Shown: positions 1 to 64,000 of the stretch, one piece after another
Numbering within the stretch: the first letter of the stretch is position 1
Layout of the letters: the number at the start of each line of letters is the position of its first letter
Assembly: GCA_000002435.2 (NCBI GenBank)
Contig: CM018791.1
Source of the DNA: Giardia intestinalis
Taxonomy: Eukaryota
Length of the DNA: 64,000 bases
Strand: one strand, 5' to 3'
Notes under the pieces: model-generated
Databases searched by the model: none
The model's input: only the letters and a program-made list of their open reading frames with translations
Told to the model about the DNA's origin: nothing
Translations under genes and position numbers: made by a program

Positions 1-531
1 AAACATCTGTTGAAAAGCTTATTTAGTAGGTGTCCGCTATCTAGAACGCTTTTGTCCACCTTGAGGTCGTGACCAATCATGACCTTCATCGCAGAGGTAT
101 TCCAAGGGCTGCTGGAACTGAAGCTCCAGTCATCCACCAGGGTAAAGCTCACGTCAAGGACATTTCCGCTGTTGTTGACAAGTGACTCATACTGAGGATG
201 CAACACTAAGGCTGAGATGCATTGATCATAGATTGATTGAGTGGGGGGAATGTTCGGTAGAATACGCTTCAGCACATCGGGGGACTGAGACCCATCTTCA
301 TTGATGACGGCATACCTGTACGCTCGCATATCCTCTGTGTCTGCACGATCTTCTGAAAGCCTCTCCAAGGTGTCTGTAATATCCAGGTCTAGCTCCCACA
401 GAGGCCCGTTTCTACGCATAAAAACCATTGGTTCCTTTGCAAAGGAAGACAGGAGAGCTAGGCGCTGTGTGGGGTGCGCCACGTAGTTGTCTACCACGAA
501 GCGGATATTGACCCTGAGTGCGTGATCCATT
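1..531 (-). CDS. hypothetical protein, N-terminal part (gene continues past the window start)
   Basis: My own translation of the minus strand gives an open frame from ATG at 531..529 (MDHALRVNIRFVVDNYVAHPTQRL...) to the window edge with no stop. A/T-rich initiator (GAAAAACAATGG) lies directly upstream. It is absent from the ORF track because it is truncated. Confidence 0.45.
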
Positions 532-681
532 GTTTTTCTTCCAGCTTTGTAGAGTAGCTGTAGTGGAAAAATAAATGACATTTTACATTAAAAAGCATTT
601 AAGCTGCCGAATTGCAAATTCCCGTCCTCCTTGGATCCTTGGATTTAGCAGTTCTCTGTCCACCAGCTTAGTAGAGCTACC
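532..681. promoter_or_regulatory. divergent A/T-rich intergenic promoter region between the minus gene starting at 531 and the plus gene starting at 682
   Basis: 150-bp spacer with A/T-rich runs (gaaaaataaatgacattttacattaaaaagcatttaag) between two outward-facing ATGs. Confidence 0.4.
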
Positions 682-1455
682 ATGAAAGAAGGTACAAGAG
701 AAGGATTTGCAGACGAAGTCTTCAAGGAGTTTTTAGCGCAAAACTCGAGCACAATTCAGGACTCTATCCTGATGATACAAAAGATCTGCCTCATTCAGGC
801 ATTCACTCGTGGCTATCTTGTGCATAGACGGTACTGTATTGTGAATGAGAGCGCCATCGTCATCCAGAAGAACTATCTGCGAAAGCGAGCAGTAACTGAA
901 ACGAACAAACTATTTGATGCTGCGATGTATCTGCGCCGGAAGGACTTCTTTGATAACCATGCAACGGTCATCCAAGCCGCTTTTCGCGGGTTCTATGCGC
1001 GAAAGTATATCCTTGACGCTAGTCAGCGGAGAAAGTACATAGCGGCTGTCGCAACCGTTTCGGCGAATCTTGCCGAGGAGGCCCGAGAATTCAGTAAGAA
1101 ATGTGCTGCAGAGAAGGTGGCTGAGGAAAATCAGAGGAAAGCGGCATATATAAAGAGCCTTGCCCATCAACATCACCTACGATCCACAAAGGCTATACCG
1201 GGAGTTTACAAGCCTCAATTTCCTATGTCACCTCAAACGATAGATGGACGGGCCATAGATGACATCATAAAGGCTGAGGGACTTGCAGTGGCAAAGAAAG
1301 CTACGTACTCTGTTACCCGCTCGCGCACATCAAAGTTTCCTTTGCTAAGTAGTGCACCATCGGCCCCAAAGAACTCTAGCGCCCTTGCCAGCGGCGCCAC
1401 AAATTTACTCTCTCCTGTTCCAGCCCCTCTCTCAGGTCTATCTAATAGAACCTAG
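682..1455 (+). CDS. IQ calmodulin-binding motif protein
   Basis: ATG at 682. Three IQ-like motifs (IQKICLIQAFTRGYLVHRRY, VIQKNYLRKRA, VIQAAFRGFYARKYI) and a basic, coiled C-terminal half. Confidence 0.65.
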   Translation: MKEGTREGFADEVFKEFLAQNSSTIQDSILMIQKICLIQAFTRGYLVHRRYCIVNESAIVIQKNYLRKRAVTETNKLFDAAMYLRRKDFFDNHATVIQAAFRGFYARKYILDASQRRKYIAAVATVSANLAEEAREFSKKCAAEKVAEENQRKAAYIKSLAHQHHLRSTKAIPGVYKPQFPMSPQTIDGRAIDDIIKAEGLAVAKKATYSVTRSRTSKFPLLSSAPSAPKNSSALASGATNLLSPVPAPLSGLSNRT

Positions 1456-1483
1456 AAATGGTTGTGATGTAGTTCATGGACTT

Positions 1484-4400
1484 TTAAACAATGAAGCAGA
1501 AGCATAACAATAAGGCATTATCCCTATAACTATTGTGGATTTGGTTGGACAGACTCTCCAACCGCTTCCTTTTCGCCTTCATTTTTTCATCCAATTGATG
1601 CAATCGCGTATTCTTTCCCATTTGATTCTCATGTTTTTCCTTATGGGCATCCATCTTGGCGCGCACAGCTTGGTATTGCTTATGTAGCGCATTTATGTCG
1701 GACTTCTGAGTGACCATCTCTGCCTCTGCGGCGCATACTCCCTCTGCGATCAACTTACATTTTAATAACTGCAAAACCTGACTTGCGCTGACCATGTTGT
1801 GAGTTAATAGGGAATGTAAAATCTTAAGCGCTGCATCTGACACCTCTATTTCCCTTAGCTCTGAAAGGATCTCTGGCATCTGGTGTGACTGGTCTGTGGC
1901 AACTGTCACATTCAGCGCATTGAACATTAAATGTACTAGAGAGTATTGGTTACTCAGGCCAGCTTGAGACTTTGCTTTGGAACCATCACACACTCGCAAC
2001 CGCAACGCTTGCAGTTTTGAGGTCTCTCTTTCGTGGTCAGGTTCGGTTATAAACCGCAGCTGTACTGCCATAGCTATTGTGTCTAGTAATGGGTATACTT
2101 TGCCGGCCATCAGGGGGTCTTTTAACCTTTCACAGATAGGTAGGAAGACCTCTAACAGGGTAGTAGTAACTTCCATACCTACAGCAGAAGCAGGGACAGC
2201 TAGTCGGATGAGGTACTCTTCTAGAGGATACTCGTGGAGTACTTCTGCAAGCAACGATGCGTTCGAGTCCAGCATCTCCTTAAGGTAACGCAAAGCACCT
2301 AATGCAACTTGCTTGCGATCCCAGTTAGCAAACTGAAAGATTAAAGCGTTAACCTTTGCGATATTTTCAGTGTCAAGTTCATTATTAAGGAGTGTAAAGA
2401 TCTGTAAGATGAGACAGTATGCTATGTCCAAGCCCGTAAACACAGATGTACACTGATATTTAAGAGGAGTAGAAGAAATGAAAGGAAACGCGACCGAGGG
2501 TTGGAGGTCGTAGAACACAGCTAGGTCCTTCTGTGTGTACACGGTGTACACACCGTTAGATGCCATAGCCAAGTAGGTACATGCCTTGAGCAGTGGGTCT
2601 GATCGACACCTCAAGAAAAGTTCATCCGTCAAGCCAAAGCAAGAAGCAGCAACCGCGCTAATTGGAAGCCCCATCGCATCGGCTACCATGTGCATATCTA
2701 CATAATGTGATTGTTGAAAGAGACAAAGTTCAATAGTCTGGAGGAGGTGGACCAGACTCATCTGGTAACTTGTTGCCGCGGATGCTAGGTGAGTTATGAA
2801 CACTGTTAGGCTAGGCCCGCCCTCTACATCTGGCGCTGCGATATAGGCACTCGCAAAAGCTGCGGAAAGCTCGACAAATATTCGCTCCTGACCGCCTCTG
2901 TTCTGATACCCGAAATCTCTAGTGAATCCACTGTGATAGGTGGCATGAAGCTGTAGTATGCGCAAAAGGCTCTTTAACCATGCCCCATGCAGCTCATCTC
3001 CATCTTTGTAAGCCTGTGCAGATATGCTTTTCACAAATCCGATGTTTTCAAATAGCCAATCCACAAACCTCGCCCAGAAGCTAACTTCATGCCTCTCAGT
3101 GGTGTTGTATCTGTCAAACGTGATTGCAGTATAAGTCTTCATCTCATGAGGGCAGACCACAGCCTCTAATGCACGCAAGAGTAAGATTGGATTTGATGAA
3201 AATAACAATCTGAAGTAGAGCACCAGATCCTCTTCACTAAGGGTATCGTTTCTGCATAAAGATGACAGCAAGAGTCGGGACACAAAACATACTTCTAGAA
3301 TGTTCTCTACTGAAGAATTCAGAGCTAATGCCTGCTTCAAAAGCGAACAAGCTCTGAAATACGAAAGCCTAGAAGGATGCTTAACATCTAGATAGCCGCG
3401 CTTAACATACAGTGTCACCGAGAGCTCCGTTGCATACAATATCGTTGATTGTGGCTCTATGTTACAGGAGTAAATAGGCTCATAAATCCGCTCGGATGCA
3501 TGTGAGACTATTCTATAGATAACTAACTGAGGATGTGCACGTGGAATTGCAAACAATAACCAGGTAGATTCGGTCGAAACAGATGCTTCACACAAGACCC
3601 AATAAAATGAAGAAAATTCAGAAAAGCTACTGATGGGACTGGTAAGTGCTTGCTCATTATTCTCCTTCTCTTGTAAAACTCTTCTGAGATAAAAGGATTT
3701 TCTGAATCTTTCTAAAGGTATGGCGATCTTAGGTGAGGATGAAAGTATCTTGTACTCCTGTTCATGATTAACAAAGACAGAGACTGAGCGTAAAGAACAT
3801 GCTTTGGACGCCAGGACAAGCTCTGGCCTAAGTATCACACTAATGAGTTCATGGTCTGTTGTCAGACCTAAGAAGTGGATAGTGATAGACTTAGATTCTG
3901 CAGTATCCATGCTCTCGGGTCCCTGCAGTGCCACTGGGAATAAAAGTAAAGATCCATCGCAACTCAGTACTGATTCTAAAAGATCAGTACTCAATTGAGA
4001 GGCGAAGTCAAGTTCAAGAAAAGTTGCGCTTGTGTGTGTCAAAATGTGTTCTTGTAGGTGATCAGACCGAAAAGGGTCGACAAGAAGCTCTTCCTTTGTG
4101 ACGATATCATATGATGTACTACGCTGTCCGGCCTGTCCAGTATCTTCCAAGTCATTCAATGCTTGAAAATGCGCCTTTTTATTTCCCTTCATAACCCGTG
4201 CAATGACACTATCCGCTTGCACCAGCTTTTCTTGCTCTTCGAAGCTGGTATCCCCGGCTATTGCGGGAGCTTCCGAGGTCAAGGTTAAGGAGCTAAACGG
4301 TGAGACTAATACAACAAGGAGCTTAGTGCTGGTCACAACGGCCACGTACACATCTTGTTCGTGTTGCTGGATAATGCATGTTGCAATAAGCGGCTCGGTA

Positions 4401-6025
4401 GTATGGAATATGCAAGAGCTGTATGCTGGGGGTGGGATGCAGAAAGAGGCCAGATCTGTGTAGACAACCATACCATCCTGAATACGGGAGAACGAACCAG
4501 TAAACGATTGCTGCAACGCAGCATGCAAGGTTGTAGACAAGAGAAACCGTGGAGAAGCTATACAGATTACACCTCCGTCCTCGGAGATATAGCTTGGTGC
4601 AGTCAGTGGAACCCCGGGATAACAGGGAATAACTATCTCAGCTGCAAGCCTCCATACATAGGAGGCCGTCGCGTATACGGCCATGCAATAGAACCCCTGT
4701 CCTCTATGGAGCACAAGCACATGATGTCCTTGATCCAATCGCACCCCTTTAACCATAACCAGTTCTGCATGCTGACTCCCAGGACTAGGGACACGTAACG
4801 GAAATACAATATGTGGATTGCGCAGTACTAAGGGATCATAGAGACACACAGAAGATGGATAGATTGCCATGGTGTTTGCAGAAAACGTCAGGTTATCAGT
4901 AAAGTTCTTAGGAACACCATAGTACTGCTTGTACCACTCCAGGTCATCGTGCTCTCCCATGTAGGACGAAGGGGTCCAGCTGACGTCCTCAATGGACTCT
5001 AGGGCAATTTCTCGGCCTTCATATGGGATGTACTTCTGTGCGACATTGGTAGAGCATGCACATTCATGTGGTGTAGCAGACTCGGCAGTTGCTTTACAGC
5101 ATGCAGTGTGTGCTTCGCTCTTGGTGGATACGCCTGGTTTGGATTGTAGCTGGGGCCGACATGTCAAAATCACAAACCGTCCATCGCTTGTAAAGCCGTG
5201 GAAATCCAACGGTTGATCCTGTTTGCGCCAGCTACACGGTACCCAGCCAACTCTATCTCTGGATAGCTCCTGCTTGAATTGAGCACGAAGTTCCGAGGAG
5301 AAGTTCAATTGCTTGGCGAATGTAACGTCAAAATGCGAAGAGGAAGCATCGGCTAATACAAGAAGGTATGAGCCAGAGTCGTTGGTGGACACATGGACAG
5401 CTAATAAGAGCCCCGTGGGGTCAAAGGATGCTTTTAGCTTGCGCAGAGAGACAGTGGTGGGTAGCTCTAAGTGATGCACGACTGTGCACAAGTGTTTGAG
5501 AGCAGGGAGGGCGCAGATGCATTCGTCCTCGTAAAACATGATGGTGAGGGAGCAGTCTGCATGAAGAACGCAGTATGCAAAGAGTCCTGCAGAAGAAGTA
5601 GTGATGCAAAAGATATCTGATGGCAGGCGAGCAGCCATAAGCTTTAGCTGAATTGAGCTGGAAAACCCGCCCTCTGTTACATGGCACTCGTAAAGAGAGT
5701 CATCCACCATGTATAACAGCATATTCGGATAGAGTAATGAAGCAGCCATAATTGGGGAGGAAAACTGGCATGTGTATGGAGAAATGGACGTTGATTTAGA
5801 ATATGACAGAGAGTGTTCATACACCGCAAATATCCCTCCATCATCAGTAGGAAACACCCCAATTAAGGTGTCGCTGGACCCAGAAGCCAGAGGATAGCGG
5901 GAAAAACTGGCAGGAATAATACTGTCCATAAATGTCAGCCAAAAATGCCAGCTAAGATTTAAGTTTATTAATTGAAAGTATGATTTGCCATGTGTTTGTT
6001 GCTTATGGAGGCACAACGGCAGCAT
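1484..6025 (-). CDS. large hypothetical protein (1513 aa), predicted mixed beta/alpha-solenoid architecture
   Basis: Uninterrupted 4.5-kb ORF. ATG at 6025 preceded by GAAAAACTAAAATG initiator. No recognisable catalytic motif; C-terminal basic coiled segment (KAKRKRLESL). Confidence 0.65.
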   Translation of the reverse strand: MLPLCLHKQQTHGKSYFQLINLNLSWHFWLTFMDSIIPASFSRYPLASGSSDTLIGVFPTDDGGIFAVYEHSLSYSKSTSISPYTCQFSSPIMAASLLYPNMLLYMVDDSLYECHVTEGGFSSSIQLKLMAARLPSDIFCITTSSAGLFAYCVLHADCSLTIMFYEDECICALPALKHLCTVVHHLELPTTVSLRKLKASFDPTGLLLAVHVSTNDSGSYLLVLADASSSHFDVTFAKQLNFSSELRAQFKQELSRDRVGWVPCSWRKQDQPLDFHGFTSDGRFVILTCRPQLQSKPGVSTKSEAHTACCKATAESATPHECACSTNVAQKYIPYEGREIALESIEDVSWTPSSYMGEHDDLEWYKQYYGVPKNFTDNLTFSANTMAIYPSSVCLYDPLVLRNPHIVFPLRVPSPGSQHAELVMVKGVRLDQGHHVLVLHRGQGFYCMAVYATASYVWRLAAEIVIPCYPGVPLTAPSYISEDGGVICIASPRFLLSTTLHAALQQSFTGSFSRIQDGMVVYTDLASFCIPPPAYSSCIFHTTEPLIATCIIQQHEQDVYVAVVTSTKLLVVLVSPFSSLTLTSEAPAIAGDTSFEEQEKLVQADSVIARVMKGNKKAHFQALNDLEDTGQAGQRSTSYDIVTKEELLVDPFRSDHLQEHILTHTSATFLELDFASQLSTDLLESVLSCDGSLLLFPVALQGPESMDTAESKSITIHFLGLTTDHELISVILRPELVLASKACSLRSVSVFVNHEQEYKILSSSPKIAIPLERFRKSFYLRRVLQEKENNEQALTSPISSFSEFSSFYWVLCEASVSTESTWLLFAIPRAHPQLVIYRIVSHASERIYEPIYSCNIEPQSTILYATELSVTLYVKRGYLDVKHPSRLSYFRACSLLKQALALNSSVENILEVCFVSRLLLSSLCRNDTLSEEDLVLYFRLLFSSNPILLLRALEAVVCPHEMKTYTAITFDRYNTTERHEVSFWARFVDWLFENIGFVKSISAQAYKDGDELHGAWLKSLLRILQLHATYHSGFTRDFGYQNRGGQERIFVELSAAFASAYIAAPDVEGGPSLTVFITHLASAATSYQMSLVHLLQTIELCLFQQSHYVDMHMVADAMGLPISAVAASCFGLTDELFLRCRSDPLLKACTYLAMASNGVYTVYTQKDLAVFYDLQPSVAFPFISSTPLKYQCTSVFTGLDIAYCLILQIFTLLNNELDTENIAKVNALIFQFANWDRKQVALGALRYLKEMLDSNASLLAEVLHEYPLEEYLIRLAVPASAVGMEVTTTLLEVFLPICERLKDPLMAGKVYPLLDTIAMAVQLRFITEPDHERETSKLQALRLRVCDGSKAKSQAGLSNQYSLVHLMFNALNVTVATDQSHQMPEILSELREIEVSDAALKILHSLLTHNMVSASQVLQLLKCKLIAEGVCAAEAEMVTQKSDINALHKQYQAVRAKMDAHKEKHENQMGKNTRLHQLDEKMKAKRKRLESLSNQIHNSYRDNALLLCFCFIV

Positions 6026-6239
6026 TTTAGTTTTTCACTAGCTATGGCATGACGGGCTTTATGATGGCGTCCGGCAAATTGTGTATAACGTTTTGAACTA
6101 GCAATCGTCATAGCAAGCACCACAGCTTAAAATGTGATGAATATAATGAAGGGTTGCCACACTCAGGAGGTCCCCGACTGCTATGGACCTCGTAGATGAT
6201 TTTGTGCCCTTGTGTCCCTCAGATAGTAAATTTGGTAGG

Positions 6240-6617
6240 TCACCGAGGAGAATCTGGTGGCATCGACGAGTCTATGATCGGAACCATGGGGGCCTCACGC
6301 TGAAGACCAATTATCCCGCCATCAATAATATATGTTGGCAGCTTGGGGTACGCTCTAGCTATTCTATTGGCCGAGAGGAGTGCCCGTGCTGCGGACGTAC
6401 GACAGTAAATAAAGCATGCATCAGCTTCGTGCAACTGCTTGATTTGATCAGTATTGGCTACAACCTTGGTGAATGGCACATGCACACTATTAGCAACGAT
6501 CCCGCCATCGCGATTGTAATCCACATCCCGTACATCCAAAGTGACTGGACGGCTGAATGTGGAAAGAAGGGGGAGGTAGTCTGTCGGTTTGATAGTCTGT
6601 GGCAAGCTCGCAAGCAT
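6240..6617 (-). CDS. rhodanese-domain protein with CX5R active-site loop (Cdc25/Acr2-like phosphatase or arsenate-reductase fold)
   Basis: ORF track 6240..6632 starts with TTG; first ATG is at 6617. Motif YCRTSAARA (C-X5-R) is preceded by a VTLDVRDVDY...VHVPF rhodanese-like segment. The overlapping plus-strand ORF 6183..6707 has no motif support. Confidence 0.55.
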   Translation of the reverse strand: MLASLPQTIKPTDYLPLLSTFSRPVTLDVRDVDYNRDGGIVANSVHVPFTKVVANTDQIKQLHEADACFIYCRTSAARALLSANRIARAYPKLPTYIIDGGIIGLQREAPMVPIIDSSMPPDSPR

Positions 6618-6678
6618 CACGTTCCCAGTCAATCTATGGCCTTACCGAGGCCCAGCGCTTTAATTATTTCACGCTCAA
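6618..6678. promoter_or_regulatory. 61-bp bidirectional promoter between the rhodanese gene (-) and the ankyrin-RING gene (+)
   Basis: Divergent ATGs 61 bp apart; A/T-rich ctttaattatttcacgctcaaATG. Confidence 0.45.
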
Positions 6679-9474
6679 ATGTCCAATGCCCAACTCCTTT
6701 GGTTTAATGCTGTCACATGCAATAGGATCGATGACGTTCGATATCATCTTCCCAAGTATGCAAAGACGTTTAATGAGCAGTCTGAGACTGCTCTTATGAT
6801 TGCTGTGCGACTGAATAACCTAGAGATGGCTACGATCCTGGCGGATACAGAAGCGACACTGACCAACTCTGATGGTCGTACTGCTCTCATGATAGCTGCT
6901 ATCTGCGGTCATGTCGAGATGGCGCGTCTTTTAGTAGAGCGGGAAGCACGAATTCAAGACAACTGTGGGATGACCGCGCTCATGTTTGCCATCCTTTGTG
7001 AGAATAAGCACGTAGTAGAGCTATTAGCTAGTTATGAATCAGGATTGTCGACACTGAAAGAGGTCATGGTAGGTCACCTTGATGATAATTATCTTGAACG
7101 AGAAGACAATGGCACGGATACACTTTCTGACAGCTCTTCTGTCCTATCTGCTCAAACACCTACATCCGTTACGTCAGACCGAGGAAGACGGAAAGTCGTT
7201 GTGCAACGAAAGAGGTTATCATGTAGCAGACACATAGCCCCATACTACTCTGTGCCCATAGGATACACGTCATTGCTATTTGCTATTCTATGCAAAGATG
7301 CCTACTCGGTGCAGCTTTTGAACTCAGAGCACCACATTTTAGTCTATGATCGACACAGGGATAGATTTATTACCCCATCCATTCTTGCCGTAGAACTAGG
7401 GCATATGGAGGTACTCAAAAGCCTTACCAGCCATGGACCAAGTCCTCTAACGGAGTCTGGACACTGTGCCCTGTACGTAGCTATTTTGCAAGGAAATATA
7501 GAGTGCATATCGCTGTTGTATGAATGCGAGAAGCACCTTCTTTCAGATGAGCGTATCTGCATGTCATCGGCGATGATTTGGTTAATAGAAAAGATAGTCG
7601 CATGTAATCCTACTTGCGAAGGCAATCCAATCTTCGTAGAATTTTTAAATAATTTGTTTAAATCAGATAACGCTCGGGAAAAAGACAGCCATGGAATGAC
7701 TCTTTTGCTAATGGGTGCAGCACTAAACTTACCTTGGCTTGTCCAGGCAATTCTAGACAGTGTTCCGGAAGCACTATGTGATACTGACAGTCAAGGGTGG
7801 ACTGCACTTCACTACGCAGCGGCAGCAGATAGTGTTGATACGGGGAAGTTGCTGCAGAAGAAACTCATAGGCAGCGTCGATATAAAAGGTTGTACGTCTC
7901 TTATGATTGCTGCTAAGCATGGCAGTTCTTCCATGATTAAGAGTCTTCGAAATGAAAGCACGCTGATTGACAGGCAAGGCCAAAGCGCCCTCATGCTACT
8001 TATCCAGGGAGCAGCTTCTTGTCCATGGCGGGAGCGACAAATTACAATACTAGAATCAGCACAATACATTCTTGAGGAGGAGGCAGGAATAATTAACGGT
8101 GCCTCGCGATCGGCTCTCATGCTTTCTGTCTGGCATCGGTTTTATGATCTAGCTCTCCGACTGACCGCCTATGAGAAGGGTCATCAAGATAAAAGCGGAC
8201 ACACAGCACTAATATTAGCTGTATACGTTGATTGTAGTAACGCTACACTACTTGAACGACTCAGCCAGATAGAGTCGTCACTAAGATTAAGCAATCAGTT
8301 TGGAGGCGGGAAAAGCCCTCTAATGCTTGCTATAGAGCGAGAAGCAAATCCTGTGCTACTGGATATCTTGTTGAAAAGCCAGCTTGCAACTGGCTTGATT
8401 GATGCAGCAGGCTGTAGTGCACTTATGTATGCCATAGAAAAGAAAAACACTGACCTAGGGCTACAGCTTGCACATGTTCCGGCCGAGCTAGGGCATGCAT
8501 GCTTTGCCAAAAGACAGACTGCTTTGATGAAGGCCATTCTTTCTAAACTAGATGATGTCGCAATTGTGCTTGCTTCTCGTGCGCTTGAGCTGCACAAGCA
8601 AGACTATAAAGGAAGAACGGCTCTGATGCATGCAATCGACTCTAAAAATGAAACGCTCGCCCTCATTTTGGCAGAGTCAGAGCAGAACCATCGTGACATC
8701 AACGGCAAAACAGCTCTTATTCATGCAATAGAAAGGAAGCCATCCCTCCTTTATAGGCTTAGACTGTGGGACGAGGTGCTATTATCTGATAACGATGGGC
8801 TAACACCCCTAGATTATGTAAAGCGACATCGCTCTGAACTGGTGCAGGTCAGAAATAGGCATACTAAAGCGGTTTCCACTCACAGCCTCACCGTTGACTT
8901 AATTGTGCACGGCATGGGAACACCGCTTACAGATCCCGTGAAGACATACAAGTACTTTAAGCAATACATGTACCGGGCCTATGACCGCATGGCCCTCTTT
9001 GCACGTCGGTTACTTACACGCCGGCAGGTCGATCGACATGCTAATGTCAGCAGAGAACATCTGACTAGTGGCTTGTCAGACAACACAGGTGTCGCTATTT
9101 CCCCGGCTCTAAGTCACAACATCATGCTCCAAGAAAGCCCAGTCATAAGCCAATGGTCCACGGGAATATTTCAGATAGCGAATATACTACTAGATATATT
9201 TGAATACGATTGGAATCAGCAGGTGTTTTGGGCCGATATCCCCAGCCTGCTTGATGAGTATTTGCAGACAATCAGAGCAATCGAAGGCAGTCACACTCTT
9301 AGAGATGATGAGCTCTATGAAGATTTTTGTTGTATCTGCATGGATGCTCCTGTGAAGACAGTCTTGATGCCGTGTAGACATGCCGTCCTGTGCGAGCATT
9401 GCAGCCTCAACATAAAAAAGATGTGCCCCATCTGTCGCCATACAGTCACTGATACGATAGAAATAGACCCATAA
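6679..9474 (+). CDS. ankyrin-repeat protein with C-terminal C3HC4 RING finger (putative E3 ubiquitin ligase)
   Basis: ATG at 6679. More than 15 ankyrin-like repeats (TALMIAA..GHVEMARLL). C-terminus CCICMDAPVKTVLMPCRHAVLCEHCSLNIKKMCPICRH is a RING/MIB-type finger. Confidence 0.8.
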   Translation: MSNAQLLWFNAVTCNRIDDVRYHLPKYAKTFNEQSETALMIAVRLNNLEMATILADTEATLTNSDGRTALMIAAICGHVEMARLLVEREARIQDNCGMTALMFAILCENKHVVELLASYESGLSTLKEVMVGHLDDNYLEREDNGTDTLSDSSSVLSAQTPTSVTSDRGRRKVVVQRKRLSCSRHIAPYYSVPIGYTSLLFAILCKDAYSVQLLNSEHHILVYDRHRDRFITPSILAVELGHMEVLKSLTSHGPSPLTESGHCALYVAILQGNIECISLLYECEKHLLSDERICMSSAMIWLIEKIVACNPTCEGNPIFVEFLNNLFKSDNAREKDSHGMTLLLMGAALNLPWLVQAILDSVPEALCDTDSQGWTALHYAAAADSVDTGKLLQKKLIGSVDIKGCTSLMIAAKHGSSSMIKSLRNESTLIDRQGQSALMLLIQGAASCPWRERQITILESAQYILEEEAGIINGASRSALMLSVWHRFYDLALRLTAYEKGHQDKSGHTALILAVYVDCSNATLLERLSQIESSLRLSNQFGGGKSPLMLAIEREANPVLLDILLKSQLATGLIDAAGCSALMYAIEKKNTDLGLQLAHVPAELGHACFAKRQTALMKAILSKLDDVAIVLASRALELHKQDYKGRTALMHAIDSKNETLALILAESEQNHRDINGKTALIHAIERKPSLLYRLRLWDEVLLSDNDGLTPLDYVKRHRSELVQVRNRHTKAVSTHSLTVDLIVHGMGTPLTDPVKTYKYFKQYMYRAYDRMALFARRLLTRRQVDRHANVSREHLTSGLSDNTGVAISPALSHNIMLQESPVISQWSTGIFQIANILLDIFEYDWNQQVFWADIPSLLDEYLQTIRAIEGSHTLRDDELYEDFCCICMDAPVKTVLMPCRHAVLCEHCSLNIKKMCPICRHTVTDTIEIDP

Positions 9475-9518
9475 GCGACTACTACCAGATACTCATCAAA
9501 TCCAGTAAAATAAATCAA

Positions 9519-10661
9519 ATGCTTCAGTTTTCGTCTGCAGAGGACCTGCGCACAAAGCTGACTCTCGCGACGATCGCAAGCAAGCACATTACAATAGAGA
9601 CACCCGGCTTGCGTTTAGAGGAGCATGAAGTAGCGTTTGCCAAGTTGATATGCGGTATTTCAGATGGAACAAGCCTGACCGTTTCTCCTACAGGGACTAG
9701 GATGGTTTTTAAGCCTGGCATGCTTCGCGGTGGTGACGTGACGTTCTCTTGCCCGCTGGAACGCGGTGTGGGCTACTATCTGGAGTATTTCGTTTTAATT
9801 GCAATGTTCTGCAAGTTTCAACTACGATTGACCCTTACGGGCGTAACGAATGACAATTACACACTTTCTGTAGACACGATAAGGGATGTAACCATTCCTC
9901 AAATAGCATTTTTCTGCGCTGACAAAGACGACATTTATCTGGATGTTAAGTCTCGTGGGTTCATGCCTGGAGGGGGAGGAGAAGTCACTCTTGTAGCTCG
10001 GCCACAGGACAAGCTAAAATCTGTCGACTACAGTAAGCTGTCGATTTTCGAAGAGGTGCGCGGGTGCTGTGTCTCAGCTAACCTGCCAACCGCCCTCCCC
10101 AACCGTGCAATCACTGCTGCAAAGGGTGAGATTCTAAAGGTCCTCGCAAACGTCCACGTGGCAGCAGACTATTGTCAGAAGAGACGCAGTGGGAACAGTC
10201 GCGGCTTTGGACTATCTCTCTGGGCAAAAACATACTCTGGAGCACTGGTCAGCGCAGACCTCTTCACAGATACTGTCACAGAGGATCTTGCTGATCCGGA
10301 GGCCATGGGGCTGTTTGTTGCACGGGTGCTCTTGCGGGAAATTCAGTACATGGGGGCTCCTGACCTTAGGCATCAGCCAATTATTCTGCTGTTCATGGCG
10401 TGTACCATTGAAGATGTGTCTAAGTGCAGGCTTGGACCGCTAACAGAGCGTTCTGTGCGGACTCTGCGTTTAATCTACGAGATATTAGGTGTGCGGTTTT
10501 CGCTGGAACCAGTCACAATTGCATTTGAAGAGGATTATGTCAGCGAAAAGGAGTGGCGAAGTGATAATGCACGAGATATAATGAAGACTAAGACCCTCGA
10601 TTTTGTCATTGCCATGTGCAGGGGAGCTGGAATTCGCAATATTAATAAGATGGGCTTCTGA
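9519..10661 (+). CDS. RCL1: RNA 3'-terminal phosphate cyclase family protein (Rcl1-like, pre-rRNA processing)
   Basis: ATG at 9519 after AGTAAAATAAATCAAATG. Blocks GTRMVFKPGMLRGGDVTFSCPLERGVGYYLEYF, LTLTGVTND, RGFMPGGGGEV and GFGLSLWAKTYSGALVSADL match the Rcl1/RtcA family, including human RCL1 as I remember it. Confidence 0.8.
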   Translation: MLQFSSAEDLRTKLTLATIASKHITIETPGLRLEEHEVAFAKLICGISDGTSLTVSPTGTRMVFKPGMLRGGDVTFSCPLERGVGYYLEYFVLIAMFCKFQLRLTLTGVTNDNYTLSVDTIRDVTIPQIAFFCADKDDIYLDVKSRGFMPGGGGEVTLVARPQDKLKSVDYSKLSIFEEVRGCCVSANLPTALPNRAITAAKGEILKVLANVHVAADYCQKRRSGNSRGFGLSLWAKTYSGALVSADLFTDTVTEDLADPEAMGLFVARVLLREIQYMGAPDLRHQPIILLFMACTIEDVSKCRLGPLTERSVRTLRLIYEILGVRFSLEPVTIAFEEDYVSEKEWRSDNARDIMKTKTLDFVIAMCRGAGIRNINKMGF

Positions 10662-10798
10662 TTGAACTGCGGCTTAATTTCGGTTTACTGCAGTGCTCTA
10701 GTGAATTATATGGAAGATGTTTTTAGACACAGTTCATCAGACACATTTTAGTTACAGGGTTGAGACACATTTTAATTAAAAAATTTATAGCGTCCCCT

Positions 10799-12583
10799 AT
10801 GAGTTCAGCTTGCTCGTCTCGGGTAGAGTTCTTGGGGTCTGGTGACGAGTACGTTGGTATCAGTCAATCAGCAACCAACGACCTTATTTCAGGACACCCG
10901 CACCGATGCCGTGATGTCATAATGCAGGCAGAGAGTCTATCAGCCCAGGCAAGCACTCAACCCGACACTCCCTGGAGCACGCTGGCCCCCAGACCAGCCA
11001 TAGTAAGGGCTGCTGCCCCCCACCGCACACCCATCTATCTAACTGCATTTGTCGTCGTCCCTTGTTATCTACTCTACTCAATGATCTCGGCATCCTTTTC
11101 TACAAATCTACCGATAATTTCATCTTCTCTAAACATAGATATCTCTCAAGCGCAATGGATAATCCACACCGAGCTGATAGTCTGCTGCGGGTTCAGCGCC
11201 ATCGTCCCCAAGCTCTCGGAGCGCTTAGGGCTCAATAGGGTATTCTTGGCCGGTGCATTTCTCTTCGCAGTGGTGACGTTCCTTATGGGCTTTCTAGGCA
11301 ACAGCTATGCATCCATACTCGTTCTTCGCATCATATCTTCTATCGGCTTAGCTATGATGCTATCTCTAGCAAACACGATGGCATACTTCATGAGTCCCAG
11401 AAAAGATCTAAGCGTAGTACTAACAATATCTAATGTCTGCACACCAATCGGCCAGATTCTCTCTAGCTTTCTATCTGGGTGGATAGCATATTCGTCTAAG
11501 TGGCAATATATATACATACTTATAGGATGCCTATCCGCCGTTCACGCTGCCTATTCAGTTGTGTTATGCCCAAACTTTCCGACCACTCGAGGAGTGAAGT
11601 TCGATGTTGTTGGAACTCTGCTTATGGTAGCGTCCATCACACTTCTGATTTTTTCTCTTTCTGCCTCCACGGTGACTGTGCCATGGTGGGGAGTGACCAT
11701 CTGCTTCATTTTGGCTATTGTGTTCTTTATTCTGTTCGTCTTCTGGAACAAGCAGTGGTGCAAGAATCCGCTCTTTCCACCAACAGCGTTCAACAAGTCC
11801 GTTCTACTCAACATGTCTGCGTTGTGTATGATCTCTGCTTTTGGGTTTGGAGAGCGCTTCTTTCTCCCATACACAATAGTGATATTCTATAACTATTCCC
11901 GTCTATCTAATGGCGGCTTTCTGGTTATTGGTGGCGTACTGAGCATAATATTTTCGCCTCTCTTTAGTCTGAGTACGAAGCGGGTGGTCAGCCGACTGAT
12001 GCTAATGATGCTGAGCTTAATATCTTTGCTCCTAGTTCTCATCGAGGCGTTCTTTTTGCAAGAAAGTGTCGCGCTTCCGATAGTGTTCAGTAACCTGTGT
12101 CTTATCTGCTTTATCGGCTGCTTAATCACTGTGCAGACCACTGCAGTGGTTAACACACCGGTCATGTATATTTCGACTCTAGGGTCTCTAAATTCTATCA
12201 TGCTCAACTTTGGTCACTCACTGGGTGTGACCACGGCAGTCACGACGCAGAACGTTGTCGCAAAACTTGGCGGTGTTTCCAATACCAACCTTCCCAATTG
12301 GGATGCAGATCCCGGTGCCAGAACAGCCTACGGGCTCAGCTTGACATTTGGCATCCTCAGTTGTATCTCCTTCTCTATCACTCTATTCTTGCTGGCTATT
12401 TTCATGGGCGTACTGAAGAGTGATCGTGGCAAGTTGGGCTTCTCTGAAAGACGATTATCCAAAACAAAACATTTCAGCGAGAACATAAACAACAACGGGG
12501 AAATGATAGAAGTCCAAGAATCCAGTATAGCGTTTACATCTCAACAGGTCATAGCGTCATTGTTTCAGCCCAAGTTCATATAG
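10799..12583 (+). CDS. MFS transporter (DHA2-like, about 14 TM segments)
   Basis: ORF track start 10760 is TTG; first ATG at 10799 follows ATTTTAATTAAAAAATTTATAG. Many hydrophobic helices; KFDVVGTLLMVASITLLIFSLS segment typical of drug:H+ antiporter-type MFS. Confidence 0.6.
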   Translation: MSSACSSRVEFLGSGDEYVGISQSATNDLISGHPHRCRDVIMQAESLSAQASTQPDTPWSTLAPRPAIVRAAAPHRTPIYLTAFVVVPCYLLYSMISASFSTNLPIISSSLNIDISQAQWIIHTELIVCCGFSAIVPKLSERLGLNRVFLAGAFLFAVVTFLMGFLGNSYASILVLRIISSIGLAMMLSLANTMAYFMSPRKDLSVVLTISNVCTPIGQILSSFLSGWIAYSSKWQYIYILIGCLSAVHAAYSVVLCPNFPTTRGVKFDVVGTLLMVASITLLIFSLSASTVTVPWWGVTICFILAIVFFILFVFWNKQWCKNPLFPPTAFNKSVLLNMSALCMISAFGFGERFFLPYTIVIFYNYSRLSNGGFLVIGGVLSIIFSPLFSLSTKRVVSRLMLMMLSLISLLLVLIEAFFLQESVALPIVFSNLCLICFIGCLITVQTTAVVNTPVMYISTLGSLNSIMLNFGHSLGVTTAVTTQNVVAKLGGVSNTNLPNWDADPGARTAYGLSLTFGILSCISFSITLFLLAIFMGVLKSDRGKLGFSERRLSKTKHFSENINNNGEMIEVQESSIAFTSQQVIASLFQPKFI

Positions 12584-12655
12584 TCAGATAAAATGCACGC
12601 ACGCACGCAACTAAGTGAACAAGTAAATGATTTGCACAGGGCTTACACGAATGTA

Positions 12656-13159
12656 CTACGTACTTACCGTGGGATCAGCTGCTGAGCTATCTCCTTTCTT
12701 CTCTGGGACACTGCCCTTGTCCTTGGGCTTAAGGCCCAGAGCCTGCAGTTGATTCGACAGAGTCTGGAGGGTCCAGAGCCTCTGCAGCAGGATGCAGAAG
12801 AGTCGTGTGCCTCCTATCAGAAGAATAATTAGATTAGGTATGACAATAAAGAGTATGGAACGGAAGTGGAGGGCTTCTACAAAAGCCTGGTTGTCTCCAT
12901 TGTAAAGTGCTTCACACTGCGCATAAAGGTTGTCCAATTTAGCATGGAACAGCACGATGGCAATAGTGACGAGGTTGTGAAAGATTAAAAAGCCAGTGTT
13001 GGAAATGCAACCCATCATCAGAAGCGAGAGGACGGCCCACGAAAGGGTAGTGAGTAGAAACATCTTGTTAGGCCCACCTTCCTGGTACATCAGTAGCAGC
13101 ATCTTGTGGAAGGAGATGCTGCATGTCTCATCCTTGACATCGACCCCTGGAGCCTCCAT
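12656..13159 (-). CDS. small multi-pass membrane protein (167 aa), function unknown
   Basis: ATG at 13159 after TTAAATAATTAAGG. Three or four hydrophobic helices and a charged C-terminal tail. Convergent with the MFS gene, 72-bp gap. Confidence 0.5.
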   Translation of the reverse strand: MEAPGVDVKDETCSISFHKMLLLMYQEGGPNKMFLLTTLSWAVLSLLMMGCISNTGFLIFHNLVTIAIVLFHAKLDNLYAQCEALYNGDNQAFVEALHFRSILFIVIPNLIILLIGGTRLFCILLQRLWTLQTLSNQLQALGLKPKDKGSVPEKKGDSSAADPTVST

Positions 13160-13177
13160 ACAACCCTCACTAGCTCC

Positions 13178-13870
13178 TTAATTATTTAAGGTGCGCTGCA
13201 GCTTTTCCTCTAGTTGGTTATTTTCTGCGGCTAGCTCGTCAATCTCAGTATCTAGCTGCCGTGCCAGCTGGACCATACTAGCGCTCTGCTTCTTTTGATC
13301 AATTAATAGCTTGTTGCAGAAACTAGCGGCATTTGTCAACCTTTCAAGGCAAAAGCCCGTGGCCTCGTGGATTTCATAAATCGGTGCTGCGGCTGCATAC
13401 GCTGTCTTAGAGAAATCCTTACGAGCGTCTGCAAAACACTCGTCGGCAAGCTTGTTCAAACTGCACCGCATAACCCTTCGCAGCGCAGTCAACTGAGGCT
13501 TTGATGGAGTACTGCCCCAGGGCATATTCATTGTAGCATTCTTCGTTTTAAACGAAGAAACCATGTCACGAAAAGCTAAATATAAAAGATATTGTATCTC
13601 AAAACACCTATAGCAACTGCTAAAGCGTCTGGGGTTAAACATAGAAACTACCTGCTGCTCAAAGCTTTTTGTGCTCTTTGACATATGCATTTGAAACGGG
13701 TCAGCTTTGCGGTGTAGAGAGGCACCTTCTGTAGTCGAGATAGATGGGATTGCTCTTTTATCTGTAAGTACATGTGATAGCTTTTCTTGTTGTTGTACTC
13801 CTTTTACAGGTCTGCGTCGTTTAAAAACATCCATCGCCTGTACAACCGACGAGTCGGGGCGAGCTGTCAT
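13178..13870 (-). CDS. hypothetical protein with C-terminal coiled coil
   Basis: ORF track 13178..13900 starts with TTG; first ATG at 13870 is preceded by AAATTCTTAAAAACAGG. C-terminus (QLARQLDTEIDELAAENNQLEEKLQ) is heptad-like. Confidence 0.45.
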   Translation of the reverse strand: MTARPDSSVVQAMDVFKRRRPVKGVQQQEKLSHVLTDKRAIPSISTTEGASLHRKADPFQMHMSKSTKSFEQQVVSMFNPRRFSSCYRCFEIQYLLYLAFRDMVSSFKTKNATMNMPWGSTPSKPQLTALRRVMRCSLNKLADECFADARKDFSKTAYAAAAPIYEIHEATGFCLERLTNAASFCNKLLIDQKKQSASMVQLARQLDTEIDELAAENNQLEEKLQRTLNN

Positions 13871-13913
13871 CGAGGTGAATCCTGTTTTTAAGAATTTCAA
13901 AAATCACGGTACA
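13871..13913. promoter_or_regulatory. 43-bp bidirectional A/T-rich promoter
   Basis: cgaggtgaatcctgtttttaagaatttcaaaaatcacggtaca lies between divergent ATGs at 13870 (-) and 13914 (+). Confidence 0.45.
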
Positions 13914-15638
13914 ATGACAAGCAGCAACCTCTGGTTTTCTGCTGCTCTCACAAATAATACGGAATACATCAAAGCAAATCTAGCCATTCATGCCCGCTCT
14001 GTGGATTCAACCGGGCAGACAGCCCTCATGATTGCTGCAAAGCATAATTGTGGAGCAGTTGCAACTCTTCTTGCGCCGCACGAAAGCTGTGCAGTTAACA
14101 GTGAGGGAAAGAATGCTATGATAATCGCTGCTGAACGAAACAATGTCGGTATCTGTCGCATCCTGCTATCCCACGAGGTGCATGCTACCGGGCCGAACGG
14201 TATCACCCCTCTTATGGCAGCGGCACTTCATGGGTCTTTAGATGTTGTTATTCTACTTACTCCGATACTTTGGGCCAAGTCTGACGAAGGTTATAAGACT
14301 GCACTCGATTACGCTTGTCTGCAAGATAAACTGGATGTACTGAAGTTCATGCTCGATAAAGTGCCCAGTGTAACTCCGAAGATGCTTCATAGTGCAAAGA
14401 CGACAGCTACCAATAGCAATAATGAGAAAGCTCTTGCGCTTTTGGTGGCGTATGAAAATAGTCCCGAGTACAAGGCAGCGGCATTTAGGCTCCAGCAGCG
14501 GTCTGTAATCAACTCTAGCATTCATGGATCTACCACTAAGGACAAACACACGTCAGGTCAGGACAGTATTCCCACAGAATTGCAAGCTTATCGGGATGAA
14601 AACGGCCGGTCACTACTGATCCTTGCTGTTCTTTCGGGTAACGACAAGGCTGTCCAGCATCTGCTGGGGTGCTCACGGGTTACAGACCACCAGGGGATGA
14701 CCGCACTCATGTATGCAACTATTCGGAACAATACGTCAATGATAAAACTCTTACTGCCACACGAAGTCACATGCAAGACAAAAGAAGGTATCACAGCTCT
14801 TATGTATGCCTCATACTTGAATCACGCAGAGCCTATTAAGCTCTTACTGCCTGCAGAAGCCAAGCTTTGCGATGGAAATGGGCGTACAGCTCTTATGTAT
14901 GCTGCTTTTGCCGGCAATGTTAACGCTGTCCGCGATCTTCTCCCTCTAGAGGGTGGTATGTGCGATAAGATAAACCGTACTGCGCTAATGTATGCTGCTC
15001 AGCGAGGGAATGATGAAGTAGTGGCGGTACTTAGAGACCTAGAGGCAGGGATGCGCACGACAATGGGGCTCTCTGCCTTGATGATAGCTAGCTTTTTCAA
15101 CTCAGTAGATTGCGTGAAGCTCCTTATAGAAAGAGAGAAGCAGCTACAAGTGGCGTACGATTCACGTAACGCTCTTTCAGGGTTCACTGCCCTGATGGCT
15201 GCTGCAAGCAATGGGTCATATAAAACAGCGTCGCTGTTGAAGGAAGTTGAGGCAGATATGTCAATCAAAAACACTCCCGTTACTGACGGAGCAGGCACCA
15301 CTGCCTTGATGCTTGCTGCCCAGTATGGATACGACTCTATCGTTAAGCTCTTGATAGCGAAAGAGGCTGGCAGGTATCGAGAGAGCGGGATGACTGCTCT
15401 TATGGATGCTTGCTCCAAGGGTAATTACGCCTGTGTGGACTACCTTCGGAAAGCGGAGTGTGGAATGAAACGTAATGATGGCAAGTGTGCGTTGATATTG
15501 GCCGTCAATGCCCGTGAGGAGCAGTGCGTAAGGATAATGGCCAAATATGAAAAGAAGCTGCGCGACTCCTCTGGCCACACAGCAGAGTACCATGCAAAGG
15601 TTGGCCAGTTTGAGGGGGCTATAGCGCTCCTTAAGTAA
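13914..15638 (+). CDS. ankyrin-repeat protein (diplomonad '21.1'-type)
   Basis: The ORF track's 13707 start is an N-terminal extension that overlaps the divergent gene; the likely ATG is at 13914. Contiguous ankyrin repeats (TALMIAAKHNCGAVATLL..., TALMYAAQRGNDEVVAVL...). Confidence 0.8.
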   Translation: MTSSNLWFSAALTNNTEYIKANLAIHARSVDSTGQTALMIAAKHNCGAVATLLAPHESCAVNSEGKNAMIIAAERNNVGICRILLSHEVHATGPNGITPLMAAALHGSLDVVILLTPILWAKSDEGYKTALDYACLQDKLDVLKFMLDKVPSVTPKMLHSAKTTATNSNNEKALALLVAYENSPEYKAAAFRLQQRSVINSSIHGSTTKDKHTSGQDSIPTELQAYRDENGRSLLILAVLSGNDKAVQHLLGCSRVTDHQGMTALMYATIRNNTSMIKLLLPHEVTCKTKEGITALMYASYLNHAEPIKLLLPAEAKLCDGNGRTALMYAAFAGNVNAVRDLLPLEGGMCDKINRTALMYAAQRGNDEVVAVLRDLEAGMRTTMGLSALMIASFFNSVDCVKLLIEREKQLQVAYDSRNALSGFTALMAAASNGSYKTASLLKEVEADMSIKNTPVTDGAGTTALMLAAQYGYDSIVKLLIAKEAGRYRESGMTALMDACSKGNYACVDYLRKAECGMKRNDGKCALILAVNAREEQCVRIMAKYEKKLRDSSGHTAEYHAKVGQFEGAIALLK

Positions 15639-15648
15639 CCATATATAG

Positions 15649-17019
15649 TCACCCAATTATGTTTTGTAACTGCGCTCCAGGGCGCTTAAGGTTTGCTACT
15701 ATTTGAAGCTTCCTCTGCCTACTACGAACGATGACTAAGGCTATAATTAGTGCTAAAACAATGACTCCTAGTACAGATCCAATTACAATCCACACAATTG
15801 TCCATGTAGATAACCTCTGGGAGATAACTGTAAATGTCCCGTCGCTCCAATCCAATCCGTTTAACCCTCGTACAATCTTCCCACTATAATAGTTGTATTT
15901 GTCTGCCGGTGGATTGTAAACTCCATCCTCGAATGCTAGTTGCCGTCTCCTGCTTCTCCACAGTGTAGGCACCAGGGCTTCAGCAAGGTGGCTTTTCGCT
16001 GGAATTGCGGTGTATGCATAGTGCTCAATGCACAGGGTATCCTCTCCAATAGGAACGTAGAAGTATCCATAGTCACCCCACTTTTCACCCCATGAGTTTC
16101 TGATAACCCATGCCTCAGTTCCTTTATAATATCCATACCCAACAAATACTATCTGATGATCAGCGCCATATACAGAGCAAGGTTCGTGGAAGAGGCCTCC
16201 AGTGTATCTACTGAATTTGTTTGATCCCTGCAACCCGCCCCCGTCTACAAACATGGCACCAACAACTGGTATGCCTCTTGCAATATAGGATTTAATGACA
16301 TTGATGACCGATCTGTTGAATGGCTTTCTAGAGTGATCATAAATACGAATTAACGAACTGTAACAAGAGCCTCCTAACTTCAGCCTTGCAAACGGATTGA
16401 GGTATGCGTTGGAGGGTATCTTGGGGTCATGTTGAAGAATTGTGGAAGGGTTGGTTGATAGCTTTGCTGAAGTATACGGCCAATTGCTTTGAAGCTCAAC
16501 TGTTGGTGTATTATCATTAGCATAATCAAAGGCAGCATATATAAAGTTGCCTCCGTTACAAAACTGATTTCCAATAGATTGCGATGTATTCATTAGATAT
16601 TGAACCGATCCCTCAGTAACGATATCGCTGAAGTAAGGGCCTTGTGGAGTGTCAGTGTATCTGCTTCTTGTTGCTATAATAGAGGATTCAGCAAGGGTCA
16701 TTGTCCCAAAGGCCCAACATGAGCCACATACACCTTGATCCTTTACCGGCACCTGCAATCCAGCCTCTCGTAGGTCATATGAGGTTGGAATTTCAGGCAG
16801 TGTTGAAAGGGGGTCAGTTAAAGTATACACTTGTCTACAGGTTCCACTAGTTAAATGCCCAGAGGTACTGATTGAGATTGAAAAGATCCTGGATAGCTTG
16901 TATTCTACGGTGGTCCGTAGTAGCCCCCAAACCGAAGAGGAAACCTCCGTGATTTCTTCCCGAGGTACTTGGATGAGTTGAGGCAGGGCAAGACAGATGA
17001 ATATGGCAAGAAGTCTCAT
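15649..17019 (-). CDS. papain-family (C1) cysteine protease, cathepsin-like, with signal peptide and C-terminal transmembrane anchor
   Basis: ATG at 17019 after AAGATAAGAAAAG. Signal peptide MRLLAIFICLALPQ. Active-site Cys block QGVCGSCWAFG, His block DHQIVFVGYG, Asn block IRNSWGEKWGDYGYF. C-terminal TM WTIVWIVIGSVLGVIVLALIIALVIV followed by a basic tail. Confidence 0.85.
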   Translation of the reverse strand: MRLLAIFICLALPQLIQVPREEITEVSSSVWGLLRTTVEYKLSRIFSISISTSGHLTSGTCRQVYTLTDPLSTLPEIPTSYDLREAGLQVPVKDQGVCGSCWAFGTMTLAESSIIATRSRYTDTPQGPYFSDIVTEGSVQYLMNTSQSIGNQFCNGGNFIYAAFDYANDNTPTVELQSNWPYTSAKLSTNPSTILQHDPKIPSNAYLNPFARLKLGGSCYSSLIRIYDHSRKPFNRSVINVIKSYIARGIPVVGAMFVDGGGLQGSNKFSRYTGGLFHEPCSVYGADHQIVFVGYGYYKGTEAWVIRNSWGEKWGDYGYFYVPIGEDTLCIEHYAYTAIPAKSHLAEALVPTLWRSRRRQLAFEDGVYNPPADKYNYYSGKIVRGLNGLDWSDGTFTVISQRLSTWTIVWIVIGSVLGVIVLALIIALVIVRSRQRKLQIVANLKRPGAQLQNIIG

Positions 17020-17161
17020 CTTTTCTTATCTTCCCGGTAGGTAAGTACCAATCTACCAATCTACGTAACCTGCGACGCCTCGCAGGTTGCAAGGCGTCAC
17101 ACAGAAATAGATTCCCAGTGGCAGAGCCCGAAGAGTGGGGAGACCACGAAGCACTGGATGT

Positions 17162-17686
17162 TTACTTAGGTGCCAACTTCTTCTGGTAGAAGAGAAGCTC
17201 AGGTCCCTCAAGGATGTATCCATCGGCAGTGCCTACCTGACCCGGACGAGACGAGATGCGGGCAAGGATGTGGTCGCCCCTAATCTGATCAAGAATTTCC
17301 TTGTCGAGCGTGTCATTCGAGAGGGCGCTCTTGAATGGAGCGGAGTCTATCTGGACTACGCACCCCTTGACAAGCGTATTTGTACGGACAAGCTCGTTGG
17401 AAGTCGAGTTGTACACCACCTGGAGGATGCGGGCCTTGTGAGAAATGTCCGCGCTACCCCATGCAAAACTGCCGTGACTCAGGCGAAGAGCACGGCGCTT
17501 GATGTTGCCTCCGCGGCACCTGATTGTTGAAATCTTCTGGCCCTCGTTCTTTTTCGAAGTGACCTTGACAATAAGCTTAGTGTTCGCTGGCTGGCGGCCA
17601 AGATTATACTTGCGCTTCTTGTGCCATTTGCCCTGGACGGCACCAGTCTTGCTCCTCTTGTACATCTTGTCGTGAGTGATACCCAT
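17162..17686 (-). CDS. RPS8: 40S ribosomal protein S8e
   Basis: [38 protein letters not shown]... is the canonical S8e N-terminus. ATG after GGCGAAAATGG. 174 aa, very basic. Confidence 0.9.
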
Positions 17687-17842
17687 TTTCGCCTCTAGAC
17701 TCCCGGACTCTCAAGGAGGAAACATTCACAAAAAGGAATATGAAATTAAAATGGATTGTGCTGCCGTGCAAGTTTTTTCGCATTAATTCCAGTTACATTT
17801 TTATTAAAGTGTGACCAGCGATTGCAAGTATTTTTGCTTCTG
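17687..17842. promoter_or_regulatory. 156-bp divergent promoter region between the RPS8e gene and the asteroid-like gene
   Basis: A/T-rich blocks (aaaaggaatatgaaattaaaatgg; acatttttattaaag; gtatttttgc) between outward-facing ATGs. Confidence 0.4.
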
Positions 17843-20332
17843 ATGGTCATACGCAACTTGACTTCGTTTGTCAATACCATCCGTGGAGCGTCCACCAGAG
17901 AGTCACTGATAAAGATCCTGACTGGTGGCCCAGACCAGGAGTCCTCTGAGCAACTTTCACGCGGGAAATCCAAACAGTTGCGCATAGCCATCGATGGCGA
18001 CTCCCTCTTTTATTACTTGTATATGCAAAAGGTAGACTGGCTCATCGGAGGTGATGGGCCGTTCTTTTCATCGGTTATCAAGGCATTTATTGACTCACTA
18101 GCACGCTTTAACATAACACCCGTGATCTTTGTCCCCCCTTCATATGTAAGCACAACCTCACCATCTCAGGAACTTAAGAAAGGAAAAACCCACGTTCAGT
18201 ACGTGGCAGAGATCGCGAGAGCCATAGAAAAGGACTCCGGCACCACCTTGGAAAAGACAGCAAGGAACGTTCAGTTCTATCCTCTATCACACTATACCTT
18301 TATCGATACCTTAAGAGCTAACAAGGTCCAGTTTCGAGTCACAGACGGGCCTGTCATTCCATACATATGCGCTTACGCGAAGGAGAAGAACATCCCCGTC
18401 ATAGCCTATGACACTGTTTATTACGCGCATGATATTCCTTGCTACATTCATTGTGACTCTATTACATTTAAACCAAATGACATTCAGGTGAGAGTCGTTC
18501 GACCATCTGTAATACTTAAGGATCTGCAGCTCTCTGTTAAGCAGTTCCAGCTCATATGCCGTCTTTTACCATCAGATTTTTATATTCCAACAGCTCTGGC
18601 ACCATTTCGAGACATGGTTTTTGACAATTTTAACGGTGGCAAAAAGCAGCTAGAAGAAGCAGATATACATGTTCAGCGCATTAGTGCACTCGTTTCTTAC
18701 GTAAAAAGTCACACCAATGCTGGAGACGATGCCTCATCTGACGATTATGCAGAGTTCTTTGTCAATATCCAAGAACTCAATGCAAAGTACTATAATGACC
18801 ACAGAGATAAGTATTCTAAACGATTGAGCTCGGGTACTGGTGACTTAGGTAACGAGTTAGCTCAACCCGAGGTCAACGATCTAGAAGAGTTGCTACCAAC
18901 AGACCAAGACAAGGTTTTGGAAATCCTCCACAGTTCTGCGCGGATGTTTAATCTCAAAGACTATAAAGATTCCGTCAAACTCGTTTCTCCGCGTGAAAAC
19001 TCACGGTTTGACTCACAAGTCTTTCCAAATTGGATAGAGACTTTTGCGCGGCAGGGGCTCATTCCTCCCATTCTGATGTTTGCCATTAACTTGGGCTTCA
19101 TACCATTACTTTGTGGAATAGAGGCTGTTTCGGGGAGCCTACTTGGAAGGACCTCTTCATGTCTACTAGCACGTCAGCTCCGCGTATTCTCCTATTCTTT
19201 GCTGGGTCTCAGTCGTATGGATGAGCAATTTAGACGCGGAGAAGAGTGGGTGTCTGAGGTTCTCGACTTACCTCTGTTTAGTGACCTAGTTGAAAGATAT
19301 CAACTTTTACCGTTGAAGAAGCTTGTGACCGGGGCGGATACCTCTTATCTTGAAAAGTTTCCAAGTCTAGCGGGCCCTGTGCGTCGAGAGCTTGTTCTGT
19401 TGGTTTTGCTGGATGGGGACTCGACCTTGGTGAGCAATTTGATTGAGAGATTCTCAAAGCCGGCGGTGGTGAACTCGGCTGAACCGGACTCTATCAAGGC
19501 ACCAGAGCCATCGCTCTGGCACACAGATGTGTTTATCTTTGCGTGCATAATTCATATGCTTAAGCGTCTTGCTGAGCTGGAGGAGACTTGCGAACACGTA
19601 AAAGGAGAGCAGGCATCTGTATCGTCTGAAATGCTGGCGACTATACTGACAGCCGCATACCTTCCGCTCTGCCCGGATATCGAGCAGGCGAATCCCAAGC
19701 GTAGCGCGTGTAATATAAACATTCATATGCTTACGCTTACGTCTGCGCTGCAATTTGTCTATGAGGCAGGTTTGATAGTCAACTCTCTGCTTGGCAGACC
19801 GTTGGACATCCGTGTTACAGACTTACACAGGGGGTTATCCTATCTCCTCTTATACCACGAAGAGAACCATGAAAGGAATTCTCAGCTGCGTAAGTATAAT
19901 CTAGGTCTAACGGACCCTAACACACCATTCTATCAGTCGGATGCTTATAACGTTACGAAGAAAGCTAGACAAGAGAAGAATTATACCACGCTTTCTAGGC
20001 AAGACAAGTACATCTGCACGAATATCGAGAAGTACGAACGACTGCGGCTAGCACTAACTACTTTATCTCATGACGTGCTGCCAACCATAAAAGATCCTAA
20101 CAGCTCCTCTGCAATGGCCATCACAAGGTTGACAGATGGGTCGTACGTGTCACCCTCTGACTTGCAAACCCTGCCAATGGAGGCTCGCTTTTACATGGTC
20201 AATCAGGAGCAGAAGCAGCCACGAAAGCCTAAGAAAAGAGAAACGCCTTATAGCTTTACTGAATTAAGAAACAATCATCAAACACAAGCAGACCAGCAAC
20301 AGCCTCTTTGCAAGGAACAACAGGGACAGTGA
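17843..20332 (+). CDS. XPG-N/PIN-like nuclease-domain protein (Asteroid/ASTE1-like)
   Basis: ORF track start 17756 is TTG. ATG at 17843 gives MVIRNLTSFV..., matching the MGIRGL XPG-N start. LRIAIDGDSLFYYLY...ITPVIFVPP resembles the asteroid block KIVIDGYALFHRL...CPYVVLDG. Confidence 0.6.
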   Translation: MVIRNLTSFVNTIRGASTRESLIKILTGGPDQESSEQLSRGKSKQLRIAIDGDSLFYYLYMQKVDWLIGGDGPFFSSVIKAFIDSLARFNITPVIFVPPSYVSTTSPSQELKKGKTHVQYVAEIARAIEKDSGTTLEKTARNVQFYPLSHYTFIDTLRANKVQFRVTDGPVIPYICAYAKEKNIPVIAYDTVYYAHDIPCYIHCDSITFKPNDIQVRVVRPSVILKDLQLSVKQFQLICRLLPSDFYIPTALAPFRDMVFDNFNGGKKQLEEADIHVQRISALVSYVKSHTNAGDDASSDDYAEFFVNIQELNAKYYNDHRDKYSKRLSSGTGDLGNELAQPEVNDLEELLPTDQDKVLEILHSSARMFNLKDYKDSVKLVSPRENSRFDSQVFPNWIETFARQGLIPPILMFAINLGFIPLLCGIEAVSGSLLGRTSSCLLARQLRVFSYSLLGLSRMDEQFRRGEEWVSEVLDLPLFSDLVERYQLLPLKKLVTGADTSYLEKFPSLAGPVRRELVLLVLLDGDSTLVSNLIERFSKPAVVNSAEPDSIKAPEPSLWHTDVFIFACIIHMLKRLAELEETCEHVKGEQASVSSEMLATILTAAYLPLCPDIEQANPKRSACNINIHMLTLTSALQFVYEAGLIVNSLLGRPLDIRVTDLHRGLSYLLLYHEENHERNSQLRKYNLGLTDPNTPFYQSDAYNVTKKARQEKNYTTLSRQDKYICTNIEKYERLRLALTTLSHDVLPTIKDPNSSSAMAITRLTDGSYVSPSDLQTLPMEARFYMVNQEQKQPRKPKKRETPYSFTELRNNHQTQADQQQPLCKEQQGQ

Positions 20333-20434
20333 AGCTAACGAAGAGGGGTTAAAGGTTACAATGCAGGTCTTCTGAAGCACCCTAGTACAATCAAATGGGT
20401 AAGGTTGGTGTGAGGAGTTGCACGTATACCTGCA

Positions 20435-21295
20435 CTATACTCTAAACGGAAGAGCAGTCGGTAAGTGTTTTGATGGAACTAACTTTTGAAGCTTGCCGCA
20501 GATGTACTGAAGGACTGTCGTGTAGAGGTCATCAACTTCATATGTTCCCACCCGCATATAACATGCCACCAGGAGCACAATATTGCAACAATCACTCACT
20601 GCACAGATAGTTTGAGTAAATACGTTGCCAAAAATAGGTCGAAAGATGGAGTACAATGCTGAGAATATGAAGCCACGCGCAAACGTTGAGTTGATCTTGA
20701 TCCTTGTCGGGTCAGAGGTAAAGTTTCTTTCAAACAGCTCTGCCTTTTCTGCATCAGTTTGTGCAATTGCAACACAAAAGCCGCGGAGAAGAGTACGCCA
20801 GGCAAGGCTCCCACAGAAGCAAAGAACAAACGGGATAAACATACGACCGCCAAAGTGAAGATAGAAAAGCTCTGACAGAAGGCTTTTGGATGCAGCGTCC
20901 AATACGATGGAGAGGCAATTGATCACGAGAATGTATATGGTTCCATTTATCCTCTGGTATGCGACGCTCTGGTCCATGCAAACAAATAGAATGGCGAACA
21001 CGCTAAACATGATGTAAGGAAAGTCAGCGAAATAGTTGCCCAATGTAAAGGTGGGGTCAGGGGAAAGAAGCAGACGACCTATAATGCCGTTTATGGTAAT
21101 ATCTATAAAGCAGGCCCCATACAAGACGGGGCCAAAAACCTTTGAGGGCATGCCTGCTCCATTAATAATTGTCCTAAACCGGTGTGTTTCCCGCTGTAAG
21201 GTAACGTATCTATTAGCTAACGTGAAGAGAGCACCAAAAATCTGCCCAAGAGCATTTAATCGCCGGTACACGATTGCTGTCTCTGGAATAATCAT
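20435..21295 (-). CDS. multi-pass integral membrane protein (6-7 TM; possibly TLC/lipid-sensing-like), function unknown
   Basis: ATG at 21295 preceded by TTGCAATAATTAGTAATAATTAGAAAGTGG. Hydrophobic helices throughout, no soluble domain. Confidence 0.5.
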   Translation of the reverse strand: MIIPETAIVYRRLNALGQIFGALFTLANRYVTLQRETHRFRTIINGAGMPSKVFGPVLYGACFIDITINGIIGRLLLSPDPTFTLGNYFADFPYIMFSVFAILFVCMDQSVAYQRINGTIYILVINCLSIVLDAASKSLLSELFYLHFGGRMFIPFVLCFCGSLAWRTLLRGFCVAIAQTDAEKAELFERNFTSDPTRIKINSTFARGFIFSALYSIFRPIFGNVFTQTICAVSDCCNIVLLVACYMRVGTYEVDDLYTTVLQYICGKLQKLVPSKHLPTALPFRV

Positions 21296-21383
21296 CCACT
21301 TTCTAATTATTACTAATTATTGCAAGGTATTACAAGGTGTTGCAAGGTTGATTGTCAACTGCTAAGGATCAATCAGTAATTGT

Positions 21384-24188
21384 CTATACGTTTACTACGC
21401 AACAGAGAAAGTAGCATTCTGCTGCAGGTGAAATCGAGAGAAAGAACCTGACTCCCCGTGGGATCGCAACACTCTCATACTGGCCAGTTGTGTACTCGGT
21501 TAGCTCTCCTTCTTTGGCCGATGTGTTTCCGTATAAAGAGAACCTAGCCCAGCCCTGAGATAGCTGGGTAATACAGTATCCGCTTGAGGTGATACGGTCA
21601 CTTTGGCCGACACCATAGAGGTGCCAGAGCATGGCCCCACCTGGCCGCTTACCATCAGCACGTTCCTCAATAATTCTGGCCATTTGAAGTCCATGAAAAT
21701 GCTCAAAGGAAAGCCCTGAAAAGCTCTTGAAGACATTGATGGACTGGGATCCTGATTTGTTGGTATACCAAAATCTATCCTCGTTGATTATGAGATTATT
21801 TTTTTGTACTATCCGTTGTATTCGTTCGGATTGCTTTTTTATGAAAAGTTGAGAATTTTCTAGACCAGCCCTAAAGTCGGCAGGTTGCTGACGTTTAGGC
21901 CGAGGAGGCTTATTCGGAATGAATGCGACCTTGACGCTTACAATGTAGGGTTTTTCTCCCGACGGATATGCGTACACCAAACCTTCTCCAATGGCCTTAT
22001 CAAGTTCTGGGACAACAATTCGCCCAGTACTGTGATCCCTGGGCAAGCAAGAATGGTCAACCGGGATGTTTTCTAGTTTAATATCCCGCACTTTTTTGGC
22101 ATTCATAACGGGTACTCCATACCTTCGACGAATCTCTTCTAACGTTAAGCCTGTCCCAGAGGTAAGGAAATTGCGGAGTTTATATGAGCCATAGACCTCG
22201 TCATATAGCTCCTTCCTAAAGTAGCTGTCGACAGTGCTGTGGTTCAGGTGGGCCATATCTATCTTCTTTGGCTTCTTCCGACTTGGTTCTGCCGGCTCGT
22301 CAACTAGACCCGATACAATGCTTTCGTTCGCTGGTACTTTTGAAGAAAAGCTGCCACTTTGCCTGTATGATTCCGTTTGGTCTATGTAATCAGTGGTATC
22401 GGCAACCGTAAACGGTTTAGATGTGCCTTCAGTAGCGTATCTATTGCCCTGATCATCTCCTTTATCCAGCTCGATTGGGTGCTGTAGGGGAGGCGGTGGA
22501 GTTAGGACGATCTTGCCATTCTTGTACGCTGGCTGTAAGTCCATCATTGTTAAAGTGTTATCTATAGATTTTGCAGCTGTCTTTGCATGCTCATCTTGGC
22601 GCCGAGGCTCAGCAGATGCTTCACGCGGAGATACTGAGATAGGAAATCTGGATGGATCTGATGTGTGCTCTCTGGAATTGGGGACAATGTTCAGTAGGTT
22701 TGAGGACTTTGCACTGCTACTAACTAAGCTTATATTCCGCTGAATTGCTTGGCCAATGGCTGTCATGCTCCGTCTAGGACGGTACTGGCTCTTGCGTATA
22801 TCTTCTACACCGATGATCCTGATATTGTCCTTCGTAGATTCTTGTAGATTTATAGACTCCATGAGTTCATTGGCAACAGAGTTAGTTGGTTTTTCTGGAG
22901 TAGCAGGGTCAATGGAGACATCATGAACAGAATGTGCTTCATCATGTGTGTGTCCTTGAATTGCTTGAACATTAATCACCTCCAGATCGGCAGGGGCCTG
23001 CTGTGGAGGCAGCTCCCTGCCTGCCACAACCTCGTGGAAGCGTTCTGGCGGTTGAATTACCGAAAACTTCCGTAGCTGTTTCACTTCTATGCCATCCTCT
23101 GCCTCGGTATCGTGATGTTTCTGTACGTTCTTTCTGGGGAGGGGCTGATGTCTTTGCTCTAAAACCTTTTGTGGTATCGGCTGCACTGAGTACACTTTTG
23201 CATCTGCCTCTTCTTTCTGCACTGTGTTTATATTATGGACCACGACAGACGCAGCTGTTTCTGAAGTTACTGCTGCAGCGATCACTGCTGGTTTTGGTAC
23301 AACTGGAGCCTCTCTCTCAGCAAAGTATGGGTCATGAAAAGAATCTGAACTCGAGGCAGATACGTCAGGATCTATCTGTTGACTGGATAAGTCAAGCATC
23401 CCCTTTTTCTTTTGAGCTCCCTCGAGTCGCCGGCCCTTTTGTGCTTTTTGTGTTATAGGTTTCTTTTGCTCTATCTTGGTTTGCTTCTCGTTGCCGACTG
23501 CAGCGGTAGTTTGTTGCTGTGGCGACTGCGGTGATTGTGATGATTGTACGTATGCCCATTCCACAGGCGAGGGCTTTTTCTCGAGGCCCTTTGGGCGTTT
23601 CTTCTTGAGTTTCTTCCTTTGCAAGACAGGATGCTTTGATACTTTGGGTGGAGCGTTATTTAGCTCCTTTTGATATGTTTTCATATAACTATCTTTACAG
23701 CTCTGCTCCACCTCAGCCAGCTGTTGCTCCTGGCTTTTTGGAAGGTGTGCTATATCTTTGTTATGCACGCTATCTATAGCACTAGCTTCTATGTGCTGGC
23801 TAGACTCGTCTGCGTTGATGGAGTCAAATTGAAAGAGGGAATCTTTTGCAAACACATCTGGAACTTCAAAAGCAGATGAGGCACTAGGGTGAAGAGCACG
23901 TGACATGGGAGCGGTACTGTTTGGCGATTGACCAAAGCCACTTAAACCAGCCAAGTTGCGTGACTGCTGACTTGCGAACTTGATTCCAGAATTCAGATTA
24001 TTGAGCATGTGCTTCGCGTCACTCAACTCACCTAGGCTTGTGGCACCTGAGGCATCAATCTCCGCGTCTCGTAAGAAGAGAGCAGCGTCATCTTTTGATA
24101 CGCCGGTGAGTCCTAGATTATCTTTTTGTAGTAACATGTTCCGACGGATTAGGCTTTCCATTGTCCCATTTGTATCTGCATTTGGCAT
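21384..24188 (-). CDS. large hypothetical protein (934 aa) with a low-complexity basic middle region and a structured C-terminal domain
   Basis: ATG at 24188. KKKRPKG/QKKKG basic stretches, S/T/Q-rich segments. C-terminal about 300 aa (…FWYTNKSGSQSINVFKSFSGLSFEHFHGLQMARIIEE…) looks globular but unassigned. Confidence 0.6.
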   Translation of the reverse strand: MPNADTNGTMESLIRRNMLLQKDNLGLTGVSKDDAALFLRDAEIDASGATSLGELSDAKHMLNNLNSGIKFASQQSRNLAGLSGFGQSPNSTAPMSRALHPSASSAFEVPDVFAKDSLFQFDSINADESSQHIEASAIDSVHNKDIAHLPKSQEQQLAEVEQSCKDSYMKTYQKELNNAPPKVSKHPVLQRKKLKKKRPKGLEKKPSPVEWAYVQSSQSPQSPQQQTTAAVGNEKQTKIEQKKPITQKAQKGRRLEGAQKKKGMLDLSSQQIDPDVSASSSDSFHDPYFAEREAPVVPKPAVIAAAVTSETAASVVVHNINTVQKEEADAKVYSVQPIPQKVLEQRHQPLPRKNVQKHHDTEAEDGIEVKQLRKFSVIQPPERFHEVVAGRELPPQQAPADLEVINVQAIQGHTHDEAHSVHDVSIDPATPEKPTNSVANELMESINLQESTKDNIRIIGVEDIRKSQYRPRRSMTAIGQAIQRNISLVSSSAKSSNLLNIVPNSREHTSDPSRFPISVSPREASAEPRRQDEHAKTAAKSIDNTLTMMDLQPAYKNGKIVLTPPPPLQHPIELDKGDDQGNRYATEGTSKPFTVADTTDYIDQTESYRQSGSFSSKVPANESIVSGLVDEPAEPSRKKPKKIDMAHLNHSTVDSYFRKELYDEVYGSYKLRNFLTSGTGLTLEEIRRRYGVPVMNAKKVRDIKLENIPVDHSCLPRDHSTGRIVVPELDKAIGEGLVYAYPSGEKPYIVSVKVAFIPNKPPRPKRQQPADFRAGLENSQLFIKKQSERIQRIVQKNNLIINEDRFWYTNKSGSQSINVFKSFSGLSFEHFHGLQMARIIEERADGKRPGGAMLWHLYGVGQSDRITSSGYCITQLSQGWARFSLYGNTSAKEGELTEYTTGQYESVAIPRGVRFFLSISPAAECYFLCCVVNV

Positions 24189-24262
24189 AGAGAGTTCTCT
24201 CTACGTCCTAAGCACTCAAGTAATTAATTTTTTGCTGAGTCAAAGAGAGATTGCGCAGGCGG
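24189..24262. promoter_or_regulatory. 74-bp bidirectional promoter
   Basis: aagtaattaattttttgctgag lies between divergent ATGs at 24188 (-) and 24263 (+). Confidence 0.4.
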
Positions 24263-24955
24263 ATGAGCAGGCAACTTGGGGATTTACTCGAAAACATAAA
24301 GGCGGCAGTATTCGACTTTGACGGGACTCTGGTCGATTCGCATAAGATATGGGCAAAAATAGATCAGGATCTTTTCGATCAACTGGGTCTAGTACAGCCC
24401 CCGAACTACGAAAAGGACATTGCTGGAAAGCGTCTACCAGAGATAGCTAAGTATATTATTGAGCACTTCCAGTTGACGAATGTGAGCCAGGAGAGAATTC
24501 TGAGCTGCTGGGAGGAAAGCTATATGAAGTACTTTTCCAGCTCAGCACAATTCATAGATGGCGCTGCCGAGTTTCTTACGTACTTGGCATCCAAAAACAT
24601 TGCCATCGGGATTGCCACTGCTTCCACACACAAACTAGTAGAGCTGTTTTTCTCCAACCATCCTGAAATACGTGCACTGATAAGTTGCGTAGTCACATCA
24701 GAAGACGTTGTGCACTCTAAGCCAGCTCCAGATGTTTTCCTGAAGTGTCTAGAGAGCCTAGGTGCTCATCCCAGCGAGGGGATCATTTTTGAAGACTCTC
24801 TTGTGGGTCTTTCTGCAGCTACCAAGACAGGAAGCAAGGTGGTTTGTATTCTTTCCCACCCTGATGACCATTTAGAAAAGAAAGAGCTGAGCCAGTTGCA
24901 AATTAACTCTTATTCTGAGTATCTGTATCAATCTCGTACACTGGAGGAAAGCTGA
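24263..24955 (+). CDS. HAD-superfamily hydrolase (beta-phosphoglucomutase/phosphatase-like)
   Basis: ORF track start 24251 is TTG; ATG at 24263. HAD motif I AAVFDFDGTLVDS, plus later conserved blocks (GIATAS…, IIFEDSLVGLSAATKTG). Confidence 0.75.
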   Translation: MSRQLGDLLENIKAAVFDFDGTLVDSHKIWAKIDQDLFDQLGLVQPPNYEKDIAGKRLPEIAKYIIEHFQLTNVSQERILSCWEESYMKYFSSSAQFIDGAAEFLTYLASKNIAIGIATASTHKLVELFFSNHPEIRALISCVVTSEDVVHSKPAPDVFLKCLESLGAHPSEGIIFEDSLVGLSAATKTGSKVVCILSHPDDHLEKKELSQLQINSYSEYLYQSRTLEES

Positions 24956-25121
24956 AGCAATCTTCTGGGCAAATCTGCATACACTGTAAGCATTGGAAAC
25001 ACTTGTGAGGGTCACGGAGAGAGATCTTGTTATTCTGGATGACGAGAATAGATAATGGGCAGGCTTGTACACACTGACCACAAAGGGTGCATGCATCAAC
25101 ATCCAAGATAATCCGCTGCAT
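24903..25121 (-). CDS. 2x[4Fe-4S] ferredoxin (72 aa)
   Basis: ATG at 25121. Two complete cluster-binding motifs, CTLCGQCVQACP and CFQCLQCMQICP. Overlaps the HAD gene 3' end by 53 nt on the opposite strand. The competing 129-aa ORF 24872..25261 (other frame) has no motif support. Confidence 0.7.
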   Translation of the reverse strand: MQRIILDVDACTLCGQCVQACPLSILVIQNNKISLRDPHKCFQCLQCMQICPEDCFSFPPVYEIDTDTQNKS

Positions 25122-25299
25122 AGTTCACAGAAAGAATTGGCTTTTTCTTTTAAATTTCTGGGAGCTGGTTTGTCAGCTGTTGTTCGAGTAAACTTATCAG
25201 GCAAGTCGTCGTGCTGAGTGGGATTCTCTCTCAGTCCATCTATCCAAAGTTCAAAATTCAAATTTCATCCAGTTTTGGGAAGAGGAGGAGCTAGTTGGC

Positions 25300-28240
25300 T
25301 CGTGAGCATGTCGATAGAGACGACTCGAAGCGGGATCCGGCAGACACTTGGCGGGATGATGGTACTGCAGGCGAAGAGAGCCCTCGCGCTCGCCACCCCA
25401 ATCGATCTCCCTACTAAAGAGCAAGCATGTGGCTGACTCCTAAAACGGCTGCCGCTATCACTGAACCCTCTCCCCAGCTGGGCTAGTCGTCAAATGGGAA
25501 GTGGCTCATGAACGCATCACCTCGCCTTTGGGGGCCCGATTCACCTCTACTGTATCGTCCATGGCGCTAAGATTTATGGAAGACACGCCTGCTCCAACAT
25601 CCCCAGGACGCTGAGAGAGATCAGAAGGCCTTCCAAGTCCTCTGGAGGCGTTTAGATGCAACTCCTAGCTCTTGCTCTCGGGAGACCTCGATAGGGATCA
25701 GCAACCAACACGTAGACTGCGACCTATGTAATCAAGACCTGGAACAGATGGCCTTCGTTATCGACAAGACAAGAACAGGTGATGGAGCTCCGTTCTCCCC
25801 GGATCCTGTGCTCCAGAGGAGGCAGGGCTTCCAGTCACTGACTGCCCCGACAGGAGTCATGCGTCTGCTGATGCTTTGTGAGGACCGCATGGACTCCGAC
25901 TCGTGCCTATACACTGTGGATGCTGTGGGTCTCTCGAGGGAGATGCTCCGACGCCATAACAAGAACAGAAGCCTCAGGTGCACATGTGAGAGCTTGACAC
26001 GGGATATAGAGCTGATTCAGGCCTCATCTAAGAACCTGGGGGCGTTTCACACGCTGGAGGATACCAGGATTGGGGGAATCCCCATCGTCTGTTGCCCCAA
26101 ATGCTTCAGCACCAGAATGGCGAGTAGGAGACATCTGGCTAAAACGAAACACTCTGTGCTGATGTGACACCAGATGACAATCACTCAAGCATGAACAGGA
26201 CGAGCATCTGCCCGCTCTGTACAAAACCCACTGGAGCCAGAGCTATCCGAATGTACTGTGGCACAGACAGCAAGTGCAGGGTGCTACTGCGCGAAAGGAT
26301 GGAGATGGCAGAGGAGATGCACCTCGTCACACTACGGGCCACTACATGGGCAACACCCACCAGAAGGTTCCGAACAAGAATAGGCCACCGAGCGCATGAA
26401 GGACCCCCTGGCGAAGAGCAGCTGCCGCCCCATGGGGCTCCTCTCCCACGGGCCCCCTCGACCCGGACTCCTCAGAGGGGATCAGGGTAGCGTACGAGCT
26501 GCACCCTGGAGGGACACGAGCCCCCTGTCCTACAGCCAGCGGAGAGCACGGGCATCTCTCCCAAGGTCACTGACGACGAGATGACCCGGGGGTCCGTCCA
26601 TGGGCTCTCGAGGTCTCCTGGACCTTACCTGGACCTGCGTACTGGGGGTCCTCATCCCCAAGAACGAGGCAAGCATAACCTGTGGAGCGACCACGACGGC
26701 CCTTTACAGATACTACCGGGCCATCTGAAGTCCCAGGCGCTGGACACTGGGGCTTGCATGCACGTGTAGTGTGCGCTCGTATGTGCACACGAGACTGAGG
26801 AAGCCAGGCGGTCTTGCTCGACTCCAAGGCGCCCTCAACAGCAGCCCCGGTCCTGCACAGTCTCGGCCAGGAGAACGCGCCCCTCGCCCTGAGGAGCTAC
26901 ACGTGGCCTTCCTCTGGCTACAGCACACATGGACTCGGTCCCGTGCAGTGTTCCTCAGGGACCCTCTAGGTATGTTCCTATGCTGCGCTGGACGGAGCGC
27001 GCTCACTAAACAGCTGAAGGAGATGCCCCCTCAGTGCCTACGCCGACGGCGTACTGATCCTTCACGACGACAACAACGAGGTAATGAGGTTGACAAACCC
27101 ACGGACTGACGATCAACACAGACAACTCAAGAGCACCGAGGGGGCAGGAGGCTCCTTCCTGGGTGTCCGGTCTCGAGGAGCGGCTACCCACGGCCTCCAA
27201 GGAGATAGAGAGGGCAACGAAAAGGTTGCAACTGTGTCAATCGCCCACCACCCCGAGCCGAGCTGGTCTGGACAGACTCACCACGCGACCCCTACGGATC
27301 CCTCGGGGGGCAGGCAGAGCCCTCTGGGATGCTCGGCTCGAACAACAGCAGACCGAGCTCCTGGCTACGCAGGACAGCGGCGGTCGGGAGTCCACCACAA
27401 GCAGCTGCGCGGTGCTTGACACCTCGACGTGAGACGTGGCATCACAGCAGGCTGCCGAGCGGGACGGCCTCGTGGTGAGCAACGCATCGTACATGAACTG
27501 TGCTCTGATCGCTCCAATACTTCAGATAACGCCTCTCGGAGAGCTGTGACCGGGCCAGCCTCTCCGGCTGAACGACTCATGGCTCCACGTACACTCTGCG
27601 GCACGGATGGGTGCAGACCACACCAGCCGAGCCGGCACACTGCACAGGGTGTGGACCTGCGAGTGTGTACTGGCTGCTGACCACCTGGCACCACAGGTGC
27701 ACTGCGGTCCATGAACAGAAGGGCGGGCCGGGCGTTTCCTCCGCGCCAACCAGGGGTCGATATGGAGGCTACGGGTACACGCTACAGTCCAGGAGGACGC
27801 ATGGCGAGCGCACCCCGACAACAGGATCGATGGTCCACTCCACGAGGAGGCGAGAAGGAACCCGAGTCGGCATCCCGGGATTATAATACATGCGATCTTC
27901 GTTATGGAGCGCCAGCACCGAGTGGCCCTGGGTTGTACGGCCGGGAGCACTATTCCTAAGGTCAGATAGCAGCTGATCCAAGGGGACTGAGTGAGAGAAG
28001 CGAAAAACCTAGATCGATATCGTGAGAGACGGGACGGTGACTTGCAAAGCGAAGAACTATGATATTTCCCCTTTTCTGCCAGAGCTGGACAGTGTCCGAA
28101 TTTCCGATTCCAAATGCTGGACACACTGAGCGAGGATGCCGTTCAACATAGTGACTCGTACGATGGACTTACTCAGACTGCGGCCAGCAAACCAACTTCT
28201 TTTTGAAGAGAAACGACAGATTTATTCATGAGACTACAGA
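25300..28240. other. GC-rich (about 60%) ORF-poor island, roughly 3 kb, nature unknown (candidate decayed mobile element, pseudogene or ncRNA locus)
   Basis: Only short overlapping ORFs in all six frames, typical of non-coding GC-rich DNA. No A/T-rich initiator or long ORF. The composition differs from the flanking ~48-50% GC coding DNA. Confidence 0.4.
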
Positions 28241-28245
28241 GCAGT

Positions 28246-29093
28246 CTATTGGTCATTGCAACCATTGACACTAGGTGTACTGCCCCTAAGGAGAGACGCT
28301 ATCTCGAGGTATCCCCTAGAAGTAATCTTGTCAAAGAAATATTCATTAGACTTGTCTATCAGATGCCCCTCTTTTTCTAATAGAAGCTTTACCACTTCTA
28401 AGTGGCCCTTTAGCGCTCTATGTTCAAGAGCAGTCATCTCATTCCTATCCTTTACACCCCCCTCCAGATCTACTAACAATCTTGCTATTTCCACGTTCCC
28501 CATAGAAGCCGCGTTCATAAGCGCAGTCATACCTACCATGTTTTGTGCACCACTGTCGTATCTTATTACCAACTTTGCTGTCTCTATGCAACCGTGTGTG
28601 GCTGCTCGCATAAGCCTCGTGTCGCCGAATGTATCGGTTGGCTCAAGAATAATCACAATAATTTTGTGCCCTGCCTCCTTAGCAATCATCAGGGCCATCT
28701 TGCCTTCGCTGTCGATTAAGTTCTCCTCATATGGAATCAAAATGGAAGCAGCTTCTGCGCTGCCTTTTTCTACAGCGATCATCAGAGCAGTACGGCTGTT
28801 CTTGTTTCTTCTCCCACATTCGTAAGGGGCAAGAATTTCAACTACATCAGAGTAGTTGCTGTGTGCGGCGTGCATGAGTGCAGTCCAGCCGTTCTTGTCC
28901 TGGAGGCCCCTCTCCTCCCCAACAAGCAACTCGACGGGACTGATGCGCCCCTGCTCGTCGCGCTGACCAACACCAAGTCTTCTTCAAGCAGCATCCGGAC
29001 GGTCTCCATGCCGTTCGTATGCGCAGCACGCATCAGCCCGGGCAGCAAAAAGAGGCTGGACGAGGCCAGCCGTGCATTCTGTGGACTGTGCAA
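28246..29093 (-). pseudogene. ankyrin-repeat C-terminal portion of the same NEK-ankyrin gene, interrupted by two frameshifts (likely pseudogene or assembly error)
   Basis: Ankyrin consensus continues from the kinase frame into frame 2 (PGLMRAAHTNGMETVRMLL) and then frame 3 (LLVGEERGLQDKNGWTALMHAAHSNYSDVVEIL… for about 220 aa). The shifts fall at a T5 run near 29040 and at a 62-nt segment at 28927-28988 flanked by the direct repeat tgcttg. Confidence 0.5.
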
Positions 29094-30135
29094 GCCTATT
29101 CTCCAGTGCCTTAATCATAGCTAGATGTTCCTTACTTTGATCTTCAAGCGCGTCGATCTTAGTGGATTTAGTCTTAACATCCTCTTCCAGCAGCGCGATC
29201 CTGGCGTTAGCGCCATTCAGCGCAGCCTCCAAGGATCCGCACTTGTACTTCAGCATCACGCACTGACCCCCCAGCTCACCAACTGGGATGTCAGCCGCAG
29301 TGAGTGTCTCATGCAGCTCACTGGCTGTCGGCCTCCTCTCTGGCTCCAATACAAAGATCCTCTCCAGAACATTCTGTATGAAGCCATCAGTGACACCGCT
29401 CAGGTCCGGCCTCCACTCATCGACGAAGACCTCTGCTGGCTCCTTACCTTTCAGGAAGTCCGGTTTCCTTAGAGTGGCCATCTCGTAGACGATGACCCCG
29501 AGGCTCCACACGTCAGAGGCGGGGCTGGGCTCGTTGTGGAGGAGCACCTCGGGGGCCATGTACGCTGCCATGCCTGCAATGGTGCTCTCACTCCACAGGG
29601 CGTCCTTGCAGAGTTCGAGGCCAGCGATGATGAAGTACTCACCATCTACACTGACGAGGGTACTGGCAGGCCTGAGGTCGCAGTGGACGAGGCCTCTAGT
29701 GTTTGCCCCACTGAGGCCGTGGAGGTAGGCGAGGGCGGCGGCGACCTGCTTCATGACAGAGAGGATCATAGTGATAGGGACGGGGATCCTCCCTCGTTTG
29801 TGCTTGGCGAGGGGGCGCTCGAGGGTACTGTCGTGGTGGTCCGTGACGATGTAAATGAAGTCATCATCCTCGACCACTTGGTAGTGCCTGAGGACCCCCG
29901 GGTGGGAGAGGTCGAGAAGGGCGGTCAATCTTGTCTTGATGGCGTCCAGATCCCCCTTGTCCAGACCATCGAGGAGGATCTCCTTCACGGCGAGGTCTGG
30001 AAAATCCCTGAGAGAGTAGAGTGTGCTTGTGGGGTCTTTGGCCAGCACGTCATCCAGCCCCTCGTGGAGCTCCCTAGGGGTGAACGGTGGGACACTGAGA
30101 GCCACCGTTGCAGACCCAGACGAAGCAGTGTGCAT
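28984..30135 (-). CDS. NEK-like serine/threonine kinase domain plus coiled coil; predicted catalytically impaired; 5' part of a disrupted kinase-ankyrin gene
   Basis: ATG at 30135 after CCAAAATAATACCAGG. Kinase subdomains are present (VAVKEI lysine, YMAPEVL, DVWSLGVIVYEM), but the catalytic loop is HCDLRPAS (HRD Arg lost) and DFG is replaced by IAGLE. A coiled coil (LEAALNGANARIALLEEDVKTKSTKIDALEDQSKEHLAMIKALENRL) is followed by an in-frame stop after a frameshift. Confidence 0.6.
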   Translation of the reverse strand: MHTASSGSATVALSVPPFTPRELHEGLDDVLAKDPTSTLYSLRDFPDLAVKEILLDGLDKGDLDAIKTRLTALLDLSHPGVLRHYQVVEDDDFIYIVTDHHDSTLERPLAKHKRGRIPVPITMILSVMKQVAAALAYLHGLSGANTRGLVHCDLRPASTLVSVDGEYFIIAGLELCKDALWSESTIAGMAAYMAPEVLLHNEPSPASDVWSLGVIVYEMATLRKPDFLKGKEPAEVFVDEWRPDLSGVTDGFIQNVLERIFVLEPERRPTASELHETLTAADIPVGELGGQCVMLKYKCGSLEAALNGANARIALLEEDVKTKSTKIDALEDQSKEHLAMIKALENRLAQSTECTAGLVQPLFAARADACCAYERHGDRPDAA

Positions 30136-30441
30136 CCTGGTATTATTTTGGTAATCTACCGTTTTGGAAACGGTCCGTTTTACATGGGTTCATATCTACA
30201 GGTCTACAGCGGTCCTGTATCTGTGGGGGCTTCTGTATCAGGAGCGAGAAGACCACCCGTGCGACCGTTTTACCCACCGGTGTCCTAGCGCTGGCTGGGG
30301 GCAAGAAAGCCTGCTCTCTTCTGGCCTCTGTGGAAACGGGTGGCTGTGTGCCCCACTGACAGCCATCACTTCACCCTATTGGCTAGCCGTCCCCCTGCAC
30401 AGCTGGAGAGGCCCTAGTACATTATCGAATGCGATCAACAG

Positions 30442-31116
30442 TTAGGCGAGTTCACTCATGGGCTTTCTGGGTGGCATCCGTAGCTGGGGCTCCTTCAGTC
30501 CAACGCCTTCACTCTCAAGAAAAGATACTATCTCGGAATGCTTCCAAATACTGGCCACGGAAAGAGCAGACATACCGCCTACATTCTTTTCCCTCTTCAG
30601 CAGTAACTTGACACAGTCTAGACGACCATAGCATGCTGCAAATGAGAGGGCAGTGCAGCCACGACACTTTTCCATGCAGCCCTCAACCTCCAGGAGTAGC
30701 CTCACGACCTCGGTGCGACCGTTTGCTGCCGCCCACATGAGGGCCGTCAGCTCGGTACTGCTTTTCATACCATTCTCGTGCTCCATTAACAGCCTCACAG
30801 CCTCAACGTGTCCAAGCACTGCAGCGACCATCAGGGCCGTCCCCCCGTGTATATCTACCATCCCTGCCTTGACAAGCTTTGCCACTTTTCCTGCCTGATA
30901 AGGAATGTAGCGCTCTACCGCATCCACGTCATTTCGTTTGGCCGCCTCCATGAGCTCGGTGACACCGTCCTCATCCTCGTCCTCATCAGTTACCTGCGGA
31001 GACCTAGTGGGACTGCTCTCGCCCACATCCTCATCATCTGTGTCCTTTTCAAGCATGAGGGGTGAGGTGTCGTCGTGCTCCTGAGAGTAATGATCTGAGT
31101 CATCCGCAGACGACAT
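30442..31116 (-). CDS. ankyrin-repeat protein with acidic N-terminal tail
   Basis: ATG at 31116 after GGAAATAAAAAATG. D/E-rich N-terminus (TDEDEDEDGVTELMEAAKRNDVDAV), then 4-5 ankyrin repeats (TALMVAAVLGHVEAVRLL…). Confidence 0.75.
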   Translation of the reverse strand: MSSADDSDHYSQEHDDTSPLMLEKDTDDEDVGESSPTRSPQVTDEDEDEDGVTELMEAAKRNDVDAVERYIPYQAGKVAKLVKAGMVDIHGGTALMVAAVLGHVEAVRLLMEHENGMKSSTELTALMWAAANGRTEVVRLLLEVEGCMEKCRGCTALSFAACYGRLDCVKLLLKREKNVGGMSALSVASIWKHSEIVSFLESEGVGLKEPQLRMPPRKPMSELA

Positions 31117-31923
31117 TTTTTATTTCCTATATCACAAAGGAAATACGTGTAACAGAAACTTGCGATTCACGGTATTATTTACAAATCATCCAGATAGCAT
31201 ATTTGCAGGCGAACTGATGATTTACTTCACCCATTGGGTACTTCCAGCTCTGACCGCGGTATCTGTTCGTGAGCGCGGTCCGGAGGTCTCCTAGGCAAAC
31301 CGCGCTCGATTCCTGGTAATCCCTAGAGATGAAGGTCGGCCGTGGGTAAGATAATTAGGAGCTTCCCTCTATTAATATAAAAGGACGATCAGAGACCAAT
31401 GCAGCTGCCTGCATCGGCACCTCCGCGTCTCTGGAGGCTCAGCCAGGGCCAGGGATCAGGCACAGCCACCCAGCGACCAGAGCGGAGGTCGAACATCTGG
31501 TCCGCCGAAAAGTGCGAAATGCTAGCGGGGCGTTGTCCAGTCACCAGATGGACTACCCAAGGGGAAGGCCAAGAACCGTCTCGAGATCCCCTATCTGAGC
31601 CCTGCATCGTTCGGGGAGTGAGGCGAGCCCGACGAGACCGGCCAAAGCGCCGCTTCCTGTCAGTGTGCTCCTAGCTTGGGACGGATCCGCAGGGCCATGA
31701 CAGCCCGTGAGCGTAGGAGGCTACCAGCGGGGCCAGAGAACTGTCCAGTTATACTGCAACACAGACATCGAGTGTAGAGCGTAACTGCGTAAAGGGATGG
31801 GAATGAAAAGAAGAAGGACCTTTTCTTCAGCACTCATCGTGCAAGCATGTTCAGGAATGATACCCACCTGCTCGCGTCCTGAGGCTTAGTTGCTGGTCAA
31901 CCCTGGCCACTGACTGTGCTTCA

Positions 31924-32508
31924 CTAGCCCATAAGGAACATGAGGCGGTATGCAGCATCGTCGTAACCCTGCTCGATAGACTCGGAGTCGGATACTAGGC
32001 CCCACGCAGGCGTGTCCTGGTCTTCGTGGACAGGTCCGCAAACCGGAAGACTCGCAGGGCGGTTGGACTCCATATCCGTTTGTGGAAGTGCCTGTGCTTT
32101 ACAGTATGCTGCATGAATCCGGGGATGGTCGATGGGGGAAAGCTCTGCAACGAGGTCTGTAGGCCTCAGCTGCTCCAGCCGCAAACCCTGCTCCTCCATC
32201 CTGTACGCCAACCGGAAGAGCAGCCGGCCATACTCCCGCCGCTTATGGCGGTAGGCCGTCCAGGCGGCGCGAATGTCGTTCCGGACCTTGCAGCGCGCCG
32301 CATTTGCTGACCGGCCATCGAGCCCAGCGGCCACCCGAGTCCAGGAGGTCCCGTGTTGTAGGAGAAGGACAGCAAGCTGCACTTCTTCGTCCTCGGTCCA
32401 GGGCCTATTCCGTTGACTTTGCGACCCGTCCCTCTGTGCCTGCTCTCCGGCCAGTCCTCCTGTGCAGCGCGCTTGTGTTCCTTCCTGGCGATGAGGCCTC
32501 GGTGGCAT
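31924..32508 (-). CDS. Myb/SANT-like single-repeat DNA-binding protein
   Basis: ORF track start 32574 is GTG; first ATG at 32508 follows GCGAAAATAGTTCC. Repeat WTEDEEVQLAVLLLQHGTSWTRVAAGLDGRSANAARCKVRNDIRAAW has the three spaced Trp of a Myb repeat. Very GC-rich. Confidence 0.55.
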   Translation of the reverse strand: MPPRPHRQEGTQARCTGGLAGEQAQRDGSQSQRNRPWTEDEEVQLAVLLLQHGTSWTRVAAGLDGRSANAARCKVRNDIRAAWTAYRHKRREYGRLLFRLAYRMEEQGLRLEQLRPTDLVAELSPIDHPRIHAAYCKAQALPQTDMESNRPASLPVCGPVHEDQDTPAWGLVSDSESIEQGYDDAAYRLMFLMG

Positions 32509-33203
32509 GGAACTATTTTCGCATGGAGCTGGGACGCGCGCACCCCTGTGATGGAAGTTGCATGCAACTTCCACTTTTCTCTATCTCGGCCACCCTTCAA
32601 CGTCGCGCCTTTAGGACACAGATACCCGTTGCGGCACGCAAACATTGCACAGGCTCGGACTCCCGTCCTTCGAACTCGCATAGCCATGAAGTCAAAATAG
32701 TTTGCACGTCGGAAACGTTCACCGAATCATCACAAACGTAAACGAACGTGGATAGAGAAGTGTGGGTTCAAAGGAGATCTTTCTAGCTTGGAAACAGGGT
32801 ACGTAGAAGGCTTGCACCACCATCGTCTGCTTCGTTAGCAGTGCAACTGTCGGCGAAAAGACCGCTAGCTGCATGTGGTAAAGAATATGCTTGGCTATTT
32901 ACTCTACGGCTGGATGCAGAGTCTATTTGGCGGAAATCCAAATAGTCAATCCTATATGTAAAATAAAATTGCCACACTTTCAGGCAACATATGAGAGACA
33001 CAATTTATCAATGATTGTGTGTTCCCGAGCTTCTATGATTTACGTAGTTTGGCAACTAAAGGATAGATAATCTTAGCTTAGTAAGTAAAATAGGCGGTTT
33101 GACAATACATAATGATTAATCAGATTTTAATGATGGGAGTCACAGATCCCCTGATCTGAAGTTTCATAGTGCTATGTTTAAATTGATAAATCACTTCTAC
33201 AAG

Positions 33204-35330
33204 TTAAATCGCCACGTCGACAGCTGTATTCTTAGCTTCGACGGTACCATCCTCATTGGTACAAAGGTTTTTAGAAAGTATTCTTTGAATCAAAGCCTCT
33301 GCGTCTGTGTCATCTTTAATGTGCTGATCCCCAGTGCTCAAAGAAACATACTTAGTATCTGGATAGACCGTGTTCATCCGCTCATTAACATATACCGAAG
33401 GAGGCTTCTGGTCATATAATGCGACAGATTTTTCCTTCGCAATATCCTCTTGCTCAATGATTCCTAGCTGCTGCCGATACCGTGCTATTTTCTCAAGTGT
33501 CTCTGCGCGCATAGAAAGTAGCGAGTTAGTTTGTGCTAGCCCCGTAGAAAATTGACCTCCCTTGGACGCATGCCACGCGTCAATGGGGTAATTTGTCCTT
33601 ACACCTTCCGTGTCCCGTAAAATAGTAACCAGGTGTTGCTCATCAGCCCGTAGCTGGGCTAAGATATTTGATATTGCATCGAAGTTGGTTCCTGTCATAT
33701 CAAGATCATCTTTTTTCAACAAGTTTAGTTCATAATACGTCTCGTCTGGAATAGAAATAAGTGGTTTGTTTGTTAGATTCTTTTCTGGCAATGTTACCTG
33801 CGGCTCCAAATCTAAGGAGGAGCTTTGTTTCTTAGATTCTGTGGCTGTATCTCGAGCAGTGTGACCTGAACGAATGGACTGTGCTGTCACGGGTCTGCAT
33901 AAGGGGGCTTCTGATTTTGCTGCTATGTGCGGAAGACACCCCACCCTTGTGATAGATGTGCGCTGACCAGATCGTATCTCTCCAGAGAGCATGGAAAAAT
34001 CGAATGGCCTACTTTCTGCTTTAGACTTCAATAGAGCAGCTGGGGCCATCTCTTCGCCATATGATGTTATCCTGCACCCGGATGAATCCCCATGCACCGC
34101 CGCGCGTGCTATAGTCAGAGGAAGTGACCGTCCTCTGAGCCTTCCAGTCTTCCTGAACGGAGCTGTTGTCCGCTTGATCATTGCGGTGTTGCTTCCTCCT
34201 GCTTGCCTGGGAATCGTGGCCATAGCTAGCTTTTCACCACCATTGATGTGATTACGTGTCTGTAACTCGCTGATCGCAATGATGTCTCGTCGATCAATCT
34301 CATTGAGAATTCTTCTGTTCAAAAGCTCTATTGCATCTGGAGTAGGATGGGCTGAATAATTTTTACCCAACATGGCAGCATCAGGGGTTATCCTCTTCCA
34401 CTTGCGTGGTGGGGCCTTAGAGACCATCCGAACCGCCTCTTCAAAGTCCTGGCCATTAATCTCGTAGGTTCCATCTGCACCTGACATAGAGATAGTAAGT
34501 CTGTCATATTTGGGGCGTTTGTTTCCGTTATATTTTCCTTTACCAAAAGAAGCGTCCTGGAGACGATCTGCTGAAGTAAATCCTCGGGCACTCATTGTAC
34601 GTAGCCGACTCTTTAGGTGCATCAGGTGTTCATCAACCTCTTCCAAAAGTAAGCGAGTGGAAACTTTATCGCTACACAGATGCTGTGACCCTCCGTGCGA
34701 AGTCACTTCATAGTTCGGATTTTCCTCACATTCTTCATCCACATAACTATGGCCATCGTTGAGCTTGTCTTCACAAAGCTGAAAAGACTCGTCTGTGGCC
34801 ACTGAGGAGAGACTATTATCCCTATCATTGACGTCAACCTGATAGGCGGATTGGCGTGGATACCTCACAGCGTTCATCGTTACCTTGAGCCGTTTTTCTT
34901 TCATAAGGGCGTCCATGTCAACATGAGGTCGAGCCTGTGCATCTATTTTAAACAGGTCGTCAAATTGCAGCCCATACGCATGCCCTGTAGAAGCTCCATT
35001 CTCCATGGTGTTCCTCATCAGCCTCCCCAGCCCTGGAGACAAGGTAACATGTGTGGGTGCTGGCATAGACTTGAATGTGACTAGAGGGTCTATGGTGTGG
35101 TGTGGCTTAGCAAAGTGAAGGGGTTTCGGCATAGTGGTTTGCTTTAAGTGGTAGGACCCGTCTGTATACCACCAGTTCTCATTTTCAACGGGAAGGTCAG
35201 ATTGAAGCAGTGCTGGGCTTTCGGATGCTTCTCCACCATGCTCATCTATCTCGCTATCCTCCACCTCATTCTCCGTATCACATGCTTGCTGTGTGGCAGG
35301 ATCATCAGTGTGCATGAGTGACGACTGCAT
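33204..35330 (-). CDS. hypothetical protein (708 aa)
   Basis: ATG at 35330 after GGAAATAAAAAAGG. Acidic N-terminus; no recognisable motifs. Confidence 0.6.
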   Translation of the reverse strand: MQSSLMHTDDPATQQACDTENEVEDSEIDEHGGEASESPALLQSDLPVENENWWYTDGSYHLKQTTMPKPLHFAKPHHTIDPLVTFKSMPAPTHVTLSPGLGRLMRNTMENGASTGHAYGLQFDDLFKIDAQARPHVDMDALMKEKRLKVTMNAVRYPRQSAYQVDVNDRDNSLSSVATDESFQLCEDKLNDGHSYVDEECEENPNYEVTSHGGSQHLCSDKVSTRLLLEEVDEHLMHLKSRLRTMSARGFTSADRLQDASFGKGKYNGNKRPKYDRLTISMSGADGTYEINGQDFEEAVRMVSKAPPRKWKRITPDAAMLGKNYSAHPTPDAIELLNRRILNEIDRRDIIAISELQTRNHINGGEKLAMATIPRQAGGSNTAMIKRTTAPFRKTGRLRGRSLPLTIARAAVHGDSSGCRITSYGEEMAPAALLKSKAESRPFDFSMLSGEIRSGQRTSITRVGCLPHIAAKSEAPLCRPVTAQSIRSGHTARDTATESKKQSSSLDLEPQVTLPEKNLTNKPLISIPDETYYELNLLKKDDLDMTGTNFDAISNILAQLRADEQHLVTILRDTEGVRTNYPIDAWHASKGGQFSTGLAQTNSLLSMRAETLEKIARYRQQLGIIEQEDIAKEKSVALYDQKPPSVYVNERMNTVYPDTKYVSLSTGDQHIKDDTDAEALIQRILSKNLCTNEDGTVEAKNTAVDVAI

Positions 35331-35391
35331 CCTTTTTTATTTCCCATTTCCGCGAGAGAAACAATCAGATAGAGAGTCTTTGTCCAGTAAT

Positions 35392-37254
35392 TCACATATT
35401 ATCTTCATTGTGTTGATCGTTCTGTGTAGCAGATGAGCGCTCATCTTCTCTGATAAGGGCGTCATCTTCTGGCCGCAAGACCTTCACGGATACCTTGTGG
35501 GGCTCCGGAATACTAATGGGAATTTTAGAGATCAAACGCGGATTGAGGCGCGCAATAGCAATGACTCCATATATGATAAATGGGATTCCCAGTGAAAAGA
35601 GACCAATTATGACCCAACACGTTTGCCGATAGTCAAACTTTATTGAGATATAACGAACTACTGGTATGAAAACTGAAGAGATTATATACTGAAGAGAGAA
35701 CACCAGGCCCAAGCTTGTCGCCGGAATCTTCCGCCCCGCAAGCGTAGTAATAACAAACGCAAAATTAGCTGCAAAGAAGCCTATTGAAATACCCAAAAAG
35801 GACATGGTTACTTGTGCAGAGAAAGCATTCTGGAACTTTTTTACCGCACCGAATATATATAGCGTTATTTGTGCCACAGTGTACATTATAGTTCCTAACA
35901 GGACAAAGAAGATTGGGCCAAAGTATGACAATCGGGACAGTAGGCCACTTATAAACAAAAAAATGGACGACAAAAGCTGGCTCAGACCAACGGCTAGCAC
36001 TGCGTCCTCATTTTTGATATTCAAGATGGAGGTGAGTGATAGAACAGAAGTTGCATTAAACGTACTAACAGCACCTATTACAAGGATTCGCGGGACCATA
36101 ACCATGAAGAGAGCCAAGGGTGCTTCCCTAATAGATCTGAACGAAGATAGGAACAGCTCCTTACAGCGTCGACAGGTGCACCTGCGAGTGCGCCTATTGG
36201 GGAGCTGATAGGTGATCTTCTTATTGCGTAAAGGAGCAGACTCGTCGCAGATAGTTATTTCCATAGTTTCTTCTGTTCCCATGACGCATGTGATGGACCC
36301 TTCAAATGAACAGAGGGTACTTATATCATTGATAGAAGCATCTGGATTGTCAAAATATACCATTATTTCAGATTGTGTAAACATTTGAGACGGCAGCTTT
36401 GTAGCGACTTCGCCTTTGTCGTCAGGGTTCCAATTCCTTGAGCGAGAGCGCGGGATAGCGAACTGTGATAGAAGAGTCTTGTTGTACTTGGCGGATGAGA
36501 CAGAAATGTTAGTCCTAGGATGCTCTATGCAGGACTGTGTCTCTGGCAGAGTCTCTGGAAAAGGAGTGTTAAGCTCTGCATTGGCTAACATATTTTGGCG
36601 CTGCAGATCTGCGATCGCCACATACTCATTCAGGAGATCGTCAAAGTACTTTCTCCTTACCTCCAGAAAAGTGTAGACAGCTCCTAATGTGGTAGAAAAG
36701 AATATCAAACATGCACATAACAAATAAGCCTCTCGAAGATTATTCATGGACCCTATCACGATACTTGCCAGCGTATGTCCAAGCATGACGCTAGCAAAGA
36801 TCAGCCCGAACCCCACTGGTTGCCAGCGGAGCGGTATGAAGTACTGCATGAGCCGTGCCTGGACCATGATCACAGCCTCGCCAGAGAGGCCAGAGGCAAA
36901 CTGGGCGATAATAAATTGAGTAGCCGTGGTGCAGAATGCACATGCTACTGCACAGAGAAGCTGCAGAACATGAATAGGAACTAGAAAATACTGGGGCCCA
37001 AATGTGTCTATAAAGAATGAAACAAGGAAAGTGCTGAAAAAGCACTGTACAGAGTTAATAGTTGCTGTGAGAGAGATGATGTCTTGTCTCTGGAAGGTGT
37101 CAATAATTAGTTTTGATAGAGGATTGGAGGAGCTTGTAAATATGTTAACAGGAACGAGCGTTATTGAGATAAAGAATATGTGGACGACGATAAGCGTTCC
37201 CTCAGTGCAGCGAGAGCGTCTGCGCAGCGGCATGAAGGACGCAAGCTCGTCCAT
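35392..37254 (-). CDS. MFS transporter (6+6 TM with a large central cytoplasmic loop)
   Basis: ATG at 37254 after AGTACTAAAATG. Two hydrophobic six-helix bundles separated by a soluble loop of about 190 aa. Confidence 0.65.
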   Translation of the reverse strand: MDELASFMPLRRRSRCTEGTLIVVHIFFISITLVPVNIFTSSSNPLSKLIIDTFQRQDIISLTATINSVQCFFSTFLVSFFIDTFGPQYFLVPIHVLQLLCAVACAFCTTATQFIIAQFASGLSGEAVIMVQARLMQYFIPLRWQPVGFGLIFASVMLGHTLASIVIGSMNNLREAYLLCACLIFFSTTLGAVYTFLEVRRKYFDDLLNEYVAIADLQRQNMLANAELNTPFPETLPETQSCIEHPRTNISVSSAKYNKTLLSQFAIPRSRSRNWNPDDKGEVATKLPSQMFTQSEIMVYFDNPDASINDISTLCSFEGSITCVMGTEETMEITICDESAPLRNKKITYQLPNRRTRRCTCRRCKELFLSSFRSIREAPLALFMVMVPRILVIGAVSTFNATSVLSLTSILNIKNEDAVLAVGLSQLLSSIFLFISGLLSRLSYFGPIFFVLLGTIMYTVAQITLYIFGAVKKFQNAFSAQVTMSFLGISIGFFAANFAFVITTLAGRKIPATSLGLVFSLQYIISSVFIPVVRYISIKFDYRQTCWVIIGLFSLGIPFIIYGVIAIARLNPRLISKIPISIPEPHKVSVKVLRPEDDALIREDERSSATQNDQHNEDNM

Positions 37255-37442
37255 TTTAGTACTTGTAAGGTGATTGTTTTAAGATTAATTACAAAACTAA
37301 GCCCTGCAACCTACCGAGAACATACATAAACAAGGTCACAAGGGACCGTATGAACAAGAGGAACAGTACGATTCACTAATGGTTGTGCGATTAAATATAT
37401 CGGCATGGAACTGTGTGAAGTGGTGATGGTATCACTGTGGTA

Positions 37443-38867
37443 TCACTGAGGAAGTAACGATTCTACAGGGCGGTGCTGGTAGTGCGTATGAAGAAGTTCG
37501 TGAGCCTCATGCTCTGTAAGACATCCGTTAAAGCCCCAGAGGGTCTTATTTTCTCCTGCTGATGCAAAGCGCTCCTTACCATCAAGTATATCAAGCGTAG
37601 ACGCACGCGTCAAGACCGCTTCTTTCTTTCCTTTAATCTTTGGCATCCCTCCACCATTCTGGCACCCGCCAGGGCAGGCCATCTGCTCGACAACGTCGCA
37701 TTCGACCTCCTTGTTGAGCACCATCCTTGCTGCTGCGTTGATAGCAGATCCGCCATGAGCGATAAGTGCACGGTATGTTTCTCCAGCTATTTCGCAGCTT
37801 ACCAGTTTCACTGTTTGCACCAATTGGCCCGGAGTCTTGAACTCCTTTAGTAGCTCTTCCTTGACGTTTTCTATTGGAGACTTCTTCATATAAGATATAA
37901 AGCGCAGGCAAGTCTCGGCAACACCGCCGGTCTTTCCAAATATATGCGACCCGCCACTGACGGTATTGAACGGCGCATCAAAGTCCCACTTCTTCTGAGT
38001 GGAGCGGCCAGGTCTTAGGACGAGTGCATCTGCTTCGACCTCCTCTAGAGTGAGACGAGCACCATGAAGGAAATACAGATGTTCCGCCACTTCGCGCACC
38101 GTCAAACATATGTCAACGTCTCGATTGAGCTGGGGGCGCATTGATTCATCCTTCTTTGCAGTGCAAGGCATGATGTCGGCGACATAGACGTCGTCAACAC
38201 TATCAACGATACCCTTGGGAATGAGATGCTCCTGGACCCAGCGTCTCTTGACCAACGTGGCAACCATTGCAACGCAGCTCTTCGCAGTCGACACCTGCGG
38301 AAGCAGCTCTGGATATTTCATCTCGCAAAGATTGACCCATGCCGGGCAGCAGCTCGTGAACACGGGTCCACGCCCCTCATGTTTGAAGTGAAGAAGCTCC
38401 TGGGTGTCAATGACCGTTGTTTCATCAGCCCCGAAATTCACGTCAAAAACGTAGTCGAAGCCTAAGTACTGCTTGAGCATGCGTATCAGCGAGTATATTG
38501 TGTTTGTACCTATTGGCAGGCCAAAGACGTCTCCAAACGCAACGCGCGTCGAAGGGGCAATGAGAGCCACCCTGACCTTTTTCGACGCAGACTCGCCCTT
38601 ATAGATCTCCAGGTTGTTCTTGGGAGCAATTGCGTCAACAGGGCATATGGTTGCACACTGCCCACAGCCAATGCAGTCGCTGTTGAAGAGGGTAGAGAGC
38701 TTGACTATCGGAGGGTACTTCGGCTTCTCGTTCTGCTTATAGACGCCTATCCCTTGAACATCACAGGCCTTGATGCACATGTTGCACCCGATACACTTGG
38801 CGTAGTCTATCATAATGGCGTTATTGGAGTCTACGCCGGTGACGTCATGCTGAGGCTTAGGGGGCAT
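37443..38867 (-). CDS. [FeFe]-hydrogenase (short monomeric form with N-terminal 2x[4Fe-4S] ferredoxin-like domain)
   Basis: ATG at 38867 after CCTTTAAAAATG. Ferredoxin motifs CIGCNMCIKACD and CIGCGQCATICPVDAI. H-cluster signatures FTSCCPAWV (L1), MPCTAKKDE (L2) and EQMACPGGCQNGGGMP (L3). AGTGAAT polyadenylation-like element downstream. Confidence 0.92.
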   Translation of the reverse strand: MPPKPQHDVTGVDSNNAIMIDYAKCIGCNMCIKACDVQGIGVYKQNEKPKYPPIVKLSTLFNSDCIGCGQCATICPVDAIAPKNNLEIYKGESASKKVRVALIAPSTRVAFGDVFGLPIGTNTIYSLIRMLKQYLGFDYVFDVNFGADETTVIDTQELLHFKHEGRGPVFTSCCPAWVNLCEMKYPELLPQVSTAKSCVAMVATLVKRRWVQEHLIPKGIVDSVDDVYVADIMPCTAKKDESMRPQLNRDVDICLTVREVAEHLYFLHGARLTLEEVEADALVLRPGRSTQKKWDFDAPFNTVSGGSHIFGKTGGVAETCLRFISYMKKSPIENVKEELLKEFKTPGQLVQTVKLVSCEIAGETYRALIAHGGSAINAAARMVLNKEVECDVVEQMACPGGCQNGGGMPKIKGKKEAVLTRASTLDILDGKERFASAGENKTLWGFNGCLTEHEAHELLHTHYQHRPVESLLPQ

Positions 38868-39003
38868 TTTTAAAGGTTTATATTTTTAGCCTATAACTTT
38901 TCAACGCAGTAGAGGTCAAAGTTTGCACGCTGTAGTAAACCATCAACAGGAACACAATCCAACTCATGACTAGTAAATCGTAAAAAAAGAAATCCGAAAA
39001 ATA

Positions 39004-41439
39004 TCACTCAACTTTATACTTCGAAGAACTCAATGCATCCAACACAAGCTGCGAGAAATGCTTTATCTTTGCCTTGTTTGCATAATACAATATGCTGTTT
39101 CCAACTGAGTCTTTACACTTGCACTCCAGTGGCAGAAGCTTTTTAAAAATGTTCATTTTGACAGGATCCATGGCGTATGCAATGGCAGGCGTTCCGACTC
39201 CATCAGTCAGCCCTGCCTCACCAATAAGCATATCTATGTATGCTACTCTATTTGTCTCCACTGCGCAAACAAGTGCTGTTTTGCCCATTACGTCCTGCAT
39301 TCCCACTTCACTTTGCTGTACTGTCGCGTGCGACTCTACTTTTTCACTATTTTCTGCTTTGCGTGCAATAATTTTTGAATGAGCAAGTGCTTCTACGGCA
39401 CGATTCCAACCTAGTAGAACTGCAATCATCAGAGCGGTGTATCTCAAGCACTTGTCCTGCAGACGCGTCTCTACACCAGACAAAATATCGAAGAGCCGTG
39501 CATTTCTTAGGACCACAGTTATCATCATGGCTGTGGGAAGCCAGGGACCATACCCCATAGCAGAGATAAAGACATTGAGATACGATCCCTTGCACCTCCC
39601 AATCAAGCACTGCACAGCAGGGTAGTTCCCTTGCTCAACGTATCTAAACCACGGAGTCCATCCGTCCGTCTCTGCCCCCCACTCACCACTGTCCACTTCT
39701 GTGGGAATAACACCCCTTAGAGCATTGCAGTAATCATGCGAATAGCCTTTAGCCGAGAGAGATCTCCAACACTGCTCTGCCAGTAGGCGTATCAAGATGC
39801 TACGCAAATCGCTCAGTACATAATTATCCTCGTGTGTATATGTGAGGAGCGTTTCCAACGCATCGAGCTGCGGTTCGCTTGCACTGTGTGCAATGACAGT
39901 AAGGGCATTACATAAATCCTCGTTTCCCCCAAGTCCTTCTAGGAATGTCTTTACCGCGTCTGTTAGCGAGGCGCTGCCTTTTCGTGCCTCAGAAAAGAAA
40001 CTTGAAGGTCGATAAAACAGATACTGAACAAGAAATCCCATATTTTCTGAGATGGTGTCTAGCTGGAATATCTCACTGAGAGGTCGCTCAGTAAAAAGCT
40101 TAAATTGAGGAACATCTACTGCACTACCTTGACTAGTGGATTCAGCGATGTCAGGCAATTGTGGAGATTCTACAGCCATAGCACCACTTTTTAATTGATA
40201 CGAGGTTTGAAGCGGGGCTAGCCACTTGCATGGAGCACCGGTCTCTGTCACGTGAGAAGCCTCATGATCTATGGTCAGAAGCGGCGCTAAGCATACAGCC
40301 GCATCATCACTTGCTGTAGAGTAGCTGGCGTTTCCCGCAGTAGAGCTGCCGCATACTCCTGTAGCGCCCACTCCACAGTGCCTTCCATAGATAGCACTCC
40401 ACTTTGCAGCATCAGGGCGTTCTTTGGAGCAGTATTGGACAGAGGATTGTGGTCGATCAGTAACCGCGGTCGAATTCTGCGAGAATTCTTTTACATCGTT
40501 TGAATGGAGGCCGGCTACGATACACTTAAGCGATAAGCTTTCATTGCAGGCCATATTTTTGTTTTGAGCCATGGCAGTCCTGCCGTTTAGTTCTGAGCAC
40601 CCTTTTCGTAAGGAGCGTTTCATACTCAAGACAGTCAAAAATCGATGACAAAAACCGGAGTGTCTTTGTGTTATAATACCGCACACACCATAGTCACTAG
40701 ATCCCAGTAGCCTGCATCCTCCAGAAACCGCTGGATACATGCCAGATTCGTATTCACATGCTCGTTTATTACCGTACTTTCCGCATGGGATATAGTGTTT
40801 TACAGACACTGAAGCGTTGCGCTGTTTAGTAATCGGTTTCATATACCAACTAATACCGCTTGCCCAGCCCAAGGGCGGCCACTTGATTGCCCACTGGTTA
40901 TGCCTCTGATATCCTCGTTCTAGCACAGCAAAGCCAGTAGGAATCATTAGATTGACATCCTGAACATTTGGTTGGCCTGTTGAGATACCGCATCCATCTA
41001 ATCCATCCTCCACACTCCTATTATTCAGTTTATAATAAACAGCTTCATATCCTTTTCCTTGCGATCCGTTATACTTTACAACGCTTACGCCTTTAATAGT
41101 ACCCGTTACTTTAGTACTGAGACGGCAACACGTGTGAACGAGCCGCAGCAAGCTTCTAGACACGGTTATGCCATGAGCATGGATATCTTTACAAGCTAGT
41201 GTGGCAAGGAATGTAAACGATAAGTCGTCATTTCCACTACAAACCCACGCGGATCTTGGACGCAAGGTGCCAAAGCTTCTATTGAAATAATGTAGCTTGC
41301 TGAAGGAATTCTTTGCACGCAAACCGGCCAACTTGCCAACGCAAGAGGCTGTCAGTAGAATAGATGGAGTAGCGATTAGCTCTATCGTTCCAGAAGGCAC
41401 ACCTTGGAAATGATCTGCAGTAGGGTGGTGCAACGCCAT
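39004..41439 (-). CDS. ankyrin-repeat protein with an N-terminal Cys/His-rich non-ankyrin domain of about 270 aa
   Basis: ORF track start 41454 is GTG; ATG at 41439 follows GGAAAATAAAAGT. Ankyrin repeats in the C-terminal half (TALMIAVLLGWNRAVEAL…, TALVCAVETNRVAYIDML…). The N-terminal domain is unassigned. Confidence 0.7.
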   Translation of the reverse strand: MALHHPTADHFQGVPSGTIELIATPSILLTASCVGKLAGLRAKNSFSKLHYFNRSFGTLRPRSAWVCSGNDDLSFTFLATLACKDIHAHGITVSRSLLRLVHTCCRLSTKVTGTIKGVSVVKYNGSQGKGYEAVYYKLNNRSVEDGLDGCGISTGQPNVQDVNLMIPTGFAVLERGYQRHNQWAIKWPPLGWASGISWYMKPITKQRNASVSVKHYIPCGKYGNKRACEYESGMYPAVSGGCRLLGSSDYGVCGIITQRHSGFCHRFLTVLSMKRSLRKGCSELNGRTAMAQNKNMACNESLSLKCIVAGLHSNDVKEFSQNSTAVTDRPQSSVQYCSKERPDAAKWSAIYGRHCGVGATGVCGSSTAGNASYSTASDDAAVCLAPLLTIDHEASHVTETGAPCKWLAPLQTSYQLKSGAMAVESPQLPDIAESTSQGSAVDVPQFKLFTERPLSEIFQLDTISENMGFLVQYLFYRPSSFFSEARKGSASLTDAVKTFLEGLGGNEDLCNALTVIAHSASEPQLDALETLLTYTHEDNYVLSDLRSILIRLLAEQCWRSLSAKGYSHDYCNALRGVIPTEVDSGEWGAETDGWTPWFRYVEQGNYPAVQCLIGRCKGSYLNVFISAMGYGPWLPTAMMITVVLRNARLFDILSGVETRLQDKCLRYTALMIAVLLGWNRAVEALAHSKIIARKAENSEKVESHATVQQSEVGMQDVMGKTALVCAVETNRVAYIDMLIGEAGLTDGVGTPAIAYAMDPVKMNIFKKLLPLECKCKDSVGNSILYYANKAKIKHFSQLVLDALSSSKYKVE

Positions 41440-42252
41440 ACTTTTATTTTCCACTACGATCGAGTTACAGTTACTGTAGACCTAAGAACTTGGGCGCTTG
41501 AGGTAACCAAGACAGCTATAAGATAGCCTATGGCTTTTAATGCATATTTGTAACTTTTAGTCAGGTGTCATCTGTAACAGGAAGAATATTGCATAATAGT
41601 TTGGACAAACATACATATCTGTATAATTCGCATTAGAGATGTAAGCTACAAAGAATCAAGCGACGCATGGGTCTGTGCCTACATTACTGCACTAATCTGG
41701 TTTGGACAACGTTGGAGACCGTACACGTAACTATATAGTTCTGCTCTCTCCAGTATTGAGTTGGCTTCATAGCCTGATGACTTTGGTGGAGTAGATATGA
41801 TAGTTGCAGTTCTACAGTATTAGTTGGTATTAGAAATGAATCTGCCAATGCAGTTTCCAAGTGTTGTAGACCCGTACAGATGGATCTGGCTTTCTAGAGC
41901 TTTCTGTATTCCACAACAAACACTGACGGGCTTGATGGAGTACAGTAAGGTTCCGTTTTCTTAGAGCTGTCCTTCTTGAGCCACGAGGCATTTTAATTAC
42001 ATTGACATACCCGTTTTAACCCTTTCACTATATGCTGCACTCAAATAGTTATGCAATGTGGTCAACCATATCAAACATCTATGCCGCAGTATCTACAAAG
42101 TCGCATCCGGACCCACCGTGAGCGAAGGTTTTATTTTAATTGGTTGCAGTAAAGGCAGTAAGAGCTACAGGCTACAGACTACAGTTTAGATTGACGCCCA
42201 GCACCTACCTAGAAAATATTTGTGCACTGAAGTGTTTACTGCGTTAAGAGAA

Positions 42253-44565
42253 CTAAGAAAGGATACCTATATATCTAGTCAGATCGTGCTTAAGCGCCAG
42301 CTCGAGGGGAGAGATCCCAGGGCCCTCATGATACGAGGAATTTGTGTATACAGAGCTTTCTAGTGGGGCCAGGTAGTGTACTATATCGTCATAGCCTTGT
42401 ATTATGGCATACATTAGAGCGGTAAGCCCCTGCATGCTGATGAATGTTGCCTCTACACTCAGGAGCTTAACTGCTACCAGATCCCCTCTGTATGCCGCCT
42501 CCATGAGTGCAGTCTTACCACTAGGGTTGATGACCCTCTTATAAATATTACGCATGACAAATATGGCAACGTGGGCACCGGTCTCCACAGCCTTAAACCA
42601 CACAGGACTCAAGACACGCTTCTGCTTGGGATCGTCCAAGTGCTGTAAGAGTCCGCTATCAACAGCATAATGCAAAAGCCTCTCGATCCCAAGGTTATTA
42701 ACTTCTAAGCATCTAAATACCGAAATTATTCCATTGTTGTCATAGGGAAATGGTATATTTAAGTGGCCGGCTAGGACCTCCAAGAGTGCAGTGGCTGAGT
42801 CATAAGACTGCCGAGAGACGGCATAATCGAGAGCAGTCATGTTGCTACTGTCAATAGGCATGAGTGCTTCTATGATCTCCACAGGAGCACTCGTATGCTC
42901 AACGGAGTCTGGCTGTGGTGCCAATAATGCCTTCACATAGTGTACATCGTTAAAGATACATGCAAGCATCAAGGGTGTGACACCATCTTCATCTCTCGAA
43001 GAGCTATATTTATGTAAGTAAGTATTAAACATTTTATCATCTTTAACAGCAATGGCATAGTGCAGAGACGTGAAGCCTCTCGATCTTCCAAGATTCCTTT
43101 CTTTTTCCATTAAAAGCCGACATATCTCGCGCCTCCCTTGAAGAGCAGCAATCTTAAATCCAAATCTTCCACTCTTAGATACAAGTCCTCCATCGTATAT
43201 GGCCAACACCTTGCAGGCATCTTCACAGAAATCTTTCTGATCAAGTGCATACATCAGTGCACTGTTCCCGCTTCTATCCTGGTATCCGCCCTCAAACGGA
43301 GCCAGGTACCTCACCATCTCATAGCAGTAGTTGATGACGGCAAGGATCAATGCTGTCATATTCCCGGTTAGCTGACCTGAGGTTGAATTGAGATTGGCAC
43401 TACTACTCAGCAGTCTTACTGTCATACCTCTTCCTACAGCGGCTGTTCTGGTTCCCAAAAGAGATAGTTGGACGGAGCTACTCAGCTGCGAGCCGGATAG
43501 ATCAGAGTACGTGGATGTATCTTTACCAACAAACCCTGCTTCCCGTTCCAACAGAAGTTGTGCAAGGTCAAGGTTTTGATTATCTATAGCATGCATCAGT
43601 GCAGTCCATCCATCAGAATCCTGACAGCACGCTTCGGCACTTATCAATAGGCGGCACCCATCAGAGATAGGGAGGTAATTACAGGCCGCATGCATCAGCG
43701 CTGTCCGCCCCTTCAGATTTGCTCTCTTTAGGAATCTAAGTTGGCTATGCACAAGATCAGGGTCTCCTACCTCAAGAGCATCGAAGAGAGGAGTGTTCTC
43801 CATTGCGTCCCGTTGTATCACGGAGTCTGTTGAGAAATTATCCCAATTGAACGATCCTGCTTCAATCAGGGAGCTTCTGATGTGGTCCCCCATGTTCTCC
43901 AGAGCGCATATGGCTGCAAAGCTTGGTCGTGATAACTCTTGACCAACCATTTTCTTAAGAAGGATGGGGAGATGAGAAGTGCACATAGCGTTCTCGGGAC
44001 AGTATCGAGAAATAAGATCCTGGATAAATCTTCCTAGACGTGCTACGCTTTGCTGCTCGGACTTTATAGGATTAGATTCTAAAACGCATTCCTTTAAGGG
44101 CACGTATGCCGGCCTGTAAAGAACGTGGCCGTACGAGTCATAGTAAATTTGTTCTTCACTGAATGTAAAGAAGGCGTGGAGCTGCATGCCATTGTACTGA
44201 TAATTGTGTACCAGTTTCACGATCGCTAGCGAAACCCCTACTATTAGCTTCCAAAGCTCAAGCTCTGTCAAAATTGTACCCTGGAACTCCTGTTCTTCCA
44301 AGATTTGATCTAATCTTATACCATGACAATACTGCTCGAAAGAGTACACTTGCCTCTTGCCTCTATCGAACACTAAAGAATAGGACGTCAAGATGCCGTC
44401 TCCGTTGAGCTTTGAACCCTGAATGGATGAGCTCATGGAGTCCAGTCCTGTAGGGAGCGGTTTCAGATACCCCACAAGGTTGTGCGCTAAGAGGACTGCA
44501 GATCCTCCTGCGACAGCTGTGTTATCCAAAGAAGACAGTAAAGCAAGCTGGGTGCTGTCTATCAT
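42253..44565 (-). CDS. ankyrin-repeat protein with divergent N-terminal domain (possibly a highly degenerate NEK-like pseudokinase)
   Basis: ORF track start 44610 is TTG; ATG at 44565 follows CTAAAAAACAGTTT. About 12 ankyrin repeats (TALMHAACNY…, TALMHAIDNQ…, TALMEAAYRGDLVAVKLL…). The N-terminal about 230 aa has weak kinase-like spacing but lacks HRD and DFG. Confidence 0.7.
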   Translation of the reverse strand: MIDSTQLALLSSLDNTAVAGGSAVLLAHNLVGYLKPLPTGLDSMSSSIQGSKLNGDGILTSYSLVFDRGKRQVYSFEQYCHGIRLDQILEEQEFQGTILTELELWKLIVGVSLAIVKLVHNYQYNGMQLHAFFTFSEEQIYYDSYGHVLYRPAYVPLKECVLESNPIKSEQQSVARLGRFIQDLISRYCPENAMCTSHLPILLKKMVGQELSRPSFAAICALENMGDHIRSSLIEAGSFNWDNFSTDSVIQRDAMENTPLFDALEVGDPDLVHSQLRFLKRANLKGRTALMHAACNYLPISDGCRLLISAEACCQDSDGWTALMHAIDNQNLDLAQLLLEREAGFVGKDTSTYSDLSGSQLSSSVQLSLLGTRTAAVGRGMTVRLLSSSANLNSTSGQLTGNMTALILAVINYCYEMVRYLAPFEGGYQDRSGNSALMYALDQKDFCEDACKVLAIYDGGLVSKSGRFGFKIAALQGRREICRLLMEKERNLGRSRGFTSLHYAIAVKDDKMFNTYLHKYSSSRDEDGVTPLMLACIFNDVHYVKALLAPQPDSVEHTSAPVEIIEALMPIDSSNMTALDYAVSRQSYDSATALLEVLAGHLNIPFPYDNNGIISVFRCLEVNNLGIERLLHYAVDSGLLQHLDDPKQKRVLSPVWFKAVETGAHVAIFVMRNIYKRVINPSGKTALMEAAYRGDLVAVKLLSVEATFISMQGLTALMYAIIQGYDDIVHYLAPLESSVYTNSSYHEGPGISPLELALKHDLTRYIGILS

Positions 44566-44613
44566 AAACTGTTTTTTAGAACAATCGGAATCTATAATAG
44601 TGCAACGCAAGCC

Positions 44614-47600
44614 TTACAATGGAATCCTGAAGAGGAAGGAAGCTGTTCGAAGGCGCAGAACTTTAACTGCCATAGCAGTCGGAGTATTCTTACGGATAAC
44701 ACTTGAAATGGTCAATCGCTTTGGTCGCCTTGGCTCCTTGGGTAGTAATGACAGTTTAACTTGACTATTATGCTGTCGTGGCGTGCTTGTATGGATGTGA
44801 AGAATAGACACCTCTTTACGTTTGCAAGTTGCATGTGGGGTGATGGTGCTGTTGAAAGGTATGTCAGCAAAAGCCTTGTACCTGTAAGTATTTTGTTTAA
44901 GGGACTTAGAACTGGTGAATAAACAAAGTATCCCGTCTCTATCCAAGTGTACACCTGGAGAGTAATCGCTACCTGTCTTGAACGATCCTGATGAAGCGCT
45001 AGAGACACTCGGCGAAGAAGTATTTACGCCGGGAGGACTTGAACCTATGCTCTTTGTGTTAATCAACTCCAGCCCGACCCCTCTAAGGATATCGGGGATT
45101 GCCTTTGATGGGTAATAGTTAGACAGTAGTGTAGAGTCTGTGCTTTCTGCGGAATTACTTTGATCCAGGTCTTGGTAATCTGGTACGTATGTAGCGTTCA
45201 TTCTGTAACGCAGATGATTGCAATCAGAGCCAGTACTTGATAAAATGTCTGCCCTCTTTCTTGCCAAGGCCTTAGAGTGCAGCGCTTCAGAGTTGGCAAA
45301 GCGTTCAGTGTCCTCTTTACATTTCAAAAGCAGAGTCCGTCTCTCATGAGGGTCTCCATGTACCAGCTCCAAGTCTAGGTGATTCAGGAAATAGTCCACA
45401 AAACGGACAGGCGTTTTGGAGACAATGGCCTTGAGGTCTGGGAGAAGTATTGGCTTTAGTGCAAGCGGCTCGTCTGTAGCATCACTCCAACACATATGGT
45501 CGCCATTTTTTGTATCAGGGCTTGTGGCTGCGTTATAGTCGATTTCGCTACAATAGGTCGGTGTCTTTGGTGTTACGCAATCTGCAGTCATTTTAGTTTG
45601 GGTTCTGTTTTTATCTATCAAGGATTGTTTTTCATTATTCTTTGTACGCATAGCTAGCGCCAATCTACTAAGAGATGCTCTGATATTTGATATGCCTGCT
45701 TGCACATATTTATAAGAACTGAAGACTGTCCTAGCGTTTTGGAGTAATCTATTCTTGGGTGAGGCACTCTGTTCAAGACTCTGTGATCGAGACTTTTTAT
45801 TGTAGGAATTTAACTGGTCCTTATCAATAAAGTCAAAGTCTGAAAGTTCTGTGCCTCTATGCCCCATACTGTAATTGAGAAGAATTTCCTCGCGGTCCCC
45901 GGAGTTTATCGCGCGAACTAGCTCGTTGTAATAAGGGACTTTAAAAGTCAAAGAGTTGGTGGCCTCTACAGATAATGCAGCGTTGTATAGTTTTCTAAAT
46001 TGCTCTCCAGCTTGAGGACTAAGGTGACGGGATCTGTCCCTATTCCATACAGCTGGACATGAAATACAGTTTCGCATGGGATGCTGAAGAATAGGTACCT
46101 TCCTGAATATGCTGGTGTGGTCATGAAGAGATAAAGACTTGCCATATTCGTCTACATTTGGAAAGAGCTGTGTTCCAGGGAAGTGAAGATTGGATGGCGG
46201 AGTTGTCGAAGGGGTACTTTGTGTTGATGACTTAACAGTAAGGGGCCTCACATGTTCTATTTTCTGAACAATTGGTAGGTTGGTGCACACCAACGTTTGC
46301 CGGCCTCCCGACATGCTTGTGCTGTCAATATTTTTCTTTTTCTTTAAGAGTAGTTGCTTCAAGGTTGATAGACATACATTAGGTACATCCATCTCCGACC
46401 TATGTAGAAGAGAATATGACGGCAGAGATATTGCCTTTCGAGTTGGTCCCAGATGGCTTAGCCTTTGCCCTCTTGACTGGGCCTTATTACTGGAGACCCG
46501 TCTACTAGCGAAGGATGTGTACTTACTATTTGATGGCCCAGTCGATCTAGATTCGGAGGGACGAAATGCAGTAGCCGAATCCCCCTGCTCAGCATCTTCG
46601 GTACCTGATAGGTTGAGAGCAGATCCCTCTGGTACTAGAGGAGCTCGTGATACCCTAAGGTCTCGTAATACCAGTTTGGAAGATATATCTGCATCTTTGC
46701 TGATAGGGTGAGAGTAAGTGGAACTACCTACTTCTGAAGAGCGTTTGTTACCAGAGGGAAGCAGCTGGAGATAGGATATAACTTTGGAACGGAGTGATTC
46801 ACGCAGAGGATCCCTGGGACTTGTGGGATGCGCTGAAGAGGATTCAATGCAGTCCTCTGCCAATCTAAACGCGCGAATGGTCTGGTTTTCCTTTGCACGC
46901 ATAATTGTGGCGATTGTGGTAGAGTCCTTGTGTGTAAACACAACTGTGTCAACAGAATTGGAGGATTGCCCCTCAACCCTCTTTGAGCCCAGAGGGGTTC
47001 CAGTGATAAGTGACAAGAGGTGGTCTGGGAGGGTAAACAGATAGCTGAGTGGTTTAATGTTGTACTCCTTTAGAATTAGCAGAGCAAGATCGGCATCATC
47101 CATAACCTCTAACAGCTGACTCTGTTGGATGAGTGCCGCCTGACCTTTTAAGCGGCTATATGTTATACTCCTTGATGCGGCAGCACTCCATGCTTCAGAG
47201 GAGAAAATCCTGTCGTCGAAAAAAGGTGAACATCTTGTTGGTAAATGGTCACCATCATAACTTGAAGAAAAGAATGCTTGGAAAAAGGAATAAAGAGAGT
47301 CAAGGGACTGTAACCCACTACCAGGAAGATGTCCTGTTCCACCGTACCTAATGAACGCATCGTGGGCCTCATGTGAGACAAATGACGGGTCGAAGATGGT
47401 ATTGAGACATAGCCCCCTGACCTTTGAGTTGCAGAGCCTCATTATAAGCTCCTCTATATTATAGTCGCACCTGTATGGCAAGACAACTCCGCGATGACTA
47501 AAGGTTTGCATGATATTGCACAGCGCCAGAAAGGTTAAACGACACCGCAGCTTATCTGAGCCCTGGAGTAGTTCGGGGGCTGGTAAATTAAGAATCTCTT

Positions 47601-48213
47601 CATCAGCTGCTGGTTGTATGATTTTAGGAAATCTGCGGAGTAACTGAATAATGGACAGAGAAAGAGTGTTCAAACAGTCTATGATAGAACCTGAGTAACA
47701 CAGCAGTACAGCTTGCAGCAACAGAGCATCTGAGGTAATTATTGTGTCGATCTTTTCACTTTTTCCTCGGGGTGCATCTTGCCGAACAATGGTTGGCTTT
47801 AGAAGGATGTCCAATATCCTCTGAATATCGGGTAATCGATCCATCTGAATGAGAAGAAGTATCAAGCGCTGAGCTGCCAGGGGCGTTGGGCACATCTTCA
47901 ACGAGCATTCAAGGAGCTCGTAGGCTTCCGGATTCCTGTGCATGGACACCAGGCATGCGCCCAGTGAGCTGTAGAGCACAGCCTTGAAGATGCGTAAGTA
48001 AGCTTTGTCGCGGAACATTCGGCAGGGAGCTTGCTGATTGTGACGCGCCGTTACTAGGTCCTGCAGCTGTATGTACATATAGAGCGCCTCCTTATACTCT
48101 TCTTTCTGATACAAGAGAGACGCTCGTCTCAGAACCATATCCATTCGATGTATGTCGCTGGCCATCACATCCTCTTCGTACTTTAATTTTCCACAGCAAC
48201 AAAAACAATCCAT
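44614..48213 (-). CDS. large hypothetical protein (about 1180-1199 aa)
   Basis: Continuous 3.6-kb ORF. ATG at 48213, with an alternative ATG at 48165 that has a better A/T-rich initiator (GGAAAATTAAAGTACGAAG…). Helical N-terminal region and S-rich low-complexity middle. Confidence 0.6.
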   Translation of the reverse strand: MDCFCCCGKLKYEEDVMASDIHRMDMVLRRASLLYQKEEYKEALYMYIQLQDLVTARHNQQAPCRMFRDKAYLRIFKAVLYSSLGACLVSMHRNPEAYELLECSLKMCPTPLAAQRLILLLIQMDRLPDIQRILDILLKPTIVRQDAPRGKSEKIDTIITSDALLLQAVLLCYSGSIIDCLNTLSLSIIQLLRRFPKIIQPAADEEILNLPAPELLQGSDKLRCRLTFLALCNIMQTFSHRGVVLPYRCDYNIEELIMRLCNSKVRGLCLNTIFDPSFVSHEAHDAFIRYGGTGHLPGSGLQSLDSLYSFFQAFFSSSYDGDHLPTRCSPFFDDRIFSSEAWSAAASRSITYSRLKGQAALIQQSQLLEVMDDADLALLILKEYNIKPLSYLFTLPDHLLSLITGTPLGSKRVEGQSSNSVDTVVFTHKDSTTIATIMRAKENQTIRAFRLAEDCIESSSAHPTSPRDPLRESLRSKVISYLQLLPSGNKRSSEVGSSTYSHPISKDADISSKLVLRDLRVSRAPLVPEGSALNLSGTEDAEQGDSATAFRPSESRSTGPSNSKYTSFASRRVSSNKAQSRGQRLSHLGPTRKAISLPSYSLLHRSEMDVPNVCLSTLKQLLLKKKKNIDSTSMSGGRQTLVCTNLPIVQKIEHVRPLTVKSSTQSTPSTTPPSNLHFPGTQLFPNVDEYGKSLSLHDHTSIFRKVPILQHPMRNCISCPAVWNRDRSRHLSPQAGEQFRKLYNAALSVEATNSLTFKVPYYNELVRAINSGDREEILLNYSMGHRGTELSDFDFIDKDQLNSYNKKSRSQSLEQSASPKNRLLQNARTVFSSYKYVQAGISNIRASLSRLALAMRTKNNEKQSLIDKNRTQTKMTADCVTPKTPTYCSEIDYNAATSPDTKNGDHMCWSDATDEPLALKPILLPDLKAIVSKTPVRFVDYFLNHLDLELVHGDPHERRTLLLKCKEDTERFANSEALHSKALARKRADILSSTGSDCNHLRYRMNATYVPDYQDLDQSNSAESTDSTLLSNYYPSKAIPDILRGVGLELINTKSIGSSPPGVNTSSPSVSSASSGSFKTGSDYSPGVHLDRDGILCLFTSSKSLKQNTYRYKAFADIPFNSTITPHATCKRKEVSILHIHTSTPRQHNSQVKLSLLPKEPRRPKRLTISSVIRKNTPTAMAVKVLRLRTASFLFRIPL

Positions 48214-48355
48214 CAGTTTACGGGAGATGTATAGATTGCTGCAGACAACAAAAAGCTGTAGAAAGGCCTCTTTCGCTTAGTTTCATAGTGGAGTAGTTCA
48301 GGTCATCCTGAGAATAAATCTTGAAAGCACCACCAGAATCTTTCAAAAGAGACAT

Positions 48356-51300
48356 TTAGACAGCTTCGGAGATCTCTGTGATAGTATGCTGCTCAGCACT
48401 AGCAAACAGGAGCCGCATTGTCGATTTTGCCGATCGCAAGCTGAGGGGGAGCTGGTATGTTAGCTCTTTCTTGGTAACGACACTGAGCAGGGGCAATGAG
48501 AAGATCTGTATTGCTGTAACAATACCATCTGACGCCTGCTGGATCAACCCCTCGCGAGCCCTTCTTTTCTCTCTGTCTAGGGGGCTATCAGACAAATATG
48601 CAAGATGGTAAACGATCAGCTGAGAAGACACGTTCTTGTGTGCTCGAGCAGCAGGAAACTTAAAGGTTACAATAATGTTGGGTTTAACTGCAGAAAGCTT
48701 GATTATGGTCCTGTGAGGATATACCACAGACGAGAAGATGGTAGAATCCAGATATCTGGTTAGCCGTGAAGTCTTGGCCAGTACACCAGAGGCGAGCTTT
48801 ACCTCACATTCAAGCAGACTAGCACCTGGCTTGGGAATGAAGTTAGCGCACTGCATTGATGAAGTGGTGTGCGTCAAGGACACAGTGCTGACAACCCTTG
48901 TTGGGGGCTTCTCTTGTGGTGATCTGGTGGATGCGGCAACACCAATGATGTAGTAGTCGGTTGCTGGTATGCTCATCTGAAAGGAGTATGTGGAAAGAGG
49001 CGAGTGTGCATCCAATACAAACTGGAAGACGCGAACTCCTGCTAATAATGCGGGGATCTCCTTGCAGCTGTAAGCTTCTTCTGGTTTTGAAGTGATGCTA
49101 GGTCTTGCTGTTGTTTCGGAAAACGGGTTAGACGGGGTTACTAAATAAAGCATTTGTAAAAGACTTGCTGGCTTGATTAGCAATCGAGTTTGTTGGCAAC
49201 AGTCACTGGGAGAAGACTCGTCAGCAGAAGACTCGTCTTGAGATATATGTGTACACACACAGCCATTCTGTAAGTGAAGCTGGGCACAGGTGCCAGCCAA
49301 TCGCATGGCCACGGGCATTGCCAGATTATGAGCAAGATGCTCACAAAAGGAGCCGAGAATGGTAAGCTCTGTCGGGTCTTCGTCTGGAAGGTTGGTTAGT
49401 ATAGAGGTCTCGTCTATACTGCTCTTGAGCTTATTTGCCAGCTCTTGGTCAAATGTCTCTAACAGAGCATATGCTCTCTCAGACTCCGTCATGGTCTTAT
49501 CTGAAGCTAAGATTTTGCAGATTGGTTCCAGAAGACTCTCTTCACCTGCACACTCCGGACAAAGGGATGCCGGCGCTTCAAATTCATAACTAGAATAAAA
49601 TATCTGATCACGGAGAGGTGAACACGATACGCAAAATGGTAGCTGACACTTTGCACATCGGTCTCCTCTGAGATCTTCGCTAATAGATGCTCCACAGCTG
49701 GAGCAAGGCAGCCCAATTAGACTGCTTGCGATCGCTGTCGGCTGCTCCTGCAAATATTCAAGAAGCATCTGCTCAAACTTATCAGCAATTTCTCCCAGGG
49801 ACAGAGTATTTGTAACTGCTGCTGAACGAAGACGTGCATACAGACTATTCTTAATACGTACTTGGGGAGACAGAATACTGAACAATGTATTGCTGTCTGA
49901 CCTAATAAATCCAGCTAGGAACGTTGAAGAAGCCAATTTGTAGAGAGACGCAGCAAGCTTAATGTAAGTGTCGCTGAAGTAAGATGAAGATTTATACAGC
50001 TTCTTATAGTTTGTGGTGCCAAATATGATCTTCAGTTCGTTAGAGTTCTCTAATAGTGCTGGTGTGTATAGAACCAGAAGCCTAATAATTTCTAAAATCA
50101 TGGGATTTGGTGCTATCATAATCAATGGAATAGAGGCCTTCTTTTCATGCAGTTGGGCTCTCAGAATACTTAGCAGCCCATGAGTGAAGGAAAAATTGCA
50201 TCGAGAGTCAATGATAGCACCTATGCACGTTAGCTTGCTGCCAGCTCCTTTCCTTTTGGTCTTTGCAGCACTTACAAACCGCTGGGCACGTTGATAAATC
50301 GACATTAGCAGAGGTTGTGATGTAGCTGCAATACTTTGCTCCTGGCTTAGCATCAACGCTGTCAGAGTTGATATGATAGTAGGCATAGCTGACTCTCCAT
50401 TCATGTACCGTGCTACAGCGTAACAATTAGACATGGATATTTGAGTGTTAGACTTAGAGCGACCATTATCGGCCAGCAATGAGGTTACAAGAGCACTGAG
50501 TGCGTGGCGTACAGTTATCAGGTGACAAGTGGTATTGAGGGTCGCTTCGGTGATGGGTGGCGCACTGCACAAGGATAGTCCTGCATCAACACTAAATCCT
50601 GGCACAACGAGGTGAGAGATGATAAACTGAGAGCCTTCCGGCTGGTCTACTCGAACAAGATCGAAATCAAAGGGAGTCTTTACCCCAGCGATCAGAGAAG
50701 AGTCACTCCACGATATCTCACATATTAGAGAGAAGAATAAATACTCCTGCGGAATACTGTCCTGACTGCTTTCCTGTATGACGGAGCTTCGCTTCATGTT
50801 CAGATCTGGGACAGACACGTGGAGGCCTACCTGATGACTTTCATATAGCTTGTACCATATGCTTGGACACCTCTTGCTACTGATAAATACGTTTATGCTT
50901 GGAATCGTATGCGGAGGCACTTGGTCGGACAGGCCTAAAGATCTCCCAGTAGGGGTCCTCAGACTGAGATGAGAACAGTAAATGATAATCTGTTTGGCAG
51001 ACGACACAGGTATATTAGACTGAAAGTACACCGACTTACCGCTTGGGCCAAGAGGGGCTTCATCGAAAGGAGCAAATGAAACTGGACGCACTACAGCTGA
51101 CATGGCAGATACAAGTCTGTGCGCATAGCTGAGTACCTTATGCTGGTAAGGTGATTGCTTGTCTGAAGAGGGCTTTACTTCCTTACTCAAATAGGAGGAT
51201 CGCAAGTTTTTTGTATCGAGCTGGAGTAGGAGACGCTCAGCCAAGTCGTTGACAGTTGCTGCAGTCAACACACGATTGAGTCTTTTCTCCTTAGAGTTTC

Positions 51301-52219
51301 CGAATGCGTTGATTTGCTCTAGTAGCATGTCCAGTAATAACTGGTAATCTGTTGTGAGACCGAGGATAAGGGGGTGTATGGCAAACTCAACCTTTAGCTC
51401 TGCGTGTTCTCTATCAATGACCGGGGTGAGACCGTACTTAGAAAGAGCTGGGCCGAGAGCTTCGCAGTGCTTCTTATTCGCGAAGTATAACCGCCTGATC
51501 CTCTGGGACCGGCAGGTAAGAAGCGTCGCTAGTTGCTCTACAAAGTTGCCAACACTTTGATCCTCCTGGTCGATCAAAGCTTCGTTATAGTTGGTAGTGA
51601 TCAGGGGCAGTTGTCGGGTATTAGATGTGCCATCACAAAAAGCCCGATCGTCAGTTAAATTGCATGAGAGATAGTACAGAATAGATGTTTTCCTTTCTTT
51701 CTGACCAGATATCCAGTCTCTCCCCATGTATATGTGTTCACCTTTGTAGCCGATAGAAAACCGAGTAACAATATTAAGTTTTCGCAACGCCTCGGCATCT
51801 GTATCACAAAACATGGCGTAGAACGTCAGCTCTGGAAGGGTAGGAAAAGCAGAGGAATGAACATGTGTTGAGAGGCAATTCTGAGCCCGCAGAGCCTTGA
51901 AGAATGCCAAGGCTTCGGTCTCTTTAAATAGTTGCTTTGGGATTGCTCGCTCTATTTGCCAGGAAAGGCGAAGCGATAGGGTCTGCACCTCTGCACCATA
52001 AAAGTAGTAGACACAAGCGCTTGGAAAGAGAAGGCACCCCAAAAAGAAGCTCTCATCTATACACAGTGTCGCCTTTGCCAGAAATTCTTCGGTCAAAAGG
52101 CTTGCTCCAAGTGGATAGATGTGAGGCATGGGCTGATCTGCCGTGAAGGCTATCACCGTCTGGACATCCTTTTGTTTATCCACTAGAAAGTAGACTTCAT
52201 TAATCTCATAAACTTTCAT
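48356..52219 (-). CDS. large hypothetical protein (1287 aa) with a Cys-rich putative zinc-binding segment
   Basis: ATG at 52219. CSSCGASISEDLRGDRCAKCQLPFCVSCS…CPECAGEE resembles a B-box or treble-clef-like module. Remainder unassigned. Confidence 0.6.
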   Translation of the reverse strand: MKVYEINEVYFLVDKQKDVQTVIAFTADQPMPHIYPLGASLLTEEFLAKATLCIDESFFLGCLLFPSACVYYFYGAEVQTLSLRLSWQIERAIPKQLFKETEALAFFKALRAQNCLSTHVHSSAFPTLPELTFYAMFCDTDAEALRKLNIVTRFSIGYKGEHIYMGRDWISGQKERKTSILYYLSCNLTDDRAFCDGTSNTRQLPLITTNYNEALIDQEDQSVGNFVEQLATLLTCRSQRIRRLYFANKKHCEALGPALSKYGLTPVIDREHAELKVEFAIHPLILGLTTDYQLLLDMLLEQINAFGNSKEKRLNRVLTAATVNDLAERLLLQLDTKNLRSSYLSKEVKPSSDKQSPYQHKVLSYAHRLVSAMSAVVRPVSFAPFDEAPLGPSGKSVYFQSNIPVSSAKQIIIYCSHLSLRTPTGRSLGLSDQVPPHTIPSINVFISSKRCPSIWYKLYESHQVGLHVSVPDLNMKRSSVIQESSQDSIPQEYLFFSLICEISWSDSSLIAGVKTPFDFDLVRVDQPEGSQFIISHLVVPGFSVDAGLSLCSAPPITEATLNTTCHLITVRHALSALVTSLLADNGRSKSNTQISMSNCYAVARYMNGESAMPTIISTLTALMLSQEQSIAATSQPLLMSIYQRAQRFVSAAKTKRKGAGSKLTCIGAIIDSRCNFSFTHGLLSILRAQLHEKKASIPLIMIAPNPMILEIIRLLVLYTPALLENSNELKIIFGTTNYKKLYKSSSYFSDTYIKLAASLYKLASSTFLAGFIRSDSNTLFSILSPQVRIKNSLYARLRSAAVTNTLSLGEIADKFEQMLLEYLQEQPTAIASSLIGLPCSSCGASISEDLRGDRCAKCQLPFCVSCSPLRDQIFYSSYEFEAPASLCPECAGEESLLEPICKILASDKTMTESERAYALLETFDQELANKLKSSIDETSILTNLPDEDPTELTILGSFCEHLAHNLAMPVAMRLAGTCAQLHLQNGCVCTHISQDESSADESSPSDCCQQTRLLIKPASLLQMLYLVTPSNPFSETTARPSITSKPEEAYSCKEIPALLAGVRVFQFVLDAHSPLSTYSFQMSIPATDYYIIGVAASTRSPQEKPPTRVVSTVSLTHTTSSMQCANFIPKPGASLLECEVKLASGVLAKTSRLTRYLDSTIFSSVVYPHRTIIKLSAVKPNIIVTFKFPAARAHKNVSSQLIVYHLAYLSDSPLDREKRRAREGLIQQASDGIVTAIQIFSLPLLSVVTKKELTYQLPLSLRSAKSTMRLLFASAEQHTITEISEAV

Positions 52220-52312
52220 GACCTGAGGTCGATAGAAAAGAAAGGAGAGACCTGACTATTTTTTGGTCCTGCTTAGATTTGTGCCAAAGAACCCAGCAGC
52301 TCCACTTGCAGC
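52220..52312. promoter_or_regulatory. 93-bp bidirectional promoter
   Basis: ctattttttggtcctgcttagattt lies between divergent ATGs at 52219 (-) and 52313 (+). Confidence 0.4.
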
Positions 52313-53338
52313 ATGCCTCTTCTTCAGCTAAGATCCTTTAGCACGGGTGCTGCAGAGATCAAGCCCCCACAGCCCCAGGGTTCAGCATCTGCAAAGCATC
52401 AGGATTTGGAAAGAGGTAGTACTCTTAGTTTTCAACCAAAGACTCGAGGTGGGCGTAGAGCATTAAGTCTTGACACTGGATCAAGAGCAAAGGGATGCCT
52501 TGTGACTGCATGCACACCACTCTGTGGAGAGGCACATGTCCCCCAGCTGCTTCTAAGCCTAGAGAACCATGTTCAGCCGCCCAATAAACGCGCTAAGACT
52601 ATGCTCCGGACAGGTATGAAGACCGTTGTTCAGCCAACTCGCATCACCATTAAGAGCACCGATGGCACGGCTGAGTATCCACCATCCTATTTCCCCAATT
52701 CCCTGACGCTTCCGTCGATAAACTTTACTTTGGGAGATTGCCAGGTATCGCGTGAGGTTACGAAGGGCTTTGTCCAGCGTGAGGACGTCTGTGAGGCCAT
52801 AGATCCAGATGCAGCTATGGGACTCCTTGGTCACCGAATTGCAAACCACAGCATTACTATGGCCAGTAGCGGGGTCCTCAGGGAGAGCACGAAAACGAAT
52901 GAGTATTGTATGATACACTCCATCCAGAACAACCTCGCAATCATCAGACGTACAACGAACACGTTGATGAAGAGGCTTCAAGACCAGCTGGCATCTAGTG
53001 AGAGAGCGCTCGCTGAGTGTAGGGCACGCATAGATAGCGCAGAGGCCCGTGCCGTGTCTCTCGACGCAATGGTAGAACGAATCCATACTCTCGCCTCAAA
53101 CACGACGCTGCAGGAGCTTTGTGTCATCAGTAAGGACCAGGAGGATGTCAGCCACATCATTGCTCATTTGGACTCGCAGCTGGATAAAGACATTAAGACC
53201 CTCGATGAAATGTACACCTTTGGACACGACTTTTCTCAGCGTGTCATGCTATACAGGAGTCGACTTCCGGTCTTCGAGAAGACGATGACCGTCCTAAAGC
53301 TGAAGTGTGACGCAATAAAGAGCAAGGTAAACAAGTAG
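52313..53338 (+). CDS. hypothetical coiled-coil protein (341 aa)
   Basis: ATG at 52313. C-terminal half is heptad-rich (LQDQLASSERALAECRARIDSAEARAVSLDAMVERIH). Confidence 0.5.
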   Translation: MPLLQLRSFSTGAAEIKPPQPQGSASAKHQDLERGSTLSFQPKTRGGRRALSLDTGSRAKGCLVTACTPLCGEAHVPQLLLSLENHVQPPNKRAKTMLRTGMKTVVQPTRITIKSTDGTAEYPPSYFPNSLTLPSINFTLGDCQVSREVTKGFVQREDVCEAIDPDAAMGLLGHRIANHSITMASSGVLRESTKTNEYCMIHSIQNNLAIIRRTTNTLMKRLQDQLASSERALAECRARIDSAEARAVSLDAMVERIHTLASNTTLQELCVISKDQEDVSHIIAHLDSQLDKDIKTLDEMYTFGHDFSQRVMLYRSRLPVFEKTMTVLKLKCDAIKSKVNK

Positions 53339-53361
53339 GTGCATTCACTCACGAGGACAAC

Positions 53362-54072
53362 TTAAAAGCCTATCTTGATCTGCCTAATGAACCTTCCCAC
53401 TTCAGGGCGAGAAAGCATAAGGGTGCCGACTAGGTTCGTGGCCTTCTCCCTCCACTCGGGGCAGTCAAGCTTCACAGTCCCGAGCAGTTCCTTTCCAATG
53501 CGCTTCACAGGCTCGGTGAGAGAGCCGAGGAGCTTGCTCTTGCTCTCCGCAAGGTTGATGCAGAGCTGTATGGCGTCTACAGATATGTCTGTAATCACTG
53601 AGTCGAGGACAACGAAGTCCGGGCAAGCCCTATCAGAGTGCACAGTCTTCCCCATGTACATGTAGTATCCCAGCATAACCGGGATGGGGCGGTTGTCCGA
53701 GGCCACGTAGACGAACTCGGGACGGATGCCGTCCTGGAAAGCAGCTGCGCAGTGGTACGAGGCATGCACGGACCCCACGCAGATGATTGTCTCGGGACGG
53801 ACAAGATCCAGGGCCTCCTTCAATTGCTCGATGCTAGGCCTCGTGGGAGGGCTGTCAGGAACGTCAACAGAATAGACCTCGATGCCTCTCTCTTTGCAGA
53901 TGTCCGAAACATACTCCTTCTGCTCCCTCAGATGCAAGTGGCTAACCAGCACAACCTTAGTCGCCCTGATCTCGTTGACGACAGTCGGGAAAGCCGACGG
54001 GCGATAGTAGAGGCGGTTGGGGAAGACTATTGACTCCATTTTTTTACTCGATTCCAAGATATCTAATTTCAT
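53362..54072 (-). CDS. hypothetical alpha/beta-fold protein (about 225-236 aa)
   Basis: ORF track start 54078 is TTG. Candidate ATGs at 54072 (GGTTTTGAAAATG) and 54039 (GAGTAAAAAAATGG), both with good initiators. No confident domain assignment. Confidence 0.5.
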   Translation of the reverse strand: MKLDILESSKKMESIVFPNRLYYRPSAFPTVVNEIRATKVVLVSHLHLREQKEYVSDICKERGIEVYSVDVPDSPPTRPSIEQLKEALDLVRPETIICVGSVHASYHCAAAFQDGIRPEFVYVASDNRPIPVMLGYYMYMGKTVHSDRACPDFVVLDSVITDISVDAIQLCINLAESKSKLLGSLTEPVKRIGKELLGTVKLDCPEWREKATNLVGTLMLSRPEVGRFIRQIKIGF

Positions 54073-54152
54073 TTTCAAAACCGGAGACCTGTTGACAAGG
54101 CACTTTGCTCCGCAGCACCAACAGTAAACCGCAGTGTGCGTTCCGTTGGGTG

Positions 54153-56171
54153 CTAGTTGGTTATTCTAATTTTGTCCATACGCATCTCGGCTGCATGATC
54201 CTCCTGACGCTCCAGCGCTGCTTGCTTCCTGAACTCGAGGATGCTGACCAGACTCTTGAACAGTTTGTTCTGCGCCATCCGGTTGGGGAGGTTGCATTTT
54301 AGTTCCTCTTGCTTCGCACGAATCTCCATCATCTGGGTCTTACACGCGTTGTTCTCACTAGTGATCTCTCGCTTCAACCTGTCGAATTCTCGTACGTTGT
54401 CAGCCTGCTCCAGTTCCAGGCGTAACAGCTCCGCCTTCTTGTCTGTAACGATCGCCTGTGTCTTCAGATTGTCTATCTCCAGCTCAAGCGCTCGAACGCT
54501 TAGACGTAGCTTGTAGACTGACCCCTCCCGTGACACTTCAAGGGTCCTGGCTCGCTGATTCTCGCTCTCTGTGTCTGCTTCCAGTTGGGCACACTGGCGC
54601 TTCAATGCAGCAAGCTCAGAGACGCGAGGGGCAAGATCGCGCTTCTTCTGCTGCAATGTGGCGTCCAGCTCAGCCAGAACCGCCTTTGCTTCCATAAGAT
54701 TCTTCGCGTTTAAGCCAACGCCCCCGATGCTCCCCAGCACCCGCTGCTTTCCTCCCCCAATGGGCCTAAGTCCCCCGGCATCAGTGAGTTCATCTGGAGC
54801 CTCTGCAGAAAGATTCGGGATTGCGGCAAGGATGTCCTTTGTGCGGGAAACTATAGCGTTCTCCTTGCGCAGCAGCTGCTGTTCGTCCATTGCCTTCTTG
54901 TGCAGTGGTTTGAGAGCTCTGCCCTTTGAAAGGAGGTTCTTGAACAGTAACATGGGTATGCTGTCCATGTCATCTATGTCCTTCATCAAGCTCGCCATGT
55001 CTGTGCTCGAGCACCTCTTCGCTACCTCTGCATCTACCTCTGCACTTTCCCGCCTTGCATTTGTGAGTCTATTTTCAAGCTGTGCACGCTGAGTTTTAAT
55101 TTTCGTTATCTGCTGATTCAAGAAGCTCATTTTCTCCTGCTCATTATCTTCCTCATCCGGAGAACCAACCGTGGAAACCATTTCCCTGTACTTGACTAGG
55201 TCCGTCCGCAGGGTCTCTAACTCGTTCTCCATGAGCTCAATAGCCTCCTGTCCTGGTTCAGACTGAATCAGGTGTGCAAGTGACTCTTTCTCTGTGATTT
55301 CTGCCGTGAGGTTGATAATCTCTTGTTTCAGCCGCTTGTTCTCTGCCTCCGATGCCTCCAAGATGTTGGCAGGAGTCCCCCGAGCGGAGTTGACCACGGC
55401 CTTCGCCGCATTCAGTGCAGCACGCCGTATCTCGTTTTGGCTATTAATCTGGGTCTTTAGTTCTTCAATCTCTGAGAGCGCAACCCGGCGACGACTGGCC
55501 AAGCGAACGGCCTCTTTCGGTACTGACAGTGCCTTGGCTTGCTTCACCCGGTCGAACAGCTTATCCCTCCTTGTCAGAAATGTGGTCTTGTCAGTGGCAA
55601 GGCGCTCCATCTTCTGCAGAATCTGATCTTTCTGGACGTCTCTGTTTTGATTGAGTGCCTCTGTAAACCTACTTTGAGCTTCGCGTAGCTGGGACAGAAG
55701 CGTCTGGATCTGGGGGTCGACCATGTAGTCTGCAGGAATCACCGGGGGCAGTTTGAACTTGGAGACATAAATCGTTTCCCTGGAAGCAGCCAGGTCCTTA
55801 AGGATGGCGGAGAGGAGAACGCGCATATTGGCTGAGTCTGAAAGAACAAGCTCCTGGACAAAGGCTTGCTTGTCAGCCATGCTTCGAGATTCATTGAGAT
55901 TTAAAAGACAGACAGTGAAGTCGGTTATACCAGCGGCGACCTGCTCCAAATTGGCCGCGTTGACCTTCACAGGGGGAGGCACAGCTTTGCTGTCCTCGGC
56001 CAGAGAGTGCGGACGGACCTGGTATGCCACGTCTGCAAGAAGCTGCATTGCTCTAACGGGGTCATGCAAGATTTCTGAAAGAGTGATAAGCGTCATCCTG
56101 CGCTCGAAGGGAGGAAGATTGAGGCCGTCTGTAATGGTCTGGAGCTGATCTGTGCTTGTCGGAGGCTGCAT
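54153..56171 (-). CDS. IFT81: intraflagellar transport protein 81 (IFT81)
   Basis: ATG at 56171 after TTCTAAAAACTATG. The N-terminal calponin-homology-like block [38 protein letters not shown] matches IFT81's [36 protein letters not shown]. The [14 protein letters not shown] block and a C-terminal coiled coil of about 500 aa also fit. Confidence 0.75.
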
Positions 56172-56225
56172 AGTTTTTAGAAAGTGGCCGGTACGTGCTC
56201 AAAAAGCAATTTACAACAATTCAGT

Positions 56226-57764
56226 CTATCTGACACGTCCGCACATGTCGAACTTTTCAAACACCTTCTCGTTCACCACCACTTCTTCTATTTCATCTAG
56301 CGTCTTTCCTTTTGTCTCAGGGATAATGAACCACGACAAAATTGTGAAGAAGATAGTGATCACAAGATAGAGAACAAACGCCTGCCAAAGTTTGTCCTGC
56401 ATGTAAGGGAATGTAAAGACAACTATGATGCTGGCAAGCTTGTGCATGGCAAAGGCGATGCTATTAAATTTGACACGCGCAGCCTTGGGGAAGATTTCTC
56501 CACATATCGTAAAGACCAAAGGTCCGGGGGCGATAGCAAACCCAAATATGTAGAGAAGAACACCAATCATTATGCAAGCAAGAATGGCAGGGTTTTCCTT
56601 ATTGCTGTCAGTATTAACCACATAGACAGGTATCAGCATGATAAGCATGGCTGTGAGAATAAAGGTCCCCAAAAACAGCAGGAAACGGCGCCCCATTCGC
56701 TCAACAATCGGGATAGCAACGATCGTCGAAACAAAGTTCCAGGACCCAATAATGATAGCGCCGACAAGAGAAGAGTCGGGCATCTTTACAGCCGTAAAGA
56801 AAGAACCTGCAAAGAGGATAACAGCATTGATCCCCGTGAACTGCTGGAGGAACGGAAGGATGATAGAAATGGCAAGGCACCGGCGGTAATCCTTCCTTGC
56901 GAAGCAGTCCTTGAAGGACGCAGAGTCGGTGTCATCCTTCGATGGCTTCTGTGCCTGCTCCAACGATATGGTCTTAACCTCGACTGAAGCGGCGTGGAGC
57001 TCTGTAGACGTAGCGTCGGGGGATTGAGTGCTAGCCTTAACCTGTTCGGAGGCTTGGGTGCTGGTGACCACCCGCTCTGGGATGAAGAAGCAGAAGATCA
57101 GTAAACCGACCAAATAGACTATGGTGAGAACGAAGGCCAAGTACCACAGGTTGTGACTAGAAGAGCAGCTACTGTTAATCCCGTAGGGACCATTACTACC
57201 ATTGTTTTTAATGGTGCCCCTACAGACGGAAATGAGACCCCACTCCATGATGTAGCTCAGAAGGATCCCGAGGGTTAGGAACAGCTGAATACCAACTGTG
57301 GCGATACCACGGCGGTGTGGGGGACACGTCTCTGAGATCCAGAGGGGCGTAACCGTTTGTATGCAGCTTGCTGGAAAGCCAGCGAGGACACGAATGACTA
57401 TCAGATATGCCCAATGAGTTTTGACGGTCATCAAAGCGGTAAGGACAATTGTAGAGACGCAGAAAACAATCGTCGACAGTTTTCGTCCAAGTTTCTCGAC
57501 TATTGGGAACGTCAGAAGGGATCCAACGAATGCTCCAACAAAGAATGCAGCACTGAAAGCCGCTGTAACACTTGTAGATAATGGGTCAGGTGAGTTACCA
57601 CCTTTATACCCGTATGCGTTACCTATATCTATTGAATACAGATCCTGGATAGGAGCGCCCATGTTCGTGAAGGTCGAGGCCATCGTGAGCCCGGTAAAGA
57701 GGACGAAGATGAAGAAGACACACGTATTCGGGTAGCTTGACGCATAGCTATCTTTCATGCCCAT
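56226..57764 (-). CDS. MFS sugar-porter family transporter (hexose-transporter-like)
   Basis: ATG at 57764 after TTATTTAAAATAATATTTAGGTGTAA. 12 TM. Sugar-porter signatures PLWISETCPPHRRG and C-terminal IPETKGKTLDEIEE. Confidence 0.85.
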   Translation of the reverse strand: MGMKDSYASSYPNTCVFFIFVLFTGLTMASTFTNMGAPIQDLYSIDIGNAYGYKGGNSPDPLSTSVTAAFSAAFFVGAFVGSLLTFPIVEKLGRKLSTIVFCVSTIVLTALMTVKTHWAYLIVIRVLAGFPASCIQTVTPLWISETCPPHRRGIATVGIQLFLTLGILLSYIMEWGLISVCRGTIKNNGSNGPYGINSSCSSSHNLWYLAFVLTIVYLVGLLIFCFFIPERVVTSTQASEQVKASTQSPDATSTELHAASVEVKTISLEQAQKPSKDDTDSASFKDCFARKDYRRCLAISIILPFLQQFTGINAVILFAGSFFTAVKMPDSSLVGAIIIGSWNFVSTIVAIPIVERMGRRFLLFLGTFILTAMLIMLIPVYVVNTDSNKENPAILACIMIGVLLYIFGFAIAPGPLVFTICGEIFPKAARVKFNSIAFAMHKLASIIVVFTFPYMQDKLWQAFVLYLVITIFFTILSWFIIPETKGKTLDEIEEVVVNEKVFEKFDMCGRVR

Positions 57765-58244
57765 TTACACCTAAATATTATTTTAAATAATAGTAGCAGT
57801 CAGGATTAAACGTTAACTTGCTTATTTTACGGAAGAAAAAGGAAGACCTAGAGAATCTGCCTGCTATGAATGACTTGTATCTCAGGAAGAGGTAGTAGGC
57901 GCAAATGCTACACCTGCGGAGAGCCGAACTTCTTATTGCTTCCTCTTGCGCTGTTGCAGCTGACTGTGATGATTCATATCAAACGGTAGTGTTCTCCTGC
58001 ATCTTCGCAACTGTTGATAGCGTTGCACAAACTTTCGTGTTGTGGCATTAAAATATGTAACTTTATGGCGTTTAATCTTTATGGTTAAACGAAGTTGATA
58101 GGCTAAATAGGGATGGTAATTTCATTATTGACCATAGGTAGTCTCTGTTCTTGCCTTTTGAAATCGGAGAGGGCACCCTCAAGCTTATGCAAACCAGCAA
58201 ATTACTGATCAATCACAGTTACAGGGTTTTCTACTGAACTTCTT

Positions 58245-59606
58245 CTACTGAACTTTTAGGCAAGCGAGCACCCCCTGGCCGCACAAGATCCCACCCTCTC
58301 CTGTGCCAGCCCTTTTCATGCGGACGAGGAATCCGAGGTGACGGATTGGTGCGGTGCCCACCTCAGATGGCTGACAGAAGCTATAGACACCTGTCTCTGC
58401 GTCAGCTCTTGCAACGTTCACAATCTCACTGGAGTAAATGAACTGAACTGCGTCCTGGCTGTCGGGGACAAGGCGCTCCATGAGGAAGTGTGTCGAGGCT
58501 GCCGCAGAGTCGGTGCGGAGCAAGGCATCCCAGGCTGCTGGTATGTCGTCTCCAAAGACGCAGTTCCCGCCGCCCTCTGCAATGGACTTCAGAACCATCG
58601 TGCTGGTATCTGGCGAAGAGGCAAGCCAGGCGGAGATCGCTTGCGGAGAGTCCAATATTTTGGAGAGAGTAGACGTAATTCCACTTAGGTATGCATACTT
58701 GCTGGTGGCTGTCAGAGTAGGCAGCATGTTCTGAACGACCTTCATACCGACAAGCTGGGCCTCAGCGGTAGGAATGGAAACCAGGGAGTGTGTCTCCAGC
58801 AGGATCCGCAATCGTTCATAGTTTGGGGTGCAGTGCTCGCGTGCATAGCCTGTGCGCCAGTAAGCGCCAGCAATTCGCAGGCATGTTCCTTTGTGCAAGT
58901 AGACGAGTCTTCCTTCTTGGGCATGCACGGCCCCTGCCAGCTCTGCACAGGTGCTTTGAACCATTGTCGATGGGATTCCGTGTGCTTTGCAATAAGAGTT
59001 ATACCCCTGAGAGATTGCAAGCTGGTCATTAAGCAGGGGTTCTTCTTCAGAGACCACCATCAACCAAACAGACGGTGTGGTATCACCCTCAACAGCAATG
59101 CGCGCAAGAGATGAATACAGCGATGCAAGGTTACTCTGCGCGATCCCTGAATGACCACAGGAAGCTTGTATGTCTGCAAGCCGTGCACTCATGCTCAGCA
59201 GCCCAACAGATACTGTGTTCATCTCGATCAGTCTGGGGCTCCGATTTACCATATAAAAGTCAGTGCGCTGGAGGATTGCAGTAGAAGCTCGCAAGACAGC
59301 AGCGTAGTCTTGTCCAAGAACGGTCTTCTTTTCTGATACTATTCTCCAGAGTACTTTACACACCTTGTCTGAGAGACATTTATTGGCCACTTCTTCAACA
59401 AGGGCACTATCCAAGGCCGCATCAGCTATGAATCGCCCCAGGAGTTCGGTCTTAGCCATGATTTCATCACATGCACTACGACTCATCACATAGGGCTCTG
59501 ATGCAATGGGAACCATGACTATGCTATCGTTGGATGACACAAATGCAATGCCTGCCTCGATAGCTCGTTGGCGAAGTTGTATGCTAGCATTCGTCTTACT
59601 ATCCAT
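58245..59606 (-). CDS. GSS: eukaryotic-type glutathione synthetase (ATP-grasp, GSS family)
   Basis: ORF track start 59612 is GTG; ATG at 59606. Family blocks IEMNTVSVGLLSMSARL (cf. IEINTISASFGGLASR), VLKSIAEGGGNCVFGDD (cf. VLKPQREGGGNNLYGEE), HFLMERLVP (cf. YILMEKIEP) and C-terminal HLGFLVRMKRAGTGEGGI…GVLA (cf. HLLRTK…ADGGVAAGVAVL). Confidence 0.8.
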   Translation of the reverse strand: MDSKTNASIQLRQRAIEAGIAFVSSNDSIVMVPIASEPYVMSRSACDEIMAKTELLGRFIADAALDSALVEEVANKCLSDKVCKVLWRIVSEKKTVLGQDYAAVLRASTAILQRTDFYMVNRSPRLIEMNTVSVGLLSMSARLADIQASCGHSGIAQSNLASLYSSLARIAVEGDTTPSVWLMVVSEEEPLLNDQLAISQGYNSYCKAHGIPSTMVQSTCAELAGAVHAQEGRLVYLHKGTCLRIAGAYWRTGYAREHCTPNYERLRILLETHSLVSIPTAEAQLVGMKVVQNMLPTLTATSKYAYLSGITSTLSKILDSPQAISAWLASSPDTSTMVLKSIAEGGGNCVFGDDIPAAWDALLRTDSAAASTHFLMERLVPDSQDAVQFIYSSEIVNVARADAETGVYSFCQPSEVGTAPIRHLGFLVRMKRAGTGEGGILCGQGVLACLKVQ

Positions 59607-60200
59607 ATCCACTTGAAATACATTGAGTAATGAACTTTAAGTGCCAATCACTCAGTTTATCACCTCTATTACAGAATGTAAAGAGACAGACCTAGAGATT
59701 GCAAGGGTTTGACAGGAGGATGCTCATTTTACTGGGGGTTCCCTCGGGATTGCTGCACCATCGTTCGCTATTTGCTTGGGGTGCCTGTAACATGTGGAAC
59801 GTGGTTTAAGATTAGCGGTTACGCATGGGAACAACTTGGAAGCCTTTAGTGAGTGCTACATCCTAATCAATCGGGTTGCGCCCACGCACAATCTTACACA
59901 CAATTATTCAGTCATGGCATAAGCTGGCGCGTACACTTCCTGACCTTGCACTGTCATGAGCAGGCGCCCTTCTTCGATAACATCCAGGTATAGTAGTGAC
60001 GGATTGTGTGGGTAAATCACACTCATCGAAACAGAGTAGTCGAGAGCCCATACTGTGGAGAAAATGTCGCGTTGTAATCTGGAGCATTCCTGTATAAGCA
60101 CCCATATCCCATGCCTGAGTGGTCTACCGCACCGCAGGACTGACGAACGATAGATTTTGCTGTGAAGAGACCAGCATGACATTTACAGAAGCGGCACAGT

Positions 60201-61076
60201 CTACTTTGCAAAGTACGGATGCTTGAGGCAGTCTCTTGCCGAAGGGCGTTTGGAAGGGTCAAGAGCCATCATCTTTGAAAAGAGGTCTCTGCCGGCCTCG
60301 TCAAGAGTCGGCAGAAGCTCGGCAACGTTTATGCCTGGGTAGACAGGGAAGTCCTTTTGCCATTGGGGAAGCGTATCGACATCCGGCCAGCTCTGTTTGT
60401 CTGGAGTTCCAAGGGTCTTGAAGATCTTAATAAGTTCATCCTTTTCTGTCTTGGCTGGGAACAGCGGCTTCCCAGTGACGCACTCATAGAAGATGCACCC
60501 ACAAGACCATATATCGAGAGCTCCACCGTACTTGCGGCAGCCCAGAAGAACCGATGGGCAACGGTACCAAAGCGTGACCACCTCATGAGTATATGATCGA
60601 ACGGGGATTCCAGATCCACGCGCCAGGCCAAAGTCTGCGAGCTTAAGGAGCCCAGAGCTGGTAACTAGCAGATTCTGTGGCTTTAGATCACGGTGCAAGA
60701 CGCGCTTGTTGTGTATATACGTGAGCCCAGTCATCAGCTGCCCCATAAAGCTCTTGACCTCCTTAGGTGTTAGCTTTCCTTGCTTGGAGTCGATGTACTT
60801 CTTCAGGTCCATGTCGAGGTACTCAAATACAAGCGTGAGTTTCGCTTCTGTGTGAATGACGGAGAGAAGGTCTACAACGTTCTTGTGCTTCATCTCTTTG
60901 AGTATAGCGATCTCACGGATTGCAGTGGCCGGGATACCCTCGTCCGCATTCTCGAGCCTAATCCTCTTGAGGGCGACAATCTGACCTGTCTCTTTGTCCT
61001 TTGCCTTGAAGACGACGCCGTAGGTTCCTTCTCCTAGGCCCTGTATTCTTTCATATCTGTTCAAGGGGTCAGTCAT
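60201..61076 (-). CDS. CDK1: cyclin-dependent kinase (PSTAIRE-class, variant PATAIRE)
   Basis: ATG at 61076 after GAATTCTAAAATCTGCTAGCC. GEGTYGVVFKAKD glycine loop, PATAIREIAILKE, HRDLKPQNLL, DFGLAR. 291 aa. Confidence 0.9.
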   Translation of the reverse strand: MTDPLNRYERIQGLGEGTYGVVFKAKDKETGQIVALKRIRLENADEGIPATAIREIAILKEMKHKNVVDLLSVIHTEAKLTLVFEYLDMDLKKYIDSKQGKLTPKEVKSFMGQLMTGLTYIHNKRVLHRDLKPQNLLVTSSGLLKLADFGLARGSGIPVRSYTHEVVTLWYRCPSVLLGCRKYGGALDIWSCGCIFYECVTGKPLFPAKTEKDELIKIFKTLGTPDKQSWPDVDTLPQWQKDFPVYPGINVAELLPTLDEAGRDLFSKMMALDPSKRPSARDCLKHPYFAK

Positions 61077-61291
61077 GGCTAGCAGATTTTAGAATTCAGG
61101 CAGGGAATTTAAATCTTTTGAAAAGCTCATCAAGGTTCGCAGCCGAGCATGCAACTGATGTGATGACCGATTGCTCTAGCTGCTGGTTGGCTACACATAT
61201 GGTTGTGGCAGAAAGGATCTATTACTACCTTTGCCGTTTAAAATCTAGTTTAAATCTGACCACCCAGCGTTCGTCATCATAACTCTGGGGT
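61077..61291. promoter_or_regulatory. 215-bp divergent promoter region
   Basis: Between the CDK ATG (61076, -) and the ATG at 61292 (+). A/T-rich tracts (aatttaaatcttttgaaaa; gtttaaaatctagtttaaatc). Confidence 0.4.
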
Positions 61292-62056
61292 ATGAAGACA
61301 GCAGACTCTTCGCCAGAGCGCTCACGCCACTCAGTCCGGGCTGTTATCTCTAACGTACGCTCTTACAACGACGAGGCAGACATGCTCTCCTTGAAGCACA
61401 CTGCAAAAGGGTCATTTCCATCACTGGCCCTAGAATACAAAGCCTATAGGCTGGGGCCAGAGTACATCATGGCAAGACGAATGAAGGAGTATCTTTACCA
61501 CCCTGGAAGGACCGCAGACGTTGATGGAGTCATTCCAGAGTACCTAAACCACGAGTTTGAACAGCTTTACACCACCATGAAGCGCCCTTCTCCAATGAGA
61601 GGCCCTTCAGAAGGGCTCATGCCACAGAAGCGAATGATTGATGCTGCCAGGGTAATATTTGATCGGGAACGGGCACGGCGGCCAGTTAGTGTTTGCGCCC
61701 GGAGCTGCAGGGGAGCTCTCGCAGATGAGCATTATCAGCACTCCTTTCCAGAAGGCTCATACCATAGATCGGCTTCACTGCACTCGTCTCCACTAAGGAG
61801 CCCAAACAGGCAGGGCAAGACCACGCTTCCCTCATATCCTGACTCTATTCCCTTCCTTTCTCAATCATACAATGACCCTGTTCGTGATAACTTTCTCTCC
61901 CTGTTGAAGGATATCAAGCCGAATCACCAGGATCATCAAGGTGCAGAGTGTTTTAGGATAACTGCTGACCGCGCACTTCCCTGCCCGACTACTAATGCTG
62001 CGGTGGCCTCCCTCGTCTACTTGTCCAGGCACTTCTGTCATCTGAATACATCATAA
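61292..62056 (+). CDS. hypothetical protein (254 aa)
   Basis: ATG at 61292. No recognisable motif. Stop lies 21 bp before the next gene's ATG. Confidence 0.5.
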   Translation: MKTADSSPERSRHSVRAVISNVRSYNDEADMLSLKHTAKGSFPSLALEYKAYRLGPEYIMARRMKEYLYHPGRTADVDGVIPEYLNHEFEQLYTTMKRPSPMRGPSEGLMPQKRMIDAARVIFDRERARRPVSVCARSCRGALADEHYQHSFPEGSYHRSASLHSSPLRSPNRQGKTTLPSYPDSIPFLSQSYNDPVRDNFLSLLKDIKPNHQDHQGAECFRITADRALPCPTTNAAVASLVYLSRHFCHLNTS

Positions 62057-62077
62057 AAAACCGACCTCAGAATACAG

Positions 62078-63871
62078 ATGCTTCCTGAGGCCCTTGACAG
62101 TCCTGTAAATCCCTTCTCCTTAACCGGAGCACGCTGCAGACTTAGGTCTCCATCTGCCCGAAAGAGCCCACTACGGGCAGATATGCACAGAACGGACACC
62201 ACCCACTTCAATGAACACTCCATGGGGCTCACGTTCAGACACGCCAAGGGAAGCGCAACAATAGACCCCGATGAGTTCTTTGCAGAGATAGGCGTCACTG
62301 AACCAAAATTCACCGAAACCGGTCGGAAGTTGATGATGCTGCCCAAGCCCACCCCCGTCTCATCTGTTTTACGTCCAAAAAGGCCTGGGTCCACGGGTTC
62401 TGCTAGCTCTATCCCATCAACCCCAACAAAGAATAAGGCCAGATGTATTAGCGAACAGGCCCAAAGGAGAAGCACGGACTCTCTAAAGGTAACACGGGCT
62501 ATGCAGAATGTCTTCCTCACCGAACCTGTGCTAGAAGAGCTTCTACCAGAACAACAGAAATCGATTGACAAAAGGGCTAAGCAGGAAGGGCCCGCCTCAA
62601 CGAGTGGCAGCAAGCTGATCACAAACCTCATCAAGAACTCCGCAGAAAAGCTTGAGAACCTTACGAACAAAATTACAGAATACAGGCCAGCAACGCCGGC
62701 GAAGCAAGAGACGCCAAAATCCCCCACTCGATTACAGGTATCGGCATACAAGAATACCCTACGGGAAGATGTGAGACAGCGCTTTTCCACTGCACAAGCC
62801 CTTAAGCAAATGGCACAGATACGCGCTGACGAGGGCAAGATACGTGAGAGAGACCGTGCACAGTTTGAAGCAGCTCTCTTCAACGAGAGGAGCGAGAAAG
62901 CTGCCCATGAGCGTGACATTAGCGTTCTTCAGGCGAAGCTAGAGGCAGCAACCCACGAAATAGAGTCCTTGCGGACGGCCCTATCTTTGCTCACCCGTAA
63001 GCACGAGGTAGAGCATAAGCGACTACTGACGTTAGAGCTAGAGGCCCAGAAGCATAGAGATGCCCAGCCACTACTTAAGTTGCTAGATGAGCAATTCTCC
63101 CATATGCCGCCAGAGGAGGTACTCAGGAAGATTGAAGTACTCGAGTCTGCAAACCTGCAAACGTTCAACAAAGTCCAGGATACTACAGAAGCACTTAAGA
63201 CTACAGAGAATCTGCTCATTCAGGAGCGTCTAGAGCATGGGAGCAAGCTGCAGAAGCTTGGAGAGACGGTTTCCTTGCCCATTCACACCCTTGAGAAACG
63301 CGTCAGTGACCTCACAGTAGAGAACGAAAAACTGAACGATGACTTGAGAATCGTGCTAGACTCGCAGGAGCGCTATCTGGCGCTCAGCTTTGCCGTGGCT
63401 GAGCTGTGGAGCCAGTGGATAGACCCTAAAACCCACAATGGCGGGGTAGCCAAGCTGGCGGGTCGTAAGGGAGAAGGCCTGGACCCTGATCTATCAAAGC
63501 CCATGGAGGTCTTGAGGTGTATAGGGAATCTTCTCAGCATATGTTTTCCCCAAGTAGAGGCGAGTAGCACGGCCTTCAGAAGGATAGCTACTCTGGCTAA
63601 CCGCGCATGGTCCAGAATCTTATCGGCAGACGATACTGATTGTCTTTTGAAGTACAACATCTATGCAATCCTGGAGGAATGCTGCAACCGCGCAGAGAAC
63701 GGTCATAAGACAGAGCTCTACCTGAAGGAGATTATCAAGCGCCTAGAGCTGGAGAACAAGCGAGTATCAGGGGAGCTAGCCAGGGCAGAGCAGAGATGCA
63801 AGCAGCTGGGAAACTTGACCCGGAGCACCACAAGCTCGCGCATATCCAGGCCGAGCTCCGGGTACAGATAA
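62078..63871 (+). CDS. coiled-coil protein (597 aa)
   Basis: ATG at 62078 after CATAAAAAACCGACCTCAGAATACAG. S/T/P-rich N-terminus, then extended heptad coiled coil (LEAATHEIESLRTALSLLTRKHEVEHKRLLTLELEAQKHRD…). Confidence 0.6.
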   Translation: MLPEALDSPVNPFSLTGARCRLRSPSARKSPLRADMHRTDTTHFNEHSMGLTFRHAKGSATIDPDEFFAEIGVTEPKFTETGRKLMMLPKPTPVSSVLRPKRPGSTGSASSIPSTPTKNKARCISEQAQRRSTDSLKVTRAMQNVFLTEPVLEELLPEQQKSIDKRAKQEGPASTSGSKLITNLIKNSAEKLENLTNKITEYRPATPAKQETPKSPTRLQVSAYKNTLREDVRQRFSTAQALKQMAQIRADEGKIRERDRAQFEAALFNERSEKAAHERDISVLQAKLEAATHEIESLRTALSLLTRKHEVEHKRLLTLELEAQKHRDAQPLLKLLDEQFSHMPPEEVLRKIEVLESANLQTFNKVQDTTEALKTTENLLIQERLEHGSKLQKLGETVSLPIHTLEKRVSDLTVENEKLNDDLRIVLDSQERYLALSFAVAELWSQWIDPKTHNGGVAKLAGRKGEGLDPDLSKPMEVLRCIGNLLSICFPQVEASSTAFRRIATLANRAWSRILSADDTDCLLKYNIYAILEECCNRAENGHKTELYLKEIIKRLELENKRVSGELARAEQRCKQLGNLTRSTTSSRISRPSSGYR

Positions 63872-64000
63872 GGGTGTTGAGTGAAGGATGCTCTGTCAAA
63901 TCGTCTAATCAAGGTATTGACCTCAGACAGGGATAACAAGCCATCATTGCATTTTTTACGTTTCACTTCGATTTATTCACTTACTTGTGGTGGAATGCCT

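Follow-up and report, generated by a model that had tools for sequence, protein, structure and literature searches.

A 72-residue dicluster ferredoxin gene packed against a convergent HAD hydrolase gene in Giardia intestinalis

Clostridial-type 2x[4Fe-4S] ferredoxins, such as those of C. acidurici (1FCA) and P. asaccharolyticus (1DUR), are small, soluble, stand-alone proteins of ~55 aa with two CxxCxxCxxxCP motifs. In methanogens, dicluster modules are joined in tandem in proteins with 2 to 12 clusters or even more, or belong to subunits of large complexes (MvhB, 9SW6_G; FwdF, 5T5I_F; FwdG, 5T5I_G). Ferredoxin-nitroreductase fusions, including GlNR1 and GlNR2 of Giardia and bacterial relatives, have a dicluster domain at the N terminus. 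Giardia has at least five further ferredoxin-like genes besides the one treated here, GL50803_23325; the major purified Giardia ferredoxin is generally ascribed to a different gene, GL50803_9662 (Fd1).

The window analyzed is a stretch of 64,000 nucleotides of G. intestinalis contig CM018791.1. An earlier note, made from its sequence alone, had proposed a hidden ferredoxin gene on the minus strand, overlapping the 3' end of a HAD hydrolase gene (Table 1).

Gene identity and genomic setting

The proposed ORF begins with ATG, and its 72-aa product reads MQRIILDVDACTLCGQCVQACPLSILVIQNNKISLRDPHKCFQCLQCMQICPEDCFSFPPVYEIDTDTQNKS. It is 100% identical, over all 72 residues, to KAE8302926.1 / XP_037901828.1, deposited as “Ferredoxin” from G. 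intestinalis ATCC 50803 (WB), with D3KFY4 as its UniRef/UniProt entry; exact protein look-up identified both this gene and its neighbor GL50803_17606. S2 Table of PMC10578589 gives this accession the gene id GL50803_23325 and the description “hypo (4Fe4S Ferredoxin)”, and the gene has been treated as an extra 2x[4Fe-4S] ferredoxin (PMC5355454; PMC6312909; PMC6519707) under the name Fd4 (Ansell 2017; Saghaug 2019). There is no difference between the two, and an existing entry has been rediscovered: the finding is correct but ordinary, the gene being already annotated and published, and “hidden” does not describe a protein discussed in several papers. As a discovery it has little weight, since those papers, on metronidazole resistance and Fe-S proteins, already name it. 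An annotated small ferredoxin, which the earlier note had suggested looking for, is present both in WB and in G. muris (TNJ28501.1). That the gene is easy to miss was well judged: the ORF is intact in eight of eight related loci, yet is omitted from all their gene calls, so that a reader of sequence alone picked a real 72-codon gene that automatic callers had left out. Biochemical, proteomic and localization data on GL50803_23325 were not found in the searchable literature; the predicted tryptic peptides of the 72-aa protein include ISLRDPHK and IILDVDACTLCGQCVQACPLSILVIQNNK.

Table 1. Positions of the ferredoxin gene, its signals and its neighbors in the window.
Feature	Position	Strand	Details
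Ferredoxin CDS	24903..25121	(-)	72 codons + TAA stop; ORF listing
Cluster motif I	25056..25091	(-)	C11-x2-C14-x2-C17-x3-C21-P22 (CTLCGQCVQACP); residues 11-22
Cluster motif II	24966..25001	(-)	C41-x2-C44-x2-C47-x3-C51-P52 (CFQCLQCMQICP); residues 41-52
A-rich element (AGAAATTTAAAAGAAAAAG)	25141..25159	(-)	20-38 nt upstream of ATG
AGTAAA, nearest canonical Giardia poly(A) hexamer 3' of the ferredoxin stop on its own strand	24283..24288	(-)	antisense inside HAD codons 7-9
HAD-superfamily hydrolase	24263..24955	(+)	230 aa; deposited as “Beta-phosphoglucomutase [Giardia duodenalis]”
Dual-coding stretch	24903..24955	both	53 nt; CDS-CDS coordinates
Longer motif-less ORF, spurious	24872..25261	(-)	129 aa counted from TTG; other frame
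GL50803_17606, hypothetical protein	21384..24188	(-)	exact look-up; next gene downstream on ferredoxin strand
[FeFe]-hydrogenase	37443..38867	(-)	Pfam Fe_hyd_lg_C 3.7e-61 + Fer4 domains; 12.3 kb from ferredoxin

A bacterial or operon reading of the locus can be set aside on the basis of the exact look-ups of G. intestinalis WB proteins and an Rfam match in the window to the Giardia snoRNA GlsR6, which corrects the implicitly bacterial framing of the earlier note. That note had also pointed to an [FeFe]-hydrogenase 12 kb away as a likely partner. The hydrogenase is real by its Pfam domains, and is probably GL50803_6304, whose accession, KAE8302931.1, comes five numbers after that of the ferredoxin. 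The general idea of an electron carrier for hydrogenase or PFOR agrees with what has been written on Giardia ferredoxins, but in a eukaryote, with no operons, the 12-kb linkage is not functional evidence. No hydrogenase was found within ±10 kb of the G. muris ferredoxin orthologue.

Cysteine motifs, family and fold

Two perfect CxxCxxCxxxCP motifs had been claimed for the short minus-strand ORF, and both are exact. All eight of their cysteines are invariant in alignments of orthologues and prokaryotic relatives; a ninth, C55, follows motif II. The claim that such motifs could hardly arise by chance is borne out by a six-frame scan, in which the whole window contains three (two in the ferredoxin and one in the hydrogenase), against a mean of 0.005 and a maximum of 1 per window in 200 mononucleotide shuffles.

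With the dicluster ferredoxin class defined as the Pfam Fer4 clan (PF13237, PF00037, PF12838), the protein belongs to it by its two motifs within ~55-100 residues, its profile matches above thresholds and its modelled fold. Nine families score above their curated cut-offs, among them, with bits followed by the cut-off, Fer4_10 (45.8, 25.5; E-value 5.7e-12), Fer4 (44.5, 21.1; 1.1e-11), Fer4_7 (37, 27) and Fer4_9 (33.9, 27). NCBIfam gave no equivalog or subfamily at cut-off, and no specific functional subfamily is therefore assigned. A word-indexed homology search returned the self-match only; an exhaustive HMMER search recovered the G. muris orthologue and prokaryotic relatives. The closest of the latter are modules of multi-domain proteins, polyferredoxins for example, together with the ferredoxin domain of P0202, a bacterial protein of partial sequence whose continuation beyond that domain looks like the start of a nitroreductase domain. 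The best sequence matches in the PDB are dicluster modules of the MvhB and FwdF polyferredoxins, RnfB and PsaC.

Modelled with AlphaFold2 from an alignment of 16 sequences, the protein reaches a mean pLDDT of 84, rising above 89 over residues 11-60 (the single sequence gave a poor model, pLDDT 61), and the model is consistent with a pseudo-twofold (beta-alpha-beta)2 ferredoxin fold: Foldseek matched it to FwdG, HgcB, the ferredoxin domain of oxalate oxidoreductase, HydB and the clostridial 1FCA and 1DUR, with TM 0.64-0.74 and probability 1.00. In such a structure each motif would hold one [4Fe-4S] cluster through three of its cysteines and reach the other cluster through the remaining one, and the protein would carry two [4Fe-4S] clusters in vivo. 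Together the motifs would build the compact fold of low-potential carriers, followed by a C-terminal tail of ~17 residues (FSFPPVYEIDTDTQNKS) that is modelled with low confidence (pLDDT ~45-58) as non-helical.

Nothing in the gene suggests that this module is part of something larger: there is an in-frame stop two codons before the ATG in WB, the sequence upstream is not conserved, and the stop codon has an identical position in all G. intestinalis lineages examined. A polyferredoxin of MvhB/VhuB/FwdF type was rejected, the protein being a single 72-aa module that scores 29.9 bits against a cut-off of 600 for NCBIfam Vhu_polyferre and 26.6 bits against a cut-off of 375 for FwdF. A 7Fe ([3Fe-4S][4Fe-4S]) or Alvin-type ferredoxin, marked by the loss of a cysteine from one motif (CxxD/AxxC) or by a loop inserted in motif II along with a long C-terminal helix, was likewise rejected, both motifs being complete four-cysteine motifs free of insertions and the modelled tail not being helical.

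Conservation and convergent packing in Giardia

Eight related loci, seven from Logan (L001-L007) and one from ENA (L012), represent five further G. intestinalis lineages. Of the Logan runs, ERR3333378-83 probably come from PRJEB32663, a project on dog assemblages C/D. The ferredoxin frame, whose loss in related strains the earlier note had named as evidence against a gene, is kept in every one of them, with protein identity of 90-100%; the HAD neighbor, compared in three of the five lineages, has only ~75-78%. Over ferredoxin codons 1-55, outside the overlap, the three codon positions have 5, 5 and 42 variable sites, respectively, with dN/dS of 0.03-0.05; at a dN of ~0.03, versus ~0.14 for its neighbor, the ferredoxin changes at roughly a quarter of the neighbor's rate. 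This is a genuine protein-coding gene under strong purifying selection.

The same data dispose of the idea that the ORF is a chance or non-functional frame, or what is left of a decaying ferredoxin domain, and that only the HAD 3' UTR or the longer ORF in another frame is real here. That longer, motif-less ORF is present, as had been described, and lies over the short one, which the automatic calls on the related loci leave out. The longer ORF has no Pfam match, however, and its frame carries stops in three loci (L001, L003, L005) where the ferredoxin frame is open, so that it was rejected as a true gene. Six Giardia lineages and G. muris all keep the ferredoxin frame uninterrupted, the codon-position pattern and dN/dS indicate strong constraint, the motif count is far above chance, and the related loci, at 79-89% nucleotide identity, cannot be misassembled WB copies. 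Transcription of GL_23325 has also been published: strand-specific RNA-seq, the check that had been proposed for a minus-strand transcript, reports it as up-regulated in the metronidazole-resistant line 713-r (PMC5355454). The conservation data refute the chance explanation, which retains practically no probability.

Beyond G. intestinalis, the G. muris orthologue TNJ28501.1 (66 aa; identity 55% in the tblastn match, 53-56% by other tools) has the eight cysteines, the ninth after motif II and an F-x-F-x-P tail, all as in G. intestinalis, and is followed by the same downstream neighbor, the 17606 orthologue, in conserved synteny. No HAD gene lies between the two in G. muris, so the ferredoxin gene there has no convergent partner to overlap; a canonical AGTAAA shares nucleotides with its stop codon, and the ATG of the 17606 orthologue comes 5 nt later.

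In G. intestinalis, the convergent gene matches Pfam HAD_2 (6.4e-30) and is a 100% match to P0013; its match to the NCBIfam beta-PGM family (8e-31) is below the curated cut-off. The two coding sequences overlap by exactly the 53 nt that had been claimed, a length identical in L001-L007, comprising the last 17 codons and stop of the ferredoxin and, on the other strand, the last 16 complete codons and stop of the HAD gene plus 2 nt of the preceding codon. Both frames are conserved through it and synonymous variation is suppressed: nucleotide identity is 89-98% in the overlap versus 76-87% in the remaining ferredoxin CDS, and at third codon positions of the ferredoxin frame it is 94-100% versus 38-71%. 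The shared stretch is under dual-coding constraint. As an arrangement it is ordinary, given that 81% of tail-to-tail pairs in WB have transcript overlap (PMC3610916) and that in G. muris 9.5% of the genes overlap an adjacent one (PMC7641422).

How the two transcripts begin and end is a matter of more tentative signals. The A-rich element is the sole partly conserved block upstream of the ferredoxin ATG across four lineages, and TTTTTAAAAG is found about as far from the ferredoxin ATG of G. muris; the element is a candidate promoter/initiator region, from which the gene would be transcribed on its own, as is usual in Giardia. Pfam and Rfam searches of the G+C-rich stretch upstream of the gene gave no match. 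At the other end, no canonical AGTRAA poly(A) signal was found near the stop codon of either gene, and the plus-strand AGTAAA beyond the HAD stop (25187) does not hold a constant position. The antisense AGTAAA within the HAD gene, by contrast, lies exactly 615 nt past the ferredoxin stop in WB and L001-L007 (eight loci, four lineages), where its six bases never vary although the flanking ones do; it may serve the ferredoxin mRNA as a distal 3'-end signal.

One possibility is that this convergence is regulatory and not just a product of compaction: an antisense ferredoxin mRNA would cover the HAD gene in full and end at the AGTAAA, and the pair would couple expression or feed a Dicer/Argonaute pathway. 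The hexamer is the sole canonical one downstream and keeps its distance in eight of eight loci amid variable codons, in a CDS where only 9 of 641 hexamer windows (1.4%) are invariant, and its place, shortly before the promoter region of the following same-strand gene, is one where a terminator would be useful. Against this, the test was made post hoc, after the pattern had been noticed, and concerns a single site; the hexamer encodes a conserved Leu-Leu of the HAD protein; the median Giardia 3' UTR is below 100 nt; and ~47% of mapped Giardia poly(A) sites are without a prominent motif (PMC3610916), so that a short 3' UTR is equally possible. On balance a regulatory role for the convergence seems unlikely, and the stronger form of it, in which the ferredoxin mRNA runs ~630 nt antisense through the entire HAD CDS and the conserved pair couples both genes, possibly via Dicer/Argonaute, is more doubtful again. 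If it were true, the ferredoxin and HAD mRNAs would be almost fully complementary, and a redox carrier would be coupled to a sugar-phosphate hydrolase. The dual-coding overlap and the conserved antisense hexamer are, at the least, small testable curiosities of packing in a very compact eukaryotic genome.

Proposed role and comparison with known ferredoxins

Taken together, GL50803_23325 is very probably a stand-alone 72-residue bacterial-type dicluster ferredoxin, a cytosolic low-potential carrier and one of several, packed against a HAD gene. The protein lacks an N-terminal extension before its ferredoxin domain and for that reason is most likely located in the cytosol, where the cytosolic Fe-S assembly machinery would supply its clusters. 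A role there as a low-potential electron carrier is plausible: its most likely job would be to shuttle single electrons from pyruvate:ferredoxin oxidoreductase to acceptors, candidates for which are [FeFe]-hydrogenase, ferredoxin-nitroreductases and nitro drugs. Fd4 would share this work with several partly redundant ferredoxins. Its slow evolution relative to the HAD neighbor argues for a non-redundant role, one that merits study in connection with nitro-drug activation. The 3' end of the gene is packed against the HAD gene, with 53 nt encoding both C-termini, in a manner common in Giardia genomes.

Since its closest relatives are modules of multi-domain proteins, Fd4 could instead work with one dedicated enzyme, and not for the PFOR pool in general: a nitroreductase, a radical-SAM activase or GL50803_87577, a glutamate-synthase-like protein and putative ferredoxin:NAD(P)H reductase. 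Those relatives are embedded in enzymes, P0202, among the closest single-module bacterial matches, apparently continuing into a nitroreductase domain, and the other ferredoxin-like genes of Giardia could carry the bulk flux; moreover, GL_87577 is co-up-regulated with GL_23325 in line 713-r (PMC5355454). Neither in G. intestinalis nor in G. muris, however, does Fd4 itself have a fusion or a conserved neighbor with a redox function. That small ferredoxins of the dicluster type are usually promiscuous also counts against a single partner. A dedicated partnership is possible, but a general carrier between PFOR and its acceptors is the preferred interpretation.

Among described proteins, the clostridial-type ferredoxins are likewise small, soluble and stand-alone with two motifs, and they share the modelled fold (TM 0.64-0.65 query-normalized, 0.81-0.83 target-normalized). 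Relative to them, at ~23-26% identity, the Giardia protein is longer (72 aa), with a slightly longer inter-motif hairpin, the ~17-residue tail and the extra Cys55. The methanogen dicluster modules of MvhB, FwdF and FwdG are the best sequence matches among solved structures (per-module i-Evalue ~1e-5), with the same C..C..C...CP, strand, hairpin, C..C..C...CP spacing, and FwdG is the top structural match; where those modules are repeated in tandem or built into complexes, the Giardia protein, from a eukaryote, consists of one module standing free. The ferredoxin-nitroreductase fusions are alike in their N-terminal dicluster domain, on which Fd4 is reported to superimpose (Saghaug 2019), but Fd4 lacks the nitroreductase domain and ends instead at a conserved stop after residue 72, or 66 in G. 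muris.

Identity of the ferredoxin gene

The earlier note's description of this locus, a 72-aa minus-strand ORF with two cluster motifs, a 53-nt overlap with the HAD gene and a longer motif-less ORF lying across it, is correct on every point by ORF listing, motif scan and Pfam. Two exact CxxCxxCxxxCP motifs occupy residues 11-22 and 41-52 of the product; a six-frame scan counts three in the window, the other being in the N-terminal ferredoxin domain of the hydrogenase, and shuffled windows (n = 200) gave a mean of 0.005 and a maximum of 1. The product falls in the 4Fe-4S dicluster families of Pfam, nine of which exceed curated thresholds (best scores: Fer4_10, 5.7e-12; Fer4, 1.1e-11); NCBIfam gave no equivalog at cut-off for it, and the 129-aa ORF has no Pfam domain match.

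Features at and around the ferredoxin locus (window coordinates unless a locus is named)
Feature	Position	Strand	Evidence or content
Ferredoxin ORF, 72 codons, ATG start	24903-25121	-	product MQRIILDVDACTLCGQCVQACPLSILVIQNNKISLRDPHKCFQCLQCMQICPEDCFSFPPVYEIDTDTQNKS
Codon of ninth cysteine, C55	24957-24959	-	CPEDC
HAD-superfamily gene	24263-24955 from ATG	+	Pfam HAD_2 6.4e-30
Coding sequence common to both, exactly 53 nt	24903-24955		
129-aa ORF, TTG start, different frame, over ferredoxin ORF	24872-25261	-	ORF listing
AGTAAA, antisense in HAD codons 7-9	24288-24283	-	hexamer scan
First AGTAAA past HAD stop, WB	25187	+	
G+C-rich, ORF-poor region	~25250-28000		G+C 55-65% (window mean 48%)
Candidate dispersed repeat, ~1 kb	25306-26325		90% identity to L011 4560-5564
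139-aa ORF within that segment	25748-26167	+	
MFS transporter ORF	10760-12583	+	MFS_1 1.4e-21
MFS transporter ORF	35392-37254	-	MFS_1 1.7e-13
[FeFe]-hydrogenase	37443-38867		Pfam Fe_hyd_lg_C 3.7e-61
snoRNA GlsR6	63890-63948	-	Rfam RF02475, 89.5 bits
G. muris ferredoxin, with AGTAAA overlapping its stop codon	L010 10001-10210 (CM016926.1)		gccTAGTAAAaATG
G. muris region without called genes, 6.8 kb	L010 3168-10001		

The gene had also been put forward as hidden, and here the note was mistaken. Exact-sequence look-up identifies the product as the deposited "Ferredoxin" of Giardia intestinalis ATCC 50803 (WB; KAE8302926.1, XP_037901828.1, UniRef100_D3KFY4). KAE8302926.1 is GL50803_23325, "hypo (4Fe4S Ferredoxin)", one of 40 predicted Giardia Fe-S proteins (Motyckova et al., 2023, S2 Table, PMC10578589); transcription of the "un-annotated ferredoxins" GL_23325 and GL_4081 was raised in the metronidazole-resistant line 713-r (strand-specific RNA-seq; Ansell et al., 2017, PMC5355454); and GL_23325 is listed as a structural homologue of ferredoxins by Ansell et al. 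(2019, PMC6312909). Being deposited and mentioned in print, the gene is therefore not hidden but already known from the reference annotation and the literature, its name having changed from the "hypothetical protein" of early releases to the "Ferredoxin" of the present reference. Saghaug et al. (2019, PMC6519707) describe two four-cysteine motifs in each of Fd1, Fd2 and Fd4, the last (DHA2_151386/GSB_153527) named after Ansell's scheme; we infer that Fd4 is GL50803_23325, an equation of our own, the WB identifier for Fd4 being absent from that paper.

Among solved structures, the best sequence matches are dicluster modules of methanogen polyferredoxins (MvhB, FwdF), RnfB, NDH subunit I, PsaC and clostridial ferredoxins. 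AlphaFold2 gave a poor model from the single sequence (pLDDT 61) and a mean pLDDT of 84 from a 16-sequence alignment, with blocks of 89-93 across residues 11-60 and low values over the last 12-20 residues. Foldseek against the PDB matched the model to FwdG, HgcB and HydB, to the ferredoxin domain of oxalate oxidoreductase, which is related to PFOR, and to two classical ferredoxins of 55 residues, 1FCA and 1DUR, all with probability 1.00 and query-normalised TM of 0.64-0.74. In alignments, the eight cysteines are invariant among orthologues and distant relatives.

Conservation and the overlap with the HAD gene

Orthologous loci were retrieved from other Giardia assemblies via the HAD protein (100% identical to "Beta-phosphoglucomutase [Giardia duodenalis]") and later via an upstream ORF. 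Frame loss among related strains, which the note had named as evidence against the gene, is clearly not seen: the ORF is open, with equal length and stop position, in all eight G. intestinalis loci (L001-L007, L012). Identity to WB is 90-92% in L001/L002, 96% in L003/L004, 90% in L005-L007 and 100% in L012, a locus with 94% DNA identity to the window overall; for the HAD protein it is only 75-78% (L001-L007). Over the 55 non-overlapping ferredoxin codons in four lineages, variable sites at codon positions 1/2/3 number 5/5/42. Pairwise dN is 0.02-0.04 (HAD, 0.13-0.15), with dS near or past saturation and dN/dS of 0.03-0.05 where computable. When 1.84 billion representatives were searched exhaustively with HMMER, one close relative made up of a single module came up, the 66-aa "Ferredoxin [Giardia muris]" (P0144, TNJ28501.1; 56% identity, E = 3e-18). 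Its orthology is supported by conserved gene order: the orthologue of GL50803_17606, the neighbouring 934-aa protein in WB by exact-sequence look-up, begins 5 nt past the ferredoxin stop on the same strand, and the two WB genes after that have their orthologues farther along. The intact frames, codon pattern, dN/dS and G. muris orthologue together mark a genuine dicluster ferredoxin gene.

The 129-aa frame was rejected as a real gene, being interrupted by stop codons in each of the three further lineages examined. Stored automatic gene calls miss the intact 72-codon ORF in all eight loci; on one other Logan contig the ferredoxin was called, but with 18 extra N-terminal residues that are not conserved (P0002, 90 aa). 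In WB an in-frame stop lies two codons ahead of the ATG and the upstream sequence is not conserved; together with the conserved stop position, this shows the protein to be a single free module.

The 53-nt overlap is present in 7/7 G. intestinalis loci measured (L001-L007). Lineages share 89-98% of nucleotides within the overlap, compared with 76-87% over the remaining ferredoxin CDS and 71-78% over the HAD CDS, and ferredoxin third positions are 94-100% identical inside the overlap versus 38-71% elsewhere, the pattern predicted by dual coding constraint. From alignments, both overlapping C-termini seem to be ancestral: G. muris also has the tail F-x-F-x-P-x-x-E in its ferredoxin, and the HAD segment "SYSEYL" lines up with C-terminal sequence in homologues from Spironucleus and bacteria. 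In G. muris the ferredoxin and the 17606 orthologue have no HAD gene between them, nor did a HAD homologue search give a G. muris match; the overlap is therefore confined to the G. intestinalis lineage, having arisen or been retained only there. Such packing is unremarkable for Giardia: transcripts overlap in 81% of WB tail-to-tail pairs (Franzen et al., 2013, PMC3610916), and in G. muris 9.5% of genes overlap an adjacent one (Xu et al., 2020, PMC7641422).

Transcript ends and surroundings

Polyadenylation in Giardia is signalled by AGURAA (PMC9014877); no canonical signal lies near the stop codon of either gene. The first plus-strand AGTAAA past the HAD stop in WB is beyond the entire ferredoxin CDS, at a position that is not conserved. 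WB and L001-L007 (three other lineages) all have their first minus-strand AGTAAA exactly 615 nt past the ferredoxin stop, a six-base invariant run with variable bases on either side; invariant hexamer windows make up 9/641 (1.4%) of the HAD CDS outside the overlap in four lineages. This hexamer may be the 3'-end signal of the ferredoxin mRNA, which might then run antisense over the entire HAD gene and end just before the GL50803_17606 promoter, a reading offered as a lead only because the invariance test was post hoc and concerned one site, and because the six bases double as codons for a conserved Leu-Leu. In G. muris, the AGTAAA at the ferredoxin stop is immediately ahead of the next gene's ATG.

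Upstream of the ferredoxin, the segment that begins 185 nt before the ATG resembles a dispersed repeat: its counterpart in L011 has other neighbours, lying downstream of genes of PGM/PMM-like and ATP_bind_3 type, and L001 lacks the segment upstream of its ferredoxin. The 139-aa ORF inside it has unannotated relatives of 122 to 172 aa in other assemblies. The surrounding G+C-rich, ORF-poor region, unusual for so compact a genome, has no meaningful Pfam match and no Rfam match; upstream of the G. muris orthologue there is likewise a stretch without called genes. GlsR6, a Giardia box C/D snoRNA, is the sole Rfam family match in the window at gathering threshold and gave the first pointer to the organism; with the protein matches to WB it places the window in a eukaryote rather than a bacterium. 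The window has no tRNAs. MFS transporter ORFs flank the region, one directly adjoining the hydrogenase gene.

Proposed electron transfer and comparison with known ferredoxins

In dicluster ferredoxins, each motif supplies three cysteines to one cubane cluster and its last cysteine to the other, and the clusters, ~12 Å apart, pass single low-potential electrons. By analogy, the GL50803_23325 product would carry two cubane clusters, each held by three cysteines of its own motif and the swapped last cysteine of the other. Published work has Giardia ferredoxins accepting electrons from pyruvate:ferredoxin oxidoreductase (PFOR) and donating them to hydrogenase, oxygen-detoxifying systems, nitroreductases and nitro drugs (PMC6519707, PMC5355454, PMC6312909); this one would be expected to do the same. 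Since the domain begins at residue 4, without a presequence, the simplest reading is that the protein is cytosolic.

That the ferredoxin instead serves one dedicated partner is a serious alternative, because its relatives include modules embedded in enzymes, among them bacterial P0202, in which the ferredoxin domain is followed by what looks, on our reading, like the start of a nitroreductase domain. As for hydrogenase as a partner of this ferredoxin, the note had pointed to the gene 12 kb away. That gene is real, most likely GL50803_6304 (KAE8302931.1, five numbers past the ferredoxin's accession), and lies at 12.3 kb; the argument from proximity is bacterial in style and does not carry over. 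Giardia is a eukaryote with monocistronic genes, so proximity reads differently than in bacteria and does not count as a sign that the two genes are functionally linked; the G. muris orthologue has no hydrogenase within 10 kb on either side.

C55 is kept in all G. intestinalis lineages; G. muris has its equivalent in CPASC, and P0241, one of the prokaryotic relatives, in CPTGC. Set against the clostridial prototype, the Giardia protein has this additional, ninth cysteine four residues past motif II, a slightly longer inter-motif hairpin and an added tail of ~17 residues.

Follow-up and report, generated by a model that had tools for sequence, protein, structure and literature searches.

The NEK-kinase, coiled-coil and ankyrin gene that occupies positions 30135..28246 on the minus strand of the window (the whole stretch analysed, 64,000 nucleotides of Giardia intestinalis contig CM018791.1) is GL50803_114495, or GK118. 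It is a broken copy of a fast-evolving Giardia kinase–ankyrin gene, catalogued before and already known. Very probably it descends from one ancestral Nek-GL4 gene that decayed in the assemblage-A (WB) lineage, with a 62-nt segment that is ancestral and a product reduced to a truncated, dead kinase.

A catalogued member of the Nek-GL4 family

All of the best database matches are Giardia proteins named 'Kinase, NEK'. An earlier note on this DNA had rightly recognized a NEK-type kinase, a coiled coil and ankyrin repeats in a diplomonad gene. In Table S1 of Manning et al. (2011, Genome Biol 12:R66), GL50803_114495/GK118 is entered in row G094 as Nek-GL4, 'Pseudogene', with seven Ank repeats, and is flagged 'N - multiple GiardiaDB', i.e. 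as overlapping several gene models or ORFs. The WB kinase pseudogenes number 30, and 29 of these are GL4 (Manning et al., 2011). Two portions of the conceptual translation of GK118 in that paper agree with the present gene, one containing MHTASSGSATVALSVPPF... and the other the upstream VK*WLSVGHTATRFHRGQ... stretch. The family is known to duplicate, undergo gene conversion and decay rapidly. Our own comparisons place the gene in the same family: its N-terminal protein kinase domain is most like NEK kinases, it clusters with named GL4 members (being itself GK118, and identical to GK106 at 244/250 residues across the kinase C-lobe and coiled coil), and its C-terminus is a TALM-type ankyrin array.

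GK106 (GL50803_137743; P0016), classed as 'Dead Nek - missing K72, D184', also shares with GK118 the HCD and GLE motifs, the linker and ankyrin repeat 1. Unlike GK118, it runs uninterrupted through MLLEERLGVGQRDAQGMTALMHAGQQGHVDPVELLVGEENG and has a full-length repeat 2; its N-terminus is truncated, and identity in the ankyrin array is just 41%. GK101 (GL50803_137735), GK119 (GL50803_119989), GK102 and GK140, all flagged as pseudogenes, have the shortened repeat 2 of GK118 (...GQRDEQGRISPVELL or ...EQGHVSPVELL) as well as LLPGLMRAAH, but they read the segment in frame with repeat 1 and carry their disabling lesions elsewhere. Locus L002 encodes an intact 755-aa NEK (P0003), with 82% nucleotide identity over 2 kb, behind the same upstream Ank gene that occupies 30,442–31,116 in the window. 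P0003 and the 697-aa P0001, encoded on WB chromosome 5, are intact and collinear with the whole gene in a single-frame alignment, which for P0001 covers 30135..28225. In contrast to GK118, these two proteins have intact HRD/DFG or HCD/DFG motifs, their repeat 2 is complete, the ankyrin repeats are more numerous and the reading frame is undisturbed; protein identity is 58–61%. The DNA comparators are 78–84% identical and are not collinear in the repeat array.

A predicted dead kinase followed by a coiled-coil-like segment

The kinase ORF has 383 codons and ends in TGA. The earlier note had put this stop immediately after the coiled coil, but the last 33 residues are not coiled coil. Residues 1–350 are genuine kinase and coiled coil and are identical at 350/350 positions to the old WB model (P0006; XP_001709905.1). 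Residues 351–383 (STECTAG...DAA) are an out-of-frame tail, namely the linker and ankyrin repeat 1 translated in the wrong frame. A homology search with this window-specific C-terminus returned only paralogues, with matching that ends at ...RLAQ, and no protein or contig in the searched collections contains the tail.

Among solved structures, the top matches of the kinase domain include human NEK2 and NEK7 (∼1e-14), with a CDPK marginally better. In the alignment to NEK2 and NEK7, Lys51 (LAVKE) is present and Asp153 is kept within HCD at 151–153. The NEK2 alignment and the paralogues, which carry HRD...ADFG at the corresponding sites, show that the catalytic-loop Asn has become Ser158 and that DFG has become GLE at 172–174 (ADFG to AGLE, 171–174). 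Replacement of the DFG Asp means that at least one of K72, D166 and D184 (PKA numbering) is lost, as in a pseudokinase. The domain is accordingly predicted to be catalytically dead (DFG to GLE, Asn to Ser), and the same conclusion had been reached earlier from HCD in place of HRD and the missing DFG Asp, both of which are seen in the NEK2 alignment and the paralogues. For the coiled-coil-like segment, Table S1 of Manning et al. (2011) gives one coil for GK106, the near-identical paralogue, and a blank cell for GK118. The features of the gene are collected in Table 1.

Table 1. Features of GL50803_114495 and its promoter (coordinates are positions in the window)
Feature	Coordinates	Strand	Details
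Two CTGTAG motifs	30196..30209	−	74 and 66 nt upstream of ATG; regex scan
Kinase ORF	28984..30135	−	383 codons + TGA at 28986–28984
Protein kinase domain	29311..29994 (aa 48–275)	−	Pfam Pkinase 1.9e-25
Coiled-coil-like segment	29086..29289 (aa 283–350)	−	GELGGQCVMLKYK...IKALENRLAQ
25-nt patch	29061..29085	−	33 nt here in relatives (FGDRMNTAGPQ)
Ankyrin repeat 1	28980..29060	−	27 codons, SSLFLLPGLMRAAHTNGMETVRMLLEE, shifted out of kinase frame
T5 run	29047..29051	−	Not a lesion; CCTCTTTTTGCTG identical in L007
First TGCTTG hexamer	28985..28990	−	Leu-Leu of repeat 1 (...M L L E)
Premature TGA	28984..28986	−	Ancestral CTG CTT GAA read out of frame
62-nt segment	28923..28984	−	End of ankyrin repeat 1 and shortened repeat 2 (RLGVGQRDEQG|RISPVELL)
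−1 lesion	28980..28981	−	AA, AAA in relatives (GAAGAA-GA); returns reading to kinase frame
Ankyrin (TALM-type) array	28246..28980	−	244 codons + TAG, co-framed with kinase
33-nt in-frame deletion junction	28947..28948	−	MTALMHAAQQG of ankyrin repeat 2 removed
Second TGCTTG hexamer	28923..28928	−	Leu-Leu of repeat 2 (...E L L V)

Two small lesions around ankyrin repeat 1

The frame map and the DNA alignments confirm that the gene is disrupted by two frame changes. The earlier note had distributed it over three frames, whereas we find only two: the shift is confined to the 27 codons at 29060–28980, and the ankyrin ORF lies in the frame of the kinase ORF. The note was right that an ankyrin-like stretch lies in another frame. 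This stretch is ankyrin repeat 1, which tblastn aligns at 27/27 identity in frame −3 and which is 26/27 identical to P0016. From 28980 on, identity is 54/54 in frame −2, and the final array, which the note had placed in a third frame, belongs to the kinase frame. Its ORF of 227 aa (28246..28929, minus strand) matches Ank_2 at 7.8e-37, and the array contains the motifs WTALMHAA, RTALMIAV, KMALMIAK, TRLMRAA, MTALMNAA and MTALEHRA. The kinase and ankyrin ORFs are co-framed because the lesions total −9 nt.

DNA alignments to L007, L001 and L002 place the upstream frame change in the 25-nt patch at 29085–29061, where four deletions (4, 2, 1 and 1 nt) and one substitution give a net change of −8. 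The patch reads TCCACAGAATGCACGGCTGGCCTCG and the patch-free version TTCGG(A/T)GACAGAATGAACACGGCTGGCCCTCAG; an ungapped tblastn frame map also locates the shift here. The T5 homopolymer, to which this change had been attributed (at about 29035–29050), lies at 29051–29047 and is read as SSLFLLP in both P0006 and P0016, and the shift is 10–35 nt upstream of it, in the cluster of small deletions. A slip in the homopolymer is ruled out by the identity of the run in L007 and the old WB model.

The downstream change had been ascribed to the 62-nt segment; its actual cause is the loss of one A from GAAGAA(A)GA, with GAAGAAGAC in place of the lesion-free GAAGAAAGAC at 28,985–28,978. Paralogues read this site in one frame as MLLEERLGVGQRD. 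The tail of P0006 (...MLLEEDLVLVSATSRG...) implies the identical −1 lesion, and the tail sequence ...MLLEEDLVLVSATSRGASVPSSCLLGRRG...TTLM corresponds to frame −3 of the window; the old WB model thus independently carries both the −1 lesion and the deletion of 33 nt, whereas it does not imply the −8 patch. The premature TGA appears because the ancestral codons at that point are read out of frame. Relative to intact homologues, the disabling changes are the net −8 patch, the −1 lesion and this TGA.

The most probable course of events begins with a Giardia-specific Nek-GL4 gene whose ancestral product would have been ∼632 aa long, with a kinase, a coiled coil and a TALM-ankyrin array. The kinase frame continues to ...ALENRLAQ (29086), at which point 25 nt in place of 33 nt (net −8) move the frame and leave ankyrin repeat 1 (29060–28980) unread in its own phase. 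The missing A at 28981–28980 brings back the kinase frame, but the TGA exposed in the shifted stretch would by then have terminated translation at codon 383. The expected product would be a truncated, catalytically dead kinase with a coiled coil and without the ankyrin array. Translation probably does stop at the TGA, so that the ankyrin part is probably not made. Combining GAAGAAAGA with the full 33-nt linker would yield an intact ORF of 632 aa.

The 62-nt segment is ankyrin coding sequence

The earlier note had suggested that the pseudogene arose when a segment of 62 nt, with a direct repeat at its borders, was inserted or duplicated, together with a frame change at the T5 run. The 62-nt string is indeed present, at 28984..28923 rather than 28927–28988, and TGCTTG stands on both sides of it, although this repeat is a hexamer of 6 nt and not a 7-bp repeat. 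Removing 28984–28923 also brings ...VRMLL and VGEERG... together in frame, as had been claimed. Homologous in-frame sequence is present, however, in the DNA of L002, L001 and L007 and in the WB proteins P0016/GK106, GK101, GK102 and GK119, an outcome that the note itself had named as one that would speak against an insertion. GK101 and GK119 read the counterpart as MLLEERLGVGQRDEQGRISPVELL and P0016 reads it as VRMLLEERLGVGQRDAQGMTALMHAGQQGHVDPVELLVGEENG; the segment itself, in the kinase frame, translates to RLGVGQRDEQGRISPVELL, 100% like a GL4 consensus. By these alignments the 62-nt segment belongs to the original coding region of ankyrin repeats 1 and 2. A full repeat would be longer, and the difference goes back to an older in-frame deletion of 33 nt, flanked in L002 by GCA(A/G)GGG microhomology. 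The shortened repeat 2 (EQGRISPVELL) is also found in the WB paralogues GK101 and GK119, and the deletion therefore predates the GK118 copy.

Nor do the junctions distinguish the segment. The gene contains 46 direct repeats that match exactly over 6 nt or more at a spacing of 30–110 (28.7 ± 5.5 in shuffles), and the TGCTTG pair, being one of 46 comparable pairs and no longer than expected by chance, is therefore unremarkable. Its two copies encode Leu-Leu at equivalent positions of neighbouring ankyrin repeats. The 'ankyrin-perfect junction' is the outcome of removing any one unit from the repeat array. More generally, deleting one unit of an ankyrin or other tandem-repeat array always joins the remainder cleanly, and tandem-repeat domains are expected to contain short direct repeats at homologous codons; neither feature is evidence for insertion. 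With the T5 run also unaltered in relatives, we regard an insertional or duplicative origin, with a target-site-like repeat, as vanishingly improbable.

Origin of the −8 patch

The −8 patch appears to be biological and not an artefact of assembly, but here the evidence is divided. The patch could instead be an assembly or consensus error, or a mix-up of alleles or paralogues in a repeated block, in a gene that carries the −1 lesion alone; we consider this a serious contender, though not the favoured one. P0006 reads FGDRMNTAGPQSSLFLLPR at this point: the −8 patch is missing from the 2007 WB model (433 aa), which also differs in having Arg for Gly (LLPR/GLMRAAH) and has everything else in common with GL50803_114495. 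Translations of the patch occur in none (0/124) of the retrieved homologues, and the length of the linker is constant in the 19 homologues where parsing is possible. Four deletions within 25 nt are also an odd natural pattern in a tract that is otherwise 244/250 aa identical to GK106. That paralogue lies on another chromosome and is ∼98% identical over the tract, where mis-mapped reads can corrupt a consensus.

The surroundings of the gene bear on the same question. Logan contigs based on Illumina data, with SRR3596236 and SRR3177927 among the source runs, match the unique flanks at 100% over 10,966 nt and 5,714 nt, and the window is thereby WB-like Giardia duodenalis of assemblage A. Contigs anchored on the two neighbouring genes stop at 25,349 and at 30,336 or 30,403. 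None of the short-read contigs searched crosses the locus, and the 5-kb block at 25,350–30,335 is crossed by no Logan contig read. The ORF products of this block are absent from the collection, whereas the flanking genes are found in ∼100 blocks each; exact-product look-ups gave no match for the kinase ORF, the ankyrin ORF, the frame-shifted ORFs, the internal-Met sub-ORFs of both sequence versions or 10 ORFs of the flanking block. Within the block, the ORFs of the GC-rich flank at 25.3–28.2 kb have no Pfam domain, and this flank has no similarity to VSPs and no second copy in the window. A search of 24,000–33,000 against Rfam returned no family at the gathering threshold.

Several observations favour a genuine patch. 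The unique flanks differ from the Illumina contigs at zero sites over 16.7 kb, and the assembly is generally accurate. The nearby Arg-to-Gly change (LLPGLMRAAH) is also present in the WB paralogues GK101, GK102 and GK119, which fits genuine paralogue-type variation, and the old Sanger assembly could itself be a chimera with GK106. At the level of data quality, the 2007 protein model and the present sequence differ by 8 nt within a 25-nt patch, inside a block of ∼5 kb that short-read assemblies do not cross. This disagreement may reflect a local error in one of the WB references, or else a difference between alleles or paralogues. If the patch were an artefact the gene would still be broken: it would encode the 433-aa product of the 2007 model, in which the kinase and coiled coil are followed by ankyrin repeat 1 and then by 47 aa translated out of frame.

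It is also conceivable, though distinctly unlikely, that the patch is both real and recent, a complex deletion that re-phased a gene which the −1 lesion had broken before. An encystation-induced transcript under Myb2 control would then carry the dead kinase and the open ankyrin array of 244 codons in one frame, with one TGA between them. In that event the locus would be one point mutation, or low-level readthrough, away from a full-length scaffold protein, and the GL4 'pseudogenes' would be a store of encystation proteins that retain some function or can be re-activated.

Splicing and recoding

The arrangement of kinase and ankyrin ORFs in one frame with a single TGA between them, an ankyrin frame that remains open for 244 codons, and the transcription and regulation of the gene might together suggest that the whole gene functions by splicing of a small TGA-containing intron, by a double programmed frameshift or by readthrough. 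Giardia uses the standard genetic code, and its introns have the consensus 5' GTATGT (or CTATGT) and a 3' branch and acceptor of the CTRACACRCAG type. Neither the 5' motif nor the 3' motif (CTRAC...CAG) is found anywhere in 30135–28246, and relatives have ordinary coding sequence in this interval; an intron is ruled out on these grounds. We know of no such recoding described for Giardia. The sister copies P0023, P0027, P0028, P0042 and L007 are broken at differing positions, a pattern that indicates decay and not a conserved recoding site. Expression of the whole gene by any of these routes is extremely unlikely.

Expression and significance

The decayed Nek-GL4 gene retains a promoter that still works. 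The CTGTAG motifs upstream of its ATG are the reverse complement of the Myb2 consensus C[T/A]ACAG, and GL50803_114495 has been reported as a GlMyb2 target with a promoter site, identified by ChIP-seq and RNA-seq with a value of 5.7 (PMC9547401), and as induced in encystation (PMC9094438). A pseudogene is expected to lack expression or a functional product; here the transcript is detected, encystation-induced and Myb2-dependent. From its induction in encystation and its status as a Myb2 target, the gene is therefore either a transcribed pseudogene or the source of a truncated scaffold protein.

Beyond annotation hygiene the significance of this gene is small, as it is one of ∼30 described WB Nek-GL4 pseudogenes. 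Several GL4 'pseudogenes', GL50803_114495 included, are among the Myb2-regulated, encystation-induced transcripts. The label 'pseudogene' may understate the role of truncated GL4 products.

A catalogued NEK–ankyrin pseudogene with a -1 lesion and a possible -8 patch

Every hit to the repaired protein in a database homology search was a 'Kinase, NEK' or ankyrin protein of Giardia duodenalis. One of these, P0006 (XP_001709905.1), annotated in 2007 as 'Kinase, NEK' in strain WB ATCC 50803, is identical to the window gene at 350/350 positions over the kinase and coiled coil. Row G094 in Additional file 1 of Manning et al. 2011 (PMC3218828) lists GL50803_114495 (GK118) as a Nek-GL4 'Pseudogene' with 7 ankyrin repeats and the remark 'N - multiple GiardiaDB', meaning that it overlaps several gene models. 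The GK118 conceptual translation in that row includes the N-terminus of the window gene and its upstream region. Because this row matches the window gene, the object has already been catalogued; the locus is an ordinary pseudogene, described before. Of the 30 kinase pseudogenes that the same study counts in WB, 29 belong to GL4, a subfamily with fast turnover (PMC3218828).

Features of the NEK–ankyrin locus, with the ancestral reading path traced by ungapped tblastn using a GL4-type peptide
Feature	Coordinates	Strand	Details
Kinase ORF	30135..28984	-	383 aa; Pfam Pkinase 1.9e-25
Ankyrin ORF	28929..28246	-	227 aa; Ank_2 7.8e-37
End of kinase frame, ...ALENRLAQ	to 29086	-	ungapped tblastn
SSLFLLPGLMRAAHTNGMETVRMLLEE in the other frame	29060-28980	-	27/27 identity, ungapped tblastn
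RLGVGQRDEQGRISPVELLVGEERGLQDKNGW..., back in kinase frame	from 28980	-	54/54 identity, ungapped tblastn

Three-frame translation places the kinase and ankyrin ORFs in one reading frame, separated by a single TGA (28986-28984) and 18 codons, with the ankyrin-like SSLFLLPGLMRAAHTNGMETVRMLLEE between them in a second frame; the third frame proposed in the earlier note was not found. An intact Giardia paralogue of 697 aa, P0001, can be aligned across 30135..28225 without any change of frame. At the upstream lesion, where relatives read CAGTTCGGTGACAGGATGAACACGGCTGGCCCTCAGTCCAG, nucleotide alignment to the close relative L007 gives CAGTCC----ACAGAATG--CACGGCTGG-CCTC-GTCCAG for the window. These deletions of 4, 2, 1 and 1 nt leave 25 nt (29085-29061) in place of 33, and the same net change of -8 is obtained from alignments to L001 and L002, contigs from other Giardia assemblies. 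The T5 run to which the first shift had been assigned (29051-29047) is unchanged in L007 and is read as SSLFLLP in P0006 and in the WB paralogue P0016 (GK106); the frame does not shift there. The downstream lesion is one base missing from GAAGAA(A)GA at 28981-28980, a site that relatives cross in a single frame as MLLEE-RLGVGQRD. Together the two lesions total -9 nt, and the kinase and ankyrin ORFs are therefore co-framed. The premature TGA is an out-of-frame reading of ancestral CTG CTT GAA.

The kinase was aligned to human NEK2 and to paralogues. Lys51 (LAVKE) is kept, HRD has become HCD at 151-153 with the catalytic Asp retained, Ser158 replaces the catalytic-loop Asn, and ADFG has become AGLE at 171-174. 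The kinase is thus predicted to be dead through loss of D184, as the earlier note had proposed, and the condition is common in the family: 71% of WB Neks are 'dead' under the K72/D166/D184 criterion of Manning et al. (PMC3218828).

The 62-nt segment belongs to the ankyrin array

The 62-nt string that had been taken for an insertion or duplication lies at 28984-28923 and reads RRLGVGQRDEQGRISPVELL in the kinase frame. In P0016/GK106 the homologous segment is read in one frame as VRMLLEERLGVGQRDAQGMTALMHAGQQGHVDPVELLVGEENG; the WB paralogues GK101 and GK119 have MLLEERLGVGQRDEQGRISPVELL, and GK102 has ...EQGHVSPVELL. The full repeat 2 is found both in P0016/GK106 and in the intact gene on contig L002. 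Since relatives carry homologous sequence, the segment is the tail of ankyrin repeat 1 followed by repeat 2 without 33 nt (MTALMHAAQQG). The junction of this 33-nt deletion, 28948|28947, falls between GCA(A/G)GGG microhomologies, and the deletion is common to other GL4 copies and is therefore older than the window locus.

The flanking direct repeat, described as 7 nt, is 6 nt long (TGCTTG), and the gene contains 46 comparable pairs, against 29 +/- 5 in shuffles. Both hexamers are Leu-Leu codons at the equivalent position of successive ankyrin repeats. Their spacing of 62 equals one repeat (96) minus 33 minus 1, because repeat 2 is shortened and the -1 lesion lies between them. Deleting the segment does give a repeat-perfect junction, but taking any single unit out of such an array has the same effect. 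An insertion bounded by a direct repeat was rejected as the mechanism because the segment is homologous and in frame in P0016/GK106, GK101, GK102, GK119 and L002, and in-frame paralogues were what the earlier note itself had set against it. The broken NEK–ankyrin gene and the dead kinase stand from that note; the 62-nt insertion, the T5 slip and the three frames do not.

Biological lesion or assembly discrepancy

Both sequence versions (the window and P0006) carry the -1 lesion and the 33-nt deletion, and the out-of-frame tail of P0006, ...MLLEEDLVLVSATSRGASVPSSCLLGRRGASRTRTAGLHSCTPHTATTLM, is the second frame of the window. The gene is broken whichever version holds, and the remaining discrepancy between them is 8 nt. 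At the position of the -8 patch P0006 reads FGDRMNTAGPQSSLFLLPR. Linker length is constant in the 19 homologues where it is parsable, the patch translations of the window are absent from all 19, and the window-specific sequence matched no product or contig in the collections searched.

The patch lies inside a tract (kinase aa 100-350; 29,086-29,838) that is identical at 244/250 aa to GL50803_137743 (P0016/GK106), which is on another chromosome (a different chromosome-scale scaffold), whereas the ankyrin arrays (28,246-28,980) are identical at only 70/169 positions (41%). This disparity between the C-lobe and coiled coil and the ankyrin array marks the gene as a mosaic, which suggests that GL4 copies have recently undergone gene conversion with one another.

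In the unique flanks, Logan contigs built from Illumina data are 100% identical to the window over 14,384-25,349 (0 mismatches in 10,966 nt) and 30,403-36,116. About 45 short-read contigs anchored on neighbouring genes all end at 25,349 or at 30,336/30,403. Ten ORF products from inside the ~5-kb block 25,350-30,335 were looked up in a 15-billion-protein collection and none was present, while each of the flanking genes turned up there in about 100 blocks. Given these contig ends and missing products, the block behaves as repeated or hard-to-assemble sequence. For the -8 patch, the odds are close to even between a real complex deletion and a fault in one of the assemblies at the level of consensus, allele or paralogue.

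Neighbouring sequence

The region 25,300-28,200 is GC-rich over 2.9 kb, reaching 69% GC in 200-nt windows against 48% window-wide. It holds no convincing ORF and has no VSP similarity, its ORFs lack Pfam domains, and Rfam gave no family at the gathering threshold over 24,000-33,000; one could at most guess at the remnant of a degraded mobile element. A stop-free 198-aa frame (25,571-26,164, plus strand) has unnamed homologues at 81-94% identity. A 95% identical copy of 25,306-26,193 occurs among other genes in another Giardia assembly (L006), and right after it comes a segment with 81% identity to 31,724-31,862 (L006 6,560-7,604 for the pair). These pieces, adjacent in L006, are parted in the window by ~5.5 kb that contains the GC-rich DNA, the NEK pseudogene and an ankyrin gene of 224 aa.

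The latter, a stand-alone small ankyrin-repeat gene (30,442-31,116, minus strand), lies directly upstream of the NEK gene. The order is the same in the divergent contig L002, where a 237-aa Ank gene (912-1,625) precedes the intact 755-aa NEK at 82% nucleotide identity. The 5' flank (30,136-30,400, minus strand) shows homology to sequence that in other GL4 genes lies upstream or forms an N-terminal extension, VK*WLSVGHTATRFHRGQ...KRTVSKTVDYQNNTRM; in the window it carries stops and frame changes and contains a Logan repeat boundary at 30,336.

Expression

ChIP-seq and RNA-seq place GL50803_114495 among the GlMyb2 targets (value 5.7), and its promoter contains a Myb2 site (PMC9547401); the gene also appears in a list of encystation-induced genes (PMC9094438). 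The motif CTGTAG occurs twice before the ATG, at 74 and 66 nt. The SAGE signal is minimal (R 0.93, max 2.7). Neither premature stop is followed by an AGTRAAY-like signal, and 18 nt past the final TAG the sequence reads TGAATAAA. One transcript probably spans the entire former gene, with translation predicted to end at the TGA.

Decay recurs among GL4 copies

The locus is best read as a transcribed GL4 paralogue in decay, whose likely product is a truncated dead kinase with its coiled coil, 383 aa long in this sequence, or 433 aa long should the patch prove spurious. No Giardia intron motifs were found within the gene. Contig L002 is likely the positional orthologue from another assemblage: it shares the upstream Ank gene and 82% identity over 2 kb, but its NEK is intact (755 aa), so the decay is lineage-specific.

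Sister copies are broken at differing points near the same linker/ankyrin-1 junction. Stops follow ...VQMLL in P0023, ...RAAHK in P0027 and ...RAAQE in P0028; P0042/L001 (L001 3,001-4,653) has a 2-nt deletion, GCTG--CACACG; and a separate 2-nt deletion in L007 (274-525) creates a TAG, ...RAAHE-TAG. Such scattered breakpoints point to relaxed constraint rather than to a conserved recoding signal. Since GL4 copies of other assemblies are broken at different positions of this junction, independent decay recurs at this point.

Follow-up and report, generated by a model that had tools for sequence, protein, structure and literature searches.

Giardia retains an intact, selected gene of the glutathione synthetase family with non-canonical residues at its substrate-binding sites

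A 64,000-nucleotide stretch of Giardia DNA (the window) carries, on its minus strand, a complete gene whose product is, by sequence and predicted fold, a true member of the eukaryotic-type glutathione synthetase (GSS) family. As the Mg2+, ATP and catalytic residues are all kept and dN/dS is about 0.16, the protein appears to be a selected, presumably active ligase. We consider it probable that the gene is the Giardia GSH2, carrying out canonical glycine ligation in a low-flux, vertically inherited pathway that supplies a specialised, small product pool. That Giardia has a GSS gene is already known and is annotated in public records; the residual interest lies in the specificity of the enzyme, not in the existence of the gene.

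Glutathione genes in an organism described as glutathione-free

Giardia encodes GSH1, GSH2 and a glutaredoxin-like protein (Jimenez-Gonzalez 2019, PMC6934886, citing the 2007 genome paper). GSH genes also occur in Kipferlia and are absent from Spironucleus salmonicida; glutathione reductase is found in no Fornicata, and glutathione peroxidase occurs in a few free-living Fornicata only and is absent from Giardia (PMC6934886). Because Fornicata have no glutathione reductase, thioredoxin reductase has been proposed as the glutathione reductant (PMC6934886), and with neither reductase nor peroxidase the usual consumers of glutathione are missing in Giardia. RNA-seq shows that the glutamate-cysteine ligase (GCL, GL50803_16001) and GSS (GL50803_15429) are both up-regulated in mid-encystation (Rojas-Lopez et al. 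2021, PMC8700996); the window itself contains no GCL gene. The initial annotation of this locus had raised the idea of an overlooked pathway, which does not stand, as GSS and GCL have already been annotated and discussed (public records, PMC6934886, PMC8700996). Since the GCL partner and the pathway are documented, the finding is ordinary at the gene level, as the annotation itself had said it would be in that case.

The same annotation correctly pointed to the classical description of such organisms as devoid of glutathione; reviews to this day say that Giardia has none and depends on cysteine and thioredoxin reductase (PMC4588103). There is a mismatch between reviews that deny glutathione in Giardia and a genome in which purifying selection maintains both biosynthetic genes and which has neither glutathione reductase nor peroxidase. 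The statement that Giardia lacks glutathione reportedly goes back to a classical thiol analysis by Brown et al. in 1993. In the searchable literature we found neither an enzymatic assay of Giardia GSS nor a modern thiol profile of axenic Giardia.

The gene and its locus

The GSS open reading frame is uninterrupted on the minus strand from 58245 to 59612, where it opens with GTG. Its first ATG, at 59606, gives a protein of 453 aa (N-terminus MDSK) followed by a stop codon, and because this ATG matches the start of all orthologues, the coordinates proposed for the gene at the outset (58245-59606) are exact (Table 1). The gene is very probably GL50803_15429 of the WB reference, an identifier that we take from PMC8700996.

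An FeFe-hydrogenase, IFT81, several ankyrin-repeat ORFs and a kinase+ankyrin pair were all located in the window, as the initial annotation had described the neighbourhood. Its view that the organism is Giardia-like agrees with the Giardia-specific C/D snoRNA GlsR6, with the orthologue identities and with the conserved gene order. From the pattern of identities, the window most probably belongs to Giardia duodenalis assemblage A. In the window and the five Giardia lineages retrieved alike, the genes run CDK-like kinase, GSS, sugar transporter, with IFT81 next after the sugar transporter wherever the contig reaches that far. A search for the poly(A) signal AGTRAAY downstream of the GSS stop codon returned imperfect matches only.

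Table 1. Features of the GSS gene and its surroundings (window coordinates)
Feature	Position	Strand	Basis
GSS CDS, complete, 453 aa + stop	58245..59606	-	ORF; PF03917 + PF03199; orthologues; predicted model and fold match
R114 (human R125, potato R137), cysteine-pocket Arg	59265..59267	-	119/123 homologues and all Fornicata; role from PMC5919673 S4 Table
E128-M-N130-T-V-S133-V-G135, Mg2+/ATP ligands (human E144, N146) and cysteine-pocket small residues (human S149, S151)	59202..59225	-	E and N invariant
PF03199 substrate-binding (GSH_synthase) domain, residues 180-286	58749..59069	-	Pfam, 49.1 bits
S186-EEE189-P-L191-LND-Q195, gamma-glutamyl pocket segment; E189 and Q195 canonical	59022..59051	-	pocket definition from PMC5919673
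C4 homopolymer (GGGG on + strand), codon 190/191; one C shorter in SRR13990249	59036..59039	-	assembly comparison
Y249-W-R251-T-G-Y254, substrate loop with gamma-Glu-binding Arg and Tyr (human R267, Y270)	58845..58862	-	invariant
K340-SIA-E344-GGG-N-C349-V-F351, Gly-rich ATP loop (human K364...E368 GGG N N373 x Y375), N373 to Cys	58554..58589	-	residue alignment
R429-M-K431, catalytic Arg and ATP-binding Lys (human R450, K452)	58314..58322	-	alignment; catalytic Arg per PMC5919673
E437-GG-I440-L441-C442-G443, 'Ala-rich' loop closing over the C-terminal amino-acid substrate	58278..58298	-	alignment
FeFe-hydrogenase	37443-38867		
IFT81	54153-56171		
GlsR6, C/D snoRNA	63890-63948		Rfam

Family and fold

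Both Pfam domains of the family are present in a nested arrangement and above their gathering scores: PF03917 (GSH_synth_ATP) with 72.6 bits (cut-off 25) over residues 25-448, and PF03199 (GSH_synthase, cut-off 20.9) covering profile positions 2-107 of 107. A sequence search of the PDB gave GS and homoglutathione synthetase (hGS) chains as its only significant matches (5oes, 5e-13; 2hgs, 6.5e-12; 3kaj, 5e-11), and a profile built from the Giardia orthologues likewise found only glutathione and homoglutathione synthetases. The AlphaFold2 model, computed from a 134-sequence alignment, reached a pLDDT of 96.1 and a pTM of 0.94; the six Giardia sequences alone gave a pLDDT of 37, so the larger alignment was needed for a usable model. 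The predicted structure has the circularly permuted ATP-grasp fold of GS. Foldseek matched it to the ligand-bound yeast (1M0W), human (2HGS), potato (5OES) and soybean (3KAL) enzymes with TM 0.78-0.82 and E 1e-24 to 1e-29, and to other ATP-grasp ligases with TM of at most 0.59.

The initial call of a eukaryotic-type GSS is thus upheld by the Pfam, PDB, AlphaFold2 and Foldseek results, and the structure prediction that had been recommended as a check yielded a model that aligns with the human, yeast and plant enzymes at TM ~0.8. Against the NCBIfam equivalog TIGR01986 (glut_syn_euk) the protein scores 94.3 bits, below the cut-off of 329.8, and the other Fornicata GSS tested score 42-263 bits, all under the same cut-off.

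The catalytic core is intact

Human residue numbers follow what we take to be the human GSS sequence and numbering, residues 135-468 of which agree with the 2HGS alignment. Pocket positions follow the definition for potato StGSS1 (Lilley et al. 2018, PMC5919673 S4 Table). Conservation was counted over 123 homologues, a set that is enriched in sequences resembling those of Giardia and includes uncharacterised bacterial-type members.

The hallmark blocks are all found, in the right order in which they had been reported from the sequence: R114, E128-x-N130, Y249-WRTGY254, K289, K340-x3-E344-GGG, M376, E404, R429-x-K431 and the E437-GG loop. Every Mg2+, ATP and catalytic position is kept (E128, N130, K289, K340, E344, G345-347, M376, E404, R429 and K431) and invariant in the six G. 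duodenalis sequences; the human counterparts of the set expected in a competent GS are E144, N146 and E368 for Mg2+, K305, K364, M398, E425 and K452 for ATP, and R450 for catalysis. Loss of key ATP-grasp catalytic residues on alignment, which the initial annotation had named as the mark of a pseudo-enzyme, was not seen at any of these positions. The cysteine pocket is also canonical, with R114, S133 and a small residue at 135, where human S151 is replaced by Gly or Ala in 47/123 homologues as well. Elsewhere, human N373 is replaced by Cys and M129 by Tyr; Cys at the N373 position is shared by Giardia, G. muris, Hexamita and five others of the 123.

The substrate pockets depart from canonical GS

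Four of the six gamma-Glu-pocket residues (S186, E189, L191, Q195, R251 and Y254; potato Q222, E225, N227, Q231, R279 and Y282) are canonical. The two departures are S186, which replaces Gln (human Q211), and L191, which replaces a near-invariant Asn (human N216). This Asn is found in 118/123 homologues and also in G. muris, Hexamita and Carpediemonas, whereas in each of the six G. duodenalis sequences its place is taken by Leu or Met; because these three relatives retain it, the change to Leu/Met appears specific to the G. duodenalis complex. We considered N193 as compensation for the Asn missing at 191 and rejected it, as P15 has Thr at that position.

In the window, the loop closing on the C-terminal amino-acid substrate has the sequence GG-I-L-C-G; in assemblages B and E and in two more lineages it is GG-I-L-H-G. 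The GS of human, yeast and potato carries GG-V-A-A-G, with two adjacent Ala that the window GSS lacks, and soybean hGS carries GG-V-L-P-G; the change from Ala-Ala to Leu-Pro contributes to hGS specificity (Lilley et al. 2018, PMC5919673 S5 Fig legend). Bulky pairs occupy both Ala positions in G. muris (M-H), Hexamita inflata (H-C) and Carpediemonas (M-H). Among the 123 homologues both positions are variable (first, A/S/C/V/I/H; second, A/S/T), and since they vary so widely the A-loop residues are poor predictors of specificity.

The comparison of substrate loops with characterised enzymes, suggested as a check by the initial annotation, gave a divided answer, with an intact catalytic core on one side and a Gly loop and gamma-Glu pocket that are non-canonical at two elements on the other. 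A precedent comes from the nematode enzyme Gpa-GSS1, which has three of six canonical gamma-Glu-pocket residues and still prefers gamma-glutamylcysteine (gamma-EC) and glycine (PMC5919673); because it is active with three of six, four of six in Giardia is compatible with canonical activity. With the variable loop positions and this precedent, residue patterns alone do not decide the product. As read from the sequence, the unusual residues weaken the case for a canonical GS and leave that for an active GS-type ligase unweakened.

Selection and descent of the gene

Orthologues of the window protein are 98% identical in a cluster known only from read-archive assemblies, 81% in G. lamblia P15 ('Glutathione synthetase, putative'), 68% in G. 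duodenalis ('Eukaryotic glutathione synthase') and 64-65% in two further Giardia lineages. The ORF is intact in six independent genomes and encodes 453-456 aa. Across five G. duodenalis lineages, dN/dS is 0.14-0.18 (Nei-Gojobori; dS 0.6-1.6, saturating), compared with 0.00-0.01 for the neighbouring kinase and ~0.09 for the sugar transporter. GSS is under sustained purifying selection, weaker than that on both neighbours, and evolves faster than they do.

One assembly from the same strain, SRR13990249 (L008), has a GSS identical base for base save one missing C, which causes a frameshift. As the missing base lies in a C4 homopolymer and the assembly is built from short reads, the frameshift may be an error.

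An exhaustive HMMER search gave G. muris (138 bits), Hexamita (125) and Carpediemonas (94) as the best matches outside G. duodenalis; profile searches of a word-indexed protein database returned the Giardia orthologues and one plant GS and nothing else. The G. muris protein is shortened (410 aa) and 27% identical to that of the window. In a rough neighbor-joining tree, G. muris and Hexamita GSS group with G. duodenalis. Chrysiogenes and an Aeromonas MAG are among the near matches, but we rejected lateral transfer from bacteria given this grouping; the crude tree is silent on deeper origins, and the GSH2 tree of Jimenez-Gonzalez 2019 was inconclusive too (PMC6934886).

What the enzyme may make

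We propose that a separately encoded glutamate-cysteine ligase would make gamma-glutamylcysteine, whose C-terminal carboxylate GSS would phosphorylate; the amino group of a third residue, presumably glycine, would then attack the acyl phosphate to give glutathione. The pathway would be vertically inherited within Fornicata and probably of low flux, and would maintain a small glutathione pool and not a bulk thiol buffer, the bulk buffer in Giardia being cysteine. Such a pool could plausibly serve in encystation and as a ligand for the monothiol glutaredoxin/Fe-S machinery of the mitosome. Family, fold, catalytic residues, selection, synteny and Fornicata orthologues come from the present analysis, and the GCL partner and its co-regulation from the literature. 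Weighed against the canonical reading are the reviews that deny glutathione in Giardia, the missing consumers, the Leu-Cys/His loop, Leu/Met at human N216, the TIGR01986 score, fast evolution and the 27% identity to G. muris.

A mitosomal carrier of Giardia complements yeast mtm1, the human homologue of which imports glutathione, and PLP or glutathione have been put forward as candidate substrates of the Giardia carrier (2026 mitosome inventory, PMC13643923), a circumstantial point for the canonical reading.

It is possible, though we hold it to be somewhat unlikely, that the enzyme is active with a shifted specificity, the second option that the initial annotation had offered, and joins gamma-Glu-Cys to an amino acid other than glycine, such as beta-alanine, serine or alanine, or acts on another acyl dipeptide; the product could then, with the same modest chance, be a glutathione analogue that would escape searches for glutathione itself. 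The Leu-Cys or Leu-His pair at two highly conserved Ala positions speaks for such a shift, as do the Leu-Pro of soybean hGS, which contributes to specificity there (PMC5919673), and the bulky loop residues common to G. muris, Hexamita and Carpediemonas, yet these positions vary widely among homologues and the Pro of hGS is missing from the Giardia loop. The loss in G. duodenalis only of N216 and the exchange of Q211 for Ser point the same way, whereas four of six gamma-Glu-pocket positions and the entire cysteine pocket are canonical and a nematode GS with three of six is glycine-specific. Precedents for altered specificity exist in plants, where rice OsGS2 is a hydroxymethyl-glutathione synthetase (PMC6508825), and in the nematode GS-like effectors, which alter the dipeptide pocket and retain the ATP site (PMC5919673); the TIGR01986 score, far under the equivalog cut-off, also speaks for a shift. 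On the other side, the conservation and co-regulation of GCL suggest that the acyl substrate is gamma-EC (PMC6934886, PMC8700996), and a glutathione analogue of Giardia is unreported in the searchable literature. The glutathione-analogue reading is kept because of the Leu-Cys/His loop, the Leu/Met in place of Asn and the low TIGR01986 score. In its more specific form, which the residues suggest and which we rate as unlikely, the acceptor site of G. duodenalis GSS, and perhaps that of all Fornicata, would be remodelled to yield gamma-Glu-Cys-X with X other than Gly, or to take a modified acyl substrate.

It is very improbable that the gene is a relic, that is, a decaying or dispensable remnant of an ancestral Fornicata glutathione pathway, whether as a pseudo-enzyme or under relaxed constraint. 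The omega of GSS (0.16) does exceed that of its neighbours (at most 0.09), but values of 0.14-0.18 at dS 0.6-1.6 indicate sustained purifying selection, and the far divergence from the shortened G. muris protein stands against catalytic and nucleotide-binding residues that are invariant across all Giardia lineages. In Spironucleus salmonicida the pathway is lost, and neither glutathione reductase nor peroxidase has been found in Giardia (PMC6934886), but the GSS transcript is regulated during encystation (PMC8700996). The frameshift in one public assembly of the same strain lies in a homopolymer and may be an error, and the ORF is intact in the six independent genomes. Invariance at every catalytic position and an omega of ~0.16 led us to reject a pseudo-enzyme as the main explanation.

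Implications

For the mismatch between the reviews and the genome, the residue map offers a concrete and cheap hypothesis: an intact core, a Leu-Cys/His Gly loop and a gamma-Glu pocket in which Asn has become Leu/Met. An analogue as product could explain a conserved, regulated GCL and GSS in an organism described as glutathione-free, and would be a parasite-specific thiol. Should the product be such a non-glutathione thiol, or should a small glutathione pool be essential for mitosomal Fe-S assembly or encystation, GSS would be a parasite-specific drug target.

Comparison with known systems

The Giardia protein shares two Pfam domains with canonical GS (human 2HGS, yeast Gsh2 1M0W, potato StGSS1 5OES; TM 0.78-0.81), together with identical Mg/ATP/catalytic residues, the cysteine pocket and four of six gamma-Glu-pocket residues, and according to the literature its genome also encodes the GCL partner (PMC6934886, PMC8700996). 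It is merely 18-21% identical to these enzymes in structural alignment, however, and differs by Leu-Cys/His for Ala-Ala, N216 to Leu/Met, Q211 to Ser, N373 to Cys and M129 to Tyr. A further difference is that Giardia has no glutathione reductase or peroxidase (PMC6934886).

The GSS of other Fornicata (G. muris TNJ27015.1, Hexamita inflata CAL6031318.1, Carpediemonas membranifera KAG9391735.1) are 25-28% identical to the window protein and resemble G. duodenalis in their bulky A-loop residues, and those of G. muris and Hexamita also in the Cys at human N373. All three keep the gamma-Glu-pocket Asn, unlike G. duodenalis, and the Carpediemonas pocket is canonical at six of six positions.

Soybean hGS (3KAJ/3KAK/3KAL) has the same fold, and 3kal_B gave the top TM (0.82) among the matches listed. 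Both loops (GGVLPG in soybean, GGILCG in Giardia) carry Leu at the first 'Ala' position; the second is Pro in soybean but Cys or His in Giardia. Soybean hGS arose recently in legumes by duplication of GS, and its pocket is canonical in other respects; Giardia GSS has no phylogenetic affinity to it. We know of no beta-alanine supply and no homoglutathione in Giardia.

The cyst-nematode GS-like effectors (Gpa-GSS22, 5OEU/5OEV; Gpa-GSS30, 5OET) match the Giardia model with TM 0.70-0.78. They keep the ATP-grasp site and the catalytic Arg, whereas their dipeptide pocket is changed and canonical activity is lost (PMC5919673); Arg is listed as retained in GSS30, and the pocket of Clade 3 is canonical at 0-2 of 6 positions (PMC5919673 S4 Table). 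These effectors are secreted products of a multigene expansion with wholesale replacement of the gamma-Glu pocket, whereas Giardia has a single gene that retains four of the six pocket residues.

A frameshift in the glutathione synthetase gene of a public assembly

Comparison of the window with a contig of the short-read assembly SRR13990249 revealed a glutathione synthetase (GSS) gene at contig positions 1501-2861 that is the same as the window's gene save for one absent C. The missing base falls in a run of four Cs (window 59036-59039), and its loss splits GSS into ORFs of 287 and 166 aa (protein P0006). This frameshift may have arisen during assembly, or the contig may hold a genuine null allele of a laboratory line.

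The spacer that separates GSS from the kinase gene upstream of it varies in length among the orthologous loci, measuring about 595 bp in the window (59607-60200), 667 bp in P15 (L004 contig, 2334-3000) and 56 bp in the assemblage-B-like contig (L005, 2945-3000). Part of the window's spacer is occupied by an unsupported open ORF of 92 aa (59904-60182).

The gene identifier differs between published sources: glutathione synthetase is GL50803_15429 in the encystation RNA-seq study (PMC8700996), and the methods of the Giardia mitosome inventory (PMC13643923) carry another gene ID. There may be a slip of name or ID in one of these papers.

Other features of the window

The box C/D snoRNA GlsR6 serves as an organism marker. 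A lone in-frame stop codon separates the protein-kinase ORF from the ankyrin-repeat ORF that shares its frame, and the combined interval (28246-30135, minus strand) looks like a NEK-ankyrin gene broken by one stop. The gene may be a pseudogene or may be expressed by read-through, or the stop may be an error in the sequence. Among the 21.1-like genes lies one for a putative ankyrin-type E3 ligase with a C-terminal RING finger. The G+C content rises to 0.61 at about 26000-28100, compared with 0.45-0.50 in the rest of the window; no ORF longer than 200 aa, tandem repeat or Rfam match was found in this stretch.

Coordinates of the snoRNA, kinase and ankyrin features in the window
Feature	Position	Strand	Remarks
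Giardia box C/D snoRNA GlsR6	63890-63948	-	Rfam match, full length, 89.5 bits
Protein-kinase ORF	28984-30135	-	Same frame as ankyrin-repeat ORF
Ankyrin-repeat ORF	28246-28929	-	Same frame as protein-kinase ORF
Ankyrin-repeat protein with C3HC4 RING finger at C-terminus	6679-9474	+	Lies among the 21.1-like genes

GSS in other organisms

An evolutionary study of Fornicata inferred that glutathione synthesis was lost in the Hexamitinae ancestor (PMC6934886). Given the two near-identical GSS copies that we found in Hexamita inflata (P0008/P0155), this inference may need revising. Among the closest matches outside Fornicata are homologues of the eukaryotic-type GSS that are assigned to bacteria, namely to Chrysiogenes arsenatis and to a MAG that bears the label Aeromonas (P0013, P0014, P0016, P0026). 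Some of these homologues carry a V-H-S...GQGVL loop similar to the diplomonad loop.
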